From Nitrosopumilales archaeon (GTDB lineage: Archaea; Thermoproteota; Nitrososphaeria; Nitrososphaerales; Nitrososphaeraceae), in contig JBIQJB010000003.1 of NCBI GenBank assembly GCA_044507735.1, forward strand, positions 1 through 64,000: a stretch of 64,000 bases of DNA, in the 5' to 3' direction. Position numbers and translations under genes: made by a program. This document shows positions 1 through 64,000 of this stretch, in pieces; the first letter of the stretch is position 1; each line of letters starts with the position of its first letter. The notes under the pieces are model-generated. The model did no database searches and was not told the origin of the DNA. It was given only the letters and a program-made list of their open reading frames with translations.

Positions 1-167
1 ACGGTGATTCGGCAGACCTGTTGAAGCTAAGAGCAGTCTTCCCGACACAGGATGGAAGTGCACCGCGACTACCAGACACAGCTTCAGGCAGCCTCCCGCT
101 GGAATCCCACGTAAAGATTGGGTCTGAATGGTCCTCCATGATGGCAGGGCAAGTCACCCTTTCTTGA
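1..167 (+). CDS. 3' end of a hypothetical protein (partial, begins before the window)
   Basis: Open frame GDSADLLKLRAVFP...AGQVTLS ending in TGA at 165-167, followed directly by an oligo-T tract. Confidence 0.55.
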   Translation, partial: GDSADLLKLRAVFPTQDGSAPRLPDTASGSLPLESHVKIGSEWSSMMAGQVTLS

Positions 168-190
168 TCTTTTTCTCTTCTTTTTTTTCT
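168..190 (+). terminator. Archaeal oligo-T terminator-like tract
   Basis: TCTTTTTCTCTTCTTTTTTTTCT after the stop codon, between convergent genes. Confidence 0.55.
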
Positions 191-225
191 ATCTTGTACG
201 ACGCTTCTTTCTGTTACCGTATTCA

Positions 226-1197
226 CTAGTGTGCCATCACATGTTGATGCGTTGTTGTTGCGCCTTCCTCCGGCGCGACGACCAGCCCGTAAATTTGTAT
301 CAGCATAGGGTGTATGCCAAGATGTGCGGGCACCATCACGTCATGAGGACTCGCCTTGTTGTTCACCAAATCCCTCAGCTGTATCAGACTCGTCTCCAGC
401 CTGTCAAGGTTGGTAGCAGTTGCGTTATCGCTGGTGCCGTTGGTTGACGTTGTCAGTGGCTTGAGATTGTCATTGAATATCATTATCGTGGCATTTGCAA
501 GATACTGAGCGCTCTGGTATGCAGCCATATCTACGATGGTTGTTGCATTGGCCGAAGTCGCATTTGACATCCCCATTGTCGTTTCGTTTGACATCGACAT
601 GTCATGATCCATTGTCATACCGGTGCTGCTTTGATTGCCGGATAGGTTGGTCATGTTTGTAAGGTCAAACGACGCTCCCGTAGCGTTACCATACTCGCTC
701 AACACACCATTGGTGACATCTGCAAGGACCAGTGCCCATGCGGTAGCATTGCTCATCTGATCACTTTCAACCCTCACGGAAGTGGCCTCTGCCAAGATAT
801 CATTCAACATCAAAACAGTCTGGTTTGCCTGCTGTATCTTGTCCTGCGGGATTTCTCCCTGGGCTGGAAGAGATGTCACATTTCCTTCAAGTTGGGCCAG
901 AATTGCCGGCAAGGTGTTTGCAATCCTTTCATTTCGCTCCCTAATCTCGTCAAGAGTAGCGTTGTCGAGAAGACTCACCGCCTTGCTGGTGTGGTTCTGG
1001 GCGAGAGTCGCATTGCTGTTTTGGAGGTTGACAACCACCAACGCGGCTTCTGCCTTTATCTTCTCCACAAGAGAGAGAAACTGAGCGCTTTCACTCATCG
1101 AGAAGGTATGCGCGTAGGCGGACTGGTTCAGCGGATTTGCAAGTACTCCCAAAGAAAGGAGGAGCCCGGCTGCCAGCAGAAATGCAGCTATTCTCAT
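226..1197 (-). CDS. Secreted Met/His-rich helical protein, probably metal-binding
   Basis: Signal peptide, GMTMDHDMSM segment, C-terminal HQHVMAH, many NxS/T sequons. Confidence 0.75.
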   Translation of the reverse strand: MRIAAFLLAAGLLLSLGVLANPLNQSAYAHTFSMSESAQFLSLVEKIKAEAALVVVNLQNSNATLAQNHTSKAVSLLDNATLDEIRERNERIANTLPAILAQLEGNVTSLPAQGEIPQDKIQQANQTVLMLNDILAEATSVRVESDQMSNATAWALVLADVTNGVLSEYGNATGASFDLTNMTNLSGNQSSTGMTMDHDMSMSNETTMGMSNATSANATTIVDMAAYQSAQYLANATIMIFNDNLKPLTTSTNGTSDNATATNLDRLETSLIQLRDLVNNKASPHDVMVPAHLGIHPMLIQIYGLVVAPEEGATTTHQHVMAH

Positions 1198-1203
1198 TTC
1201 CTG

Positions 1204-1881
1204 TCAGTGTCCCGCTTCATGTTCGGTTTCGTCGTGACCTTCTTCATGCCCGGCATCGCCGTTCCCGTGTTCATGCTCGCCCTCTCCCAGAGGCGCGATT
1301 TCATTGACTCCTATGACAACAGTGCTTGTATTTGGAAAAGTGATGTCTTCGCTGGTTGGATTCAGGATGGCGATGTCTGTGATTGGCCGGCCTTCAGCAG
1401 TCCCCGTGTGGTTCCCATGAGGAGAAGGTAGGTCTGCGTGATACATGCACAGCTGTCCAGGGGTCGAAAGGTCGGGTATCAGTTCCAGCTCTGCGGATGT
1501 CATGTTGGGAGCCTGGCCTATCAGAACCTGGATTGACGGCTCTGACTGCTCGTTGCAGGGCAGTTTTGCAGCCACATGGCCATCCATTATCTTGTACGGA
1601 GTAGTATCGTAAAAGTGGATGAAGTCGCTGGCAGGAATCACTTTGCCAGAGAGGTCCGCAAATACAGAGTCCCTGACGACATGAGTTTCATCGTGGTGCT
1701 CTTCACCTTCCCCCATTGTCGCGTTTTGGGTAGATATCAACTCGTGATCGGTCTGTGCAGCAGTTGTGCCTATCAAGCCGGTCGCTGTCGTAGCCGCGAT
1801 TGCCATTGCTACTGCAGACAGTGCGATAACAAGAAGTCTTAGATTCACAAGCGGGTATTGATCTAGAAAAGTGATAAGCAT
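1204..1881 (-). CDS. Secreted or membrane-anchored His-rich protein
   Basis: N-terminal hydrophobic helix, EEHHDETH, tail EHEHGNGDAGHEEGHDETEHEAGH; lies 6 nt upstream of the next gene. Confidence 0.8.
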   Translation of the reverse strand: MLITFLDQYPLVNLRLLVIALSAVAMAIAATTATGLIGTTAAQTDHELISTQNATMGEGEEHHDETHVVRDSVFADLSGKVIPASDFIHFYDTTPYKIMDGHVAAKLPCNEQSEPSIQVLIGQAPNMTSAELELIPDLSTPGQLCMYHADLPSPHGNHTGTAEGRPITDIAILNPTSEDITFPNTSTVVIGVNEIAPLGEGEHEHGNGDAGHEEGHDETEHEAGH

Positions 1882-2126
1882 TGTCGCGCGTTTGTATAGT
1901 TGAATATGCTAGCCCATTTTGCGGTAAAGTCTTACATGACAAGTACAACAACTTGACATTTTCCGGCCACAATCGCTACAGCCTCCGCCGACAGAACGCG
2001 GAAATCAGCTGCGAAAAATTCATCCGTGAACTAGACGTGCCGGCCTGTGCAAGCTACCACGCACCACGAAAATTGTACTGTACTTAAAGTTTAAAATTGG
2101 CTCATTATCTATAAGATGACACATTC

Positions 2127-2597
2127 TTGCCAAGGAGTCACCACCATCAACACCACAAGCGCTCACGTGAAAGGAAGCAGCAGGACGGCAGGGTAGAGCG
2201 CATCAGTATTTCTTTGCCACCGGAATTGCTATCAGAATTTGACAAGTCCATGAAAAGTGCTGGATATTCCGAGAGATCAAAGGCGATTCAGACTGCGCTC
2301 CACTCGTTCATTGACCAAAATGACTGGGATAAAGGCGAGGACAGCAGGAATGGCGCCGGGGCAATAATGATGCTCTATGATAACCACGCGTACAGTCACG
2401 ATGATGCAGGTACTCATATACAGCACAGATTCAGCGAAATCATTAGCGCCACAACTCACATGCACCTTGACCATGACAACTGCCTGGAAACAATCATGGT
2501 CAGAGGCGAGATCAAGAAGATAAAGGAATTAGCCAAGAGCCTGTCTGAAAACCGCGGGATCAAGAGCTTGAAAGTGCATTTTGTTTCAGTCGTGTGA
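2127..2597 (+). CDS. nikR: NikR-family nickel-responsive RHH transcription regulator
   Basis: RHH start RISISLP, ERSKAI, and the Ni-site pattern QH...THMHLDHDNCLE. Confidence 0.88.
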   Translation: MPRSHHHQHHKRSRERKQQDGRVERISISLPPELLSEFDKSMKSAGYSERSKAIQTALHSFIDQNDWDKGEDSRNGAGAIMMLYDNHAYSHDDAGTHIQHRFSEIISATTHMHLDHDNCLETIMVRGEIKKIKELAKSLSENRGIKSLKVHFVSVV

Positions 2598-2766
2598 AAA
2601 TGACTGCAGCCCTCAGCATATGACCAGAATAGAATACGCAAGCGTTGACGGCCAGATATCAAGCCAGGTATCGCGGTCTGCTCAAACTACGTGTGTTGTG
2701 ACAAGAAGGTTTACCCTGCTACAGAACTAGATGCAACGAATGAATTACAGTCTTCAAAGAAGATTG

Positions 2767-2878
2767 TTGGATAAACCTGCCAACATGAGCCATCCCGGCT
2801 CGAGCAGCATGCACACATCCATCTAACAACTCCAGATCCTGATCATTTCTTGGATCTTGAGTTGGATAAACCGTCCAA
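2767..2878. promoter_or_regulatory. Two copies of a 17-bp TTGGA-N7-(T/G)CCAA pseudo-palindrome upstream of cbtBA
   Basis: TTGGATAAACCTGCCAA at 2767-2783 and TTGGATAAACCGTCCAA at 2862-2878; the second lies just upstream of the TATA-like TTTTAAATA at 2881. Confidence 0.5.
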
Positions 2879-2912
2879 GCTTTTAAATATCGCAGATAAT
2901 CATTCCAGCGCA

Positions 2913-3134
2913 ATGTCAACAGATGTTAATCGTCAGGTCACCAAGGTGATGGAGCGGATACCAAAGATGGCAGTAGGGATCCTGCTTGGCATCATGGTAT
3001 TTGGCCTATTCATTGTGGGATACGACCAGGGGCACCTATTCAGCATAGCGCAGGGCGAGCAGGCATATGAAGAGCTGTGGATGCACGAGTTCTACCACGA
3101 CATGAGGCACGCGGCAGGCTTTCCATGCCACTAG
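2913..3134 (+). CDS. cbtB: CbtB-domain putative cobalt transporter small subunit
   Basis: One TM helix and the C-terminal signature HEFYHDMRHAAGFPCH; ATG 2913 is about 25 nt after the TATA box. Confidence 0.88.
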   Translation: MSTDVNRQVTKVMERIPKMAVGILLGIMVFGLFIVGYDQGHLFSIAQGEQAYEELWMHEFYHDMRHAAGFPCH

Positions 3135-3143
3135 GTGATTGAT

Positions 3144-3866
3144 ATGAAGGCAATGATCTTTGTTGCAATAACCATTCTTGCTGGCGCCATATCAGGTACG
3201 ATCCTGTCAACCATCAATATGGGAATCGTTGAGCCATTCATTGACAGGGCGATCGAAATTGAAAATCAAAATGCTGCCGCAGTAGGCGAAATCATAAACC
3301 CGATTGAATTTGACAGCTACAGAGTGTGGCAAAAGGGAGGACAGATAGCTGCGGGTACAATTCTTGGAACATCAGTTGGAGCATTGTTTGGAATAGTCTT
3401 TGCCTATAGCAGGAGTTCCATACCTGCCTCAAACAACAAAAAGAAGGCACTGGTTCTTGCTGGCGTAATGTTCCTCGTGCTTTTCCTGTTGCCGGCTTTC
3501 AAGTACCCCGCAAACCCTCCAGCAGTGGGCGATCCCGAGACGATCACCTACAGGCAGACCCTGTACATCGGATACCTTTCGATTTCCGGATTTTCGGCTC
3601 TGGGACTAGCATTGCTCTACAGAAAACTGGGTGCAAACCAGGCCAAGAAGGTAATCGTACCATCCCTGTACGCTACAATAATGATTGTAGCACACTTGGC
3701 GATGCCTCCAAATCCCGACGAAGTCACTGCGCCAGCAGACCTGGTGACCGGGTTCAGAATCACAAGTGCCTTTACAATGGCGATCTTTTGGGCGCTGATG
3801 GCAGTCATCTTGGGCGCGCTATGGGACAAGGTCAGACCACACGAAACCGCAAGAATCTCCGTATAA
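3144..3866 (+). CDS. cbtA: CbtA-family putative cobalt transporter
   Basis: Multiple TM helices, KYPANPPAVGDPETITYRQ signature, follows cbtB; GGTGA SD precedes ATG 3144 (GTG 3135 is an alternative start). Confidence 0.88.
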   Translation: MKAMIFVAITILAGAISGTILSTINMGIVEPFIDRAIEIENQNAAAVGEIINPIEFDSYRVWQKGGQIAAGTILGTSVGALFGIVFAYSRSSIPASNNKKKALVLAGVMFLVLFLLPAFKYPANPPAVGDPETITYRQTLYIGYLSISGFSALGLALLYRKLGANQAKKVIVPSLYATIMIVAHLAMPPNPDEVTAPADLVTGFRITSAFTMAIFWALMAVILGALWDKVRPHETARISV

Positions 3867-4123
3867 CGCATCTTCTTCCTCCTTTTTTATTCGTCCAAGC
3901 CCACATGCCAGGCGATATGTACCATATACCATTTCCGCAGCACTGTCAAGATACATTCATACTCTGAAAAACAGTCTCTTTTTACCTAGCAATTTTGCCG
4001 ACGTCGGCAGGACCGCAGTGCATAAGTATTCTACGCATCTTGATCCTGTGATAGATAGAGGTATTTTACCAATAAACTTGGCAACTTTTTATAGATCTTC
4101 TCCAAACAGATGTTATGCAATCA

Positions 4124-4151
4124 GTATTACGAAATTCACAATTAGTAATAC
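4124..4151. promoter_or_regulatory. NikR-type operator GTATTA-N16-TAATAC
   Basis: Perfect inverted repeat with E. coli NikR spacing (GTATGA-N16-TCATAC), between the TATA box (4086-4093) and the SBP start. Confidence 0.7.
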
Positions 4152-4166
4152 CTTTGCAAGAGGGGT

Positions 4167-5243
4167 TTGGCGTCACAAATGTCAGGGCAACAACCTAGAA
4201 GAAAGCTAATCGGAATTATTGTGACAATAGGCCTAGCCGCTGCGATTATTGCAGGAGTGTCATTCTCTATTTTTACGGCGGGCGAGGGCAATAGCACAAC
4301 ATCTGGCAGTAATGCCACTTCTTCTTCTACCAAGGGCACTATATCTACCGAGAAACTCAATGTTGTAACTTCTGTTGCACCAATAACAAACATAGTTAGA
4401 AACGTCGGAGGAGACAGGATAGAACTAACAGGCATAGTTCCAGAAGGAGTAAATTCGCACACTTTTCAGCTGACTCCATCGGACGCTATCAGGGTCAGGA
4501 ATGCAGATCTTGTCATCATTAACGGATTGCATCTGGAAGTCGATTTTGAGAGGGTTGTCGAGGCTGCCGGCGACTCTGACTTGCAGCTGCTGAAACTTGC
4601 AGATAATACGATAACAAGGGACGAGTGGGTGTTTGATTTCAGCTTCCCCGAAGCAGAAGGCGACCCCAATCCGCACCTGTGGCTCAATGTTGCACATGCA
4701 ATAAAGTATGCCGAACTTGTGCGGGACAAGCTGGTGGAAATGGATCCTGCTAACGCTGATTACTACTCTTCAAATGCAGACAGATACATTGCGCTACTTC
4801 AACAACTGGATCAGGGGATAATGCAGGCAGTCCAGACGGTTCCACCTGAAAACAGGAAGCTTGTCACATATCATGACTCTTGGGCATACTTTGCTCCTCG
4901 CTACGGCATGACAGTGATTGGCGCTGTACAGCCGTCAGATTTTGGAGAGCCAACACCGCAGGAGGTGGCCAGAATAATAGACCAGATACGTGCAGAGGGT
5001 GTGCCAGCAGTATTTGCTTCAGAAGTGTTTCCAAGCCGAGTCGTAGATCAGATAGCAAGGGAAGCAAATGTACAGATCGTCGAGACACTCAGAGATGACG
5101 ACCTCCCCGGCGAACCAGGAGCACCGGAGAATACCTATGTTGGAATGATGCTGGACAATATGCGCGCAATGTTGGTATCGCTTGGCGGGAATGTCGATGC
5201 TCTGGAAGGGATAGATCCAAGCAACACCTACGAGAGGAGCTGA
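4167..5243 (+). CDS. Metal ABC transporter substrate-binding protein (ZnuA/TroA cluster A-I)
   Basis: N-terminal anchor; motifs NSHTFQLTP, NGLHLE, NPHLWL, YHDSWAYF. Confidence 0.92.
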   Translation: MASQMSGQQPRRKLIGIIVTIGLAAAIIAGVSFSIFTAGEGNSTTSGSNATSSSTKGTISTEKLNVVTSVAPITNIVRNVGGDRIELTGIVPEGVNSHTFQLTPSDAIRVRNADLVIINGLHLEVDFERVVEAAGDSDLQLLKLADNTITRDEWVFDFSFPEAEGDPNPHLWLNVAHAIKYAELVRDKLVEMDPANADYYSSNADRYIALLQQLDQGIMQAVQTVPPENRKLVTYHDSWAYFAPRYGMTVIGAVQPSDFGEPTPQEVARIIDQIRAEGVPAVFASEVFPSRVVDQIAREANVQIVETLRDDDLPGEPGAPENTYVGMMLDNMRAMLVSLGGNVDALEGIDPSNTYERS

Positions 5244-5244
5244 A

Positions 5245-6015
5245 GTGGGCATGGAAGATGAGATAGTAAACAGGACAAACGATCGTGCCGATGCACTTGT
5301 GCTAAAAGACATCACCTCAGGGTACTCGTACAGCCGCCCAATAGTCGAAGGGGTGACCCTGCGAGTACCTAGAGGTGGTTTTATTGGAATACTTGGCCCA
5401 AGCGGATCCGGCAAGACGACGCTTCTCAAGATAATCATGGGTCTTCACAAACCGTGGCATGGTACTGTCGAATTCGATCAATACCACGGCGGCAAACCCG
5501 TTATCGGATACGTACCTCAAGTCGAGAGCGTGGACTGGACTTTTCCAGTAACTGTAAAGGAAGTAGTGGCAATGGGAATCTGGAACCAGTCTGGCGCCGG
5601 GCCTCTGATAAGCAAGGTAGCAGGCGAGAGGATCCACTATGTGCTGGAGAATCTCGGAATAGAGGAATACATCGGGAGACAGATAAGCGAGCTCTCTGGC
5701 GGAGAGCAGCAAAGAGTATTTCTTGCAAGAGCACTGATACGCTTTCCAGACATCCTGGTATTGGATGAGCCTACATCAGGGGTTGACTATAACACAAGGG
5801 AAGCAATCCTCGGTGTGCTGGAGCGGTTGAACAATAATGGAACCACAATAATACTGACCACTCACGACATCTCGGGTGTTGCAAAGAGGCTACCGTGGCT
5901 GGTTTGCATGAACAAGCACATAATATCTGAAGGAGTGCCGACAGAAGTCCTCACTGCGGAGAATCTCTTGGAGACATACGGCCTGGTTGATACCGGAACA
6001 GTAGCAGGCCGGTGA
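5245..6015 (+). CDS. Metal ABC transporter ATP-binding protein
   Basis: GPSGSGKTT, LSGGEQQR, VLDEP and TTHD motifs. Confidence 0.93.
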   Translation: MGMEDEIVNRTNDRADALVLKDITSGYSYSRPIVEGVTLRVPRGGFIGILGPSGSGKTTLLKIIMGLHKPWHGTVEFDQYHGGKPVIGYVPQVESVDWTFPVTVKEVVAMGIWNQSGAGPLISKVAGERIHYVLENLGIEEYIGRQISELSGGEQQRVFLARALIRFPDILVLDEPTSGVDYNTREAILGVLERLNNNGTTIILTTHDISGVAKRLPWLVCMNKHIISEGVPTEVLTAENLLETYGLVDTGTVAGR

Positions 6016-6025
6016 TCAGACCACG

Positions 6026-6916
6026 ATAGACGCTCTGTTACAGCCATTTCAGTACGAATTCTTTACACGCGGGATCATAGTTGCGATAATGGTTGGTGGA
6101 GCGTGCGGGCTGCTTGGTGTGTATATCATCCTGCGCGGGATGAGCTATATCGGTCATGGCATGTCGCATGCTGTGTTTGGCGGGGCCGTCGTCAGCTATA
6201 TCATAAACATCAACCTGTACATCGGCGCAACGCTCTGGGGCTTTCTTTCAGTGTTTCTCATAAATGAGATTAGCAGAAGGAGCAAGATCAAGGCCGACGC
6301 CGCCATAGGAGTTGTAACCACAGCTGGATTTGCAGTTGGGGTATTGTTGATAAGCACCACAAGGAGCTTTACCAGAAACTTTGAAGCTATCCTCTTTGGC
6401 AACATATTGGGCATCACGGACCAGGATTTGCTAATGATATTTGCAGCATCGGCAATTACTGCCCTGTTCGTCATATTCTTCCACAAGCGACTGATTTTCA
6501 CGCTATTCGACAAAGAGGCTGCCAAGGTATACGGAGTTAAGACGGAACAGGTGGAAACGATTTTCTCGCTTGTTCTTGCAACGGTTGTAATAGCGTCAAT
6601 GTCTGCTATCGGGGTAACGCTGCTTGCTGCAGCAATAGTAGCTCCGGCCATTTCGGCAAGGATGCTTACAAATAATTTCCAAAAGATGATCATGATCTCC
6701 ACAGTTATAGGTGCCATCACATCGTTTGCAGGGATGTATGCCAGCTTTTACCTTGACTCTGCGTCAGGAGCCACAATAGTCTTGTTCAGCGCAGCCGCGT
6801 TTGGAACATCTGCACTGTATTCATTTCTGAGAAGAAAATATCATGCACACTCGCATGCAGGGATGGTTCATGCCCACCCGCACTCCCATACCGCCGAGCA
6901 CAGGCACGAGCACTAG
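6026..6916 (+). CDS. Metal ABC transporter permease (ZnuB/ABC-3) with His-rich tail; start probably ATA 6026 (first ATG at 6089)
   Basis: LLQPFQYEFFTRG N-terminal motif lies upstream of the first ATG; GHGMSHAV, LFGNIL; tail HAHSHAGMVHAHPHSH. Confidence 0.9.
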   Translation: MDALLQPFQYEFFTRGIIVAIMVGGACGLLGVYIILRGMSYIGHGMSHAVFGGAVVSYIININLYIGATLWGFLSVFLINEISRRSKIKADAAIGVVTTAGFAVGVLLISTTRSFTRNFEAILFGNILGITDQDLLMIFAASAITALFVIFFHKRLIFTLFDKEAAKVYGVKTEQVETIFSLVLATVVIASMSAIGVTLLAAAIVAPAISARMLTNNFQKMIMISTVIGAITSFAGMYASFYLDSASGATIVLFSAAAFGTSALYSFLRRKYHAHSHAGMVHAHPHSHTAEHRHEH

Positions 6917-7004
6917 AGAGACTTTTTAGTTGCGTCGACGATAGCGACAGACACAACCAATGTTGAATATTCATACGAAGAGTAATGAAGAAAATTAAAT
7001 ATCA

Positions 7005-7394
7005 TCAAGAAATTCTTCGCGGAGGCCTGAACCCATGATCAATTAGTATTTCGTATACTTCCTTTATGGCATAACAGAACCCGACATGATAGCAATCGGT
7101 ACTATTGTCCGCGTCACATCGTAGCTGCTTTTCCTTGTCATCCACATATACGTTGACGTACTGGTGCTTCCTATAGTCATAGAGTTCGATATAGTTATCC
7201 CGCTTGTCCTTGTACTCGACGAAAGGACCATACTGTTGTAGTTTCTCGTGATATTCTACATACTCTGCCAGCAGATTGTCAAGGTATGCAGCGAATTTTT
7301 GGTTCCTCGGCCGCTTTGGATCATTTTCATATAGAGAGACGAGTTTCTCTTTGATTCCGTCACGGACCGTTAATACCGTCCAACCCTTCACCAT
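7005..7394 (-). CDS. Hypothetical regulator-like protein (N-terminal RHH-like strand-helix, C-terminal CxH metal site)
   Basis: WTVLTVRDGIKEKL start; LRCDADNSTDCYHVGFC; AT-rich promoter. Confidence 0.65.
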   Translation of the reverse strand: MVKGWTVLTVRDGIKEKLVSLYENDPKRPRNQKFAAYLDNLLAEYVEYHEKLQQYGPFVEYKDKRDNYIELYDYRKHQYVNVYVDDKEKQLRCDADNSTDCYHVGFCYAIKEVYEILIDHGFRPPRRIS

Positions 7395-7395
7395 T

Positions 7396-7512
7396 TACTG
7401 TATTATACAATAATATACAATATTATAAGTATATCCATCGTTGGAATATCTCGACAAATTGACTACAAGAATATACTGTATTATGTTTATATATTACTAT
7501 AAGTTACTGTAA
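7396..7512. promoter_or_regulatory. AT-rich divergent promoter with short direct repeats
   Basis: TACTGTA at 7396, 7474 and 7505; tandem TATACAATA at 7404 and 7414. Confidence 0.45.
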
Positions 7513-7516
7513 CCAT

Positions 7517-7753
7517 ATGGAGCGCACAGCGATCGCAATCTTGCCGGCCCCATACCGCGACCCCAGGAAACGAGTAGCTGAGCAAGACACAAGTGTCATT
7601 CCGCAGCCAGACGGGATTCTCGAAAATGATTGCGCAACTGAAAGTCCTCGACGTTCATTCGTAGAAAGAGCAAAGACAGAGGAAGACGACAAGGTTCGAG
7701 AAACTACACACGCGAATGCGAGGAAGGAAAACCAAAAGGGTGATTCGCAATAG
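7517..7753 (+). CDS. Hypothetical protein
   Basis: ATG after an AT-rich promoter; stop abuts the next ATG. Confidence 0.4.
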   Translation: MERTAIAILPAPYRDPRKRVAEQDTSVIPQPDGILENDCATESPRRSFVERAKTEEDDKVRETTHANARKENQKGDSQ

Positions 7754-8038
7754 ATGGGCCAGACGGAAGTATATGATGCTATAATATCCCTCGGCGGGCA
7801 GGCCACGTATGCGCAGATAAGAGATTACCTACGTGTCCGTGGGTATTGTGAGAACAGCATACATACGCCGCTCCGCCGGCTTAAGCATAACGGATCTGTC
7901 AGAGTCAAGTCGTTTGGAAGGCATCCTGTGTACGTGATACCAATTGCAACCGCAACTTATCATGACGGTGCCAGAGTGGGGGTTGTGGCACCAGCGGTAA
8001 TTCCATCATCAACACGGCAATCAAATCAATGCAGGTAA
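7754..8038 (+). CDS. Small winged-HTH-like protein
   Basis: GQTEVYDAIISLGGQATYAQIRDYL...LRRLKHNGSV pattern. Confidence 0.6.
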   Translation: MGQTEVYDAIISLGGQATYAQIRDYLRVRGYCENSIHTPLRRLKHNGSVRVKSFGRHPVYVIPIATATYHDGARVGVVAPAVIPSSTRQSNQCR

Positions 8039-8042
8039 ATAG

Positions 8043-8270
8043 ATGACACATCAAAGAATAGGCCTACAGATGCAAAGAGCGCAGGATCGAGCCGGCCTTC
8101 AATCAAACTCGTTCGAAAGTATTGAGCAATATATCATCAGATGCTTGTATCGCAATAACATCTTTTTTGGAATAACCAGAAAGGATGTCCTGCAATACCC
8201 AGATAGCCTTATCATGTGCAAACACTGCGAGCGCGTCAGGGCCATCAGACAAGAAGCATCAGAGACGTAG
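8043..8270 (+). CDS. Hypothetical small Cys-containing protein
   Basis: IIRCLY...MCKHC; 4 nt after the previous stop. Confidence 0.45.
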   Translation: MTHQRIGLQMQRAQDRAGLQSNSFESIEQYIIRCLYRNNIFFGITRKDVLQYPDSLIMCKHCERVRAIRQEASET

Positions 8271-8273
8271 TCG

Positions 8274-8864
8274 CTAACCGGGCGAGCGTTTCACTTTGTA
8301 CACACTCTGAACCATGCCTCCGGGAAACGTACGCGTTTCTACATGCTTCAGTCGTATGTCCGCTGGCAATGGTCCAAAGAGCGGAATTCCAGTCCCTATC
8401 AGTATTGGAAGCTGACTTATGATCATTTCATCAACAAGCCCTGCGCCAAGGAACCTCTGGATAGTCTGGCCACCATCAACATAGAGCCGAAAAAGGCCGC
8501 GTTTGGCAAGCCTGTCCACTATATCTCCAGGCTCGCCGGCCATGGTTTCGACTTTTTTGCCACTCAGTTTTTGAGGAATCTGCATGGTCTTATTTGTTGT
8601 CAAAACGACGACAGGCTTCTGTTGATACGGCCATATTTCAAAACTCGCAACCTTCTCAAACGTCTTGCGACCCATGACGATAGCATCGATTCTTGCCATG
8701 AAGGAATCGTATCCATAGTCGCTCATTTGCTCCGGGCCATCAAAGCCTTGCATCCAATCAATGTCGCCATCTATCCGAGCAAGGAACCCATCTAGGCTCG
8801 TACCAACGAATACAGATACAATGGAATGGGCCGCATCGTCCACTGTTTGGTCTGAGCATGACAA
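8274..8864 (-). CDS. Dihydrofolate reductase-like (RibD C-terminal domain) protein; true start may be GTG 8843
   Basis: TSLDGFLA, MGRKTF, YVDGG, LVDE and PILIGTGIPLF motifs. Confidence 0.9.
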   Translation of the reverse strand: MSCSDQTVDDAAHSIVSVFVGTSLDGFLARIDGDIDWMQGFDGPEQMSDYGYDSFMARIDAIVMGRKTFEKVASFEIWPYQQKPVVVLTTNKTMQIPQKLSGKKVETMAGEPGDIVDRLAKRGLFRLYVDGGQTIQRFLGAGLVDEMIISQLPILIGTGIPLFGPLPADIRLKHVETRTFPGGMVQSVYKVKRSPG

Positions 8865-9100
8865 GTACTTAAAGAAGTCGAGATCAACTGCACCATCAAT
8901 TGCAACTTTACGAAGGCTGCTCTTGAATTATCAATTCCTGCTCTCAGGACTCCGGCTAAAAAGTGGCGCCTCTATCTGTCAGGAATTTGTCATAAAAAAA
9001 AGACCATAGTCAGCGTACACATTGAATATGGAACTTTGGATGTATAGAAGATGAACAATACTATATCCATTTCCAAACCATATCCAGACTAATACAGTAC

Positions 9101-10462
9101 CTACATGTGTACGTCAGCGACGTTGCCAGAAAAGACTTCTTTTGCGGCTCTCACAAGGATTTGTTTTTCCTTCTGGTCGTGCTTCTTGTCGATGTACACC
9201 CGCAGCCATGTGTGAAATGGGCTGTGCATGTACAGATCATGGATAAAGTTCCAACTCTCTACCGAGTCTGTGTCATGGTTATAGATATCAACTTCTGCAA
9301 TGTTTCTGAATGGATTGAGTGGCGTCTCTGGGATGTAAAATCCGGTGACGTAAAAGTTCAGTCCCCTTTGGACAATCTCGGAAATTTTCTTGTGAATAGC
9401 CTTCTGGTAATGTTCGCTTTTGAGGAGTTCTATCAGGAGTGACTCGTTGATGGGTTTTTGTTCCTCATAGGCCAGCCGCCATGGGATCCTCCTGTTCATA
9501 TAGTCACGTGTCATCTGGCTCAGCGTCTTGTCGCTACTGTTCTTCAACATCTGCATGAGGCTCTCTTCGTCCAGGTCTACATACTTGTTCAGATCCTCAA
9601 CATAAGGCAGGATCGCATCCGATGCCCTTTCAAGTATGTCCCGTATCATTCTGTCGGCTGCGCTGTTTGTCCTGTGGTAATACACAGTGTCAAACATCTG
9701 GTGTCTTGCAAAGAAGAAAGAAACGAGCGCTGCCTTTGAGCGCTTCTCAAGGCACATCTTGTCCCCGACTATTCTTGATGTAAGTATCAAACGCTGCCAC
9801 GCGATCTTTCCATACTCTACGCCCGTGTGATACGAGTCCCTCAGCAGATAATCGGTCGTATCTGCGCTGTACGGTCCTTTGATGATCTGCAAGAGCGCCT
9901 TTTCGACTGGGTTGAACTTTGCCAGTGAATCTTCTTGAGCCTTTACGACGTCTTTTACTGCAAGTCCTGTCTCTTTGAATTCCCTTGAAGCAAAAACATT
10001 GCAGATATCATCGTTTTCCTTGATGATCCGGATAGATAGCTTCTCATGGTTCAAGCCGATCTTGGACATGACGGCATTGTCAAAAGTATGCGAGAAGGGG
10101 CCGTGCCCTACATCGTGAAACAGCGCCCATAGCTTCACAAGCCTCTTGTAATGCAACTTTTCAGAATGCTTCAAGACACCGCTGCAAACCAGCTGCTCAA
10201 GGACGCTGTCTGCAAAGTAGGACGCTATGTGAAAGACGCCAAGAGTGTGTTCAAAGCGCGTGTGGTTTGCTCCAGGGTAGACAAAATGAGCGGTTTGCAG
10301 CTGCTTTACCCTCCTCAACCTCTGGAAGATAGGAGTATCAAGAAAGAGTTTCTCATGTGGTTCTAGAGTAATCGAACCATGGATTGGATCATGGACGAGC
10401 TCTCTAACAGGGGTCTTGAGTTCCTCGCGCTGGCTTACGAATCTGCCCACTCCACTTGGCAC
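9101..10462 (-). CDS. HD-domain phosphohydrolase, SAMHD1/YwfO-like dNTP triphosphohydrolase family
   Basis: DPIHG, FQRLRRVKQL, HTRFEHTLG, HDVGHGPFSH, DYLLRDS and VYYH motifs. Confidence 0.9.
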   Translation of the reverse strand: MPSGVGRFVSQREELKTPVRELVHDPIHGSITLEPHEKLFLDTPIFQRLRRVKQLQTAHFVYPGANHTRFEHTLGVFHIASYFADSVLEQLVCSGVLKHSEKLHYKRLVKLWALFHDVGHGPFSHTFDNAVMSKIGLNHEKLSIRIIKENDDICNVFASREFKETGLAVKDVVKAQEDSLAKFNPVEKALLQIIKGPYSADTTDYLLRDSYHTGVEYGKIAWQRLILTSRIVGDKMCLEKRSKAALVSFFFARHQMFDTVYYHRTNSAADRMIRDILERASDAILPYVEDLNKYVDLDEESLMQMLKNSSDKTLSQMTRDYMNRRIPWRLAYEEQKPINESLLIELLKSEHYQKAIHKKISEIVQRGLNFYVTGFYIPETPLNPFRNIAEVDIYNHDTDSVESWNFIHDLYMHSPFHTWLRVYIDKKHDQKEKQILVRAAKEVFSGNVADVHM

Positions 10463-10681
10463 ATCCCACGGTTATTCCTCTTGCGCTTTTAAGTTTCTGT
10501 TTCCAGTGCAGGCTGACCCTGCTAGCCGGGCGTCCCCTGTGCAGCGGGGTGATTAATTAATTGAGTGATCTCCCATCAGGTTACCAGAACCTGATGCAGT
10601 GAAAACTGCATCAATGCAGGACATCCCAGGACGCTTGCTGCATCATCATCGTTGTCATCAAAAAAGGGATGGAGGGCAGAC

Positions 10682-11404
10682 TCAGGGGCCAGAAGAAGTC
10701 GGCAGTCCCCGAGTTTCATTGCCTGAAGCAGTAGTTGCGTTATCATAGGTCGAAGTCTGCATTATTGCCTCTTTTGCCTGCTCTACTATATCATCAGGAT
10801 TCCCCGTTACAGTCCAGTGCATGAACAATAGCTTTGGCGACTCGTCAAGCATATGGTTGTGAATCGTGGTAATGGTCCAGTTGTACCCTTGCAGGACTTT
10901 TGTCACAGGGACCACTTCCGGGTCGATAAGCGAAAATTCGCCAAATGCTACCACCGTAGTGTCATTGCCACTGGCGCCAGAGCCTGCATCTTTTCCGCTA
11001 AATGCCCCTGTGTCATTGAGGACTTGCTCAGCAGGTATTAGCTCTATGTAGTGACCCATGCCTGAATAGTTGTTCATTATCATGCCATCGCTACGGATGA
11101 CTGCAGGCGCCTGTCGATATACTACCAGGTCGCACATATTATAGTCAGGTATGGCCTTTGCCACGAGCTCTTTTCCATATTGTACGCACTGCTCCACGTT
11201 GGTTGGAGGAAGGCTGTCTGGATGGAAAGTGAACTGGTCTGCAACATCGGGCTCTTCCAGTGGCTGGGGAGGAGTAGATTGGCTGCGGGAGGTTTCCGGA
11301 ACAGACTGTCCAAGAACACCGGACAGCGAAAAACCGCTTGCAGCCAGCACGGCGACCGTTGCTATCAATATTCCCTTATTGATCTTGCTTAACGATTGGT
11401 TCAT
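10682..11404 (-). CDS. Secreted DUF1259 (LppY/LpqO-like) domain protein
   Basis: Signal peptide; GEFSL..PEV..V...L and IHNHMLDESPKLLFMHW motifs. Confidence 0.75.
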   Translation of the reverse strand: MNQSLSKINKGILIATVAVLAASGFSLSGVLGQSVPETSRSQSTPPQPLEEPDVADQFTFHPDSLPPTNVEQCVQYGKELVAKAIPDYNMCDLVVYRQAPAVIRSDGMIMNNYSGMGHYIELIPAEQVLNDTGAFSGKDAGSGASGNDTTVVAFGEFSLIDPEVVPVTKVLQGYNWTITTIHNHMLDESPKLLFMHWTVTGNPDDIVEQAKEAIMQTSTYDNATTASGNETRGLPTSSGP

Positions 11405-11599
11405 TGCACCTCTCGAGTGTCAAAAGATATTAAGCGTTGTAACAGAAGAATCCGAAATTCCATCTCGTACTTGGAATACAGCGTTATTTCTTTAACGACA
11501 GGCACTATGCTTGTTTGGAAAGCCCTCTCCTCTTTGGCAACAATGTGGTCGACGGTGATGGCCGTCACCGACTCTCATCAACTTATCTAGCGGAAATAT

Positions 11600-12586
11600 T
11601 TATTCCAAGTAAAAATAATTTTCTTCGCTATTGTATTTGAGGCTAGAAAGAGGCAGTACAGTGAAGCCATTTTCGTGGAGATATGTCATCTCCTCTGCAA
11701 ACACGTCGATGTCTGTACTGGTCTCGAGCCTATCGTCATCTATTCTATGATAACCAATTATTGGTATGGCATCCAGCGTTCCATTCTTGTTATGTTCTTC
11801 ATATGGCCGATTAACCCTCTCGATGAATTCATCAAGTATTTTTTCATCATCATAGGAGAACTTTTTGTCGACCGAATTGTGACTCCAACCCCTAATAGAA
11901 TACCTGTTTGCAAAAGTTAAAGTTCCATCATCAGTACGAGTCCTGCAATCCTCTTGGTCTGAATGTTGCTTGTATCCATCACAATGCAAGAACATGGTCT
12001 CCTGGTATCCCTGTCGGGCAAATTCATAGTATTTTGCGATCATATCGATCACTGTTGCGTTGTTCCAGTCGCTACCGTGAGGCGATTCAAAGATAGTGGA
12101 GTTTATGCCATGCTCAGCCAAGCACTTTTTTGATTGACCTATCTCGAACTCTAGCTCGCTTGCAGACAAACTACCTAGGCGCTTGTGGTTCATTGTATGC
12201 GATTCTATGTCATGCCCTTCACTTTGCAATATTGCAATGTCTTCCCAAGTCATCTTGTCTTCGTTTTGTCCAACCTTGTTGCATATTACAAAGAAAGTAG
12301 CTTTAAACCCATACAGGTCCAGTATTGGCTTTGCGTTTTCAAATTGACTTTTCGGATTGTCGGAGAAGCCCAGGATTACCACCTTACTGTTATTGCTATT
12401 GATTGTATTGTTATTGCCGTCATCGCTGCTGATCTGCACGGCTGCATCCGGAACCGGTGTGGCAGCAGCGGTAGTAGTTGTAGCTGCCAGCAATAGAGGG
12501 GACACTACGATGGACGCCAAGAGAACAGCAATAGTTGCGGAAGTCACTGTTGCAGGTGAGCCAAATCTTTTTTCTCCCGTATTCAA
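11600..12586 (-). CDS. Secreted polysaccharide deacetylase (NodB/CE4) family protein
   Basis: LGFSD, KATFFV, IESHTMNH, FESPHG and IIGYH motifs; signal anchor. Confidence 0.85.
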   Translation of the reverse strand: MNTGEKRFGSPATVTSATIAVLLASIVVSPLLLAATTTTAAATPVPDAAVQISSDDGNNNTINSNNSKVVILGFSDNPKSQFENAKPILDLYGFKATFFVICNKVGQNEDKMTWEDIAILQSEGHDIESHTMNHKRLGSLSASELEFEIGQSKKCLAEHGINSTIFESPHGSDWNNATVIDMIAKYYEFARQGYQETMFLHCDGYKQHSDQEDCRTRTDDGTLTFANRYSIRGWSHNSVDKKFSYDDEKILDEFIERVNRPYEEHNKNGTLDAIPIIGYHRIDDDRLETSTDIDVFAEEMTYLHENGFTVLPLSSLKYNSEENYFYLE

Positions 12587-13253
12587 AACAAATCGAAACT
12601 CAATTCATTATTAATATTGAGTGAGACGCAAATTTCCATATCTCAATTGGCGTATTATCAAATATCACTTTCTTATTGGGAATGATGTGCTAACTCGGGG
12701 AACCTCAGTTTGAATGCGGAAGGGGATGGTCTTGAGATGTGACATCCAAAATGAATCGCCTCTCATGTCAACATCCTGACAACAGATCAAAGAATATTTG
12801 CGCATCGTCAGGATACTTCTGCTATAGCTTTCTCACTGGCTATGTAAACACCACGGGCTCTAGAAACGCCCACCACGGTAAGAATTGAGAATTGTGGCTT
12901 ACTCGCTCACTTGACGTCAACCCGCACCTTCCAATTGCAATTGTTGACCGAGCGCCGCGATTATGGGTACGCGCTCATACAGAAATTCAAAACTTGAAAG
13001 AGGGCATGACGTCCTACATGATTTACTTGTCAACATGTGAGTTTCAGTTCTGAAACCTCTCTGCGCCCGATGCATCTCTACGATATGCTACTAAACAACA
13101 ACCACTTGTGCATCGCCAGCAACTACAAGCAGGTGAGCCAAAAAGACGGGTCAAACAGGCATTAGACGATTGCCGATATTTGGTTGTCGAGTCCAGGATG
13201 TACTTCGGCATCTTTATCTTGGATTAGTTTCATATTTAGATATACATCAAGAA

Positions 13254-13646
13254 ATGGCCACCAATCCTAGAGACATATGTATCGAGATCCTCTCGCTGGA
13301 CAATTCAATACGCTTTGCGAGCATCGCAAACGAGATGGGAAGGGTGGTGGCCAAGGAATTCAGAGAAGATGTGACTCCTTTGCTTTCACTCGAAGAGGTA
13401 GAGAGCTACACCGTCAAGTCAGTCCTTCGGATGAGGACGAGGGAAGACTATGAAGCGAAACTCGGTAAAGCCATATACACATTCACTCTCTACGAAAAAG
13501 TCAAGAGGGCATCAATTCCGCTAGGTCACCGCGAGTATGCTCTGCTGATGGTGTCATTTGAGAGGCAAGCAGACCATGAAGACATTATATTGAAAAAGAT
13601 ATTTCCAGTCTTGAAGGAAAAGGGACTTCTCAAGAACCATCAATGA
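13254..13646 (+). CDS. Thaumarchaeal roadblock/profilin-like small protein (DUF6659-like)
   Basis: C..ILSLD..IRFASI...G, PLLS, LG...Y....YEKVKRASIP pattern typical of this expanded AOA family. Confidence 0.7.
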   Translation: MATNPRDICIEILSLDNSIRFASIANEMGRVVAKEFREDVTPLLSLEEVESYTVKSVLRMRTREDYEAKLGKAIYTFTLYEKVKRASIPLGHREYALLMVSFERQADHEDIILKKIFPVLKEKGLLKNHQ

Positions 13647-13760
13647 GAGATGGATCCCACGACTGCAAGTTGCAACGAAAAGCAAGTCCCTCTACTTTTA
13701 AGATTGGTAACTCCCGTGCGCAAGGCTTTTTTGGAATGGCGTACAGTATATGACACACAA

Positions 13761-13979
13761 ATGACAGACGAGCTCTGCCCAGTTTGCGGCCTAAAATTCA
13801 CTGAAACTAGCAGAGGGATAATTGTAGGCAACAAGCCATATCACGACAAGTGCATATCAGTACTGAAATGTGACAATTGCGGGGTAACAATGGGATACTT
13901 GGCAAGAAATGCCGCGATTGAAGGGAGGAACCCAAAGACGTTCTGTGCAGCATGTTCAACAATGGTCACTGGAGAGTAG
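13761..13979 (+). CDS. Small double zinc-finger (LIM-like) protein
   Basis: CPVC...HDKC...CDNC...CAAC in 72 aa. Confidence 0.65.
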   Translation: MTDELCPVCGLKFTETSRGIIVGNKPYHDKCISVLKCDNCGVTMGYLARNAAIEGRNPKTFCAACSTMVTGE

Positions 13980-14109
13980 CAGCAACCATTCAGGAGCCTT
14001 CCTGTCAAATTCTGCAAAAGTGGTTCAAGGTGCTCTTGCCCATGCTCAAACTCAGAGAGTGTTTTTTTTGCGGGCTGATTGGGAGACAGTGCGGAACACA
14101 ATATAGCTA

Positions 14110-15180
14110 TTATGGGACGATCACGGCTCTCCCATTGATTTCTCCCTTTCTTAGGTGGTCTATTGCTTGGTTGACCTCTTGCAGTGGAAATTTCTGGTAG
14201 ACGTGTTTGATCTTCCGCTGGCTTGCCAGCTCTATCACTTCCTTGAGTTCGTTATAATTACCCCACAGCGAAGTGATCAGCTGGTACTCGTTTACTACAG
14301 CCGGCAAGAGCGGGATCTTTATCTCGGCACCGAACAGTCCTACCACAACCAGCGCGCCACCTTTTGCCAGCATCCTTACCCCGTTGGCTATTGTATTCTC
14401 TGCGCCCACAGTATCAATTACCACGTCCACCCCTCTGCCATCTGTCAGCTCCAACACCTCGTCACGCATGTTCCGGACAGTTGCCAAGTTTACCGTTCGA
14501 TCGGCGCCAAATTTCTTTGCAAGGTTGAGCCTATCGTCCTTCCTGTCTACGGCAACAATGGTCGAGTGTGGTGCGAGCAGCCTAGCATACTGGATGCCAT
14601 AAGTGCCTAAACCACCCATCCCAAATACTGCGATGCTTGTCCCCGGACCCAGCATGTGCGACACTTTCTTGACTGCCCTGTACGGGGTCAGTCCCGCATC
14701 CGTCAGGGGCGCAAGCTCCTCAGGAGTGAGCCTGCCCTTTCCGGAAATCTTGACGAGGAATCTGTACGAGGGCACAATCATGTATTCAGAGTACCCGCCG
14801 TCGTGCTGCGACAAGCCGGGCCACTGAGGGGCAACGCAGAGCTGCTCGTCACCCCTCTTGCAGAAGGTGCAGATGCCACAGCCCCATCCACCGAAAACTG
14901 CAACTAGCTCGCCCTTGCTGAACAGCCCTTGGGGCACCCTGTCGCCAATTGCCTCGACCCAGCCAGCGTTTTCATGGCCGGGAATCAGAGGCAGCTCTAG
15001 CGGCATTGCTTCTTTCCAGTCTCCGTCTATTAGATGCAGGTCGCTGTGGCACAGCCCCGCTGCGCCCACCCGGACTAGGACGGCCTCCCCTTGGATGTTG
15101 CTAGGCTTTGGGACATCTTCAACGACCAGCGGCTGTTGGTATTGATGGATGCGCGCCGAGAGCATGATGTTGTTACTCAT
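14110..15180 (-). CDS. Zn-dependent NAD(P) alcohol dehydrogenase (MDR)
   Basis: GLCHSDLH, GHE, CGICTFC...C and GMGGLG motifs. Confidence 0.93.
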   Translation of the reverse strand: MSNNIMLSARIHQYQQPLVVEDVPKPSNIQGEAVLVRVGAAGLCHSDLHLIDGDWKEAMPLELPLIPGHENAGWVEAIGDRVPQGLFSKGELVAVFGGWGCGICTFCKRGDEQLCVAPQWPGLSQHDGGYSEYMIVPSYRFLVKISGKGRLTPEELAPLTDAGLTPYRAVKKVSHMLGPGTSIAVFGMGGLGTYGIQYARLLAPHSTIVAVDRKDDRLNLAKKFGADRTVNLATVRNMRDEVLELTDGRGVDVVIDTVGAENTIANGVRMLAKGGALVVVGLFGAEIKIPLLPAVVNEYQLITSLWGNYNELKEVIELASQRKIKHVYQKFPLQEVNQAIDHLRKGEINGRAVIVP

Positions 15181-15287
15181 GTTGTATTCACCATTTTTTT
15201 CTATTTACATATTGTTGGTGGGTATTCAGGCGATGCTTTGATTGTCGCTGTGCAATAGTAGCTTGCATTGTGCATTCTCGCTACCTC

Positions 15288-16118
15288 CTATGATTTTGAC
15301 GTTCTGAGGCCCTTCATCACCACATCCCAAGGAGTTACAATAGAGTCATGAGCCAGCAGGAGGCAAGGGGTATCGAGGTGTAGCAAGAGTTCAGCAGCCA
15401 AACCCGCGGGCGCATCCCGGTCAACAGATCTGGCCGGAGCTAGCTCCAGGATATTGATTTGAGTCTCAAACAGTCCGTCCAGACCCTTCGACACGATGGC
15501 CTCTCTTCCTCCATAGCTTACGAGGTATTCGAGTATCTTGCGATCATTCAAGACTGCGATATTGGCGCTATTGTTGTCCTTGACGATCACGTTTCGAATG
15601 TCCTGCTCCAGCATCATTTCCAGAGCTTCCCCTATGCTTGCGTTGTCATTCTTTACCGCGACCAAGGGAGAAGACAATCGTTCGATCGGCGTTTCCAGCT
15701 TTGAAGCTACTACGACCCTAAGCACATCGCGTACGGACAGCGAAGTGGCCACGCTCTGCTTGACAGTTATTGGCACAAATCCAAATCCAGTCTTGTCAAA
15801 GACATCCAATGCGACCCTAAGGGGGTAGTCAGCCTGCACTGCGTGTCCAGCCCTGTTCATCACCATTGATGTAGTGTCCTGCATCCAATCCCTTGGGTGG
15901 TATAGTATGTGTTCGATGATTTGCCTACCACCGATAGTGCCTACCACAGCCTTCTGGTTGTCAAGAACCACGACGCCATCGACATAGATCTGAGGGCCAA
16001 TAGCCAGGAATGTGGCAACTTGCAGTAGCGGATCTGACGGGCTGGCGGAGAGGAGTGGTCGCTTGAAAATGTGGGGTACCGCATCAAATATCGGCCGCTC
16101 TACTTCTGCAAGCTGCAT
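15288..16118 (-). CDS. Multi-CBS-domain protein
   Basis: Repeated CBS-like segments (ALEMMLEQDIRNVIV, SVRDVL, TPWDVV). Confidence 0.8.
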   Translation of the reverse strand: MQLAEVERPIFDAVPHIFKRPLLSASPSDPLLQVATFLAIGPQIYVDGVVVLDNQKAVVGTIGGRQIIEHILYHPRDWMQDTTSMVMNRAGHAVQADYPLRVALDVFDKTGFGFVPITVKQSVATSLSVRDVLRVVVASKLETPIERLSSPLVAVKNDNASIGEALEMMLEQDIRNVIVKDNNSANIAVLNDRKILEYLVSYGGREAIVSKGLDGLFETQINILELAPARSVDRDAPAGLAAELLLHLDTPCLLLAHDSIVTPWDVVMKGLRTSKS

Positions 16119-16130
16119 ATCACATTCCTC

Positions 16131-16301
16131 CTAGTCAAGAGTCGCATAGCCTAGTAGCTTTAGGAGTCTTTTCACCGTCATCTGATCCATCCCTACCTGA
16201 TCAGAGATGTCCTTTATCGAAATCCCTGCTTCATACATCTTGGACATCTGCTTTAGAATTCTTGCGTCTATCCTCGTTGTATTTACTACGATACCCGTCA
16301 T
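16131..16301 (-). CDS. 56-aa helix-turn-helix microprotein (not in the ORF track)
   Basis: MTGIVVNTTRIDARILKQMSKMYEAGISIKDISDQVGMDQMTVKRLLKLLGYATLD; TATA-like TTTATC about 25 nt upstream; first gene ahead of the CBS gene. Confidence 0.75.
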   Translation of the reverse strand: MTGIVVNTTRIDARILKQMSKMYEAGISIKDISDQVGMDQMTVKRLLKLLGYATLD

Positions 16302-16344
16302 GAGTTATTATCGACAGACAGCGGGATAAAGACTAGGAATTTTG

Positions 16345-16359
16345 TGCATTGCAGTGCAA
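16345..16359. promoter_or_regulatory. (TGCAN)3 element
   Basis: TGCAT TGCAG TGCAA about 14 bp upstream of the TATA box of the HTH-CBS unit. Confidence 0.65.
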
Positions 16360-16891
16360 TCACGAAGCTATGGAGAACCACCGTATTCCGGTAGACGGTA
16401 AAGGCGGCATGGCAATTGCTCAGTCCAGCTGGCGTGATAGCCTTCGCTACTTCGCATTCACCTTGCTGTTTGACAACCCCAAGTTGTATGCATCCATCTA
16501 GGTCAGGGCGAATTTTCTGCGATCTCGTAGATCGCAAAAAGATGGTCAGGTCAAGTTTACACGATCCAAACAGCAATTTCTACTCCACAAACTAGGGATA
16601 CAAAAACCACCCACATTGACCAAAGAGCCTGTAGAGTTAGTCAACGCGTCGTTTCCATTTTTTTCTCAGGGCATCCGTCCTGACCGTTGCGCGCGAAATT
16701 CCACTCTTGCCCCATACCGATATCTCGATTATTAGGAGCAACTGCGAGCTCCTGTCTGCACCATATGGGGCAATGGACCAAGCTTATTGCTTACAAAGTC
16801 GGTCTAAAGACGTCCAGGGGCGGAAGGGTATGGATAAGTCTTGAAGCTTTATTTGTGATATAGAATCGATAAAGGTGGAGTTAGGAACGGC

Positions 16892-18268
16892 ATGAACATG
16901 ACCCAATTGACACTACCATTTCTGGATGCTTACTTGCACGGTATCAGACTGGCAAATGCATACTATTCAGTGTATTTGCGATCATTTGAAAGAGCGGTTA
17001 CAGAAGAAAGGAACGCCATGGCTGAAGCCGTGACAGAGTGGGGCAGAGGTAAGGGAACGGGTTCCTACAACATGGTGCAATCGATCTACAACAAGTGGCT
17101 AGCCAATGTCGACAAGGAACTAGAAGCAGAATTGAAATCTGAGCATTTCACCAGTCTGCTCGCAAGATACACTCAGTTGCTCTTGGATCAGCGTTCAATC
17201 TTCAGAAAGGCGGGCTATCCGGTAGACTACATGGACCGTCTGTTTGACTGGTCCGTCAGAAGCCACCTGGTTTTTTCGCTCATCCCAAAGGAATCGCATC
17301 TGACACCACACGATGTGGTATACAGGAAGGGAAAGGTGCGACTGCTCCACTATCGCACTCACGGACATGAGGAACCCGGTGCGAAAAAGCAGCCACTTCT
17401 GATAATCTACGCGCCCATCAACACCTTCCACATACTGGACCTGAATCCTAGGCGAAGTGTGGTTAGAGACCTCCTTTCGTCAGGAGGCCTGGATATCTAC
17501 CTGCTTGATTGGGGTTACCCCGACTGGAATGATGACCACCTGTCCTTCGACGACTATATCGGACACGTGCATGACGCCGTTAAAGTGGTAAAGGATCAAA
17601 CCAAGGAAGACAAGGTATCGATTCTCGGATACTGCTGGGGCGGAATATTCGCACTCGTCCATGCTGCCCTGAATCCTGAAGAGGTCAGGAACTTGGTCCT
17701 CATGGCCGTTCCGGTAGATTTCAGCAAGGACGACACCATACTTGCAAAGTGGTCGAAGGTGATTGATGTTGATGGAATGATGGACGAGTTCGGGCACATG
17801 GACGGCCAGGTACTTGATCTGGGTTTTCTGATGCGAAATCCGCCCAGATATGGCTTTGACAAGTACTTGAAACTCTTCCAGAAAGTTCATGACAGCGAAT
17901 TTGTCGACACCTTCATTGATGTCGAAAGGTGGCTGTACGATACTCCCCCGATACCCGGTCTCCTGCACCGCCAAATCATCAACGACTGTTACAGGAATAA
18001 CCTGTTGGTATCAGGCGGTATGGAGATTGTCAAAGACGGCAAGAAGAGCAGAGTTGATCTTGGCCGGATTTCCATGCCGGTGCTATCCATAATAGCAGAG
18101 AAGGATGACCTCGTTTCTCCTGCAGCCTCCGCAGCAGTAAACGACCACATATCAAGCAAAGACAAGTCAGTTCTGAATAACCCGGGCGGTCACGTTGCGC
18201 TATGTATTAGCAACTACTCGCACAGAAAGCTCTGGCCAGAGGTGGCAAGATGGCTCTTCTCAAGATAG
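16892..18268 (+). CDS. phaC: Class III-type polyhydroxyalkanoate synthase with an N-terminal PhaE-like extension
   Basis: TPHDVVY, PLLIIYAPIN...ILDL, YLLDWGYP, GYCWGG (catalytic Cys), EKDDLV, GGHV. Confidence 0.88.
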   Translation: MNMTQLTLPFLDAYLHGIRLANAYYSVYLRSFERAVTEERNAMAEAVTEWGRGKGTGSYNMVQSIYNKWLANVDKELEAELKSEHFTSLLARYTQLLLDQRSIFRKAGYPVDYMDRLFDWSVRSHLVFSLIPKESHLTPHDVVYRKGKVRLLHYRTHGHEEPGAKKQPLLIIYAPINTFHILDLNPRRSVVRDLLSSGGLDIYLLDWGYPDWNDDHLSFDDYIGHVHDAVKVVKDQTKEDKVSILGYCWGGIFALVHAALNPEEVRNLVLMAVPVDFSKDDTILAKWSKVIDVDGMMDEFGHMDGQVLDLGFLMRNPPRYGFDKYLKLFQKVHDSEFVDTFIDVERWLYDTPPIPGLLHRQIINDCYRNNLLVSGGMEIVKDGKKSRVDLGRISMPVLSIIAEKDDLVSPAASAAVNDHISSKDKSVLNNPGGHVALCISNYSHRKLWPEVARWLFSR

Positions 18269-18308
18269 GGTTGAAGGATGATAACTTTTTGCTCGAGGCA
18301 TCATTGCC

Positions 18309-18758
18309 CTAGAAAAAGAGCTCCCATACTTCTGATGCGGCGAGATCTTCGTCGGTCAGATTTCTCTTGAGATACCTTGCAAGGTCAGTAACCGTAATGA
18401 TACCAACAATATCTTGACTGGTCGCATCCTCAACCAAGAGATGTCTGAGCTTCTTTTGGCCCATTACCCTCGCGGCATCTTCTACAGACGAGCCTTTCTC
18501 TATAGATACTACAGGGTATGACATCAATGACCCGGTGCTGATGCTGCTTGGCGACATCCCGCTTGCAACGACCTTTACGACATCACGCTCAGTCAGTATC
18601 CCGATAATCTTGTCCTTTTCGTCGGTTATCGCGATTGAGCTTATGTTGCGATCCATCATCCTCTTTGCGGCATCAAATACGCTGTCCTTCCATCCCATCG
18701 TAATCATCCTAGTGGTCATGTAGTCCGCTACTGTCGCCCCATTGTTGTTCGGCGCCAT
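18309..18758 (-). CDS. CBS-domain protein
   Basis: VADYMT, GILTERD and GIITVTD motifs; ATG 18758 is about 25 nt after the TATA box. Confidence 0.9.
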   Translation of the reverse strand: MAPNNNGATVADYMTTRMITMGWKDSVFDAAKRMMDRNISSIAITDEKDKIIGILTERDVVKVVASGMSPSSISTGSLMSYPVVSIEKGSSVEDAARVMGQKKLRHLLVEDATSQDIVGIITVTDLARYLKRNLTDEDLAASEVWELFF

Positions 18759-18800
18759 TCCACAGGTAAGTTTGTCATCGAATAATATATTCTGACTGAA

Positions 18801-18820
18801 TGTAGTGCCCTGCACTGCAA
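18801..18820. promoter_or_regulatory. (TGCAN)-type element shared by two divergent promoters
   Basis: TGTAG TGCCC TGCAC TGCAA about 10 bp from a TATA-like box on each side. Confidence 0.55.
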
Positions 18821-18857
18821 ACATCCACCATATATCTAGGGGCACCAAAGCTGACCC

Positions 18858-19124
18858 ATGCAACAGGAATACACCTGCGGAGAAGGTGCGGGCTATTTTG
18901 CAGAAACTCACATCTTGGTGATGGACGAATCAGTATGTGTTGCCGATGCTGCAAGGGCCATGCGTCAAAAGGGTGTGTCAAGCGTCCTTGTGAGCAGGAA
19001 TGGCAACAATGAGCCTGTTGGAATAGTCACAGAAAAAGAGGTTCTTTACCGGCTCGTCGCAGAGGACAGGAGTCCGTTCAGGACGGTTCTCAAAGACATC
19101 ATGAGCCCCCTGGATAATCAGTGA
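18858..19124 (+). pseudogene. Truncated CBS-domain gene
   Basis: One CBS unit (VADAARAMRQKGVSSVLV...GIVTEKE...DIMSP) followed by a premature stop. Confidence 0.65.
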
Positions 19125-19567
19125 CGGATGTGCAGCCGATAACTGATAGCCAATTGGAGGAGCTGCGAGATAGTGTCCAAAAGTGACAACAATATCTTAG
19201 CTGAAATTGTAAACGAATCGTTGCATACCAATCCTGTCCATGTGCCCGAGCGGACCCGCTCCTTTTTCACTTTTGGTCGCGATTCTGATAAAAGGAATCA
19301 TCAAAGCAAGCATATTTTTGAACCCCGATTCAACTACCAAGAACATGACGAGGCTGCGGTCACTTCCAGGAGTGTGGATTCAGCACATGCCACCTTCAAC
19401 TGCTTTCCATTGATTATGTTCCCGAGTGCCCAGCTTTCAAGCGTTCAGCGTGGCAAAAAACCCCGCTATCCAGTTCACTGCAGAAGCATCGGCATCACCA
19501 CAAACCGAAATTGTCAGTAGCAACTCACAAGATGGTTTTTAAACCCGCTCACCGAAATTATGGATGG

Positions 19568-20179
19568 ATGGCTGGAGAATACTCTGAGGGCAGAGGCGAG
19601 AATACTCCTCAAGCGAAAAGGACCCGGAGCGTGACATTCAGGCTGGATGCTTCCGTGATAGACGAGCTCCAGACAGAGGCAGATAACAGAGAGATTTCTC
19701 TCAACGTGCTTGTCAACCAGATCTTGAGGAGGTATTCAGAATGGGATAGATTTGAAAACAAGATTGGAATGATGCCAGTCCCCAAAGTGATTTTGTCTAG
19801 CATAATTGACAAGGCCATCTCCGTTGCAAAGAGCAACGGGATCAAAGATGTAGACCATTACAGTGACGAGATCATAAAGCAGGCTGCACAGATTGCGTTT
19901 GGTCTGATGAAGGACTCGGTGCTCTTCATGAAGAGACAGTACAACCTGTGGGTAGTGCTGTCAGTTCTCGAAGAATACATGAAGGTATCAGGCATCAAAG
20001 CAGACCACAAGCTGGAAGGGTCCAGAAAGCACGTATTCATCATACAGCACGAGCTTGGTGAAAACTGGTCACTTTTCACAAAGGAGCTGCTTACCCTCAT
20101 CTTCCAGAATTTGGCCAACGTGAGGGCCGACATTAGCACGACTCCAAATACCACTGTGGCTGAAGTTGTTCTAAGATAA
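19568..20179 (+). CDS. RHH (CopG-like) transcription regulator with a C-terminal effector-type domain
   Basis: TRSVTFRLD..VIDELQTEA....ISLNVLVNQIL; follows TATA-like TTTTAAA at about 19537. Confidence 0.8.
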   Translation: MAGEYSEGRGENTPQAKRTRSVTFRLDASVIDELQTEADNREISLNVLVNQILRRYSEWDRFENKIGMMPVPKVILSSIIDKAISVAKSNGIKDVDHYSDEIIKQAAQIAFGLMKDSVLFMKRQYNLWVVLSVLEEYMKVSGIKADHKLEGSRKHVFIIQHELGENWSLFTKELLTLIFQNLANVRADISTTPNTTVAEVVLR

Positions 20180-20182
20180 CAC

Positions 20183-20197
20183 TGCGTTGCACTGCAA
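20183..20197. promoter_or_regulatory. (TGCAN)3 element
   Basis: TGCGT TGCAC TGCAA 9 bp upstream of TTATCTA, before the SnoaL-like gene. Confidence 0.55.
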
Positions 20198-20281
20198 TCA
20201 TAGCAGTTATCTATGTTCAGCCTGTAGCTAGTGCACCAGGAGTGAGAAACAATAGCTTTGAGGTCTGGGAGCGAAGCACAG

Positions 20282-20647
20282 ATGCCACTTACAGGCGAAG
20301 AGATGGTATATCGGTACTTCAAGTGTATCGATACCAAGGACCTGGATGGCATCTTGGACCTTTTCGACCACGATGCCACAATTCATGAGCCGTTCAGTAA
20401 CATATCTGGAGGACTGAGAGGAAGATCCTCGATACAGCCATTCCTCAAGGTAGCAATGATGGCCAGTACCAGCTTGCAGCGCACGATAAGTCTCGAAAAG
20501 CCAACCAGACCCGGTGCCAACAAAATAACAGCACTGGTAACATTTGAAAAAGGCGACAGGGTCAAAGGCAGGTTCACGTTTGAATTCACAAATGGCGAGG
20601 CCGGATCGAAAAAGATCAGGTCACTGAACATCGAATTTTTTGTTTAA
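20282..20647 (+). CDS. SnoaL-like/NTF2-fold protein
   Basis: YF..ID.KDLDGILDLF..DATIHEPF...GLRGR pattern. Confidence 0.8.
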   Translation: MPLTGEEMVYRYFKCIDTKDLDGILDLFDHDATIHEPFSNISGGLRGRSSIQPFLKVAMMASTSLQRTISLEKPTRPGANKITALVTFEKGDRVKGRFTFEFTNGEAGSKKIRSLNIEFFV

Positions 20648-20757
20648 TGTTGCACAGCCTATAGTAGTGTGCAGGCGGCACTGACTGTGCGTCGAATAGT
20701 GATGGGAAAGCTACTAGACTTGCAGTTGGTATCCATTGAAAAAGGGGCGCTCAAGGG

Positions 20758-20904
20758 TTATGTCCTCAATATCAATTCCTTGAGCTGTGCAATCTGGTAG
20801 AACTCATCGCATTTGATGCATTTCCACCACCTCGAATTGATATCTTTAACGTGCGCGATAAGAATCTCTTCCAGCTGATTGGTACATTTGGGGCAGTGTA
20901 GCAT
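20758..20904 (-). CDS. 48-aa zinc-ribbon microprotein (not in the ORF track)
   Basis: MLHCPKCTNQLEEILIAHVKDINSRWWKCIKCDEFYQIAQLKELILRT; GGAGG upstream. Confidence 0.65.
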   Translation of the reverse strand: MLHCPKCTNQLEEILIAHVKDINSRWWKCIKCDEFYQIAQLKELILRT

Positions 20905-20962
20905 TTGTGGCAGTCATCCCTCCATCCAACAGACTGCGGCATGAAGGTATAAGTGGCCGGTG

Positions 20963-21001
20963 TACAGTGCAGTGAAATCTACTCGGTGCAATGCAGTGCA
21001 T
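20963..21001. promoter_or_regulatory. Two (TGCAN)-type elements between divergent genes
   Basis: TACAG TGCAG TGAAA (20963-20977) and TGCAA TGCAG TGCAT (20987-21001). Confidence 0.6.
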
Positions 21002-21050
21002 GCCACAGTAGTCGCATTGCTTAATATCAAAACTGGAGTTTTCAAGGTCG

Positions 21051-21884
21051 ATGCATAAAGGCCATCAGACAGGCAAAATTGCCAAGGCGGCCATCGCTAT
21101 AGGGATACTATCTGTAGCGGTGCTGCTGTCAGGAGCAACAACCAACGCATTCGCCCTCCACACCTTTGGCGGAACATACATTGTAAACATCATTCCCGGC
21201 GCTGCGCACCGAGATAGCCTCTACCACTACTACCCAGATTCTATCGCAATCCCTGTAGGCACGGAAGTCGCATGGTTCAATGGCGATCCCGAACAGCCAC
21301 ATACTGTAACCAGCGGCAGTCCCGGTGATCAAGACACAGGAATGCTGTTCAATTCCGGTGTAATGTCATATCAGCGATTCTTCCACTACGAATTCGAAGA
21401 AGAAGGGGACTATCAATACTATTGCATAATCCATCCCTGGAGGACTGGAATGGTTCACGTCAATGGTCAACTCGAGCGCGGCGATCACTTTGAGTTCTCG
21501 ACCGGAACAGGTAGCACCTGGAACGTTTCAGCATTTGATAGGAATCTCTTGAAATTTGAACCAACCACCGTGTCACTCGAAGAATCAACTCCTGCAACCT
21601 ACTACTTCACCATGTTCAACAACGATACAAGACAGACTGTCTACAATGGGTTCTTCCCTTCGACAAACAACTTTTTGATAGAGCTGATATCCGGCGACTA
21701 TAACGCCACACAGACTTACGGTCCAGATAGAGCATCCACGATACATTCAACGCCGGGTGCGTATCATGCGCAAGGGAACTTCGAGCCGGGCACCTATACC
21801 ATCACCATAGTCCTGTACTCGGTGAATGGCATGCTCTTGAACCCAACTGCAGTCGACCAGTTCCAGCTTGAAATAACCGGATAG
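21051..21884 (+). CDS. Secreted plastocyanin-like cupredoxin-domain protein
   Basis: Signal peptide; IPVGTEVAWFN, PHTVTSG, FNSG, YYCIIHPWRTG. Confidence 0.88.
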   Translation: MHKGHQTGKIAKAAIAIGILSVAVLLSGATTNAFALHTFGGTYIVNIIPGAAHRDSLYHYYPDSIAIPVGTEVAWFNGDPEQPHTVTSGSPGDQDTGMLFNSGVMSYQRFFHYEFEEEGDYQYYCIIHPWRTGMVHVNGQLERGDHFEFSTGTGSTWNVSAFDRNLLKFEPTTVSLEESTPATYYFTMFNNDTRQTVYNGFFPSTNNFLIELISGDYNATQTYGPDRASTIHSTPGAYHAQGNFEPGTYTITIVLYSVNGMLLNPTAVDQFQLEITG

Positions 21885-22008
21885 CAAGCCTAGCCAAATA
21901 GCGGTCCGCCGGGCCGCATTCCCGTTTTTTTCCAAAGTTATCATCGTTGTGTAGCCTGTGGTATTGCAGACATCCTTTATATATTCAGGAAACCGATTAC
22001 ATATGATT

Positions 22009-22233
22009 ATGGCAAATTACGAAGCTTTGAAAGCCAGTTTGGACAAGAACGGAGAATTGATGATCCGAATCGACACCGGCGAACAGTTGGAACTGCACAA
22101 GCACAATGTAAAGTTTGAAGATTCCACCAAGGAAATCGTGGTTGACGCCGGCACTGAAACATACTGGATAGGCGCTGACCGAGTGTCATATTACTGGATC
22201 CACAAAGAAGGCTTTGAGAAGGGCAAGGACTAG
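22009..22233 (+). CDS. Small conserved-looking hypothetical protein
   Basis: TTTATATA box about 26 nt upstream; GELMIRIDTGEQLELHKHN; T-rich tract after the stop. Confidence 0.7.
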   Translation: MANYEALKASLDKNGELMIRIDTGEQLELHKHNVKFEDSTKEIVVDAGTETYWIGADRVSYYWIHKEGFEKGKD

Positions 22234-22397
22234 TAAAGAAAAAATCCCTTTTGCCCCTCCTTTATTTTGCAGCATTCTTCCTTTCTAGGACGGCTGGGCT
22301 TTCATCTTGAATTCAAAGGACTCAAGTAGATCGATTTTAGAATTTCCTCGCTTTCAAATTCTTCGGGCAAGCCTGCTGACTATCGCGCAACGATGCA

Positions 22398-22853
22398 TCA
22401 TCTTACGATCACAACAGGGCATCCAGCCGTCTCCGAGACCCTTCTTGCCACGCTCCCCAGGGTGACCATTTTGTCGCCCTTCAGCTGCCTGCTGCCGATG
22501 ACTATCATTTCTGCTTTTTCATCCCTTGCGATCGATACAATTTCCTCAGCCGGCGACCCTACACCAAGCAGAAATCTCGCGTTCACTCCGTGATCCTTGG
22601 CCTTTTGAATCCTCTCCTTCATCATGATCTCCGCTCCAGTCTTTAAGATCCTGATAATTTGGGTCTTGGCACTTTCAAGAGTGGTTCTTTCGCTGATTAG
22701 ACCAAGAGTTGTGCTTGGAGGCACGAACCTGCTGTCCACAATGTGCACGATTATTATCTCTGACTTGAAGGCATTTGCGAATTCTATTGCCTTGTCAAGA
22801 GCCTTGTCGGACATTTCAGTCCCGTCATGCGGTACCAATATTGGTTTTGCCAT
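22398..22853 (-). CDS. Universal stress protein (UspA family)
   Basis: ILVPHDG, GSPAEEI, IVIGSR and LGSVA..V....CPV motifs. Confidence 0.93.
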   Translation of the reverse strand: MAKPILVPHDGTEMSDKALDKAIEFANAFKSEIIIVHIVDSRFVPPSTTLGLISERTTLESAKTQIIRILKTGAEIMMKERIQKAKDHGVNARFLLGVGSPAEEIVSIARDEKAEMIVIGSRQLKGDKMVTLGSVARRVSETAGCPVVIVR

Positions 22854-22892
22854 GGCTTTGACATGGAGTACATGATATTTACGGCTAAGGAA

Positions 22893-22912
22893 TGTATTGC
22901 AATGCACTGCGT
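22893..22912. promoter_or_regulatory. (TGCAN)4 element upstream of USP
   Basis: TGTAT TGCAA TGCAC TGCGT; the first 17 nt are identical to 23345-23361. Confidence 0.7.
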
Positions 22913-23344
22913 TATTGGCATTGGTTCCTCCTGTCTATCCAGCGTGAACACTGGTCCCGCGGAAAAGCCGTCAGACTACATAGCTGCAAACATCGTTTAA
23001 CGGAGACCTGGTAGTTACCAGTCCGTGCCCAACTCAAGCCTCATAGTCCCATGGTGCTATGTAATGACTGCGATTGATTTGAGTCGGCAAGTGGCGGATG
23101 CTGTTTCTTGAAGCGAGCATATGATCTTTGATTCCGCGCAAATCGTATTTTTCTGTGCGGCGCCAAATTCTAGCGGGCCCTGCTTCCTCTTGCCGGCCCT
23201 GCCCCCAAAATTTGCCGAGTGTCCTGCCGCACTTTTGAGAATTCTTGGCCCAGAAAATAAGAATCTGTCGTAGTGAATGAGCGCCACCGTCAGTCAGTGT
23301 CCTGCAAGCCGATTCAGCCGACAGCTCATCCAAAAAAACGCGGG

Positions 23345-23364
23345 TGTATTGCAATGCACTGTAT
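23345..23364. promoter_or_regulatory. (TGCAN)4 element upstream of the multicopper oxidase
   Basis: TGTAT TGCAA TGCAC TGTAT, 9 bp before TTAATAT. Confidence 0.7.
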
Positions 23365-23405
23365 ACGCGCTAGTTAATATCGTGTATTGAAAAGTTGCCG
23401 CCGAG

Positions 23406-24731
23406 ATGGAGAGTTCTAACAAGAAACGAGCAGGTGCTTTTGTTTTGTGGGGCATATTGATTGCTGCCGCAGCAACAGGGGCAGTGCTTTCAGTTTCCAG
23501 CTTAAATCTGGGCGGAGGAGTAGGTGTATCAGCCGCTCCAAGCCCTGTGCACAGAGTTTACACGATGGTAGCAGAAGACGCGGAACTTGAGATAGCTCCC
23601 GGAGAGGTGGTAAAGGTATGGACATTTAACGGCACGATGCCCGGGCCGACGCTGCGATTCACAGAGGGCGACAACGTCACAATCCATTTTATCAACAAGA
23701 CCCCGCTGATCCACACCGTGCATTTCCACGGGAACCACGATGAAAAGAATGACGGAGTAGTTCCGCAGATCATGCCGGGGGAGAACTATACGTATAATTT
23801 CATTGCAGACCCGGCTGGAGCGTTCATGTACCACTGCCATGCATATCCGACCTCACTCCACATACGGATGGGAATGTATGGATCGCTCATAGTGGACCCA
23901 AAGGACCCGGGAAGACTTGAACCGGCAAGGGAATTTGGACTCGTGCTGAGCGAATTCGATCCGGAGAACCAGGACAACTTTGTCGCAAAATACTATCCTG
24001 TTAACGGCTACGCCGACCAGTACATGGGCGCAAACGCGCTGCAAGTGAAGCAAAACGAGCTTGTGCGATTCTACGTCCTGAATATCGGCACGACGATCCC
24101 GTATGCATTCCACCTGCACAGCACCATATTCAAGGTCTACCAATCAGGGCTGCCCTCGAACGATGCCATCGATGCGCAGACCATCGAGATAGGACCCGGA
24201 AATACCGCCATAGTGGAAGCCAGGTGGCAATGGCCCGGCAATTACCTATTCCACACCCACGGAATTCAGGAAGAGAGGGGAAACATGGGCGAAGTGACCG
24301 TGGCCCCCAGTGACCCCAATGAACGGCTGACTGAAAGCGTATCAATGATCGACTGGCAGTACGAATTGCAGAAGAAGCTGCAAAAGCCGAAAGTGATCGA
24401 ATACAGCAACCTGTCAGCCCAAGTACCTCAGCAATCGCACAGTCATTCCGGAGACGCTGGAACAACCGTCAAGATTGTAAATGGAGCGTGGGATAAGAAT
24501 CAAAAAGACTACTATCAGCCGGCAGAGATAACGGTCGCAAAGGGATCCTCGATAAGCTGGACAAACGAAGATAGCGTGGTGCACACTGTGACTAGCAAGC
24601 AGCAAGGCCTCTTTGATTCTTCCATAATCTCCGCGGGCCAGGCATGGCAATACGAGTTCACCGAAGAAGGAGAGTACCAGTACTACTGCATAGTGCACCC
24701 GTGGATGGAAGGAACGGTGCGGGTAGACTGA
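23406..24731 (+). CDS. Two-domain multicopper oxidase fused to a C-terminal blue-copper domain
   Basis: HTVHFH, YHCH...H....M, FHLH and FHTH motifs; C-terminal HTVTS...YYCIVHPWM; signal anchor. Confidence 0.9.
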   Translation: MESSNKKRAGAFVLWGILIAAAATGAVLSVSSLNLGGGVGVSAAPSPVHRVYTMVAEDAELEIAPGEVVKVWTFNGTMPGPTLRFTEGDNVTIHFINKTPLIHTVHFHGNHDEKNDGVVPQIMPGENYTYNFIADPAGAFMYHCHAYPTSLHIRMGMYGSLIVDPKDPGRLEPAREFGLVLSEFDPENQDNFVAKYYPVNGYADQYMGANALQVKQNELVRFYVLNIGTTIPYAFHLHSTIFKVYQSGLPSNDAIDAQTIEIGPGNTAIVEARWQWPGNYLFHTHGIQEERGNMGEVTVAPSDPNERLTESVSMIDWQYELQKKLQKPKVIEYSNLSAQVPQQSHSHSGDAGTTVKIVNGAWDKNQKDYYQPAEITVAKGSSISWTNEDSVVHTVTSKQQGLFDSSIISAGQAWQYEFTEEGEYQYYCIVHPWMEGTVRVD

Positions 24732-24795
24732 CCCAGGGGCCGTCGCCCTTTTAATTTATTTTTCACATACCGGTCTCAGTTTCCGGCACCAATAT

Positions 24796-24815
24796 TGTTG
24801 TGCATTGCACAGCAT
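24796..24815. promoter_or_regulatory. (TGCAN)-type element upstream of Hsp20
   Basis: TGTTG TGCAT TGCAC AGCAT about 40-58 nt before the ATG. Confidence 0.6.
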
Positions 24816-24853
24816 ACCTACTTTTCAAATAGAAATTTACCTTCATTTCCAGC

Positions 24854-25336
24854 ATGGGAAAATCCCAAGGGATTGTCAAAAAGGGAGATCGGCAACAGGG
24901 ATACCTCGACGACATCTTTGAGAACTTTAGAAGGGAATTGGAAAGCGCACTAAGACCCTGGCACTCAGGGTTCAGATTTCCGTCGCTGTTTGATGATGAG
25001 GTCAGAATACCGCTCTGCGACATGGAAGACATGGGAGACAGATACGAACTTCAAGCGGAATTGCCGGGGATCGACAAGGACAAGATACGCATCAAGGCCA
25101 CTGGCAACTCGATAGAGATATCAGCAGAGCAATCAGAGAAGAGCGAGGAAAAAAGAAAAGATTATGTTTACAGCGAAAGGTCCCACAGATCCTTCTACCG
25201 CAAGATAGCAGTGCCGGAAGAAATAGTGCCATCAAAGATAGACGCAAAGATGAATAACGGCGTACTCCTCATCAAGCTTCCAAAGAAGAATCCCATCAAG
25301 TCCAAAGAAGAGGTAACAGAAGTCGAGGTCAAATAA
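24854..25336 (+). CDS. Hsp20/alpha-crystallin small heat shock protein
   Basis: AELPGIDK, ERS...FYR, AKMNNGVL.I.LPK and the C-terminal VEVK motif. Confidence 0.93.
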   Translation: MGKSQGIVKKGDRQQGYLDDIFENFRRELESALRPWHSGFRFPSLFDDEVRIPLCDMEDMGDRYELQAELPGIDKDKIRIKATGNSIEISAEQSEKSEEKRKDYVYSERSHRSFYRKIAVPEEIVPSKIDAKMNNGVLLIKLPKKNPIKSKEEVTEVEVK

Positions 25337-25337
25337 A

Positions 25338-25496
25338 ATGGCAAGAATGCGGATGTCCCACAACTACCACGAGTCAAAGGTGATCAACCCTGAGACATTT
25401 TGCACAAAGTGCTGGACCGCCACTCCTCGGGTATGCGAATGGTGCGGAGCGTGCTACACCTGCCACAAAGGTACATCTGCAGAAAAGCACTTCTAA
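25338..25496 (+). CDS. 52-aa Cys-rich microprotein (not in the ORF track)
   Basis: MARMRMSHNYHESKVINPETFCTKCWTATPRVCEWCGACYTCHKGTSAEKHF; 1 nt after the Hsp20 stop; homolog at 32215-32382. Confidence 0.75.
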   Translation: MARMRMSHNYHESKVINPETFCTKCWTATPRVCEWCGACYTCHKGTSAEKHF

Positions 25497-25823
25497 TATT
25501 TCCTCCTCCCACTCCCCAATTTTTTAGGGGCTCGTCCAATCGTCAAGATGCGGGCTTGGCTGTCAACCTTCTTTCTGATTCATGCCGCGCCGATACGATG
25601 GAATATCGTCGGCAATTGAGTCGACATGACATTGCGCTTGTTATTTTGAACCACCAGATGTTGCTGCTCATGAAACACGACTCTTGGGGGAAATCGTAAC
25701 TGAATCATTGCGCAAATTATTACCTTGCTAGTTTTCCCGCTTCACAAGAATGAAGAGATACTTTGTTTCCCATGCCTTTCATTAGGCTAGTCAGATGGAC
25801 TCTTGGTATGTAACCAGACCCAG

Positions 25824-26267
25824 TCAAATGTCCAGTACGGCTTTCAGGCGTCCGTAGCGCTTGTAGTCGGTTGCAAGTATCTTGGCCAGTTTCCTTGTGA
25901 TGTCAGTTATGGACAGTACGCCTACAAGGGAGCCATCTTCCTCCAGCACGACAAGCCTCTTTATCCTTTTCTTTGACATAACGGCGGCAGCGGTTTCAAT
26001 GGAATCGTATGCCTTGATTGTGATTACCGGGGATGACATGATCTCCTGAACTGCAATCTCTTTCGGAGATTTGTTCAAAACTGTAACCCTTTTGAGAATG
26101 TCTCTCTCGGTAACTATGCCAACAGGTTTTCCTTCAACATCGACAACTACTACAGAGCCAACCTTCTTCTTGACCATGAGCTTGGCCGCATCCAGAGCTG
26201 ACGGGGTGCGTTCTATCCTCAGAGAGACGACCTTTCTTGGTGACACGATTTCGCTTACTGCGCTCAT
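25824..26267 (-). CDS. CBS-domain protein
   Basis: AAKLMVKKKVGSVVV, GIVTERDI, IMSSPVI and GVLSITDI motifs. Confidence 0.92.
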   Translation of the reverse strand: MSAVSEIVSPRKVVSLRIERTPSALDAAKLMVKKKVGSVVVVDVEGKPVGIVTERDILKRVTVLNKSPKEIAVQEIMSSPVITIKAYDSIETAAAVMSKKRIKRLVVLEEDGSLVGVLSITDITRKLAKILATDYKRYGRLKAVLDI

Positions 26268-26814
26268 TCTTTTCGCCTTCCCATAAAATAGAACGGCGAC
26301 CATAAAAATGCAGCCAGGTAATACTTGTTGGAAAACGTCACAGTTGCCATGGTCATGTTGTAGGTGTAACCAGTCAATGTGGAGGAACACCACTCAATTA
26401 ATGTTTTCTCGAATTCATTTACTTCCATTGGCTGACCTGCTGACCTCCCGATGGTCTTGTCGCTCCTATCAGGAGCCGCCGACATGGGTCATAGTTGACA
26501 CCAATCACCGAGAACAATCCGCGTGCGGCACTCTTTGTTGATGATAGCATCGCTTAAGGAATTCAAACTGAATATCTGGCAAAAATATCAGGGTCTCATA
26601 TCAGCCATACTGCGTCAATCGATTGTTGAGACTAGACTACCTTGAGGTACTAGCGTGTATCCAAATGATGCGGCTGTGAGGCAAGGTCGAATGATAACAA
26701 TTACCCCCATCTGTAAGGGTGATCAAATAGGAGGACATTGGACTACGCGTAGCACCCTCTCGGCTTCTCTCTACCTGCACTATCTTGTTTTTGCCTGCAA
26801 TATATCAATTGTCT

Positions 26815-27160
26815 ATTTGCATAAAGAGGGCAGGTAGTAGTGTCAGATGCACATCCAGCAAGACGCTACTAAGGGACGGCCGCTAGAATATGCTAGGCCC
26901 TCCCGTTACCGCAACTTCCAGATCAACGCGATATTCTGCGCAAATTCCACCATCGTCCCGGTCCAATTTTTCAGCATCGTACTACTTTCCGCTTCTTGCC
27001 CCAAGGTTCTATTTTCTTGATTTTTCCAACAACACATCGTGAAAGAGCACACCCGTCCCTATGCACTACTCGGTAAGCACTTCCACCAGCAGGATATCAC
27101 AATGCCTCGATCATGCGCTGATTGCAGTGCTAACCTCTACCAATATGTCGGAAAGCATCA
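26815..27160 (-). pseudogene. Possible highly decayed USP-like gene
   Basis: Stop-riddled fragments such as MVEFAQN and VDLEVAVTGGPSIF*RPSLSSV resemble a USP C-terminus. Confidence 0.25.
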
Positions 27161-27265
27161 CCATTGATTGGAAAGGGGAATCGAGAAGTAATACTTTCAG
27201 GCCTGTGGCACACTGTACTGAAAACAATATTGATATTTATCCTGCTGCGCTATAGTTAGCAGTAG

Positions 27266-28105
27266 ATGAATCCTGGATCGGATGGGAGTAACAGTAACAA
27301 TCTACCCGTCGTTTCCTCAGACGGTTACACAAAGGTCTTGCCCGTTGCAAACCAAAAGATCGTGCTTGAAAGGCCGGTGCTGATCGCAGGCTTTCCAGAC
27401 AGCGGAATGATAGGGTCAGTCACAATCAATCACATAATAGAACAGCTAAACATGCATCAGATAGCCTATATCGAATCCCAGCATGTAATGCCGGCTGCCA
27501 TCTTCATTGGAAAGAGATTCAGACATGCGTTCAGGATTTATGCCAACGATTCAGGGACGGTGTGCGCACTGATATGCGAAGTGCCCGTCACGGCAAGGGG
27601 AACCTATTCTATAATCAACACCATCGTTGACTGGTGCATGAACGCAACGGTCAGTGAAATAGTGGTGCTTGGAGGAATACTGCCATCCAATTTCAGCCCC
27701 CCGTACCTGCTTGAAAGGAAAGCGATGCTCCTCAGAAACGAACTTGCAGAGGGTCAACCCGGTCAGAATTCCAGATCGGCCGATACCACGGGAATGGCGG
27801 TCCCGGACGACGCCATCATCGTTGGTCTTCCCGGCTCCCTCCTGTCTGTTTGCGCCGCGCGCGGTCTGAGCTGCAGCGCCCTGATGATCCCGACAATGGC
27901 AGAAGCACCAGACCCAGAAGGAGCCGCCATCGTGCTAGAAGCGCTGCCCAAGATCGTGCCCGGGTTAAACGTTGACACATCTTCTCTGAGGCTAAAAGCC
28001 GAGATGATAAAGAAGCATCTGGAAGAATTTCTGAAGATGCACCGACAGCAACTGGAGGATTATGAGCGCTCGGCAAGCCGTGAGGCTGAAAGGATATACA
28101 AATAG
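27266..28105 (+). CDS. PAC2-family proteasome assembly chaperone-like protein
   Basis: PVLIAGFPDSGMIG, FRIYA, IVVLGG and PDPEGAA motifs. Confidence 0.88.
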   Translation: MNPGSDGSNSNNLPVVSSDGYTKVLPVANQKIVLERPVLIAGFPDSGMIGSVTINHIIEQLNMHQIAYIESQHVMPAAIFIGKRFRHAFRIYANDSGTVCALICEVPVTARGTYSIINTIVDWCMNATVSEIVVLGGILPSNFSPPYLLERKAMLLRNELAEGQPGQNSRSADTTGMAVPDDAIIVGLPGSLLSVCAARGLSCSALMIPTMAEAPDPEGAAIVLEALPKIVPGLNVDTSSLRLKAEMIKKHLEEFLKMHRQQLEDYERSASREAERIYK

Positions 28106-28115
28106 AGCAAGAGAA

Positions 28116-28460
28116 CTAGAGGGCCGAATCCCCTTCTTCCTTTGTTCCGATATCATATGCGTCTTTTACTTCATAGACAAAGATCTTGCCAATAGAAGAG
28201 GAGCCGCTCCCAAGGAAATTCAACACGTCGGTAATGATGGACTTTGCCATATCATCGGACACTACCACTTCTATTTTTGTACGGTAGCCAAACTCTGGAA
28301 CGTACGTCATGACGCCTCTGCCGACCGGCACAGGCTCGTGCTTTGCCCGGCCTCTGCCTTTGATGTCGTAAAATGACATCCCGCCCACCCCGTGCTCGTG
28401 TAGTATCATGTTGAGATCCACCAAGTTCTCGTGTGGAATTATGATATCGAGCCTCTTCAT
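28116..28460 (-). CDS. P-II family signal transduction protein (GlnB/GlnK-like)
   Basis: MKRLDIII, KGRGR T-loop, KIEVVV, GKIFV, IGTKEEGDSAL. Confidence 0.9.
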   Translation of the reverse strand: MKRLDIIIPHENLVDLNMILHEHGVGGMSFYDIKGRGRAKHEPVPVGRGVMTYVPEFGYRTKIEVVVSDDMAKSIITDVLNFLGSGSSSIGKIFVYEVKDAYDIGTKEEGDSAL

Positions 28461-28508
28461 ATATGACGGATCAATGGCTCGATAATCTAATAAGAGCTTG
28501 GAATTTTG

Positions 28509-28523
28509 TGTAATGCACTGCAT
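28509..28523. promoter_or_regulatory. (TGCAN)3 element upstream of PII
   Basis: TGTAA TGCAC TGCAT about 15 bp upstream of the TATA-like box. Confidence 0.6.
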
Positions 28524-28527
28524 TCGT

Positions 28528-28968
28528 TTACAACTTGTCCGCTTTCAGTAGTTCCAGAGACTGCCCGATAGAATCTTTTACCTCGGCCAGAATCTCCATT
28601 ACAGCCGCTTCGCCGTTGTCTTTCCCCTTTTGCTCAAGCTCAGTGTTATAATATTTCATCCAAGAGTATGTGTGCTGCAGGTTTTCAAACAGCTCAAATG
28701 GGAGGACCATTTGCTTGCCGCTCAGGATAATGGAGTCCCACATGTCGGTGAAGAATGGCTTGAAATCCTTGTGCTGCATAGAGTCGTCTATGAAGCGGAT
28801 TTTTTTCCTGAGGTCGCTGGCAACAAACTCAATAGTCCGTCTGGCATCTTCCTTCTCTTTAAGATGCGATTTTCTTTTTGCGACCCAGCTCTCTACAAAT
28901 ATTGCGCTGTAGATGATTGTTCCAAGCAGTGTCATTTCGATAATCAAGACATCCCATTCTATTGGCAT
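28528..28968 (-). CDS. Hypothetical protein with one N-terminal TM helix
   Basis: MPIEWDVLIIEMTLLGTIIYSAIFVE followed by a helical domain; AT-rich box about 27 nt upstream. Confidence 0.7.
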   Translation of the reverse strand: MPIEWDVLIIEMTLLGTIIYSAIFVESWVAKRKSHLKEKEDARRTIEFVASDLRKKIRFIDDSMQHKDFKPFFTDMWDSIILSGKQMVLPFELFENLQHTYSWMKYYNTELEQKGKDNGEAAVMEILAEVKDSIGQSLELLKADKL

Positions 28969-29452
28969 TTCATCAAGGAATTGAATTGAATATGTTATTA
29001 TGTTTTGATAGAATACATCTTCTAATGCGATGCGGCCTTGGACGCTTTGTACGGACATGGCGTCGAGCATTCCTGGATGGAAGATCCAAGCAGGTAGTAT
29101 GGCATGAGCAGTAGAAAGCTCACGTACATTCAGAGACGTAGCAAACGCATGACACACTCTCAAAATGACGGGATTTTGATCTGTACTGCTCTGCGGCAAG
29201 AGTAGTCAAGAAACAGAGCCGATTCTGGCCAAGGAGCGGGTGACAGCGGATTGCATTTGGATTGGGGGCGGGAGCAGAAGATAGAGAGTGGACAGCGTGG
29301 AATTGTTCGAAATGGTATATGCAGGGCGCGATGACGACAATAACAACAGCACCTACAACGTTTCACTCAGGACATTGTCGCGCTGCAAACAGTTGCAGCA
29401 GTAGCCGGAACAAAGGATTATGAATTGGCTGCTGTTCCTGCTCTCTTCCTTT

Positions 29453-31681
29453 TCATCTGTACAAAGGGTCTGTGATATCATAGCCAAATGGCCGGGTGAC
29501 CGAATTGCACGTCTCCGCAAGCAGTTCAATGTATCTTCTTGAATCATAGGTAGTCTTTTCATCGATTAGTTCGACGGGCACGGCCCTCTTTCTAGAGTTC
29601 TTGCGGTAGTAGTCAGTTATCACATACTGTAGAACCTGTCCTGCACGCATCGCTTCGCCTTCATCGTGCAGCTGGTACATGGCATTTGTCTCCACCGTGT
29701 TGACAGCGTAAGCATCCGAATCTTTCGACAACATCTTGGTAAATACAAGATCCGCCAATGGAACCCTGCCTTCCTTCAACATCTGCCGGTATCTCTGAAA
29801 GATGTCGTTCACTCTGGGCATCAACGCCTTCACCTCCATGACACTGTTTCCCTCGGCCATGATGCCAAGTATTTCCCTCTGAAAGCGCGAGAACAGGGGC
29901 GGAGTGTCGTGCCTTCTTGTTTCAATCCCGCGGTCCTTTATCGTTCCATCTTCATAGCATCCAAAATATCTCTGTGGAACGCCTACCATCGAGTTGCCCT
30001 TGGCCGGCAGGAACGCTATCCATTTGTACTCGCCTTCGTAAGAGATCTCAAACTCCGTCGTCTGTTCGATCGCTTCTTTCAGATCCATATAATCGCCGTG
30101 TGTGGCGTCTTTCTTCTTGACAAACAATGAATCGATTATCAAATGTAGAACGTCACATCCCATGCCTTCTGCAGTTCTGCGCGCCTTGTTGGCTATATGA
30201 CGTGCCCATGCACATATCGAGATATGACCATCGATTAGTCCAAAGTGCGAATGCGCATGCCCCTGATATCCGAAGGAAACATGACCTATCGTTCTAAGAA
30301 TTCCCTGTCGGGAATCAAAAATAGCCCAGCTTTTGTCATCTGTTGCCAACTTTCTTAACTGCTTGTACTCCCTTCTATTTTGCAAAGGAATTCCAAGAGA
30401 TTGGGGCACCAACCCTCGCCTTTTTTCACAGACTCGATATCCAAGCTCCGGTACAATATTCTTGGAGTCAGGGCAGCAGTCGCAGTTGATTGTGTCGGCG
30501 CCGATGTTGAGGTTGTGGATTATTGAGGGGTAGAGTGACACGAAATCAAATTCTGCCACCCTCTCATGGACTCCCACTCTCGGCTCAAGGATAAGGCCGC
30601 CGCGGTCTGCTACCACCAGCTCTTTGAAAGTCTTGATCTTCTCCAGGTGAGCCGGCTGCCAGGGCACGAGCAGATTTCGTTTGTGCGCCAGATAGAACTG
30701 CATGCTCGTCAGCGCGCGGCCGATAGTTGATCTTGAGACCGTATGGAAAGGTAACCGGCACACCCTCGCCAGCTCGTAGAGGCCTTGAAGCGAAGAAGGA
30801 CCGTGGATGAGGCTGTTGCTCGAATCGATATGGATCCTTCCATGGAGCGGGACACTGGCAGCCCTGTAATGGACGCGGCCGTAGGAGAAGTAGGTTATTC
30901 CTTTCTTAGTAGGGAGAGAAGCCGGTATGGGCTCCCTGCCTAGCACAAGCTGAACCCCGTTGCTAGCTGCGCGCCAGATCAAATATGGAAACGCCCATTC
31001 GTCTCCGTCGCTTGTGAAGACAAAGTCGGGATCGATAGTTGCGACTTGTTTCGCCAGCTCATGGATTGTATCTTCCTCGGACTCTTTCTGAATCTCCACT
31101 ATTTCGTTCTCCAGCTTTAGCATTATCTTTCCTATCCTGTCATGGAATGAAGGCAGCCTGCCCTGCTGCCGTGGTGCTACATCAAGTTCCACGACTCTGA
31201 ATTCGGGCAGAGAATAGCGAGTGGACCTGACGTTATCGTCAACCTGCCAGTCCAGACTGCTACCCCTGCAAGATACCCTGCACTTTGCTAGCGGGAAGAG
31301 GTCGTGCTCGTAGAAGTAGCCTTGCGCGGGAAGAACGTCTACGTTGTAGAGCCTGAACCTGTCATGGACATCGATGTCCGCCATCGTGTTGGCCAGCGCA
31401 GCGACCTTTCTCGAATCGGCTAAAGTCAGTTCTAGCACAATTCTTTGCTCGAGGTCTCCGATCCTTTCAAACCTTGGAACAAAATCGTAGCGCTTGATAT
31501 AGTGCTGGACCGCGTTATTCTTCACCAAGATATCCAGATCTGCTCTGCTGTCTGAGCCCACATAGATCGAGGAGGTCCAGCTGTCCTCCAGTCGGACTGT
31601 TTTGCCGTTTTCGTCCTTGACCCAGAGAACCATCCTGTCGTTTGAGGGATAAGCATCGAACAGCCATCCTGAGATTATCAA
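29453..31681 (-). CDS. polB2: Family B DNA polymerase, PolB2 group (degenerate motifs)
   Basis: DRGGLILEP, DFVSLYPSII, SFGYQG, IIDSLF, RGIETRRHDTP; adjacent arCOG07300-like genes. Confidence 0.88.
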   Translation of the reverse strand: MIISGWLFDAYPSNDRMVLWVKDENGKTVRLEDSWTSSIYVGSDSRADLDILVKNNAVQHYIKRYDFVPRFERIGDLEQRIVLELTLADSRKVAALANTMADIDVHDRFRLYNVDVLPAQGYFYEHDLFPLAKCRVSCRGSSLDWQVDDNVRSTRYSLPEFRVVELDVAPRQQGRLPSFHDRIGKIMLKLENEIVEIQKESEEDTIHELAKQVATIDPDFVFTSDGDEWAFPYLIWRAASNGVQLVLGREPIPASLPTKKGITYFSYGRVHYRAASVPLHGRIHIDSSNSLIHGPSSLQGLYELARVCRLPFHTVSRSTIGRALTSMQFYLAHKRNLLVPWQPAHLEKIKTFKELVVADRGGLILEPRVGVHERVAEFDFVSLYPSIIHNLNIGADTINCDCCPDSKNIVPELGYRVCEKRRGLVPQSLGIPLQNRREYKQLRKLATDDKSWAIFDSRQGILRTIGHVSFGYQGHAHSHFGLIDGHISICAWARHIANKARRTAEGMGCDVLHLIIDSLFVKKKDATHGDYMDLKEAIEQTTEFEISYEGEYKWIAFLPAKGNSMVGVPQRYFGCYEDGTIKDRGIETRRHDTPPLFSRFQREILGIMAEGNSVMEVKALMPRVNDIFQRYRQMLKEGRVPLADLVFTKMLSKDSDAYAVNTVETNAMYQLHDEGEAMRAGQVLQYVITDYYRKNSRKRAVPVELIDEKTTYDSRRYIELLAETCNSVTRPFGYDITDPLYR

Positions 31682-31941
31682 TCCTTCTTCCCTTCGGCTT
31701 TCAGCTTCTCCATGGCCTGCTTCAGTTCCTTGATCATGAGGTGCTGTTTGAAAAGAATGGTCATTATCACGGCTTCTTCCGGGAACGGTTCCCCTCTGGC
31801 GTTTATCGCTTCCGCATACCTGTAACAGAGCCTTAGCATTTCTTCAAATTCTTTTCTGTCCTGACCGCGCAGCATGTCTGCATACCCTTCGTACGACTTG
31901 ATTATCTGCGTCAGAACATCATCGCTTGGGTTCAGCGACAT
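31678..31941 (-). CDS. PolB2-associated small helical protein (arCOG07300-like paralog)
   Basis: YADMLRGQDRKEFEEML...P.P.EAVIMTILFKQH; its stop overlaps the polB2 start. Confidence 0.75.
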   Translation of the reverse strand: MSLNPSDDVLTQIIKSYEGYADMLRGQDRKEFEEMLRLCYRYAEAINARGEPFPEEAVIMTILFKQHLMIKELKQAMEKLKAEGKKD

Positions 31942-32203
31942 ACAATGTCTCCACCACCACCAGTCCAAGATCTTTAGACATTTGCGACAGTTCCTTGTAG
32001 TGATGCAAGGCGATGCTCATAAAGATCGGAAAGATCCTAACGATCTTTGTAGCTCCAGAGCATGCAGACAGGTACAGCCGGGGAATCGCAAACATGTCGT
32101 CAAAATCTTTCCTTTCGCTCTTGTCCAGATGATTGCGATATTCCTTCCATTCAGATTCTTCTTCAGCTAGGGCTAATCTGAAACTTGGAACTGTCCTTCC
32201 CAT
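31919..32203 (-). CDS. PolB2 partner protein (arCOG07300-like)
   Basis: MGRTVPSFR start; L...ERK.FD.MF and FMSI.L.HYK motifs. Confidence 0.82.
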   Translation of the reverse strand: MGRTVPSFRLALAEEESEWKEYRNHLDKSERKDFDDMFAIPRLYLSACSGATKIVRIFPIFMSIALHHYKELSQMSKDLGLVVVETLYVAEPKR

Positions 32204-32214
32204 GATCCCACCGG

Positions 32215-32382
32215 CTAAACCGTTGAAATCAGGCGCAGTTGTATCGGTGCTCTTTCAACTTTCCAGTGACACGAGTAGCAGAAGCCGCATTTCAAGCAAA
32301 CATGCGGAGTCCGTTTGCCGCAATCCTTGCAAACCTGGTGATGTGGGATAGTTTGAGCTAGGAAGTCATGTCCCCGTCGCAT
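32215..32382 (-). CDS. 55-aa Cys-rich microprotein, first gene of the polB2 operon (not in the ORF track)
   Basis: MRRGHDFLAQTIPHHQVCKDCGKRTPHVCLKCGFCYSCHWKVERAPIQLRLISTV; TTTATC about 25 nt upstream. Confidence 0.75.
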   Translation of the reverse strand: MRRGHDFLAQTIPHHQVCKDCGKRTPHVCLKCGFCYSCHWKVERAPIQLRLISTV

Positions 32383-32494
32383 AGTGGAGGCAAGAACTAG
32401 GAGTTAGATAAATCACATAGCACCCGGAGGGGAGGGAGGGGGTCTACAGAGGACCCTTTGATTTATTAATTACCATGTTTAAACATGTCAGACC

Positions 32495-33356
32495 ATGCAG
32501 GTCAGCCAGTATCTTTGCATCAGAGGCGGCTCTGTACTGAAGGAGACTTCAGAATACATCGAGATTCACTCACTGAGGGAAGAATGCCCGAGATGTGGCT
32601 CGTTGCTGGCAGAGAGTTTGCAGAGGAGGCAAGTCCAGCCTGCAGTAAAGTGGACTCCCAGAGATCCAGACCGCCGATACATTGCGGAAATTAAGATTCG
32701 ATATCTCCACGATCGACTCGTTCATCGGCCTTGGACGCGCGGATCTGTGTTGCATCACCGGTCACTATGCAAACCTTATTCTGACAAGGCTGTGGGTCAG
32801 GTCCTTGTTGCCCGAAAGACACGGCGGTCTGAATTCACCTTACACCATGGTGGCAGACGTCGGCAACCGCTCTGATGTGTACAGGGCGATCAATTTCGCA
32901 AGGCAGTATGGCATGAACAAAGAAGACGTCGGAGGAAGGATACTGGTCATACGAGCGTTTACAGTTCCACAGGTCACGCAGCTGCTGTCCATTGAACTTC
33001 CAAAGATCATCAGGAAATATCATGTCAGAAGTGTCTTCGTTCCAGGCCTGCTGAACGCGTTTGACGAGGCCCCAAACATGAGAGTGAAAGAAATGAAGAA
33101 AGAAATCGGGAGGATAATGAGAGCAGTGAAGCAGATATCGGCTAAAGTGTTGGTTGTAACCTCCACTCAGGAAAGCAAGTATGCAGAATGGATCCTGCCA
33201 GAATTCAAAAAACGCACTAGTCTGGGACAGGAAAAGCACTGAAGGATGACAGCAAAGCTGTACAATCAGGGCAGCGTGAAATCTGTCAGCCTGACAGAAA
33301 GGGAATTGAAAATCGTCGCAAAAACAGAAGACACAGTCACGCGCTCCAGAGGCTGA
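32495..33356 (+). pseudogene. Zn-ribbon plus inactivated RadA/RecA-like gene, disrupted
   Basis: CPRCG N-terminus, frame change near 32660-32690 into a RecA-like part (D.GN.SDVY, ILVIRAFT..Q), internal TGA at 33240. Confidence 0.65.
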
Positions 33357-33696
33357 TCGTCTATTGAATGGCAACGTAGCTGCCGCGCAAGGCCAGCATT
33401 ACAATGTGCTGGAATCAGCCCTTTCAAGGCTGTCAAATGACCCGACATGCATTACATTAGATTCACCAAACGTCCGATTCTTTCCGGAGAAGATAATAAT
33501 ATGCCAGTACTGGAATCAGGGGCAGCCCATAACCACATATGCATCTTCTTTCTATCCCCTCTAGAGCCCTCTTTGGCAATCTCACGGGATCATCTGTGCC
33601 GGCATATAACTTGCTCTAACAGTAATATCAGATATAGCGAAGAGTTGCCCGACTCACGACGCAAGACTATAGAGGTCGTAACCAATAGGACCGATG

Positions 33697-34176
33697 CTAG
33701 TGGACGAGAATCACAGGACAGGGCGAGTCCTCTGAAACTTTTCTGGCGACGCTTCCGATTGTCGCTATCTTGGCAATCCCCTGCAGCCCGGTTGTCCCCA
33801 TGACTACAAGATCGACCTTCTGATCTCGGATAAACTCCGTTATCTTGTCAGAGGGATATCCCACCAATAGTTTGGTCTCCATCGTAACCTTCTGCTTTGC
33901 ATACTTTTTCCTCTTCTGTTCAAGCATGTTGGACGCATCCTTTCTCATCTCGTAGTACAGTTCCTTCTCAAGTGTAGCTGCCGTGAGTCTCTCTCCCGTA
34001 GTCTTGGAATACCCATATTCAGTCATGACGGGAGGGATGACAATAACAGGCAATACGTGAAGAAGTATAATCTTGGCGCCAGATGCATTTGCAATCGGCA
34101 CTGCACGCTCTAATGCGCGGTCTGATGCACCGGATCCATCATGCGGAACCAGGATCTTTTTGTATGCCGTCGTCAT
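33697..34176 (-). CDS. Universal stress protein
   Basis: YKKILVPHDGS, DLVVMGTTG, IGSVARKV....CPVILVH. Confidence 0.93.
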   Translation of the reverse strand: MTTAYKKILVPHDGSGASDRALERAVPIANASGAKIILLHVLPVIVIPPVMTEYGYSKTTGERLTAATLEKELYYEMRKDASNMLEQKRKKYAKQKVTMETKLLVGYPSDKITEFIRDQKVDLVVMGTTGLQGIAKIATIGSVARKVSEDSPCPVILVH

Positions 34177-34216
34177 GATTCTTGTAACACACACTCCTAT
34201 TATTATTAATGTCTCC

Positions 34217-34675
34217 CTAGTGCACCAGCATTACGGGGCACGGAGCAATTTCAGACACTTTTCTTGCCACGCTTCCAAGTGCCCTGAGTTTGCCGGATTT
34301 CAAACTCCTGCTACCCATGATAATGATGTCGCATTTTGACTCCTTGGCCGCTGCGACAATTTCCTTGGCAGGAGATCCCACGCGGACCGCTATCTTGGAT
34401 TTTATCCCTTCCTCTTTTATCTTGGCCGCTGTCTTGTCCAGCATTGCCTTTGCTCCTTCCTCCAGCATGCCTCTCAGTTCGGCCTTTGCGTCTTTAAGCG
34501 ATCTCTTGCTACCGATAAAAGAGAGCAGGATGCTCGGAGGTGCATAGCGCTCATCTACAACATATACCAGCAAAAGTTCAGAGGCAAACATCTTGGCAAA
34601 CTTGATCGATTCATCTACGGCCTTCTCAGACATCTCGGAGCCGTCATGGGGAACGAGGATTGTCGAATACTTCAA
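34217..34675 (-). CDS. Universal stress protein (close paralog of 22398-22853)
   Basis: ILVPHDGSEMS, GSPAKEI, IIMGSR, LGSVARKV. Confidence 0.93.
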   Translation of the reverse strand: MKYSTILVPHDGSEMSEKAVDESIKFAKMFASELLLVYVVDERYAPPSILLSFIGSKRSLKDAKAELRGMLEEGAKAMLDKTAAKIKEEGIKSKIAVRVGSPAKEIVAAAKESKCDIIIMGSRSLKSGKLRALGSVARKVSEIAPCPVMLVH

Positions 34676-34726
34676 TGTCCGGATAGCAATGCAGGATCTG
34701 TTTAATTAATATTGTCACAGGTTCGT

Positions 34727-34749
34727 GCAAGAATTGCAGCCATTCTTGC
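34727..34749. promoter_or_regulatory. 8-bp inverted repeat between divergent promoters
   Basis: GCAAGAAT-TGCAGCC-ATTCTTGC. Confidence 0.45.
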
Positions 34750-34786
34750 TGGTCTCCCGTACAGTTATTTACTTCAGGCATCAAGT

Positions 34787-36136
34787 GTGGGTCAGAGCTT
34801 GGCGCGCCCAAAAGCAGAAGAGAATAGGGAGCAGTGGCACTCTAATCTCGGTTTCATTTTTGCTGCCATAGGCTCGGCCGTAGGAATAGGCAACATCTGG
34901 CGGTTCCCATACATCGTCGGCACGAACGGAGGCGGAGCCTTCCTTGTGACCTATGTGATCGTTATTTTCAGCTTTGGGCTTGCCTTCATGGTACTAGAGA
35001 TAGCCATTGGAAGGTATTACCAGACATCCATTCTTTCGGCATTTGAAAGGATCAGGCGGCGGTTCAAATGGATAGGCGTTATCATGATTGGAATCACGTT
35101 TGCAATCCTCAGCTATTATCTGGTCATTCTCGGCTGGGTAATCTCGTACTTTGTAGCATGGACCGCCACAGGCGCAGTGCCATCATTTGAGGAGTACACA
35201 GGGTCCATCTATCCCATAATCGCGTTCTTTGCTATGTTGGCAGTCAACTTCGGGATAATCAGTCTCGGAGTGCATAGAGGGATTGAAAATTTGAGTAAAG
35301 TAGGAGTCATACTCCTCCTATTGCTCATGATTCCGCTCACGGCCATCGGGCTTTACATGGACGGTTCTGAAAAGGGCCTGGAATTCTACCTAAGCCCGGA
35401 TTTTTCCAGGCTTTCAGACCCAGAAGTGTGGTCTATAGCCTTTGGGCAGGCATTCTTTTCGCTCTCTGTAGGGATGGGAGTGCTGCTGGTATACGGAAGT
35501 TACCTCCGAGAGACGCATTCCATAATCAAGGCCTCCATTATCATAATAGTCGCAGATCTGGCTGTCGCCTTTCTGGCAGGGCTCATGATATTTTCATTCG
35601 TATTTTCTTACGGCCTAGCGCCAGACCAGGGGGCGTCGCTTGTGTTCCGCGTAATGCCCACGATCTTTACTGACATACCGGGCTTTGGAGTTGTACTTGG
35701 AAGCCTGTTCTTTTTGCTGGTTCTGCTTGCCGGCCTGACATCGTCGATTTCAATGTTTGAGGTCCCCGTGTCTGCCCTCGAGGATACTTTTCGAGTCAGC
35801 AGAATCAAGGCAGCCGCCATTGTTTCCATACTACTGTCAGGCGCTGGGATTTTGCCGGCACTAAGCTACAGCGGCCTCGCGTCAGAGATTGGCAACATAC
35901 CATTCTTTGACCTGTACGACCTGCTCTTTGGGACATACGGAATAACAATCTCTGGAGCGATATTTTCAATCGTTGCAACATGGTTCATGGATAGAACAAA
36001 ACTATTAGAACAGGTCAACTTGAAAAGCCCGTTCAAGGTGCCTCCTTGGGTGTTGACGATCGTAAAGTTCACCATGCCGCTCCTCATAATGTTGACCATG
36101 GCGACGCAGATCGCAGGGCTCTTTTCTGGAGAATAG
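34787..36136 (+). CDS. Sodium-dependent transporter, NSS/SNF family (start GTG 34787 or TTG 34799)
   Basis: REQW, GSAVGIGNIWRFPY...NGGGAF, QAFFSLSVG, AGLTSSIS. Confidence 0.93.
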   Translation: MGQSLARPKAEENREQWHSNLGFIFAAIGSAVGIGNIWRFPYIVGTNGGGAFLVTYVIVIFSFGLAFMVLEIAIGRYYQTSILSAFERIRRRFKWIGVIMIGITFAILSYYLVILGWVISYFVAWTATGAVPSFEEYTGSIYPIIAFFAMLAVNFGIISLGVHRGIENLSKVGVILLLLLMIPLTAIGLYMDGSEKGLEFYLSPDFSRLSDPEVWSIAFGQAFFSLSVGMGVLLVYGSYLRETHSIIKASIIIIVADLAVAFLAGLMIFSFVFSYGLAPDQGASLVFRVMPTIFTDIPGFGVVLGSLFFLLVLLAGLTSSISMFEVPVSALEDTFRVSRIKAAAIVSILLSGAGILPALSYSGLASEIGNIPFFDLYDLLFGTYGITISGAIFSIVATWFMDRTKLLEQVNLKSPFKVPPWVLTIVKFTMPLLIMLTMATQIAGLFSGE

Positions 36137-36365
36137 AATTGCAAGCCAGGCCGTGATTGTCGCCATAGGATAGTCTTTCAAGCAACAGAGCAGGCTTGAG
36201 CAAACATACTAGACAGTATGTCTATCTGATAGTCAGCAAATCAACATCAACTTGGTGGTCGTGGGAATTGGCTGAGCAGATATCAGCGGCCGCCAATTAC
36301 AGAGACGTTGCTCACGGCACAGGGTCCATAGAATGTTCGGCCGATAAAATTAGCGATTATTCGTA

Positions 36366-37142
36366 TTATATCTTGCACTCCAAACTTTCTGTTATGTCTT
36401 GCCTATCGACATAATTTGCGTTCAACGCTGCAATTTCGCAGATGCCAATGTCGCCGCCTATCTTATCATTGTGAATTACAATTCTTGGATACATTATGCT
36501 GTCTAACTTTGTGGAGTGGCCAAGACCAAGTGCGTGGCCAAGCTCATGAATCAATACAGGGACCAGAATCTTTTCTTCGTAAAGAGAATCGGTGTCATAG
36601 ACAACAATTGAAACGTGATCAAGTGATTTGTCAGGCAATACAGTCACGGTTGCGAGGGCAAACGGCCTGCCTCCGTTGATGCCCTCAGCCGCTTGTTGAC
36701 TGGCAAAAGAGACAACTATGTCTGTGTCACTGTCGGTATCGCCGCTGTCGTTTGGGATTACAAGACGTGTCGAGGAGCTGCCTGAGTTGTTTAGCATTGT
36801 ATCAAACACAATGTTCCAACCCGTGAGGTTGTAGCCCGTAATAGGGCCGTTGATTGCCTGGCGTGCTATTGCCCGGGTTTCTGAATCATACTTTAGATTG
36901 TCAAAGTGAAATGAAACTGTAACAATCTCCTTTTTCCATATGCCGTTGATGCGTATTTCATCTATCTTTTGTTCCTGGCCTGAACCGACTACTTTGCCGA
37001 TTGTGGAATTGACCATGTACTCTCTGATCTCGAATGTTTGAGGATTCCCCGAATTGGTTAGAAATGTGTTCGCAAAAGTCAGAGCTAGTCCGGAGGCTCC
37101 TAAAATTGCCACTATGGCACACATTGTCATATTTGCGCGCAA
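36366..37142 (-). CDS. Secreted matrixin-family (metzincin) metalloprotease
   Basis: HELGHALGLGHS zinc motif and SIMYP Met-turn; signal anchor. Confidence 0.88.
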   Translation of the reverse strand: MRANMTMCAIVAILGASGLALTFANTFLTNSGNPQTFEIREYMVNSTIGKVVGSGQEQKIDEIRINGIWKKEIVTVSFHFDNLKYDSETRAIARQAINGPITGYNLTGWNIVFDTMLNNSGSSSTRLVIPNDSGDTDSDTDIVVSFASQQAAEGINGGRPFALATVTVLPDKSLDHVSIVVYDTDSLYEEKILVPVLIHELGHALGLGHSTKLDSIMYPRIVIHNDKIGGDIGICEIAALNANYVDRQDITESLECKI

Positions 37143-37708
37143 TAGCCATGGTTATGGCTGATTACTGGCTAATAAGGTTTAGCTCTCTGTTTTTAGATAT
37201 CGTATGTAAATATTACTTAAAATTAGAATTATGTCACAATAGCCGGTATCGGGATTGCCTGCGTATGCTGGCGTTTCTTTGCATGCGTACGTAACACTTA
37301 CGCACTATCGGAAAGTGCCAGATCCTCGGGTGCTCGGTCCGAGGTTTGGACTTTAAGGTTGCAATGCAACTTTGCTCGCAATTTCCTTGACGAGGTCACA
37401 AAAATTGTGCCCGAGGCTTACGACATCAATTAGCATCTTTGCGGATCGAGTCTTTGTGGTAATATCTTCAGAAGTGCAGTAACACTCGTATTCATCTAGA
37501 GTTCTGCTCTGATCTCAGGAGTTATTTGTGCCCGCTTCATCGCTGGGCCCAACTGCTTCGATTCTAGAGTCAGAACTCAATTCGGAGTTTTGCTTCGAAA
37601 GATAGGGTTCCAAAATGACGCTGCATCACGAGAGTTCTTGCCGCTTCGCGGCTGCTAGAGTCTCTTTCAAGTTCTGTCGAATGGTCGGGATTTGTCGAAA
37701 TGCAGTTT

Positions 37709-38335
37709 TCAAATTGACTCATCTGCAAAACGGTGCTTGAAGAACTCCTGATGACCTGTACTTCTCTTATGTTCTTCAACATCATCTACAAAGACAAATG
37801 AAGCTGCGCATTTAGTGCAAATATGAAACGTGTCTATCACGTTTCGGAGGTCTTTTGCATTCTGTTGTATTTCTTTTATCTTTATTTCAGCGGCAGGTAG
37901 AGCTCTGAACCATAAAGTGTCAAACACATATTGCTGCTGTTCTATGATTTCCCTAACATTGCTATAGATTAGCTGCTGCACTGGCTGAGCTCTTTTCAGA
38001 TTAGCAGTAGCGACATATTCTTTTTCACTCACTCCAAAATTTCCTCTTACTCTGTCCATATGCCGAAGATCGCTGAACTTGAGCAATCTCTTACAATAGT
38101 CTAGGTTCGAGTCTGTGATTTCGGTTATGACTTTAGTCTTGACACCCCTATCTTTGGCATCATGAAGTACCTTGTTAAATTCTGGAACTTCAATCACTAC
38201 AGAAGGCCATGTCTGATCAACACTGATTTGTAGCTCCTTTTTTGTTTTAGATACAAAGTTAACAAGCACCGGGGTTATCAGCTCCGTGCCATGCAATACC
38301 TCAGTGAATTCTGGCTCTAGCCCGTTTGCTTCCAT
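37709..38335 (-). CDS. TrmB/PLD-like sensor-type domain with a C-terminal C2H2 zinc finger
   Basis: RGVKTKVITEIT..N...CK.L...LRH....GNF...QQQYVFDTLW, then CTKC...H....H. Confidence 0.7.
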   Translation of the reverse strand: MEANGLEPEFTEVLHGTELITPVLVNFVSKTKKELQISVDQTWPSVVIEVPEFNKVLHDAKDRGVKTKVITEITDSNLDYCKRLLKFSDLRHMDRVRGNFGVSEKEYVATANLKRAQPVQQLIYSNVREIIEQQQYVFDTLWFRALPAAEIKIKEIQQNAKDLRNVIDTFHICTKCAASFVFVDDVEEHKRSTGHQEFFKHRFADESI

Positions 38336-38522
38336 TACTGCACTCTCACACTTGGATTGTGTGATAATTACCGTTTTAAGTTTTGGTTATAGCCTTTGGA
38401 TAGCGCATTCCTACCATTGATCATCTTTATCCAGCAGCTATCTCTGCCATTCGCCAGCCAGTTAAAGCCCTGTACACTCAAAATATCATGGATTTCGCGC
38501 CATTCCTTCTTTTCTAGCCATG

Positions 38523-39130
38523 CTACGGCTTGACTTTGATGCAGCCATATCCATTGAATATCTGTACTTTATCGACTCTGATTCCTAACCCATTTCCGGT
38601 TGGTTCCTGAATATCTTTCACACAAACAGCCGCTTGTCTCATCAAACTTTCAACTTTGTTTTCACCCAGATTCAGGCTGATGACCACCGGTTGAGATGGT
38701 GTTTGTCCTATCGCTTGGTATACTCCTATGAAATTGTAGTGAATCCACATAGCATCAAGCAATTCCCGCGCGGCCTCTGCTACAGCGTTCAGTGGCGTGT
38801 AAACAGCATTTCGCTTAGCCACCAGTCCTCGATAATAATTAGAGATGGTCAACGGATATGTTCCTTCTGCCACAATATTCTCGAGATAGTGCTAATAGTG
38901 CTACCATCTCAAGATACATGCGACGAATAAATTGTCGTGAATTGGTTAATTGCAGTACCTTAGGCTTTGATGATTTCCTTGATCAGATTTACATCATATT
39001 TGACTTGGTACGCGTAGACATCCGGAACGCCTTCCATAATGCCCCTGTGACCATTGTGTCCACAAACATATCGAGGGCGCAAGCCTTCGGAAGCAATTCG
39101 TTGGTCAAGTTCTTCCACCATGCAAGTTCC
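38523..39130 (-). mobile_element. Decayed DDE transposase (IS6/IS1-like) remnant
   Basis: Fragments WIHYNFI...GQTP.....LNLGENK.ESL and QKEHIR across frames, with many stops. Confidence 0.55.
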
Positions 39131-39624
39131 ACGCATTCATCAAACCTTATTTTGATAGGCGAATGAATACCGATCTGTGATGCACCCCATACCACCATGT
39201 CCATGCTTTCGTATGTTTCATCTCTTTCATGAAGTTTCGTGCCTGTCAAGTAGAGTAAAATGTTATACTGCCTGAAACACTGTACAACAGTGTGAAGACT
39301 CGTGAGAAACCAAGATTTGTATGAAAACTCTACTGAGATTTTCAAGAATTATTTCATATATCATGCCACGCTAGAAGTGCCAAGGTTTCCAAGGTTTCGC
39401 AATTAAATAAAATGCGAAAGTACGAGCCTTTGCTTGATTCCTGTATCGTGCTCGGTCATAGCCGTTAAGAAGAAACGAAATACAACCCCTCTATTCCGAG
39501 TCATCATCTAATCCACTATTAGTATTTTTATTAGCATTCTTAGGGCATTTTGCTTGAATCTTACAAAAAGATTACTCTTACCTAATGCTTATAGGCAAAT
39601 TTCTGTTTAATGTAATCAATTACT

Positions 39625-42600
39625 ATGAGCCAACGAGCTGCAGCTGAGACCAGCAAGAGCGAACTGATCGAAGTATCCTACCTCGTTATAGATTCAAAAG
39701 ATAAGGATTCAATTGCAGAGACTCTTGAATCATTTGCCACATCTATAAATGTCCAGTACAAAGAGGACGGCAGTGAATTGCCGTATGTTCCTTTTCCTAA
39801 CTTTGAAAAGGCAAATGCAGCAACAAAGTTATTCCTGTACGGACCAAGTGGATGCGGCAAGTCAAAGACCATCTTTGAGATCATCAGACGTCGAATTCCG
39901 AATCTTTCAAGAATAATCGTAATCAACCCGAGGCAGATTGTCGGAGAACGGTCGGGCAGAATGAATCTTACAGAATTATTAAGATCGATCGATAAGGAAA
40001 AAGATGCGGTTGTGTGGGATAACTTCCCTGACGATCTAATCAAGCGCGATGTCAAAAGCGCACTTTATGTTCTTGAAATGATCAGTTCTTTGGAACTGAC
40101 TCATCTTCTCTTAGCTCTCAAACCAAAGTATCTTGAATTGTATAGTAACATTGTTCAGAACATTCCTGAATTTGAGGCGATCCAAATCGGATATGACCTT
40201 GGTACCTTTAGGAATATCTTTAGGTCGTTAGGACTTGAAAATAACCGATATGCAGATGCTTATTACAAGTATGTAAATAATGATCTTGAGCGGATTTCCA
40301 GAATTCTCTGGCAGAAGGAACCGCTTCCGCTTACCATTTTAGATTATTGCAGAGTTTTGGGTGCCTCCGGCTCAGATCAGTACAACGAAACCGCAATATC
40401 CTCGCATATTGGTATCTCGGTGGCTGAGAAGTTACCAAGGCGTACTGCTTACTACGAAGAACAGTTTAAGTTCATCAGTTTTTCGGATTCCAGACTGGCC
40501 AGCATCGAATTCTTGTACACTTTGAAGCTGTGCTACGATCTTGGATTAGCTAGATCGCCAGAAGCATTGGAGAAGTTGCAACAGGGCATTTTTCGTAGCA
40601 ACCCACCAAGAGAACCATTACGCGAGCTTGCCACTTGGCTATATCTCTCTGGTGTTCATTATTCAATGCACGACGTCTGCAAGGACGCCATAACAATTCC
40701 TGAAGATATAAAACTGAAGATTCTCAGATACTTGGTTGATAGCTTTGAAATTATTGTTCCAAGCGAGGAGAGTGTAATCTTTTCGTTTGGAATTTTCTTT
40801 GGCAGAAACATCCAATATGTGCCAAAGGACGCTTCCCAGCCATTTCTACCGGATAAGATTTATTCATACATGAAAAAGAAACGTAATTTTGAAACAGGAT
40901 TTGGGCTTGGGATTGCTGAGTCATTTCTTGGTCTTGATGAAAACCTCCAAAAGGAGATACTCAAGAGAGTGGAAGTAGATATAGAATTTGCTCGAGGATT
41001 AGCGGACGGACTCGGGCACAATTTCATTTCACTGGATCAATCTGCTCAGTATCAGATTCTAAACAGAATCACTTCAGGCTTGCCTTTTGCCAGGTTTTTT
41101 GGAGAGAGCTTGGGCCGCATGTTTGGACAGATGTCTGAAGATCTTCAGAATGAAATCTTTTCAAGAATTGAAGGCAATGTGCAATTCGCAGATGGCATAG
41201 GAATGGGTATAGGTTATGTTCTAAGCTCATTGCCACCTTCATTGCAAGAGTTAGTATTTGCAAGAGCTATCAAGAACAGCGAGTTTACAAGAGGATTGGG
41301 ATATGGAATCGCACGCAATTTCTCAAGCCTGTCAAACGAGCTTCAAGCGCAAATGTTTGAAAGAGCTGAGACAAATACTGAATTTGCAAAAGGATTGGGG
41401 ACAGGTTTTGGATTTGTATTTAAAGATCTGGATTCTTCATTTCAGCAAAATTTACTTGATCGGGCAGAGGCAAACAGCGAATTTGCATATGGATTGGGGA
41501 TATACCTAGGATTTACTTTCAGCTATCTCGGTGACGCACTCCGTGATAGCATATTTAAAACGATTAGTCACGACGGTGAGCTCTCATACGGTTTGGGCAT
41601 GGGACTGGGCTACACATTTTCATATCTAAGCGAGGAAAACCAAGCAAGGGTACTGAGCATAGCCCAAGTGAATGTAAAGTTCGCATATGGATTGGGATCC
41701 GGCTTTGGATTTACATATAAGCACATTCCACCAAAGAAGCAGTTCGAGCTTTTTGCTTTGGCTAACAGCAATGTAAAGTTCGCATATGGATTGGGTTTTG
41801 GACTAGGGTTTACATTTGCATACCTTGGGGAGGAATTACAGCGGAAAGCGTTTGAATGGATAGAGAAGAATGAAGAGCTGGCATTGGGACTGGGTTATGG
41901 TTTTGGCTTCACTCTCAAATTCTTGCCTGAAGATTTGCTCAACACCATTCTTCTGAAAGCTGCCTCAAACAGTGAATTTTCAGTTGGGCTAGGATTCGGC
42001 GCAGGTTACATATTTTCATATCTCGACGATGCTCTGCAGGAGACGGTTTTTGAGTGGGCTCGATCGAATAACAGGTTAGCAATCGGTCTTGGCATGGGTT
42101 TGGGTCGAATCTTTAGATATCTGCCCGAAGATGTGAAAGAGAACGTCATCTATCCGATGATAAAATCAGATTCGCAATTCTCTATTGGCCTGGGCTTCGG
42201 CATGGGATACATATTCACATACTCGGGCTCGACAGTTCAATCTGAAGCTTTCAAGTTTGCAGAGGAAAGCGCAGATTTCTCAAAAAGGACTTGGCGTCGG
42301 CCTTGGCTTTTCATACAAATATCTACCAGACGACATTATTCAGAAGCTCACCACCAAGTCAGAAACAAACTTGCAGCTTGGTTTGGGTCTTGCGCTCGGA
42401 ATAGGATATACAATTGCATATCTGGAGGTTGAAGAAGCACAGAAGATGTTTCGCAGAGCAGAGAAAAATGTCCCATATGCCATAGGTCTCGGCGATGGCA
42501 CAGGGAGATGCTTCAGGTACCTGAATGATAAACTGAAAAAACAAGTTCTCGATATGGTTTCTAAACTCGAGGGTTTTGCGCGTGGATTTGGCACTGGCAT

Positions 42601-43633
42601 GGGATATGTTTTCAATTATCAAGAATCCGACACTAGGACCATGGTAACCACACTCTCCGAAAAGAACCCTCAATTTGCAATTGGGCTTGGCTCGGGTCTT
42701 GGACACACACTACAATTCATGAGCACGGAGGCAAGAGACGAAATCATTGCAATGGCTAATAGAAACAAGTATTTGGCACGCGGACTTGGAGAAGGAATCG
42801 GTCAGTGTATTCAATACATATCGGCGGCCCTGCAAGAACAAGTGCTAAGTACGACATTCCAAAACCCGGATTTTACAAGGGGGCTGGGCACAGGTCTGGG
42901 CCTTACAATGTTTTCCAAGCAGTCAGAGATGAAATCAGAATTGCTGCAAAGGGCACGTAATGATATTCACTTGGCGACGGGAATTGGGATAGGGTTGGGA
43001 TATATTTTCGCATACACCTCGTCTGATGATCAAGATATTGTCGTCAAGATGGCAAATGAGAACAGCTCTGTGAGTTATGGGATCGGAATTGGCATTGGCC
43101 ATGTCCTTACATCCCAGACAATTCGAGCGAATCTGTCAAAGTTCAGGTCGTTGGCAAATATCAACAAGAATTTTGCAAGCGGGCTGGGGCTGGGATTTGG
43201 AAATAACTTTTTCTCTTTTGATGAAAACTCGCAGGAAGAGATTCTAGGAATGCTTCAGAACAATAAGGATTTTTCTAGCTCTTTTGGACTGGGCTTGGGC
43301 AAAGCTTTTGCCGGCCTTGACAACCTTATGCATAAAGAACTCCTCGAAATCGCCGTCACTAGAAGCTACCCGGGTTTTGGCGAGGGATTAGGAAGGGGAC
43401 TAGGCAGCAATTACTCTTCTCTGCCGGAAGATCTCCAATGCGAAATACTCGACATTGTAGAGTCTGAGACAAGAAGTATCTCTAATTTACATGAATCTGA
43501 ATTTGTGGAGGGACTTGGGCTAGCTCTTGGACAAAGTTTCAAATATCTCAACCCAGGGATTCAGGCCCAGATCAACGACTTAGCGCAGAGAAATGCAATT
43601 TTCGCTTCCAGCCTAAAGCTGCCCTGTAATTAG
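39625..43633 (+). CDS. Large P-loop NTPase with about 27 33-aa Gly-rich helical repeats; split by one extra A at 42282-42286
   Basis: GPSGCGKS Walker A, VVWD Walker B-like; repeat FAxGLGxGLGxxFxYL continues in register across ORFs 39625-42432 and 42185-43633. Confidence 0.8.
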
Positions 43634-43704
43634 CTACAATGTACACACGAACTTATTATCTTCTTGTGTTCTACGTATAAGCCTCGAATGGGTCGAAGAT
43701 CCTC

Positions 43705-44466
43705 TTGACAGCAGCAAACGATCCTACGTATTACTTGACTGTGCTAGACGATTTTCCGGTCATGAGTCAAGATTCCGCGTTCTCATTATCTTCGAACATT
43801 TCGTTTGAGGAGGTGCTGTTTCGCGGCCAGCGCGGCAGATTCTGTGTATGTTTCGTAGATATGGCAGACTCAACTGTGGTCACCTCAGGCTTGAGCGACG
43901 TTCAAATGGGCAAGTACTATTCCATCTTCCTAAATTCCCTCGCAACTATTGCAACAAACTTTGGTTCAAGAATTATCAAAAATGCTGGAGATTGTCTAAT
44001 CTGCTATTTTCCGGATACTAGCGATCCTTCAAATTTGCTCTCGTTACAAAATACTCTTGACTGTTTTATGACTATGATTGATGCACGGAAGTTCATGAAT
44101 TCCTTGTTGAAGTCAGAGGGATTGCCACCTGTAAATTCCAGGATAAGCGCAGATTACGGAGAAGTGGAAATTGCTCAATCGGTGACATCTAGGAATGACG
44201 ACCTTTTTGGCTCCACTATGAACTTGTGCGCGAAGATTAATTCCAAGGCGACCTTAAACGGTCTGGCTATTGGAAGCAATCTGTTCAAGGCGCTCAATAT
44301 GCATCAATCATTGATGCAAGATTACAGATTCGAAAATACTGGCAGTTATGCGATTGGAGGCAAGGAAAACTACTCGGTCTACACGGCTTTTAGCCTCAAG
44401 ACTAGGAGCACGATTAACCCTCTCAAGAGGACCGGTGCAATCAGGCCTCCCAATAACAAGGATTGA
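43705..44466 (+). CDS. Class III adenylate/guanylate cyclase domain protein
   Basis: FVDMADST, IIKNAGD, ISADYGEV and DLFGSTMNLCAKIN motifs. Confidence 0.88.
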   Translation: MTAANDPTYYLTVLDDFPVMSQDSAFSLSSNISFEEVLFRGQRGRFCVCFVDMADSTVVTSGLSDVQMGKYYSIFLNSLATIATNFGSRIIKNAGDCLICYFPDTSDPSNLLSLQNTLDCFMTMIDARKFMNSLLKSEGLPPVNSRISADYGEVEIAQSVTSRNDDLFGSTMNLCAKINSKATLNGLAIGSNLFKALNMHQSLMQDYRFENTGSYAIGGKENYSVYTAFSLKTRSTINPLKRTGAIRPPNNKD

Positions 44467-44539
44467 GACTACTACCATTTGATCTAGCATGAAGATATTG
44501 CTGAAAGGCGACCCTTAACCAGTAAAAATGAAAAGGTAT

Positions 44540-46297
44540 CTACCAATAATTTGCCTTGATCTTTTCAATCACTTTTTCATAGTCTGGACCCTTTCGTCTT
44601 GCGTAATTCTCCATGGCCACCAGAGGTATACCACCGAGTGACCTTGCTAGACCTGCGAAGAAAAAATTCACGATACTGCTATTTCGACCGACCTTGTGCA
44701 TGAATTTCTTTATTCCATGTTTATAGTTATGCTGCCAAGTCTTGTAAATTACGCCAAACTGTTCTGGCTTCATGGAACGGCCAACATCGTAAAAGTCGGA
44801 TTTCTCCAAGAGGCCGATCGGAACGAATGTCAATGGCGCCACTGCAAACTTGGAATCAATCTGTTCAGATTCTAGCTCGTGTATCAAATTGATCGTTTCC
44901 CAGCTGTCATCAGGTGTTTCGTCGTTATCAAGTCCCATAATTAGACTGAAGGCCGGGATCCAGTAATTTTCGTTGAGGACCTTCACGCCCTGTTTGACGA
45001 CCCAGTGCCACTCGTCTGGTCTGAAGGGAGTCAGCTTACGGTCAGCGTACTTTTGAATTAGCCTTTTGCTTCCAGTCTCAAGTCCGCATTGAATACCAAT
45101 AAAATTTCTTGGTCCAGAGTGTATTATTTTGGAAATATTGGGAATCAACTTCTCATCAGCAATGGCCCCTGATAAAGTCCCATGCGTAGGATTTGTGTGC
45201 TCGATTCCTGTTGCCATGACACCCTTGAAGAGCTCTTCAATTGCCTCTCTGTTTGGCTGCATGTTCTTTGTTTTTCTGGGATTCATGCCGTAGACAAATA
45301 TGTCATCACTTTGCAGCCATGCGTTCTTTAGCCCTCCGTACTTCATGTTCACTTCAATTTCCTTCTGCACCTTCTCTACCGGATAGTAGCGCAGTGGCCT
45401 CAAAGTCACGTCGCAGAACTTGCACCCCCTTCCGCAGCCGCGCATGACTTCTATCATGCCGTGCATGCTTGGGTTGACGATGTTTGGAATCTCATCGATG
45501 GATGGCTCGTTCCAGTAGTGGATGAACCTGCCATGGAGCGTCCTGTTGTTCCTGATGAACTCTTTAATCTCTACCTTGAACTGGCTCTTCTTGAACGGGT
45601 TGGCCATGTCAAACTCTCCGGCAATGAGGGCGTCAAAGAACGCACCTGCTGCTCCGTCTATCTCCGGGCCAATGCCTCCAAGCTCGCCTTCCAAGATGCC
45701 AAACAGGTCGTATTCCTCGATCTTGGCTGGGTCATAGTTGTACTGCCAAGTGCCCGATCCCCCGACTACAATCTTTGCGTCATTCCCAATCCGCGATTTG
45801 GCGGCAATGATCCGCTCATGCAAACGTCTGCTACATGATTCAGTATAGGATGTAAGTTGGCGACCATACGTAAAAGTCATGGTGACTGGCCCCATACCAA
45901 GTGGATCCATCTCGTAAATTCCTATCACCTCTGTTTCTGAAGTGACAAATTGATCAACGTAATCGGGATTGACAACTGCTATGTCATCCGTTGAATAGCC
46001 GGATTGTAGCAAAGATGATTCTAGTTTCCTGAGACCATAGGGTGCATATCTCGCCAGACCGTTTGTTTGTTCTCCAGAATTACAAAGGAAATCAAACAAT
46101 ATCCTCGGTGTGACCTGGTTTCGAAATAAACTACGCGAAAGCGTTCTGTTTCCCAATACGCAGGACCAAAAAGAATTCTGATTTGAGAAATTGCTAGACT
46201 CCATTGCAGGGAAGCAACCAAGAAACGAAGCAAGTGAAACCCCTCTGTAAGGCGACATCAATGTGCGGTCTGCTGTCAAAATTATTCTTGGCCGCAA
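44540..46297 (-). CDS. B12-binding radical SAM protein, GDGT ring synthase (Grs)-like
   Basis: CGRGCKFC; N-terminal IILTADR, APYGLRKLE and DPLGMGP recall the Grs family as remembered. Confidence 0.75.
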   Translation of the reverse strand: MRPRIILTADRTLMSPYRGVSLASFLGCFPAMESSNFSNQNSFWSCVLGNRTLSRSLFRNQVTPRILFDFLCNSGEQTNGLARYAPYGLRKLESSLLQSGYSTDDIAVVNPDYVDQFVTSETEVIGIYEMDPLGMGPVTMTFTYGRQLTSYTESCSRRLHERIIAAKSRIGNDAKIVVGGSGTWQYNYDPAKIEEYDLFGILEGELGGIGPEIDGAAGAFFDALIAGEFDMANPFKKSQFKVEIKEFIRNNRTLHGRFIHYWNEPSIDEIPNIVNPSMHGMIEVMRGCGRGCKFCDVTLRPLRYYPVEKVQKEIEVNMKYGGLKNAWLQSDDIFVYGMNPRKTKNMQPNREAIEELFKGVMATGIEHTNPTHGTLSGAIADEKLIPNISKIIHSGPRNFIGIQCGLETGSKRLIQKYADRKLTPFRPDEWHWVVKQGVKVLNENYWIPAFSLIMGLDNDETPDDSWETINLIHELESEQIDSKFAVAPLTFVPIGLLEKSDFYDVGRSMKPEQFGVIYKTWQHNYKHGIKKFMHKVGRNSSIVNFFFAGLARSLGGIPLVAMENYARRKGPDYEKVIEKIKANYW

Positions 46298-47001
46298 TCT
46301 TCTCAGTTCTTGAGATTAGAGAACATCAAAGTTTCATTTAAGGATTGTAAGAAATACTACTATTACAATAGCGTGTATTTTTACGTTTCAGTGAGATATG
46401 TCAAGAAAAGATATCCGATATGGAATTTTGACGTGTATTCTGATTTTGTGACCTAGACATAGTTCTCAAATTCAACCGGCAAAGGGTGCCGAAATCGGAA
46501 ACGACATCATCTTACGATCCGACAACTATGAAATTTCAAATCTTCTCTGTCCTTGAAGCCCTTTCGTTGGTCATTTTTCTGTCTTGTGGGAGTCCCCGGG
46601 TTACCCCCTCATCTTCAGATCAGACATTTCATACGGCAGATCGGGTGGTTTGGCATTGGTTCTGATTGTAGCGTCGAATATCTCAGGGCATAACTATCGC
46701 AGCGTTCCGTAGGAAACGCTTTCCATTTCTGGCAATCCGGTTGGATCCTGTCTTCCTTACTCCACAAACGTCCCGCAGAGCTCTTCCATCGGCGGGCCCA
46801 CCATACCAATTTTAGAGAAAAAAATACCACAAGTATGTAGAATATCACTCACGTGTAACGGGTGATGTGTAGGGCATACAGAAACATCACAGATGGGTTC
46901 ACAGGTCACCGCATTTCTGCAGCTCTTCTTCCTGGATTGATATTATTTCGAATTCTCATCTTTTCATTGACGAAACCCACAGTTATGCAATTCTAAAATA
47001 G

Positions 47002-47075
47002 TGGGCCCAAGGGGGTTTGAACCCCTGGCCGACCGGTTATGAGCCGGTCGCTCTGCCAGGCTGAGCTATGGGCCC
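47002..47075 (-). tRNA. tRNA-Ile(CAT) (Ile2)
   Basis: GGGCCCA acceptor stem, ACCGG-CT-CAT-AA-CCGGT, GGTTCAAAC; the GGGCCC stem favours Ile2 over Met. Confidence 0.88.
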
Positions 47076-47128
47076 AATCGAACATTCCTAAAATTAGAGT
47101 ATGTATAAAGGTTTGGCGATTTACGACA

Positions 47129-47788
47129 TCAGCAGTTCTTCATGCTGCTGTCGCCAACATATTTCTCCTGAACCGAGTCCAGCAGCATGTGCTGCGCGTT
47201 GAGCGATTCCACAGCCGCCGCAAACGCCGCCTCCTGCCTGTCAGATGGGATCTTTTGCAAAATTTCTCTCCAGACCTGCGCATGTCTGACGTCCACCTCT
47301 TCATGGATCTCAAAGTATTTCGTGGCGTCTTCGCTGCTCATGCCGTAGAATTTTTTCAGCCCGTCGATCTTGCTTCTGCTTATCTTGGGAAGCTCCATCT
47401 CGTAGGCATACATGGCCGCAACGGCTTCCTCAAACGAGGACCTAGAGAGAGCCATCATTTTGGCAACGGCAGCGTTTGTCTTTGGAGTCCCATCGTAGTC
47501 AACAAGCTCATTCCTTGAAACGCCAAGAGCCTTGGCGAACCTGATCCATGGCTCGATGTGTTCGGCCTCTTCCTTTGCGTTGACGGTGATATCAGGATTA
47601 TTATTATCGGTCAGGCTTGCAATGCCCTCGACAAAGCTTGGCACCGCCTTGACCAGCTGGAAATATTCCTTTGAATAACCGCGAAGATGATCGATCGTTA
47701 GCTTACCTTCAGACCACATTTGGTAGAAAGAGTGCTTTAGAAGGCTGCGCTTCTCAATTTCCGAATCGATCTTCTGGACAATATTCAT
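47129..47788 (-). CDS. CADD/PqqC/TenA-like heme-oxygenase-like diiron protein
   Basis: LLKHSFYQMWSEGKL, EEAEHIEPW, YAYE...P.I...K..GL, YFEIHEEVD.RH. Confidence 0.85.
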   Translation of the reverse strand: MNIVQKIDSEIEKRSLLKHSFYQMWSEGKLTIDHLRGYSKEYFQLVKAVPSFVEGIASLTDNNNPDITVNAKEEAEHIEPWIRFAKALGVSRNELVDYDGTPKTNAAVAKMMALSRSSFEEAVAAMYAYEMELPKISRSKIDGLKKFYGMSSEDATKYFEIHEEVDVRHAQVWREILQKIPSDRQEAAFAAAVESLNAQHMLLDSVQEKYVGDSSMKNC

Positions 47789-47877
47789 AGGTGATCTCTT
47801 TTCCCCCTCATTCAAAAACCTTGCGAAATTTTCGCAGGAAAGGATTTTATGTGAAGGTTTTTACAAACTTTGCGAGT

Positions 47878-47976
47878 GCTCCGGTGGTGTAGTAGCCCAT
47901 CTTGTGGCTGCACAGTCCGGTCAAGCATTGTGGCCTTTCAAGTCGCAGATCCCGGGTTCAAATCCCGGCCGGAGCA
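47878..47976 (+). tRNA. tRNA-Glu(TTC) with a 23-nt D-loop intron (about 47893-47915)
   Basis: GCTCCGG/CCGGAGC acceptor stem, CT-TTC-AA loop, GGTTCAAATCC; removing the insert restores GTGTAGTCCGGTCAAGCAT. Confidence 0.88.
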
Positions 47977-48042
47977 CTTTACTACTATAGCATTAAATTA
48001 ATATTGACACCTCTTGAAGTATCCTCAGGAATAGAGCGGGTA

Positions 48043-48909
48043 TTGAGCAGGAGGAACAACAACATCGGGGCCAACCCATTAACCGAGCAATTTGCTGACA
48101 CTCTTTCAAAAATCGAGGATGCTCTTGTGCGCGAACTTGACCTATATTCCTGGTCTGAATTCCACGCCCCGCTTCGCTATGCCTGCGATGGAGGCAAGCG
48201 AATAAGGCCATTAATACTGGTGCTTTCGGCAGAAGCCATCAACTCAAAAAAGCCAAGCCAGGACGCATATCTTGCCGCTTCGGCAATAGAGCTCCTTCAC
48301 ACCGAGTCGATAATCCATGACGACATTATTGACGAGGAGAACCAGCGCAGAGGAAAGCCATCATTTCACATCAAGTATGGTTACAATAGCAGCATCCTCA
48401 CTGCAGACTTTGTGCTTGGCATAATACTCAACATCGGCTCAAAGCTGAAGGATCCGCGCATCATAAACGAGCTATCGAACGCGGCCACCAGGATGAGCGA
48501 AGGCGAGATGATGGAGATAAGGCTCAACAAGTCCCCTGACATCACGGAGGACGATTATATCAAAGTGCTCGAGTTCAAGACTGCGTCACTCTTTGAGGCA
48601 TCTGCAAAGGTGGGTGCCATAATCAGCGGCGGCAACGACGACCAGATCCGCGCCATGACATCGTTTGGGAACCTGCTTGGAATTGCTTACCAGATACATG
48701 ACGACCTCATTGACTGGAACAACGAAAACAGGCTCTTCAACATGCTCGTCAGAAAGAACGGCAGGTCGGATGACCTAGTTGACCACATGGAAAAGCTATA
48801 CCAGTCCTATGCTGCCAAGGCCAAGAACGAGCTCCGCAAGATTTCAACTGACAACGAAGCCAAGCGTCATCTGGAACACTTGACTGATTTGGCATCGGTG
48901 CAGTTTTGA
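48043..48909 (+). CDS. Polyprenyl diphosphate synthase (GGPP synthase-like)
   Basis: GGKRIRP, HDDIID...RRG, KTA and YQIHDDLID motifs. Confidence 0.92.
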   Translation: MSRRNNNIGANPLTEQFADTLSKIEDALVRELDLYSWSEFHAPLRYACDGGKRIRPLILVLSAEAINSKKPSQDAYLAASAIELLHTESIIHDDIIDEENQRRGKPSFHIKYGYNSSILTADFVLGIILNIGSKLKDPRIINELSNAATRMSEGEMMEIRLNKSPDITEDDYIKVLEFKTASLFEASAKVGAIISGGNDDQIRAMTSFGNLLGIAYQIHDDLIDWNNENRLFNMLVRKNGRSDDLVDHMEKLYQSYAAKAKNELRKISTDNEAKRHLEHLTDLASVQF

Positions 48910-49422
48910 AGTAGAGCCATTCTAGCATAGTATCAGAGTACCTGATCTTTGGTGCTCTCTGCAGCCTTTAAGTGTATCAACAGGATCACCACACAAGATG
49001 GGCCAGGCAAGCGCATGTGCCAAATGCTCATGCTCAATATTTGCATTGCAATAAAGTTTAACAGCCATCCCCTGTGTTTATGCGTGCGCCTGTTTTCGCC
49101 AGCTGTCAACAAGGGTTCTGGCTGGCAGGGATTTGGATTTTCCGCCATTCGCACAGAGATGTTGTGTCTTATGTGCGACTTGTACTGAGTAGATTCAAGA
49201 ACTTCACACATCATAAATCTTGCGCGAACCAGCCGTGCTACGGGGCGCTCTACTGAAAGCGCGTGTATGACAGCCGTGAATTTGAAAGAACAAATGCACA
49301 ATTTGCCATCTCCAAGAAAAAGCAGTGTGCAGGTGAGGCAGCAAGACGGTGGCACTTGGGCACGAGAAAAAATTATGCTCTCACCGCGCCACGGACATTC
49401 AGTCGCAGCAACCACACATGCG

Positions 49423-50943
49423 CTAGTTGCCAGCCATCATAGACGCGGCAGTGATGTTTGTCAGGTCAGGTACTGCTCTTGACGCAAAGTCAAGCAATGG
49501 CGCATGCCAGATGCCAAAGCCCACCATAAACACCATTGCAAAGACAAGCACCGCTACTATTGCCCGAGGCTCCTTCACAGGGCTCATGTCAGGTGCGTCT
49601 TCCATGTACATCTTTCTAATGATCCACGCATAGTAACCTAGCGAGAGGGCGCTGTTGAGGACACCGGCGATTGCAAGCCACGGACCCCATTCAACGAATG
49701 GGCCGGAGTTGATCGCAGCTCCAAAGAGTACCAGTTTGCTCCAGAATCCGTTGAGTGGAGGCACCCCTGCAAGCGCCAGGAGAGAGATTGAAAGTACGAC
49801 AGCGGTGATCGGCATGCGCCTGCCAAGGCCGCGGTACTTTTCAAGGCTATAGCTGGAGAGAGCGACAGCTACTCCTGCCACTGCAATGAATCCTGCAGAT
49901 TTCATGACCGCATGGTTCATTATGTGGAAGAGCGAGCCAGAGAGCGCCTGGTCAGAATACGGTGCAAGTGCAATGCCTATCAGGATATAGCCTGCCTGCG
50001 CTACAGACGAATATGCAAGGATCCTCGGGACGCTTCTCTGTGTCAGCGCGCCCAGGTTGCCAAGCGTCATGGTGAACACTGCCACCACCGCAAGCGTGAG
50101 CGTCCAGTCCATGTTGAGCGCAAACATTCCAAGCACGATCACGCGAAGTGCTGCAGCAAAACCGGCCTTCTTTGTGCCTGCGGCAAGCAGCGCGCCGATG
50201 GTTGTAGGAGACCCCTCGTAGGCGTCCGGAAGCCACATGTGGAATGGCACGAGACCCATCTTGAATCCAAAGCCTGCGATAAACAGCGCCACGGCAAACA
50301 GTCCGACTGGAACGAGGCTTGCGTCGAGGCTCGTCATAGCCCTGATTGAGTCGCCGATGTTAGTGGTGCCCGTGATGCCGTAGACAATGCCGATTGCTAG
50401 TACAATGAGCGCAGACGATAGTGCGCCAAACATGAAATACTTGATCGCTGCTTCGTTGGAAATCGGATCGCGCTTTGCAAAGCCTGCAAGAGCATAGGTT
50501 GGAATCGACATCAGCTCCCATGCTACAAACAGCATGACAAGATCGGTGGAGTACGCGATCATGATCATGCCGATGCTCGACAGCAGTATCAGCGAGTAGT
50601 ATGCTGCAGGGTTAGACTTGCCCTTGTAATAGTTCCAGGACGATGCCGTTACCATCAGGGAGACGATCAGGAGTGCGACTGCAAAGAACGAGCCAAACAG
50701 GTCGTCTACCAGCACTTCCTGGGAGAACGCCACTGCGGGCAGAACCTCTCCGGAGAAAATGCGGAAGATAACGATTCCCATGGCGATAACCAGAGCGCCA
50801 AACGCTATCCCGCTGTAGAGCTTGTTCCTGTCACGGCCCCTTTCGCGCCTGCCTGCATCAATTACAGGGATGGCCAAGCCTACCACGCCCAGTATTACCG
50901 TCACCAGTATTGGAGTAGACATCAGGTCAACCATTTTTTCCAT
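49423..50943 (-). CDS. nuoN: NADH-quinone oxidoreductase subunit N
   Basis: EAAIKYF, FKMGLVPFHMWLPDAYEG, RILAYSS. Confidence 0.93.
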   Translation of the reverse strand: MEKMVDLMSTPILVTVILGVVGLAIPVIDAGRRERGRDRNKLYSGIAFGALVIAMGIVIFRIFSGEVLPAVAFSQEVLVDDLFGSFFAVALLIVSLMVTASSWNYYKGKSNPAAYYSLILLSSIGMIMIAYSTDLVMLFVAWELMSIPTYALAGFAKRDPISNEAAIKYFMFGALSSALIVLAIGIVYGITGTTNIGDSIRAMTSLDASLVPVGLFAVALFIAGFGFKMGLVPFHMWLPDAYEGSPTTIGALLAAGTKKAGFAAALRVIVLGMFALNMDWTLTLAVVAVFTMTLGNLGALTQRSVPRILAYSSVAQAGYILIGIALAPYSDQALSGSLFHIMNHAVMKSAGFIAVAGVAVALSSYSLEKYRGLGRRMPITAVVLSISLLALAGVPPLNGFWSKLVLFGAAINSGPFVEWGPWLAIAGVLNSALSLGYYAWIIRKMYMEDAPDMSPVKEPRAIVAVLVFAMVFMVGFGIWHAPLLDFASRAVPDLTNITAASMMAGN

Positions 50944-50950
50944 GCACCAC

Positions 50951-53038
50951 CTATAGCATCAGGAGCATCACGATTATCATGATGCCCACCGCGAACACGA
51001 ACAGGTATGTCTGAGTGATTCCGGTCTGTCCCGCCTTGACAACCCGTGACATGTATGCCATCGAGTGCTGTAATGCAGGGTTCATTCCGTCGATTATGGT
51101 ACTTTCAAAGTATCTCCAGATAATGCGATATATCGCAAGTGGCCCTACCACTGCTCCCCAGTACAGGGCGGTGTTGAGGTACCACCTGTTGTAAAGGAAC
51201 TTCCAGATAGCTCTTGTGACAATGCTCCTTGAAATGATCTCCGGGTCTGCCTTCCTCGCTATGTAGAACAGGTAGCCGAGGGCACCGCCTATGGCAAACG
51301 CACCCACTGATGCGGCAGCTGCTATCGGGTGGAGTCCAAGAACCGTCCTGTCGCCTTCCGGCGCAATCGGGATCACCACTTCGTCAGCGTGCTCTCCCTC
51401 GCCACGAATTCCAAATGAATGCTCGAGGTAGCCGGTAAAGAGGTGGTGTATCTGCGCTTCAAACACAAAGCCGGATACGCCTATCACTATCGAAGCGACT
51501 GCAAGGATGGCAAACGGCACCCACATGCTGCGGCCTACCTCGTGGAGATGGCCATGGTGTTCCAGATCCTCCACGTTCTTGCTTGGCCTGCCAAAGAACG
51601 CCATTCCAATCATCCTGAAGGTGTAGAACGCAGTCATGATTGCTACAATGACGGCAATTGCAAAGAGTGGCCAAGCGTACTCATAGCCAGAGTCAAGCAC
51701 CGCAGCGAAGATCGCGTCCTTGCTCCAGAAACCAGATGTGAACAGTGGGGCACCCGCAAGCGAAAGGCTGGCCAGCAGCATAAAGACATACGTCTTCCTC
51801 ATGTGCTTCTTCAGGCCACCCATGTCCGTCATGAACCGGGAGCCTACAGTGTGCAGCAATGCACCAGCGCCCATAAAGAGTGATGCCTTGAAAAGGGCAT
51901 GGCTCATAAGGTGGAAGAACCCGGCAGTATAGCCATCTACGAAGTTGAGCGAAAGACCGGCGATACCGAGGCCCATCATCATGTATCCTATCTGGGAGCC
52001 GGTAGAGTACGCGAGCACCTTCTTAATCTCAGGGTTGACAAGCGCCTGTGTTGCAAGCAGGAACGCCGTTATTGCGCCTACCCATGCGACCACTTCGAAA
52101 AAGTCCTGAACGTCAAAGGCACCCAGCGTCGCAAGTGCAAAGAACAAGGGCCCGATACGCGCCACGAGGAATACACCGGCCTTGACCATGGTTGCTGCAT
52201 GGATGAGTGCAGAGACTGCGGTAGGGCCGGTCATGGCCTCGAGCAACCATTCGTTGAGCGGGAACTGGGCGGACTTGCCAATCGCTCCTCCAAAGAGCAG
52301 CACTGCTGCCGGGACGAGCAGGTTTGAATCCGCCATCACAAATGCCCATTGAGGATCCGCTACCAGCTCTTTGAATCCAAAAGTGCCGGCGTGCATGAAT
52401 ATCAAGAACATGCCGGCGAGCATCATGGTGTCGCCTGCGCGGGTCATAAGGAACGCCTTCATGCCGGCATGAGTGGGCGCAGCCCACATCGGAATGCCGC
52501 CGGCGATATGGCCTTCCCTGCCGACAAAGTCCTTCTTCCTGTCATGGTACCAGAACCCGATGAGTGCGTACGAGGCGAGTCCTACGCCTTCCCACCCAAA
52601 GAAGACCATGAGCAGGTTGTCTGACAGTACTATCAGCTGCATCGAGCCAATGAAGAACAGCATGAAGAACCAGTAGCGCGTCAGGTCCTTGTCGCCGTGC
52701 ATATAGCCAGTCGAGTATACGACGATAAGGAACGAGATCCATGCCACGAGGTTCGTCATGATAATGGAAAGTGGGTCTGCAAGGATGCCAGCCTTGAGCC
52801 CAAGTGAAGAGATCCAGGGGATCTGGCTGTGCACTTCGCCTCCATCCAGCGCAAGTGGGAGCAAGGTGGCTGCAGAAATTGCGCTGGCCAAGGCGAACGC
52901 TACCGCAGTGTAGTCGCGGGCCCGATGCCCGGCACGCGCTGCCGCTGCAATTATCGCTGCTCCTACAAATGGCAGTATCCATACCATCCATGCGTTTACT
53001 GCAATTCCTTCAAATCCCATAGCTTCTACCATTGTCAA
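50951..53038 (-). CDS. nuoL: NADH-quinone oxidoreductase subunit L
   Basis: GWEGVG, GKSAQFP..WL..AM.GPT.VSALIHAATMV.AG. Confidence 0.95.
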   Translation of the reverse strand: MTMVEAMGFEGIAVNAWMVWILPFVGAAIIAAAARAGHRARDYTAVAFALASAISAATLLPLALDGGEVHSQIPWISSLGLKAGILADPLSIIMTNLVAWISFLIVVYSTGYMHGDKDLTRYWFFMLFFIGSMQLIVLSDNLLMVFFGWEGVGLASYALIGFWYHDRKKDFVGREGHIAGGIPMWAAPTHAGMKAFLMTRAGDTMMLAGMFLIFMHAGTFGFKELVADPQWAFVMADSNLLVPAAVLLFGGAIGKSAQFPLNEWLLEAMTGPTAVSALIHAATMVKAGVFLVARIGPLFFALATLGAFDVQDFFEVVAWVGAITAFLLATQALVNPEIKKVLAYSTGSQIGYMMMGLGIAGLSLNFVDGYTAGFFHLMSHALFKASLFMGAGALLHTVGSRFMTDMGGLKKHMRKTYVFMLLASLSLAGAPLFTSGFWSKDAIFAAVLDSGYEYAWPLFAIAVIVAIMTAFYTFRMIGMAFFGRPSKNVEDLEHHGHLHEVGRSMWVPFAILAVASIVIGVSGFVFEAQIHHLFTGYLEHSFGIRGEGEHADEVVIPIAPEGDRTVLGLHPIAAAASVGAFAIGGALGYLFYIARKADPEIISRSIVTRAIWKFLYNRWYLNTALYWGAVVGPLAIYRIIWRYFESTIIDGMNPALQHSMAYMSRVVKAGQTGITQTYLFVFAVGIMIIVMLLML

Positions 53039-54777
53039 TGACCCCCTCCATCTCCACGTTGTGCAACTGGAATGTCAACCCCGCCATCATCCGGGGCCGC
53101 TGACCCTCCTTCAGCATGAACTGGAACCGGGAGCACTCCCTCATACCCTTCAAACATGCCGCTGATATGGTCTTCGATAGGTGCAAGGAACAGGTCAGGG
53201 TAAACGCCGACGATCAGCGTCAGCGCTGCAAGCACACCCATTGTGGCGGTGATATAGCGGTTTGAATCCTTTACGTGCGCAAGCTCCTCCGGCGTCTTGC
53301 CAAAGAATATGCGCTTGAACATCCACAAAATGTATGCAGACGATAGCACCGTTGCCAGTATACCAAACCCAAACATTGTAGTCCTCAGCGGATCCATGTC
53401 TGCTGCAGCAGTCTGGAGGACCCCGTTGAACAGGATCCACTCTCCCATAAAGCCGCTTGTGGGCGGGATCCCAATAATTGTGAGCGCACCAATCATTGCG
53501 AGAACAGCTGTGTAGGGCATCTTGCCTGCTAGTCCGCCCAGCTTTGACATGCTTCTTGTACCGGTCTGGAGGATGATCGAGCCGGCCATCATGAACAGAA
53601 TGGCCTTCCCCAGGCCATGGGTAACATACATCAGGGTTGCACCGGTGACGCCAAGAACGCTTTCAGAACCGATGCCAAACAGGATGTAACCCATCTGGCT
53701 GATACTGGAATAAGCGAGAACCTTCTTGATATCATCCTGCATCAGAGCCATTGCGCCGCCGTATATCATCGTGGCGAGGCCCCACATGTTGATGTAAAGG
53801 CTGTATTGTTCATAGCTGCCGGTCAGGAGCTCCAGCCAGAGTCTCAAAAGACCGTACGCGCCGATGCCGATCATGGCAGGAGACAGCAGGGCAGAGACAG
53901 GAGTCGGTGCCTCAGCGTGGGCATATGGGAGCCAGATGTGCAGGAGAAACGCTGCAAGCTTTACCCCAAGACCAACTACGAGTGCAAATACGATGAGAGG
54001 CATCCACTGCGCGGGGATGTTGGCCGCGTTTGCCTTAATGGTGTCAAAGTCAAAGCCGCCTGCAAAGAACCCCATTGCCAGTAGGCCCAGCAGTAGCACC
54101 ACTGCGCCGACATGGGTCCAGAAGAAGAACATCAAGGCTATTCGGCGCCTTGCTCCATAGCCATAAAAGGCCACAAGGAAGAAGGACGGCACGAGCATCA
54201 GTTCAAAGAAGACATAGAACTCGATCAGGTTCGTAGCCAGCACTGTGCCTAGCATCCCCATCGAGAATGCGAGATAGAGTGAGAAGTAGAGTGCCATCTG
54301 GTTCTTGACGCGCTGGTCGCTTTCAAGGACAGTCAGCTGGGAGCCAGATATGCTGCTGTTGCTGACGCGTCCGTGTGAACCCTCGTTGCCATGAGTGGAA
54401 GACGGAGTGCCGTTTCCATGGCCTTTATGCTCTGGCAGATCCTCCGACACTTTGTGCACCATGTACGGCTTTGAGTAGAGCGCAAGGACGGTGCATAGGA
54501 TATAGATTATGAGCGCAAACGGCAGGCTGAGGCCGTCCATCCGGAGGCCAAAGTTGCCAAACTGGCCCCATGCATAGCTTTCAGTGTAGACAGCAAATGC
54601 ACCCGTATAGATGCCGATGGCAGGTATCGCAAGGAGCGCTGTCGAGATCGCAAGGATGGCAAATGAAAACCATGTCGCAGCGTTTACGCCGAACTTTCTG
54701 CCAAGCCCATAGGCGACAGGCGCAAGAAGGAGCGGTATAAAGGTCGCTGCCAACAGGAAATAAGATGATTCTGCCAT
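53035..54777 (-). CDS. nuoM: NADH-quinone oxidoreductase subunit M
   Basis: FYVFFELML.P, HIWLP.AH.EAP, DIKKVLAYSSI. Confidence 0.93.
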   Translation of the reverse strand: MAESSYFLLAATFIPLLLAPVAYGLGRKFGVNAATWFSFAILAISTALLAIPAIGIYTGAFAVYTESYAWGQFGNFGLRMDGLSLPFALIIYILCTVLALYSKPYMVHKVSEDLPEHKGHGNGTPSSTHGNEGSHGRVSNSSISGSQLTVLESDQRVKNQMALYFSLYLAFSMGMLGTVLATNLIEFYVFFELMLVPSFFLVAFYGYGARRRIALMFFFWTHVGAVVLLLGLLAMGFFAGGFDFDTIKANAANIPAQWMPLIVFALVVGLGVKLAAFLLHIWLPYAHAEAPTPVSALLSPAMIGIGAYGLLRLWLELLTGSYEQYSLYINMWGLATMIYGGAMALMQDDIKKVLAYSSISQMGYILFGIGSESVLGVTGATLMYVTHGLGKAILFMMAGSIILQTGTRSMSKLGGLAGKMPYTAVLAMIGALTIIGIPPTSGFMGEWILFNGVLQTAAADMDPLRTTMFGFGILATVLSSAYILWMFKRIFFGKTPEELAHVKDSNRYITATMGVLAALTLIVGVYPDLFLAPIEDHISGMFEGYEGVLPVPVHAEGGSAAPDDGGVDIPVAQRGDGGGH

Positions 54778-54786
54778 GTTGATTTT

Positions 54787-55089
54787 CTAACCCCGCATAC
54801 TCCTGAATTCTGCTACATCTATCTCCTTGTACAGCCTGTATGCCACGATGATGAGCCCGAGGCCCACCGCCACTTCTGCAGCCGCTATGGCTATCGAGAA
54901 GAGCGCAAATGTCTGGCCCTGGGCGTTTGGAAGGCCCCTTGCAAATGCGATGACTGCAAGATTCGCAGCGTTGGCAATGATTTCTATCGAAAATAGCATC
55001 CTGATCGCGTTGCGCTTCACCACCAAGCCATAGATGCCGACGGCGACAAGCACCATTGACACAATTAGGAAATCAATCAGCTCGCTCAT
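54787..55089 (-). CDS. nuoK: NADH-quinone oxidoreductase subunit K
   Basis: RNAIRMLFSIE and AAAEVAVGL motifs. Confidence 0.93.
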   Translation of the reverse strand: MSELIDFLIVSMVLVAVGIYGLVVKRNAIRMLFSIEIIANAANLAVIAFARGLPNAQGQTFALFSIAIAAAEVAVGLGLIIVAYRLYKEIDVAEFRSMRG

Positions 55090-55603
55090 GTTGTTGTTGC
55101 TCCTCCACATCCTCTCTGCGCGCCAGTGCAAGCGCGGCAATTACAGACCCGGCAAGGGTCAACCCCATAAGTATGAGAACAGGTGCATAGTAAGTCGTCA
55201 TCAGCTCGCCTATTTGGACAAAGTCAACCGTCGACTCGCCGGCAAAGTTTCCAAACTGGCCGTTCAGCCCTGACGCAAGTAGCAAAGCTCCCAAGCTTGC
55301 CATGATTATCAGCATGAGTGCAATCCCCGCACCCTTGCGCTTCTTGTCCTCCTTTGTGGTAAAGAGGGCCTGAGTCCTCACCAGCATGACTGTGAATATG
55401 ATGAGCACCGCGACTGCGCCCACATAGACTGCGATCTGGAACATGGCGACAAATGGCGCGTCCAGTAGCAGGAAGAATCCGGCTATTCCAAGCATAGAGA
55501 TCGCAAGCGCGACTGCGCCATAGATCAGCTCGCGGGCTTCAAGCGCGATTATTGCAGTCCCAATAGTCAGCACCGCAACTGCAATGAACACAGGGTCAGC
55601 CAT
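55073..55603 (-). CDS. nuoJ: NADH-quinone oxidoreductase subunit J
   Basis: APFVAMFQIAVYVGAVAVL motif. Confidence 0.93.
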   Translation of the reverse strand: MADPVFIAVAVLTIGTAIIALEARELIYGAVALAISMLGIAGFFLLLDAPFVAMFQIAVYVGAVAVLIIFTVMLVRTQALFTTKEDKKRKGAGIALMLIIMASLGALLLASGLNGQFGNFAGESTVDFVQIGELMTTYYAPVLILMGLTLAGSVIAALALARREDVEEQQQHERAD

Positions 55604-56093
55604 GTGTAGCCCCCCTGTCGTCTATTACGATTTCAACGTCGCCCTGATACTTTGGTTTGACTGCCAGCTGGGCAGGAGTGTAAATCAGGTGTTCCTTTGT
55701 AAAGGAGGACAGCTCGTAGTCGTTTGTCATAAACAGAGCATAGAATGGGCAAGCATCCACGCACAGCCCGCAGAACACGCACTTGCCATAGTCTATCTGC
55801 GGCATAATACTCTTCTTGTTCTGCTTCCATGACTCGTCCACCTTGACCATCCCTATGGCTTCTGCAATTCCTTCGCATGCGATCGCGCAGAGCTGGCATC
55901 CAGTGCACTTGTCATGCATCAGGATGTGGCGCCCGCGGTAGCCGGCGATTCCGACGCCCCGCTTTGGATCAAACTGGTATCCGTCGCCCACAAACTTGAG
56001 CTTCTCCTGTGGGTAGCGGAAGGTGAAGCGCTTGATGATCAGGTGCTTCGACCCCGACTCTATAGCTTTGATAAAGCCGCCCGCAGATGTCAT
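55596..56093 (-). CDS. nuoI: NADH-quinone oxidoreductase subunit I
   Basis: Two CxxCxxCxxxC motifs. Confidence 0.95.
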   Translation of the reverse strand: MTSAGGFIKAIESGSKHLIIKRFTFRYPQEKLKFVGDGYQFDPKRGVGIAGYRGRHILMHDKCTGCQLCAIACEGIAEAIGMVKVDESWKQNKKSIMPQIDYGKCVFCGLCVDACPFYALFMTNDYELSSFTKEHLIYTPAQLAVKPKYQGDVEIVIDDRGATHG

Positions 56094-57361
56094 CTAACTA
56101 GCAGACCTCCCGGACCAAGTATTCCGCCATATATTAGTGCAAGGGCTACGAATATGTTGATGAACGCAAGGACGATCAGTTTGTACCAGCCGGTGTGAAG
56201 CAGTATGTCTATCCTTATTCTAGGGCTGATGCCTCTGGGCAGGAGCATGAGAAGTATCATGCCAAAAGTCTTGAGAGTGAACCACAAGGTGCCATTAGCA
56301 GCTTCCTGATTGTAGAGCGGGTTCATGTCGACTATCGGCGTCTCGACTGAAGGCGGGAAGACCATCGGGCCGGCCCATCCGCCAAGGAACAATATTACAA
56401 AGAGCGCAGCCAATGCATAGGTCTTCAAGTACGAGCCAAGCTGTATCAGACCGTAGATCATGCCCGAAGTCTCGGTAAGCCAGCCGGCTACAATCTCAGA
56501 TTCGGCCTCAGGGAGGTCGAATGGGATCCTCTCAAGCTCTGCCAGTGACGAGATGTAAAAGACAAATGCGCTAATCGGGAGGAAAAAGATGAACCAGTAG
56601 GACTGGATCTGCGACTCGACGATGCCAGTCAGATTGAGAGTTCCTGCCAGTATGACCACAGAAAGCGCCGACAGTATGAACGGGATTTCAAAGGCGATCA
56701 TCTGGTGAAGGGCACGCAGGCCGCCGATGAACGGATACTTGCTGTTGCTAGCCCATGAGAAGAGCAGGGCAATGAGCGGGAAGAACCCAAGTATTGCAAA
56801 GACCGCGAGCAGCCCCACATCAACATCTGCAACCACAAATCCTGGTGCGGCGGGTATCAGTGCGACTACTGCTGCAGCGGTTGCGACAAATGCTATCGGC
56901 GCTGCCCAGAAGAGGGGCTTGTCAGCTCCCGATGGAACAATGATCTCCTTGGCAATCAGCTTAAGTCCATCAGCGATCAGCTGGAGGATACCCTCTATTT
57001 TACCAGCATATAGCGGCCCGACACGCAGCTGCATCTTGGCGAGGAACTTGCGTTCGATAAAGATGGTTGCTGCCGCTATGAGGGCGGCGTATGTAAAGCC
57101 AGGGAACATGGCCACCCTGAAGAAGTCGCTTGCCATCAGCGTCTGGAGTACAGGAATCGCGCTCTGCGGATACAATATCGACGTCAAAAATAGGTACGGT
57201 GTCAGGACTTCTCCATTGACCTCGGGGAGTGGCACATAGAACAGGACCACGAACAGGAGTGGCAGTCCTACAAGTGTGACTATGATAATTATCCAGAATA
57301 TGAGCCAGAGCAGGCTCCCAACGAATTCTCCAAAGCGGAAGTTCTGCGGGTATGATGCCAT
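56090..57361 (-). CDS. nuoH: NADH-quinone oxidoreductase subunit H
   Basis: ERK...MQLRVGP, ADGLKL..KE, RIPFDLPEAESEIVAG. Confidence 0.95.
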   Translation of the reverse strand: MASYPQNFRFGEFVGSLLWLIFWIIIIVTLVGLPLLFVVLFYVPLPEVNGEVLTPYLFLTSILYPQSAIPVLQTLMASDFFRVAMFPGFTYAALIAAATIFIERKFLAKMQLRVGPLYAGKIEGILQLIADGLKLIAKEIIVPSGADKPLFWAAPIAFVATAAAVVALIPAAPGFVVADVDVGLLAVFAILGFFPLIALLFSWASNSKYPFIGGLRALHQMIAFEIPFILSALSVVILAGTLNLTGIVESQIQSYWFIFFLPISAFVFYISSLAELERIPFDLPEAESEIVAGWLTETSGMIYGLIQLGSYLKTYALAALFVILFLGGWAGPMVFPPSVETPIVDMNPLYNQEAANGTLWFTLKTFGMILLMLLPRGISPRIRIDILLHTGWYKLIVLAFINIFVALALIYGGILGPGGLLVR

Positions 57362-57365
57362 GTCT

Positions 57366-58526
57366 CTATCTATCAGCCTCCACAGGCCAGTAGTTGAGTG
57401 ACCAATAAGTAGCAGGCATGTCCGCCAGTCTCTGTCCTACAAGTAGGTAGGGCAATGCAAGGATGTTGCGGAACGAACCCACGGAAATCTTTACGCGGTA
57501 TGGCTTTGGCGTGCCGTCACTTATGATATAGTAACCCAGAGCACCCCTGCCCGATTCGACTCGCCTGTAAGCTTCGCCCGGAGGACCCTTGGGGTTTGGC
57601 TGGAGCTTGGCTCGCACTTCGCCTGACTGTGGCATCTTGTCAAGCAATTGCTCAATGATATAGCACGATTCCTTCATGTCCAAGAATGGCACGTATGACC
57701 TTGCAAAGCAATCCCCAGTCTTCATGTACTGGACCTTGAAATCAATCTCGTTGTAGATGTCATAAGGCTCGGCTTTCCGGATGTCGTACGGGATGCCGGA
57801 CGCGCGCAGGACAGAGCCCGTCACACCAAGCTTGACGGCGTCTTCCCTTGAAAGCACTGCCACCCCTTCGGTCCTCTGCCTAAAGAGGGGCATGTTGTAG
57901 AATATGTCCTCGTACTCTTTGAGGCGCTTTTGGAAGTACCTGATCTGCCGCAGGCACCTGTCCTTAAAGCCCTCGGGCATGTCGTTTCTCACGCCGCCAG
58001 GTATGTTGTATGCGTGTGTAACTCGGGCACCTGTGAGCGCTTCAAGAAGGTCTATCAGGAGCTCCCTGTCGCCGGCTGGCCACATGAACATTGTCGAATG
58101 ACCTAGGAATATGCCATAGATTGCAAGCCAGTAAAGCGTATAGACGCTGCGGTTGATCTCTGACGCGATCGCCCTTATGAATTGGCCGCGCCTGGGCACT
58201 TCAATTCCAACGAGCTCTTCGACAGCAAGGCTGTAAGCATAGGTAATGTTGGTAGAATCATGAATTACAGGACGCTCCAAGTGCGGGATGTTCTGGATGA
58301 CGTTTCTGTATTCGCACATTTTTTCTTCTCCACGGTGGACATACCCAGGATCGGGATCACAGTAGACGATATAGTCTCCGTCAACTTTGATTGTAAAGCG
58401 GAAGTGACCGGAGCCGGGATGCTGCGGTCCAACGCTGAGCGTCATCAGGCGGTCTTCTTCAGTTTCCTTAACTATTTGGAGTCCCAGTCTCTTTGATTCC
58501 TCAAACTTTTCATCTAGGCTTGCCAT
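57366..58526 (-). CDS. nuoD: NADH-quinone oxidoreductase subunit D
   Basis: GPQHP, GYVHRG.EK, C-terminal EADR. Confidence 0.95.
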   Translation of the reverse strand: MASLDEKFEESKRLGLQIVKETEEDRLMTLSVGPQHPGSGHFRFTIKVDGDYIVYCDPDPGYVHRGEEKMCEYRNVIQNIPHLERPVIHDSTNITYAYSLAVEELVGIEVPRRGQFIRAIASEINRSVYTLYWLAIYGIFLGHSTMFMWPAGDRELLIDLLEALTGARVTHAYNIPGGVRNDMPEGFKDRCLRQIRYFQKRLKEYEDIFYNMPLFRQRTEGVAVLSREDAVKLGVTGSVLRASGIPYDIRKAEPYDIYNEIDFKVQYMKTGDCFARSYVPFLDMKESCYIIEQLLDKMPQSGEVRAKLQPNPKGPPGEAYRRVESGRGALGYYIISDGTPKPYRVKISVGSFRNILALPYLLVGQRLADMPATYWSLNYWPVEADR

Positions 58527-58530
58527 GTCG

Positions 58531-59139
58531 CTATCTCCCCTTTATCCTAAAGTCTTTACGAAGTGGAGGGATGTCTGCCCAGTCTTCGGGTAGGAGGAAC
58601 CTCTCATTCCTCGGGTGACCCTCAAAGTATACCCCCAACATCTCGAACGTCTCCCTCTCGTGATATTCCACACTTTTATACACGTTAATTAACGTTGGGA
58701 GACGGGCGTCATCCCTGTTTGTACGCGTAGCTAGTGAGAAAACGTGATTTCCAAGGTCTTCCCGGGTATACGACCCAAGATGGTAAACAACTTCGATCTG
58801 GTTGTCCTTCGGGTAATCGACGCCTGCGACGGACTCGGCGTGATCCAAGCCGATGCTATCCCTCAGGAAAGTCGCAACTTCGACAATGTCCTTCGGCTCT
58901 ACCTGAATTTTGATCCTAAGAGGTTTTATGAAAACAGTCTTGAAGGTCGATTCGCCAAACTTCTTCTTTATCTCCTCAACCAACCCCTTTTCAAATGGTG
59001 GTGCCTCTGGCGCTTTGCTTGGAGGTGCTGATGCGGCTGCGGGCTTTGCTGCTGCTGGTGCAGGCGGCTTTGCAGCCGCAGGTTTTGGCGATGGCGGGCT
59101 AGCGGCGGGCTTGTTTGGCTCGTCCTTGTTGGCGCTCAT
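58531..59139 (-). CDS. nuoC: NADH-quinone oxidoreductase subunit C (Pro/Ala-rich N-terminal extension)
   Basis: ERETFEMLGVYFEGHP and PLRKDF motifs. Confidence 0.93.
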   Translation of the reverse strand: MSANKDEPNKPAASPPSPKPAAAKPPAPAAAKPAAASAPPSKAPEAPPFEKGLVEEIKKKFGESTFKTVFIKPLRIKIQVEPKDIVEVATFLRDSIGLDHAESVAGVDYPKDNQIEVVYHLGSYTREDLGNHVFSLATRTNRDDARLPTLINVYKSVEYHERETFEMLGVYFEGHPRNERFLLPEDWADIPPLRKDFRIKGR

Positions 59140-59140
59140 G

Positions 59141-59656
59141 CTACTTTATCTTTGACCTTTTGATCTTTTCCTGCAGCAACATGCAGCCCTGGATAAGCGT
59201 TTCAGGTCTTGGAGGACAGCCAGGCACGTACACGTCGACAGGCACAATGCCGTCAACGCCTGGAAGCACATTGTATGAGTCGATGTAGAGACCGCCAGTA
59301 ATGGCACATGCACCCATTGCAATCACGTACTTTGGCTCCGGCATCTGATCATAGACCATCCTCAGCCTCGGGGCCATCTTTCTTGTCACTGTCCCTTGCA
59401 CCACGATAAGGTCGCACTGACGCAGAGAGCCAAAGGCTTCTATGATGCCAAAGCGCTCGACATCATATCTTGGGCCAGAAGCGGCTCCAAACTCTACGCT
59501 ACAGCAGGCAGTCTCAAGGTGCACAGGCCAGAGTGACCAGACCCTCCCCCAGTTTATGGCATAGCCCAGCGGTGCGTCCAGCGCTCTAACCAGAATGTCG
59601 CTGAGCTTGCTCACCATCACGTTAAAGTTGGTGGGGCTGACGAGTTCTCTTTTCAA
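59141..59656 (-). CDS. nuoB: NADH-quinone oxidoreductase subunit B (TTG start after GAGGAGG)
   Basis: ACCSVE, GAC..GG and PGCPPRPE motifs. Confidence 0.95.
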   Translation of the reverse strand: MKRELVSPTNFNVMVSKLSDILVRALDAPLGYAINWGRVWSLWPVHLETACCSVEFGAASGPRYDVERFGIIEAFGSLRQCDLIVVQGTVTRKMAPRLRMVYDQMPEPKYVIAMGACAITGGLYIDSYNVLPGVDGIVPVDVYVPGCPPRPETLIQGCMLLQEKIKRSKIK

Positions 59657-59729
59657 TTGTGCCGGTCCTCCTCTCTTATTTCGTGTTGTTCTCCGCAGCA
59701 TGAATATTTAATACTTGTTAGCGAAACCA

Positions 59730-60104
59730 TCACCAAATCCCTTTCCTCCCTGAAAGATAGAGCGCATAGCCCATCGCTGCAAACATTATTCCCAGGAAGC
59801 CGATTATTGGAAGTGTTGCGGCGCGCGGGATGTTAAATAGCGCAGTTCCCCAAGCATAGAGAAAGATAGACATCACGTCAAAGACCACGAACATCAGAAT
59901 GTAAGCATAATACTGCATCATGAAATGCGATCTGCCTTCTCCTGTTGGCATCTGGCCACACTCCATTGGCAGGAACTTGACTGGGTTGTATCGGCGTCTT
60001 GGCGAAAGTAGTCTTGACAGAATTAACGCGGGCACCGCGGCTAAAAGGCCGAAACCGAGCATGTATAGGATCGGAGCAAACTCCGCGGCGGTTTCTCCAG
60101 CCAA
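59730..60104 (-). CDS. nuoA: NADH-quinone oxidoreductase subunit A
   Basis: ECG loop and FVVFDV...LY.W motif. Confidence 0.93.
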   Translation of the reverse strand: MAGETAAEFAPILYMLGFGLLAAVPALILSRLLSPRRRYNPVKFLPMECGQMPTGEGRSHFMMQYYAYILMFVVFDVMSIFLYAWGTALFNIPRAATLPIIGFLGIMFAAMGYALYLSGRKGIW

Positions 60105-60166
60105 GGCATGACTTGCTGTTTTTCGAAGGTATAAAAACCTAACGAGCAGGTGCCAATTTTCGCAAA

Positions 60167-61384
60167 TCAGCTCTTCAGTATCATGTTAAACAGTTGTCTT
60201 GCGACAAGCTTGGGATGGTGCAAAGCAAGTTTCATCATCTTGCCCGTCGTAAAGTCGGCCTTGATAAAGTCCAGAAATTCGTCGACGGTCATGTCTCTAA
60301 GGATCTCTATCTCACGGTCCCACTGTTCATCAGACAGGCCAAGCCAGCGGGTCTGCACTTTGAGCGCAGACTGGATCTTGGATTCAACTTTTGCCTTCCA
60401 GACCTTCTCATATTCCATTAGAGACTCTCTTGTAGAATTGCTCGCAAGAGACCTTGCGCCCACTTCTCCGGCTAGCCTGCCAAATTCTATCGCATAGCGG
60501 ATGCCTTCCAGCACGAGCGGATTTGACTGCCCTGCAGAGTCGCCCACCATGATTAGACCATCCGTGATGCTATCCTGGCGGACCCCTTCATTTGGGATAA
60601 AGCCATAGTGCAGTTCTATGGGCTGTATTTTTCCAATGGCGTCAAGAGGCTTTGGCCTCTTTTCCAGAATCTGGTGCAGTTTTTCAAGTGGGTCAGCGCT
60701 CGATTCCGGCCTTCCTATCCCTACTCCAATCCTTACCCTGTTCTTTGACAGCGGGAAAATCCACGCATAGCCGGCTTCAGAGTACTGCTGCCCGATCATT
60801 AGAACCCAGGTTGCGCTGTCGATTTCATCGCAGTAGCACTCGTACTCTGCACCAACCCCATAACGCCTCCATTCACCCACAGCCCCTGCCCGGCGCGCCA
60901 CAGAAGCAGAAAAGCCACTTGCGTCTATGACAAGTGTTGAACGTACTATCATGTCGCCCTTGGGCGTGCTTGCCTTTACGCCGGCGATCCTGCCATTGCC
61001 TTCCTTTATTACGTTTATCACATTGCTCCTCACCATGATCGTGGCGCCGGCCCTTGCTGCCATAAAGGCAAGGTGCTGGTATGTTGCCCTCACGTCAAGC
61101 ACACACGATCTTGGAGTATTTCCAGAGATCACGACATCGTTTGAAGGGGACACGAAGCGGTAGTTCTGCACGGGATTGTACAACCCGCTAGGGATCCCAA
61201 GCCTTTCCATTTCAGAAATCCACGTCACGCCGCTTGTCCTGACGCTGTGTGCGATCGCTTCGTCCTTTTCAAACAAGATCACCTTTGCGCCGGCCCTTGA
61301 TGCGGAATATGCTGCAGAAAGCCCTGCGGGACCTCCGCCAACGACAGCAATATCGTAGTGGTGTCCTTCTTTTTCCTCTCCCAC
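60167..61384 (-). CDS. Geranylgeranyl reductase family (DGGGPL reductase-like)
   Basis: VVGGGPAG, DASG, GYAWIFP, VGDSAG..NPL..EGI. Confidence 0.9.
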   Translation of the reverse strand: MGEEKEGHHYDIAVVGGGPAGLSAAYSASRAGAKVILFEKDEAIAHSVRTSGVTWISEMERLGIPSGLYNPVQNYRFVSPSNDVVISGNTPRSCVLDVRATYQHLAFMAARAGATIMVRSNVINVIKEGNGRIAGVKASTPKGDMIVRSTLVIDASGFSASVARRAGAVGEWRRYGVGAEYECYCDEIDSATWVLMIGQQYSEAGYAWIFPLSKNRVRIGVGIGRPESSADPLEKLHQILEKRPKPLDAIGKIQPIELHYGFIPNEGVRQDSITDGLIMVGDSAGQSNPLVLEGIRYAIEFGRLAGEVGARSLASNSTRESLMEYEKVWKAKVESKIQSALKVQTRWLGLSDEQWDREIEILRDMTVDEFLDFIKADFTTGKMMKLALHHPKLVARQLFNMILKS

Positions 61385-61391
61385 CTTCTAC

Positions 61392-62723
61392 TCAGCCTGC
61401 CGTAAAGGAAATTTCGTCAAAGCGCATAAACGGCAGTATGGAATCATAAATTACCTTTCGCTCCTTGGATACGCCGTTCAACTTGCGCAGTGCGTCAAAA
61501 ACGTTGCCGGCCACCATTACCTCCCGGACTGCGTGCTCGACTGTTCCGTTCCTCACCAGCCTTCCTCCCTTAACCACGCCGGAAAAATCACCGTTCACAG
61601 GATTGACGTTGCCTGAAAACCGGCTGACAATGATGCCCCTTCTCATTTCCGAAATCATAGTATCAATGCTCTGCTTGCCGGGTCTGACCACAAAGTTGGT
61701 TGTCGACACAGACGGTGGCGAGCCGGTCGAGCCGCTTGCATTTCCTGTGCTCCGGACTCCATCTTTTCTTGCAGTGTACGTGTTGTAAAGGAACTTCTTG
61801 AGCACCCCTTTCTCTATCACGACATTCTTGCGATGAGGAATGCCTTCCCTGTCAAAGCTGGACGCGCCAAGCCCTTCTACATTGGTTGCATCGTCCTCAA
61901 CTGTCAGCAGGTCTGAGGATACCTGCCTTCCAACCTTGCCAGCAAAGTAGCTTGATTTCTTCTGGACGGCGTCAGAATTGATCGAATGCGATATTACGTC
62001 CGCCATCATTTCATCAAAGGCCGACGGCGTCAGCAGCATCTCACCCTTGAAGCTTTCTATCTTGCGCGGGTGCAGCGAGTTTACTACTGTCTCTGCGAAT
62101 TCGGTAGCTGCTTTTCTCACGTCGATCCCCTTGACGGAGTGCGAGGCCCCAATCTGAAAGTCAAAGCTAGAGATGTCGTTTCCATCTATGGCCATACCCA
62201 TTATTGACCACGAAAAGACACTCATCTTTTCCGACATCCTTATTCCATTAGAATTGGCAAGCCATTGAGTTGCCACGCTGGCGTTGAAACTGCCGCTATC
62301 AACGCTCACTCTGCGGTCATATGACTTGGCCGCCTCAAGCATCTCCGCAGCCTTGACTGCAGCGTCAGCTGCCGCAAACGACTCGGCCTTTTTGTCATAG
62401 ATTCCCCTGAGCGCATTTACTTTTGACTTGCCGGGAAGCCTATTGAACTTGTCGCGCGGGCTGGAACGTGCAATTCTTACCGCGATCGCCACTGCATCCA
62501 TTATCCGCTCCTTTGTCAGGATGTTGGTGGAATAGAACCCAAGCGAGCCCCCGTTCAGCAGCACCCTTATCCCCATCGAGCTTGACCTTTGTGATTTGGC
62601 CTGCTTGACATCATTGTTCTCGATAAACACTTCCGATTCGTTACCAGTAGCTGCGTACACTTCAACATCGCTTGCACCGAGCGCTTTGGCCTCCCTTATT
62701 GCGCTTTGCATGAGGTCTTCCAA
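61392..62723 (-). CDS. pmbA: TldE/PmbA family protein
   Basis: FDREG, TGNA, STTNF and NPVNGDFS motifs. Confidence 0.88.
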   Translation of the reverse strand: MEDLMQSAIREAKALGASDVEVYAATGNESEVFIENNDVKQAKSQRSSSMGIRVLLNGGSLGFYSTNILTKERIMDAVAIAVRIARSSPRDKFNRLPGKSKVNALRGIYDKKAESFAAADAAVKAAEMLEAAKSYDRRVSVDSGSFNASVATQWLANSNGIRMSEKMSVFSWSIMGMAIDGNDISSFDFQIGASHSVKGIDVRKAATEFAETVVNSLHPRKIESFKGEMLLTPSAFDEMMADVISHSINSDAVQKKSSYFAGKVGRQVSSDLLTVEDDATNVEGLGASSFDREGIPHRKNVVIEKGVLKKFLYNTYTARKDGVRSTGNASGSTGSPPSVSTTNFVVRPGKQSIDTMISEMRRGIIVSRFSGNVNPVNGDFSGVVKGGRLVRNGTVEHAVREVMVAGNVFDALRKLNGVSKERKVIYDSILPFMRFDEISFTAG

Positions 62724-64000
62724 CTACTGCAGCCCCCCTATGACAGCCGTACAGCGGATGTAGGGCCCCCCACCATCCACCTTTGCTGGCTGGTACTTGC
62801 CACAGTAGCCAGTGCCAATATCGTACTGGAACTCGTCTCCTACCATATCGACTGACTGCAGGACTTCAAATGCATTACCGGATATGCTTGCGCCCCTCAT
62901 AAGCTCCTTCACTTCGCCATTTTCAACAAGGTAGACTTCTTCGGCACCAAACATGAATTCGCCATTCGCGTCGGCCTGTCCGTTCCTTGCACCCTTGACA
63001 AGATAGCCGTGTTTGGTCTCCTTTATCATGTCGGCAAGCTTGTCTCTCCCCGGCTCGATGAAGGTATTCCTCATACGGATCAGAGGTTCGTAGCTGTACT
63101 GGAATGCCCGAGCATTGCCGGTTGATGCAGTGTCAAAGATCGTTGCCGACTCGCGGTTGTGCAGGAAGGATTTCAATATGCCTTTTTCAATTATTGCAGT
63201 TCTCTCGGCGGAAACACCCTCATCATCCACCATTATGGTGCCGCCGGCATTGTCTGAGATCTCTGACCTGCCACTATCCACTAGTGTGACCAGCTCGCTT
63301 GCCACCTGCTGTCCAATCCTATCCTTAACCACAGAGCCAGAAAGCACGAAATCGGCCTCCACTGTGTGGCCAATGGCTTCGTGAGACAGGAGACCGACCA
63401 TTGCAGGATCTAGTATTATTGTCGCCTTCTTGCCTGTGACGTGCCCGGCTTCCAGTAACTTTGAAGCCCTTTCTGACGCAGTAATGGCATAGTCAAGATG
63501 GCTTTTCTTGAAGAGGTCGTTCCAGCCTCCCGTCACGCCGATTCCTTCATGCGCAGTCGCACTCTGACTACCCCTCTTGGCAATTGCAGAGACATTGAAC
63601 TCAGGCTTTGAATCATAAATCTCGACATCTGCACCGTCGCTGTTGACTATTGCCTTGTAGTCTAGTGTTTCGCGGTAGGTACACGACGCTGCCTTGACGG
63701 CCTTGTTGCTGCGAGCAGCTTTTTCTCCCTCCCTTACGACCTTCACCTTTTGCTCGATGTCAATGTCAGATAGGCTCCCATTAGAAGGCGCCCTGAAGGT
63801 CCCTGTAACCATCTTTGAATCGGCCAGACCCTTGACCCTGTTCTTCTTTGTCTGTGCGAGGACGCTTGCTGCCGAAATTGCTTGAGCAAGCGATTCTTTC
63901 AACAGCGAAAGGTCGTTGGTGCTGTTAAAGCCCCAGCAGCCGTCCACCAAAACCCTGATGCCACAGCCAGCAGTCTCCACCATCCTTACCCTTTCAAGAG
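62724..64000 (-). CDS. tldD: TldD family metalloprotease (5' end outside the window)
   Basis: HEAIGH..E.D, DDEG, RMRNT and CGK motifs; the frame is open to the window edge. Confidence 0.9.
   Translation of the reverse strand, partial: LERVRMVETAGCGIRVLVDGCWGFNSTNDLSLLKESLAQAISAASVLAQTKKNRVKGLADSKMVTGTFRAPSNGSLSDIDIEQKVKVVREGEKAARSNKAVKAASCTYRETLDYKAIVNSDGADVEIYDSKPEFNVSAIAKRGSQSATAHEGIGVTGGWNDLFKKSHLDYAITASERASKLLEAGHVTGKKATIILDPAMVGLLSHEAIGHTVEADFVLSGSVVKDRIGQQVASELVTLVDSGRSEISDNAGGTIMVDDEGVSAERTAIIEKGILKSFLHNRESATIFDTASTGNARAFQYSYEPLIRMRNTFIEPGRDKLADMIKETKHGYLVKGARNGQADANGEFMFGAEEVYLVENGEVKELMRGASISGNAFEVLQSVDMVGDEFQYDIGTGYCGKYQPAKVDGGGPYIRCTAVIGGLQ

Follow-up and report, generated by a model that had tools for sequence, protein, structure and literature searches.

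CopG, a ribbon-helix-helix (RHH) repressor, reads the self-palindrome TGCA, according to the available text of PMC2724298 and PMC3413123. Literature searches found no description of a TGCA-repeat motif, in line with the original prediction, made from the sequence alone, that the element considered here is undescribed. This element is an array of the form (TGCAN)3-4, found repeatedly in a 64 kb window (the whole stretch of DNA that was analyzed). The array is predicted to be the binding site of a sequence-specific regulator and to define a stress/dormancy-type regulon in Nitrososphaeraceae, a reading to which we assign a probability of roughly 0.5.

Distribution of arrays in the window and the genome

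A search for TGCANTGCANTGCA with at most one mismatch revealed 10 matches, forming eight sites, in the window, every one within 16345-28522. Shuffled versions of the window gave a mean of 0.51 matches and a maximum of 5, and 10 or more matches in 0 of 100 shuffles. The parts of the window containing nuo, tRNA and metal-uptake genes had no match at this threshold, as the original prediction had claimed for their promoters. All nine main copies that it listed were found where it had placed them, the one at 20963 being a weak copy of two boxes, while its four weaker copies, near 15264, 21960, 27204 and 29021, are worse than one mismatch and lack the canonical spacing, and were not counted.

The first array, an exact TGCAT TGCAG TGCA (16345..16358), lies 43 nt 5' of the ATG of its target on the minus strand, a small winged-HTH protein of 56 aa (16131..16301), which is followed in the same direction by a 276-aa CBS-domain protein (15288..16118, minus strand). 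TGTAG TGCCC TGCAC TGCA (18801..18819, with a second start at 18806) is located between divergent promoters: its target 47 nt to the left encodes a CBS-pair protein (149 aa; 18309..18758, minus strand), and 38 nt to the right begins a short CBS ORF (88 aa; 18858..19124, plus strand), followed by the gene for an RHH protein, a candidate regulator (203 aa; 19568..20179, plus strand). We infer that a single array can serve two divergent promoters. TGCGT TGCAC TGCA (20183..20196) begins 3 nt past the RHH stop codon and 85 nt 5' of its target, a SnoaL-like protein (121 aa; 20282..20647, plus strand). The weak copy, TGCA C TGTA on the minus strand (20963..20976), is worse than one mismatch; next to it, the exact array TGCAA TGCAG TGCA (20987..21000) has a target cupredoxin-like gene 50 nt to the right (277 aa; 21051..21884, plus strand) and, 44 nt to the left, a small Zn-ribbon ORF (56 aa; 20772..20942, minus strand), a possible target whose family members in relatives are 44-46 nt away from an array.

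The remaining targets are a universal stress protein (USP; 151 aa; 22398..22853, minus strand), 39 nt from TGTAT TGCAA TGCAC TGCG (22893..22911); a two-domain multicopper oxidase (MCO) with a C-terminal cupredoxin domain (441 aa; 23406..24731, plus strand), 47 nt from TGTAT TGCAA TGCAC TGTA (23345..23363); Hsp20 (160 aa; 24854..25336, plus strand), 39 nt from TGTTG TGCAT TGCAC AGCA (24796..24814, second start 24801) and followed by a 52-aa Cys-rich ORF (25338-25496); and a PII-like protein (114 aa; 28116..28460, minus strand), 48 nt from TGTAA TGCAC TGCA (28509..28522), each array lying 5' of its gene. The copies at 22893 and 23345 have the 17-mer TGTATTGCAATGCACTG in common, confirming an identity noted at the outset. 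The copies at 16345 and 28509 show an additional flank likeness (CAcaaaattcc..ag.c.ttat).

In the whole genome (2.33 Mb), TGCANTGCANTGCA with at most one mismatch gave 25 matches at about 20 sites, 10 of the matches falling within this 12 kb stretch. The exact three-box form occurred seven times in intergenic DNA versus zero times in called coding DNA. TGCAnTGCA was enriched 4.4-fold in intergenic DNA; other TGCA spacings reached 1.1-2.1-fold, eight alternative tetramers spaced like TGCAnTGCA 0-1.6-fold, and the single TGCA showed no enrichment (ratio 1.08). The reversed control pattern, even with one mismatch, gave 0-1 matches per genome. Of 24 sites examined, 16 had an ORF start 30-65 nt away; only 3.4% of genome positions are this far from a called start.

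Promoter geometry

Alignment of 228 oriented promoters placed the beginning of the TATA core about 10 nt past the array end (A at +12 in 73%, T at +15 in 80%), so the 7-19 bp first proposed was roughly right, and supported a location just upstream of BRE/TATA on either strand. The distance from array end to ATG was typically about 39-49 nt, with a mode of 39 nt. From the array-TATA-ATG distances we infer that mRNAs from array promoters are leaderless and that the array occupies roughly -40 to -53, abutting the BRE; a bound protein could thus touch or block TFB. The array end is about 3 nt from the would-be start of a 6-7 nt BRE. The spacers comprised one A/T and one G/C in 84 of 93 distinct exact arrays, and this alternation indicates that the true period is 10 bp. 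Array promoters had fewer A residues in the 7 nt before TATA than the genome's other promoters did; A at position -4 was found in 11% of array promoters (n=38, many related to each other) versus 52% elsewhere (n=151).

Conservation in related genomes

Within the genus, 9 of 18 genomes had exact arrays; among genomes of the order's other families, 1 of 12 did. The reversed control was zero in 30 of 31 genomes. Among 121 Nitrososphaeraceae genomes, 61 contained at least one exact copy, the maximum in a genome being 24. The 66 loci surrounding RHH orthologues (736 kb) contained 110 exact copies and, when one mismatch was allowed, 198 site clusters. At least one site was present in 61 of the loci; eleven control tetramers gave 0-3 exact copies in the same loci. 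The ORFs downstream of these sites, which come from related loci, encoded a CBS-pair protein with a C2H2 zinc finger (CBS-zf; 48), SnoaL (27), USP (25), Hsp20 (21), a CBS pair (19), MCO (8) and ADH (6), and for 15 of the 21 Hsp20 ORFs the start was at precisely 39 nt from the array.

When promoters were picked by orthology and not by motif, the array was found at 13/13 Hsp20, 6/6 CBS-zf, 4/4 MCO, 19/48 USP and 18/40 SnoaL promoters, and in front of 0/18 operon-internal RHH genes; it was also kept at orthologous PII and ADH promoters. Conservation upstream of orthologues is thereby supported, as is the claim of a shared cis-element of a stress-type gene set. In a genome from another family of the same order (G030), a four-box array lies 10 nt from ATATATC and 39 nt from the ATG of an HTH_20-CBS-RHH operon. 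The regulon would comprise several USP and CBS-domain proteins, Hsp20, SnoaL-like proteins, multicopper oxidase, cupredoxins, PII-like proteins and Zn-ADH, and in some relatives also includes a thermosome subunit, GAPDH and an amino-acid permease.

These data also bear on whether the array has a dedicated protein at all. Without one, it could be a cluster of TGCA methylation sites, a bendable DNA element or the remnant of a promoter-spreading mobile element. In favor of such an origin are the flexible TG/CA steps of TGCA, itself a 4-bp palindrome, and the flank likeness of the 16345 and 28509 copies. However, flanks are unlike at most sites, the array position is fixed within a few nucleotides of the TATA box across genera, the boxes are conserved at orthologous promoters while gene order and neighboring sequence change, and a single TGCA is not enriched between genes (ratio 1.08); we consider such a protein-free origin very improbable.

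Candidate regulators

The original prediction named the proteins at 19568 and 16131 as possible regulators. The latter is a poor fit: the small HTH protein was found in 3 of 31 related genomes, versus arrays in 11, and is more likely a target than a regulator. The RHH protein is, on present evidence, our tentative choice as the most likely regulator, favored by its fold and by array linkage in several genera. Its structure model (mean pLDDT 93.6) contains an N-terminal RHH domain at about residues 17-68 and a C-terminal H-NOX/V4R/Bet3-like fold at about residues 64-203. Residues 17-68 aligned to the PutA RHH on DNA (Z 5.4, rmsd 1.7 over 44 residues) and Rv0298 (Z 5.6, rmsd 1.9 over 50 residues), and also to SvtR and AmrZ. 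Among 85 family members, Pfam matches were to CopG_antitoxin (32), HicB (17) and BrnA (7), which we take to be RHH families, and to RHH_1 (2) and RHH_4 (2). Residues 64-203 matched BcsD (Z 9.2), VirS (8.8), TRAPP (8.1), H-NOX (7.3), DmpR (7.2), PoxR (6.6) and the V4R protein MJ1460 (6.1), values mostly in the Z 6-9 range that the alignment tool calls common; no Pfam V4R or HNOB match occurred in any of the 85 members.

In the first sample, a close RHH orthologue was present in nine genomes, eight of which had exact arrays; of the 22 genomes lacking one, three did. Among the 22 loci with an RHH protein at least 75% identical, 21 had an array no more than 120 nt past the end of the gene and 20 had one in the 1.5 kb upstream of it. 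Since the RHH gene sits in an array-controlled operon, its product would autoregulate. Against this candidate, the gene is a poor predictor of arrays across the family: of the 71 genomes that encode a homologue (E <=1e-40), 42 had an exact array, as did 19 of the 50 that do not. In genus g14, a 56-62% identical RHH protein is present in 18/18 genomes and an exact array in three; in the seven g14 loci read, the predicted DNA-reading residues are unchanged, the gene context is unrelated, and no TGCA site lies within about 4 kb. G127 (96% complete) contains seven exact arrays with a best RHH match of 29% identity, and G058, G084, G082 and G053 have 3-9 arrays with no close RHH.

The CBS-zf protein, of about 185-205 aa, is a third candidate absent from the original prediction, and its co-occurrence with arrays is at least that of the RHH protein. 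Its gene directly precedes the RHH gene in most relatives, the two usually being co-transcribed; in this genome it is on contig C52, and the window holds just the 88-aa remnant at 18858, which resembles its N-terminal part. As the main rival to the RHH protein, CBS-zf would bind the array and sense adenosine nucleotides through its CBS pair, making this an energy-state regulon. Its C-terminal CPYC...H...H finger and GSGLLEGDLRQW tail are nearly invariant in 25 orthologues, and it shows the best co-occurrence: exact arrays in 38 of 40 genomes with the gene versus 23 of 81 without, and three or more arrays in 30 of 40 versus 5 of 81. Genera g14, g23 and g18, whose genomes seldom have exact arrays (3/18, 0/18 and 0/2), yielded no CBS-zf match, and G127, G058 and G084 combine the CBS-zf gene with 5-7 arrays and no close RHH. 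However, the CBS-zf promoter nearly always bears an array (the 48 downstream ORFs and 6/6 orthologous promoters above), so this co-occurrence is partly built in. Arrays also occur without CBS-zf in G011, G030, G032, G092 and G114, as do one-mismatch arrays in g18 and g23, where RHH is present; G044 and G087 have 8 and 11 arrays although in-frame TGA stops interrupt their CBS-zf matches. Conversely, G065 and G080 possess the gene and no array, and in G065, where CBS-zf is intact, the RHH gene has three stop codons, which favors RHH. Lone C2H2 fingers seldom bind DNA in a sequence-specific manner, which counts further against CBS-zf. In the available text of the N. viennensis proteome paper (PMC12542715), CBS-zf appears in the gene list only. 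Overall, we regard CBS-zf as a rather doubtful regulator.

Neither protein fits the presence/absence pattern cleanly, which leaves some room for a regulator encoded elsewhere (e.g. an Lrp/AsnC, TrmB or ArsR-type HTH protein or a specialized TFB paralogue), with RHH and CBS-zf merely as targets. G082 (90% complete) and G053 (86%), both incomplete drafts, have 9 and 3 exact matches without RHH or CBS-zf, the three in G053 overlapping at one site, and array-controlled operons hold different HTH proteins in different genomes. No such factor was identified, however; the small HTH protein is too sparsely distributed (3/31), and HTH_20 in G030 is not a relative of it. TFB contacts about 6-7 bp beside TATA, not a 14-20 bp array further upstream, which counts against a TFB paralogue. 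We consider a regulator of this kind unlikely.

Activation or repression

The array position fits an activator such as the original prediction proposed, one that would help to recruit TBP/TFB, and we lean slightly, at about even odds, toward ligand-controlled activation. A repressor beside the BRE, keeping TFB off in growing cells until released by a stress ligand, is distinctly possible, if somewhat short of probable. Such a factor is favored by the array ending about 3 nt from the expected BRE start; however, most archaeal repressors bind at the TATA box or start site, neither of which the array ever overlaps, and the fewer A residues before TATA hint at a weak BRE needing help. Characterized RHH regulators are mostly repressors, e.g. 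CopG and Arc, in the available text of PMC2724298, which counts for repression.

Expression data from N. viennensis, in which genes were mapped by annotation order and not by sequence, are also consistent with a repressor: in growing cultures, transcripts of the island genes are scarce, while the RHH position holds an expressed gene whose protein is constitutive. In the accessible data of PMC7785015, genes of the island NVIE_003900-004130 have mostly low mRNA levels (log2 about 3-5) in both growth conditions, and NVIE_003980, at the RHH position by gene order, reaches log2 7.4; in those of PMC12542715, its protein is present in all conditions (about 1.4e8), and Hsp20-2 protein in one condition only. 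Under copper limitation, Hsp20-2, PII, USP and adh1 rise by 0.6-1.1 log2, which favors the regulon; the strongest island response, however, comes from three genes (+1.8 to +2.5) and counts against it, the parallel locus having no array there (PMC7785015).

Discussion

The array would mark a co-regulated gene set of soil ammonia-oxidising archaea that is apparently undescribed, and its candidate regulators are now testable. In the preferred reading, with the RHH protein as regulator, the H-NOX/V4R-like fold would be a small-molecule sensor fused to an RHH DNA binder, whose dimers would read the TGCA boxes via the beta-ribbon. Known RHH spacings are 7-11 bp, so that boxes 5 bp apart are probably too close for a dimer on every box; boxes 10 bp apart would lie on the same helix face. 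This reading is favored by CopG, an RHH repressor, reading TGCA, the box of the array here.

Occurrence and layout of the TGCA arrays

All main copies of the (TGCAN)3–4 array that the original prediction had placed upstream of promoters in this region were recovered in place, as TGCA boxes repeated at a 5-bp period. A search with TGCANTGCANTGCA at ≤1 mismatch revealed 10 matches, representing 8 sites, in the 64-kb window, all within 16345–28522; dinucleotide-preserving shuffles of the window gave a mean of 0.51 matches, and 0 of 100 shuffles attained 10. The weaker copies proposed near 15264, 21960, 27204 and 29021 found no support when the sequence was re-examined. Across the whole source genome (2.33 Mb in 55 contigs, the window being C10:1–64000), 25 matches at ~20 sites were obtained, and these were clustered, with 3 matches each on contigs C52 and C9 and 2 on C17. 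An equal frequency of the array in coding DNA had been named as an argument against the element; the exact three-box form was found 0 times there and 7 times in intergenic DNA of this genome, as divided by a simple ORF-based gene call (78% coding). The intergenic enrichment was 4.4-fold for TGCAnTGCA, 1.08-fold for a single TGCA and 1.1–2.1-fold for other TGCA spacings, and eight other tetramers at the same spacing were enriched 0–1.6-fold.

Individual arrays contain 3–5 boxes, the gap being 1 nt between neighbouring boxes and 6 nt between alternate ones, and the array is not a perfect palindrome. The spacer bases comprised one A/T and one G/C in 84 of 93 distinct exact arrays; thus the true period is 10 bp (TGCA-W-TGCA-S). 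The likeness between the promoters at 16345 and 28509 extends past the array (CAcaaaattcc.ag.c.ttat), which suggests promoter duplication. At 27121–27135, a two-box piece, TGCAGTGCT, has aacctctaccAATAT behind it, and this arrangement is similar to the 18806 promoter in its right half; ~130 nt further on comes the PAC2 gene at 27266.

Geometry of array promoters

At 16 of the 24 sites examined in the source genome, an ORF of at least 40 aa begins 30–65 nt from the array, a distance from a called start that applies to only 3.4% of the genome. For an alignment anchored at the promoter-proximal array end, 228 oriented promoters were taken from the window, from other contigs and from the 66 related loci. 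It revealed a TATA core ~10 nt past the array, with A at +12 in 73% of promoters and T at +15 in 80%, in agreement with the position just upstream of BRE/TATA that had been claimed from the window. The ATG was most often located at +39 from the array end (50 of 228 promoters), with the remainder mostly at 38–48, and 39–49 nt overall. The arrays at 18806 and 20987 each lie between two divergent genes at these canonical distances. Since the archaeal TATA box is centred ~26–27 nt before the start site, transcription should start at or beside the ATG, and the array would span about −40 to −53, abutting BRE. Archaeal activators usually sit just upstream of BRE. The 7 nt before TATA were poorer in A at array promoters: A at position −4 was present in 11% of array promoters (n = 38) versus 52% of other promoters of the source genome (n = 151), which, for a comparison of few, interrelated and non-independent promoters, is suggestive and hints at a weak BRE at array promoters.

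Genes preceded by arrays and their conservation

Pfam matches agree with the gene annotations originally proposed for the island, which encodes a winged-HTH protein (56 aa) with a CBS protein, a CBS pair, a short CBS ORF, a SnoaL-like protein, a cupredoxin, a two-domain multicopper oxidase (MCO) with a cupredoxin tail, a universal stress protein (USP), Hsp20, PII and an RHH-like protein of 203–222 aa. A PhaC-like alpha/beta hydrolase of 458 aa (16892–18268; weak PhaC_N match) also lies inside the island, with no array at canonical distance. The 88-aa CBS ORF at 18858–19124, before the RHH gene, was noted together with the region 19173–19520 and resembles the N-terminal part of the gene that relatives carry there, which encodes a protein with a CBS pair and a C2H2 zinc finger (CBS-zf). 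This ORF has an 86-aa counterpart in locus L083, and the short form may have been kept and not freshly broken.

Contig C52 of the source genome carries a second, paralogous array-bearing cluster, with a SnoaL gene, a CBS-zf gene followed by a second RHH copy, and a 4xCBS gene followed by a USP gene; further sites lie ahead of a USP gene (C41), of genes for unknown proteins (C17 and C51) and of one amoA gene out of two (C9). Beside the C52 cluster (locus L001, 4008–5006), a protein with MEDS and receiver domains is encoded and may provide a signalling input. Identity between the two amoA copies, C9:29654–30301 (L097) and C17:115233–115880 (L115), is 94%. Most relatives share the promoter of the C17 copy; upstream of the C9 copy the sequence differs and includes a TGTA/TGCA array that ends up ~58 nt from the ATG. 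The C9 copy may be a real paralogue under stress control or may come from a second strain in the bin. We rejected an array upstream of amoA as a feature of the regulon, since it was seen only at this C9 copy, at non-canonical spacing, and as a two-box piece in genome G016; the remaining 16 amoA upstream regions exhibited the usual amoA promoter, and amoA is no secure regulon member.

Among same-genus genomes, 9 of 18 contained exact arrays (1–12 copies); of the 12 genomes from other families of this order, 1 did. In a first sample of 31 genomes, the reversed control pattern was absent from all but one. Several tallies of this sample include genome G009 as a single row, with neither an array nor a close RHH orthologue, and no conclusion hinges on G009. 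Conservation upstream of orthologues, which the original prediction had called for, was borne out in 20 stretches of relatives, where arrays precede orthologues despite shuffled gene order; the targets there were Hsp20, USP, CBS-zf, CBS pair, SnoaL, cupredoxin, MCO, an HTH-CBS-ADH operon and PII. A scan for relatives of the RHH protein yielded 66 loci (736 kb) in draft genomes of Nitrososphaera, Nitrososphaeraceae and Nitrosopolaris. In these, exact arrays numbered 110 and site clusters at ≤1 mismatch 198, with 0–3 exact occurrences for eleven control tetramers, and 61 of the 66 loci had at least one array site. The downstream ORFs in these loci encode CBS-zf (48), SnoaL (27), USP (25), Hsp20 (21), CBS pair (19), MCO (8) and ADH (6), and the Hsp20 start was exactly 39 nt from the array in 15 of 21 cases. 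Two small Cys-rich proteins, a membrane cupredoxin, an amino-acid permease and a thermosome subunit were found as unknown families at canonical distance, and GAPDH is an array target in genome G127.

When promoters were chosen by orthology and an array was counted at ≤1 mismatch within 110 nt, it was present at Hsp20 (13/13), CBS-zf (6/6), MCO (4/4) and CBS-pair (8/15) promoters, and at a lower share of those of USP (19/48), SnoaL (18/40), ADH (6/20) and PII (4/12). Operon-internal genes were nearly free of arrays (RHH, 0/18; the 52-aa ORF after Hsp20, 1/12). Of 121 family genomes drawn at ≥80% completeness, 61 contained an exact array, in up to 24 copies, and the control pattern occurred 0–2 times per genome. 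The upstream position also holds in another family of the same order: in the complete genome G030, the operon HTH_20 - 4xCBS - RHH is preceded by a 4-box array, 10 nt, ATATATC and an ATG at +39. Genome G021, with an RHH protein 66–67% identical, was rejected as a carrier, since it has only two-box TGCA-N6-TGCA sites and no clear regulon.

Predicted fold and family of the RHH-sensor protein

The protein encoded at 19568–20176 (203 aa) is 92% identical to the 'hypothetical protein' Ngar_c20420 of Ca. Nitrososphaera gargensis, for which no Pfam domain is on record. Its AlphaFold model (monomer; pLDDT 93.6) begins with a strand-helix-helix, and residues 17–68 of the model align to whole 44–51-residue chains of RHH structures (Z 5.1–5.7, rmsd 1.7–2.9). 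The best matches were TacA1 (Z 5.7) and Rv0298 (Z 5.6, rmsd 1.9, 50 residues aligned of a 50-residue chain); the PutA RHH on DNA gave Z 5.4 and rmsd 1.7 over 44/44, and CdbA, CopA_SO, the archaeal viral SvtR and AmrZ (on DNA) also matched. The N-terminal domain, as modelled, has the RHH topology, a beta-strand and then two helices. Members of the RHH superfamily are obligate dimers whose two-stranded antiparallel ribbon enters the major groove. Against the CopG_antitoxin profile, the protein scored E 0.007–0.008 and 17.3–17.6 bits, under the 28-bit cut-off; among 85 diverse homologues, 32 matched CopG_antitoxin, 17 HicB, 7 BrnA, 2 RHH_1 and 2 RHH_4. A profile search against the PDB retrieved RHH chains at only E 0.17–0.6. 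As judged from the profile matches of the homologues, the family is probably RHH.

Residues ~64–203 align to a recurring group of folds: BcsD (Z 9.2), VirS (8.8), TRAPP/Bet3 (8.1 and 7.1), H-NOX (7.3 for 4u99 and 1xbn, 6.9 and 6.8, over 121–128 residues; Foldseek E 1.6e-3), and folds of the small-molecule-binding V4R (4-vinyl reductase) type, including the sensor domains of DmpR (7.2) and PoxR (6.6) and the V4R protein MJ1460 (6.1); these scores are middling, Z under 8 is common, and BcsD, VirS and TRAPP equal or exceed H-NOX. DmpR and PoxR are phenol sensors. No match to Pfam V4R (E up to 0.01) or Pfam HNOB was found in any of the 85 members. In H-NOX (heme NO/oxygen-binding) proteins, the helix that precedes the sheet bears the proximal histidine that ligates heme, and there is a Y-x-S-x-R propionate motif. 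The helix at residues 127–140 (LWVVLSVLEEYMKV), matched to H-NOX by the order of secondary-structure elements, contains no histidine, and the YxSxR motif is absent from the protein; H161, G164 and S168 are conserved, in QH(E/D)xGxxWS. Because the fold scores are middling and the canonical H-NOX heme residues are absent, we call the C-terminal part a ligand-sensor-like fold, not H-NOX.

The family is expanded in the source genome (7 matches, with paralogues on contigs C37, C36, C43, C22 and C4), and no other 5-bp-period arrays were found beside the five more distant paralogues. In a library of 1.84 billion proteins, it has 913 representatives at E up to 0.001, all unannotated and, by Atlas taxa, mostly archaeal.

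Candidate binders of the array

We consider this RHH-sensor protein the leading candidate for the factor that binds the array, with a probability of about 0.4. CopG is described in the consulted parts of PMC2724298 and PMC3413123 as reading the self-palindrome TGCA in two boxes 5 bp apart with cooperative dimers; since CopG is an RHH protein, an RHH protein would by analogy be a natural reader of TGCA arrays. Of the first 31 genomes sampled, exact arrays occurred in 8 of the 9 with a close RHH orthologue and in 3 of the 22 lacking one. Among loci whose orthologue reaches 75% identity, 21 of 22 carry an array in the 120 nt that follow the gene, and 20 of 22 carry one upstream of it, no more than 1.5 kb away. 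Genera g18 and g23 exhibit one-mismatch arrays or TGCA-N6-TGCA sites ahead of the RHH operon. In genome G065, which is free of arrays, the CBS-zf gene is intact and the RHH gene contains three stop codons. The product of 19568, named originally as a regulator, is a credible candidate in view of its modelled RHH fold and its array linkage. Across the whole family, however, arrays are only weakly predicted by this gene (42 of 71 genomes with a homologue at E up to 1e-40 versus 19 of 50 without one).

Genus g14 has an RHH homologue 56–62% identical, in an unrelated gene context, and almost no arrays; at the seven g14 loci read, the residues predicted to read DNA are the same. Genome G127 (96% complete) has 7 arrays and no close RHH. 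The beta-strand residues were discarded as a predictor of arrays, S-T-R being found in g1, g14, g18, G021 and G030 and C-T-R in g23, a non-discriminating pattern. A 19-bp perfect palindrome, TTCACTGCA(A/T)TGCAGTGAA, is conserved in two g14 genomes, at G031:C1:1478822 and G059:C1:134602, far from the RHH homologue; it is the sole array-like site at ≤1 mismatch in G031 and one of three in G059, and may be the remaining operator of this genus.

Binding by the CBS-zf protein, which is usually encoded just upstream of the RHH gene, is unlikely in our estimate. Of the two genes, that for CBS-zf is the better predictor of arrays (38 of 40 genomes versus 23 of 81 without it). Its own promoter carries the array, so that part of this co-occurrence is built in, and arrays are found without CBS-zf in G011, G030, G032, G092, G114, g18 and g23. 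Some other factor is given a similarly small share, and the rest falls to the two island proteins acting together or to no dedicated protein. The small HTH protein encoded at 16131, also named originally as a regulator, was dropped as prime candidate since it is present in only 3 of 31 genomes. A complex prediction with two RHH copies and one CBS-zf scored 0.00, with no verdict from the tool, and counts as evidence neither way. If the RHH-sensor protein is the factor, its dimers would probably occupy boxes 10 bp apart, boxes 5 bp apart being on opposite helix faces; arrays of four boxes would have room for two pairs of this kind.

Expression and sign of regulation

The sole RNA run covering the window (X1; 7% of words, kept as contigs) yielded six short pieces and was uninformative on starts and levels. 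In the cultured N. viennensis, the island NVIE_003900–004130 reads Hsp20, cupredoxin, PII, three unknowns, USP, two hypotheticals, UspA, 'CBS and zinc finger C2H2', CBS and USP in the consulted sections of PMC7785015, an order that parallels 13 of 13 genes of the array-bearing same-genus locus L137; the N. viennensis genes are assigned here by annotation and gene order. According to the same sections, island mRNA was mostly low in both growth conditions (log2 ~3–5 versus 8–10 for housekeeping genes), and NVIE_003980, at the RHH position by gene order, reached log2 7.4 (PMC7785015, supplement file 3 part 44). Under copper limitation, the genes mapped by order as Hsp20-2, cupredoxin, PII, USP and adh1 rose by 0.6–1.1 log2, CBS-zf and its neighbours were unchanged, and the greatest rise was seen in three genes without an array in the parallel locus (PMC7785015). 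In the parts consulted of a carbon-limitation proteome, NVIE_003980 was detected in all samples at ~1.4e8 and Hsp20-2 in one condition only, and PII NVIE_003920 rose under carbon limitation (PMC12542715). With genes mapped by order, this pattern is consistent with inducible genes under a regulator that is present constitutively.

We lean towards an activator, at roughly even odds, over a repressor that blocks TFB, which we hold to be possible. The A-poorer BRE region at array promoters and the low basal mRNA of the N. viennensis island bear only indirectly on a role in raising transcription through TBP/TFB. RHH proteins, CopG and Arc among them, are mostly repressors according to the consulted text of PMC2724298, and the low basal island mRNA together with the constitutively present RHH-position protein, as mapped by gene order in N. 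viennensis, fits repression of this kind.

Significance and comparison with known systems

To our knowledge, almost nothing is known of transcription regulation in ammonia-oxidising archaea. Our literature search found no TGCA array, and no regulon of such content, in these organisms, in keeping with the original statement that no such motif had been described; nor did it find mention of the RHH gene locus tag or its neighbours or of a Nitrososphaera stress transcriptome with the array. On regulation in this group, it found only two N. viennensis copper motifs and comparative regulons, e.g. RbkR. The array offers a conserved cis-signal with fixed promoter geometry and ~20 target promoters per genome, and two concrete candidate regulators occur in cultured strains; thus entry into and exit from stress or starvation in slow-growing soil nitrifiers become testable. 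A broader reading, which we regard as doubtful but worth stating, is that soil ammonia-oxidising archaea may have a dormancy-like stress programme under a one-component regulator of undescribed design, in which an RHH reader with an H-NOX/V4R-like ligand pocket would bind interdigitated TGCA boxes on both helix faces beside BRE and respond to a ligand from ammonia oxidation or redox (NO, O2 or a hydrophobic cofactor). The programme would comprise USPs, CBS proteins, Hsp20, the copper oxidase and cupredoxins, to which some genomes would add GAPDH, a thermosome subunit or a second amoA copy. Should the RHH-sensor protein prove to be the factor, the RHH family would gain a new domain combination and an unusual operator layout, with a 5-bp box period.

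The copper-limitation motifs of N. viennensis, TTCSGSMTTTGWACYANT and RATTTAAABATAGATTTAAATAATAAS (Reyes et al. 2020, PMC7785015), lie 35–70 nt before start codons and are conserved in related species; like the array, they are upstream motifs that genes of a soil ammonia oxidiser, from this same archaeal group, have in common. They were rejected as the array itself, since in the consulted sections of PMC7785015 their sequences differ from it and neither is a TGCA array, and their gene sets also differ, consisting of CopC/D and DsbD or of surface proteins.

The array resembles the sites of Ptr2 in lying directly upstream of BRE/TATA, where TBP/TFB recruitment can be helped; the original prediction had put forward this mode of action, and the position of the array agrees with it. 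Ptr2 of Methanocaldococcus jannaschii is an HTH protein of the Lrp family with paired palindromic sites upstream of BRE/TATA, whereas no Lrp-type gene is linked to the arrays. NikR combines an N-terminal RHH with a C-terminal ACT-like nickel-binding domain, and the candidate is predicted to share this one-component design of an RHH reader with a C-terminal ligand-sensing domain; however, its C-terminal fold resembles H-NOX/V4R/Bet3, not an ACT-like domain, and the operator differs. The DosR dormancy regulon, under a LuxR-type response regulator, contains several USPs, Hsp20/alpha-crystallin, a CBS-pair protein and PNPOx-like proteins, and the gene content of the array regulon appears similar by analogy, but the regulator family is unrelated, the motif is another, and so is the domain of life. 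Six USPs belong to the DosR regulon of mycobacteria according to the consulted part of PMC2914252.

In CopG, the beta-ribbon reads TGCA; each 13-bp element holds two inverted 4-bp boxes, and its dyad runs through the G:C pair at the centre, as described in the consulted parts of PMC2724298 and PMC3413123. The array box is the same as that of CopG, the candidate regulator is predicted to have the RHH fold of CopG and Arc, and in TGCA-S-TGCA the dyad likewise crosses a G:C pair. The array differs in that same-face boxes are 6 nt apart, not 5, with a 5-bp period and 3–5 boxes, and whereas the CopG/Arc operator overlaps the core promoter, the array ends ~10 nt upstream of TATA. CopG and Arc have ~45–53 aa, in contrast to the 203 aa of the candidate with its large C-terminal sensor-like domain, which would control ~20 chromosomal promoters versus one plasmid (pMV158) or phage (P22) promoter. 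A transcription-factor regulon with an upstream site is of a known kind; the operator layout and the combination of RHH and sensor-like fold in one protein are new variations.
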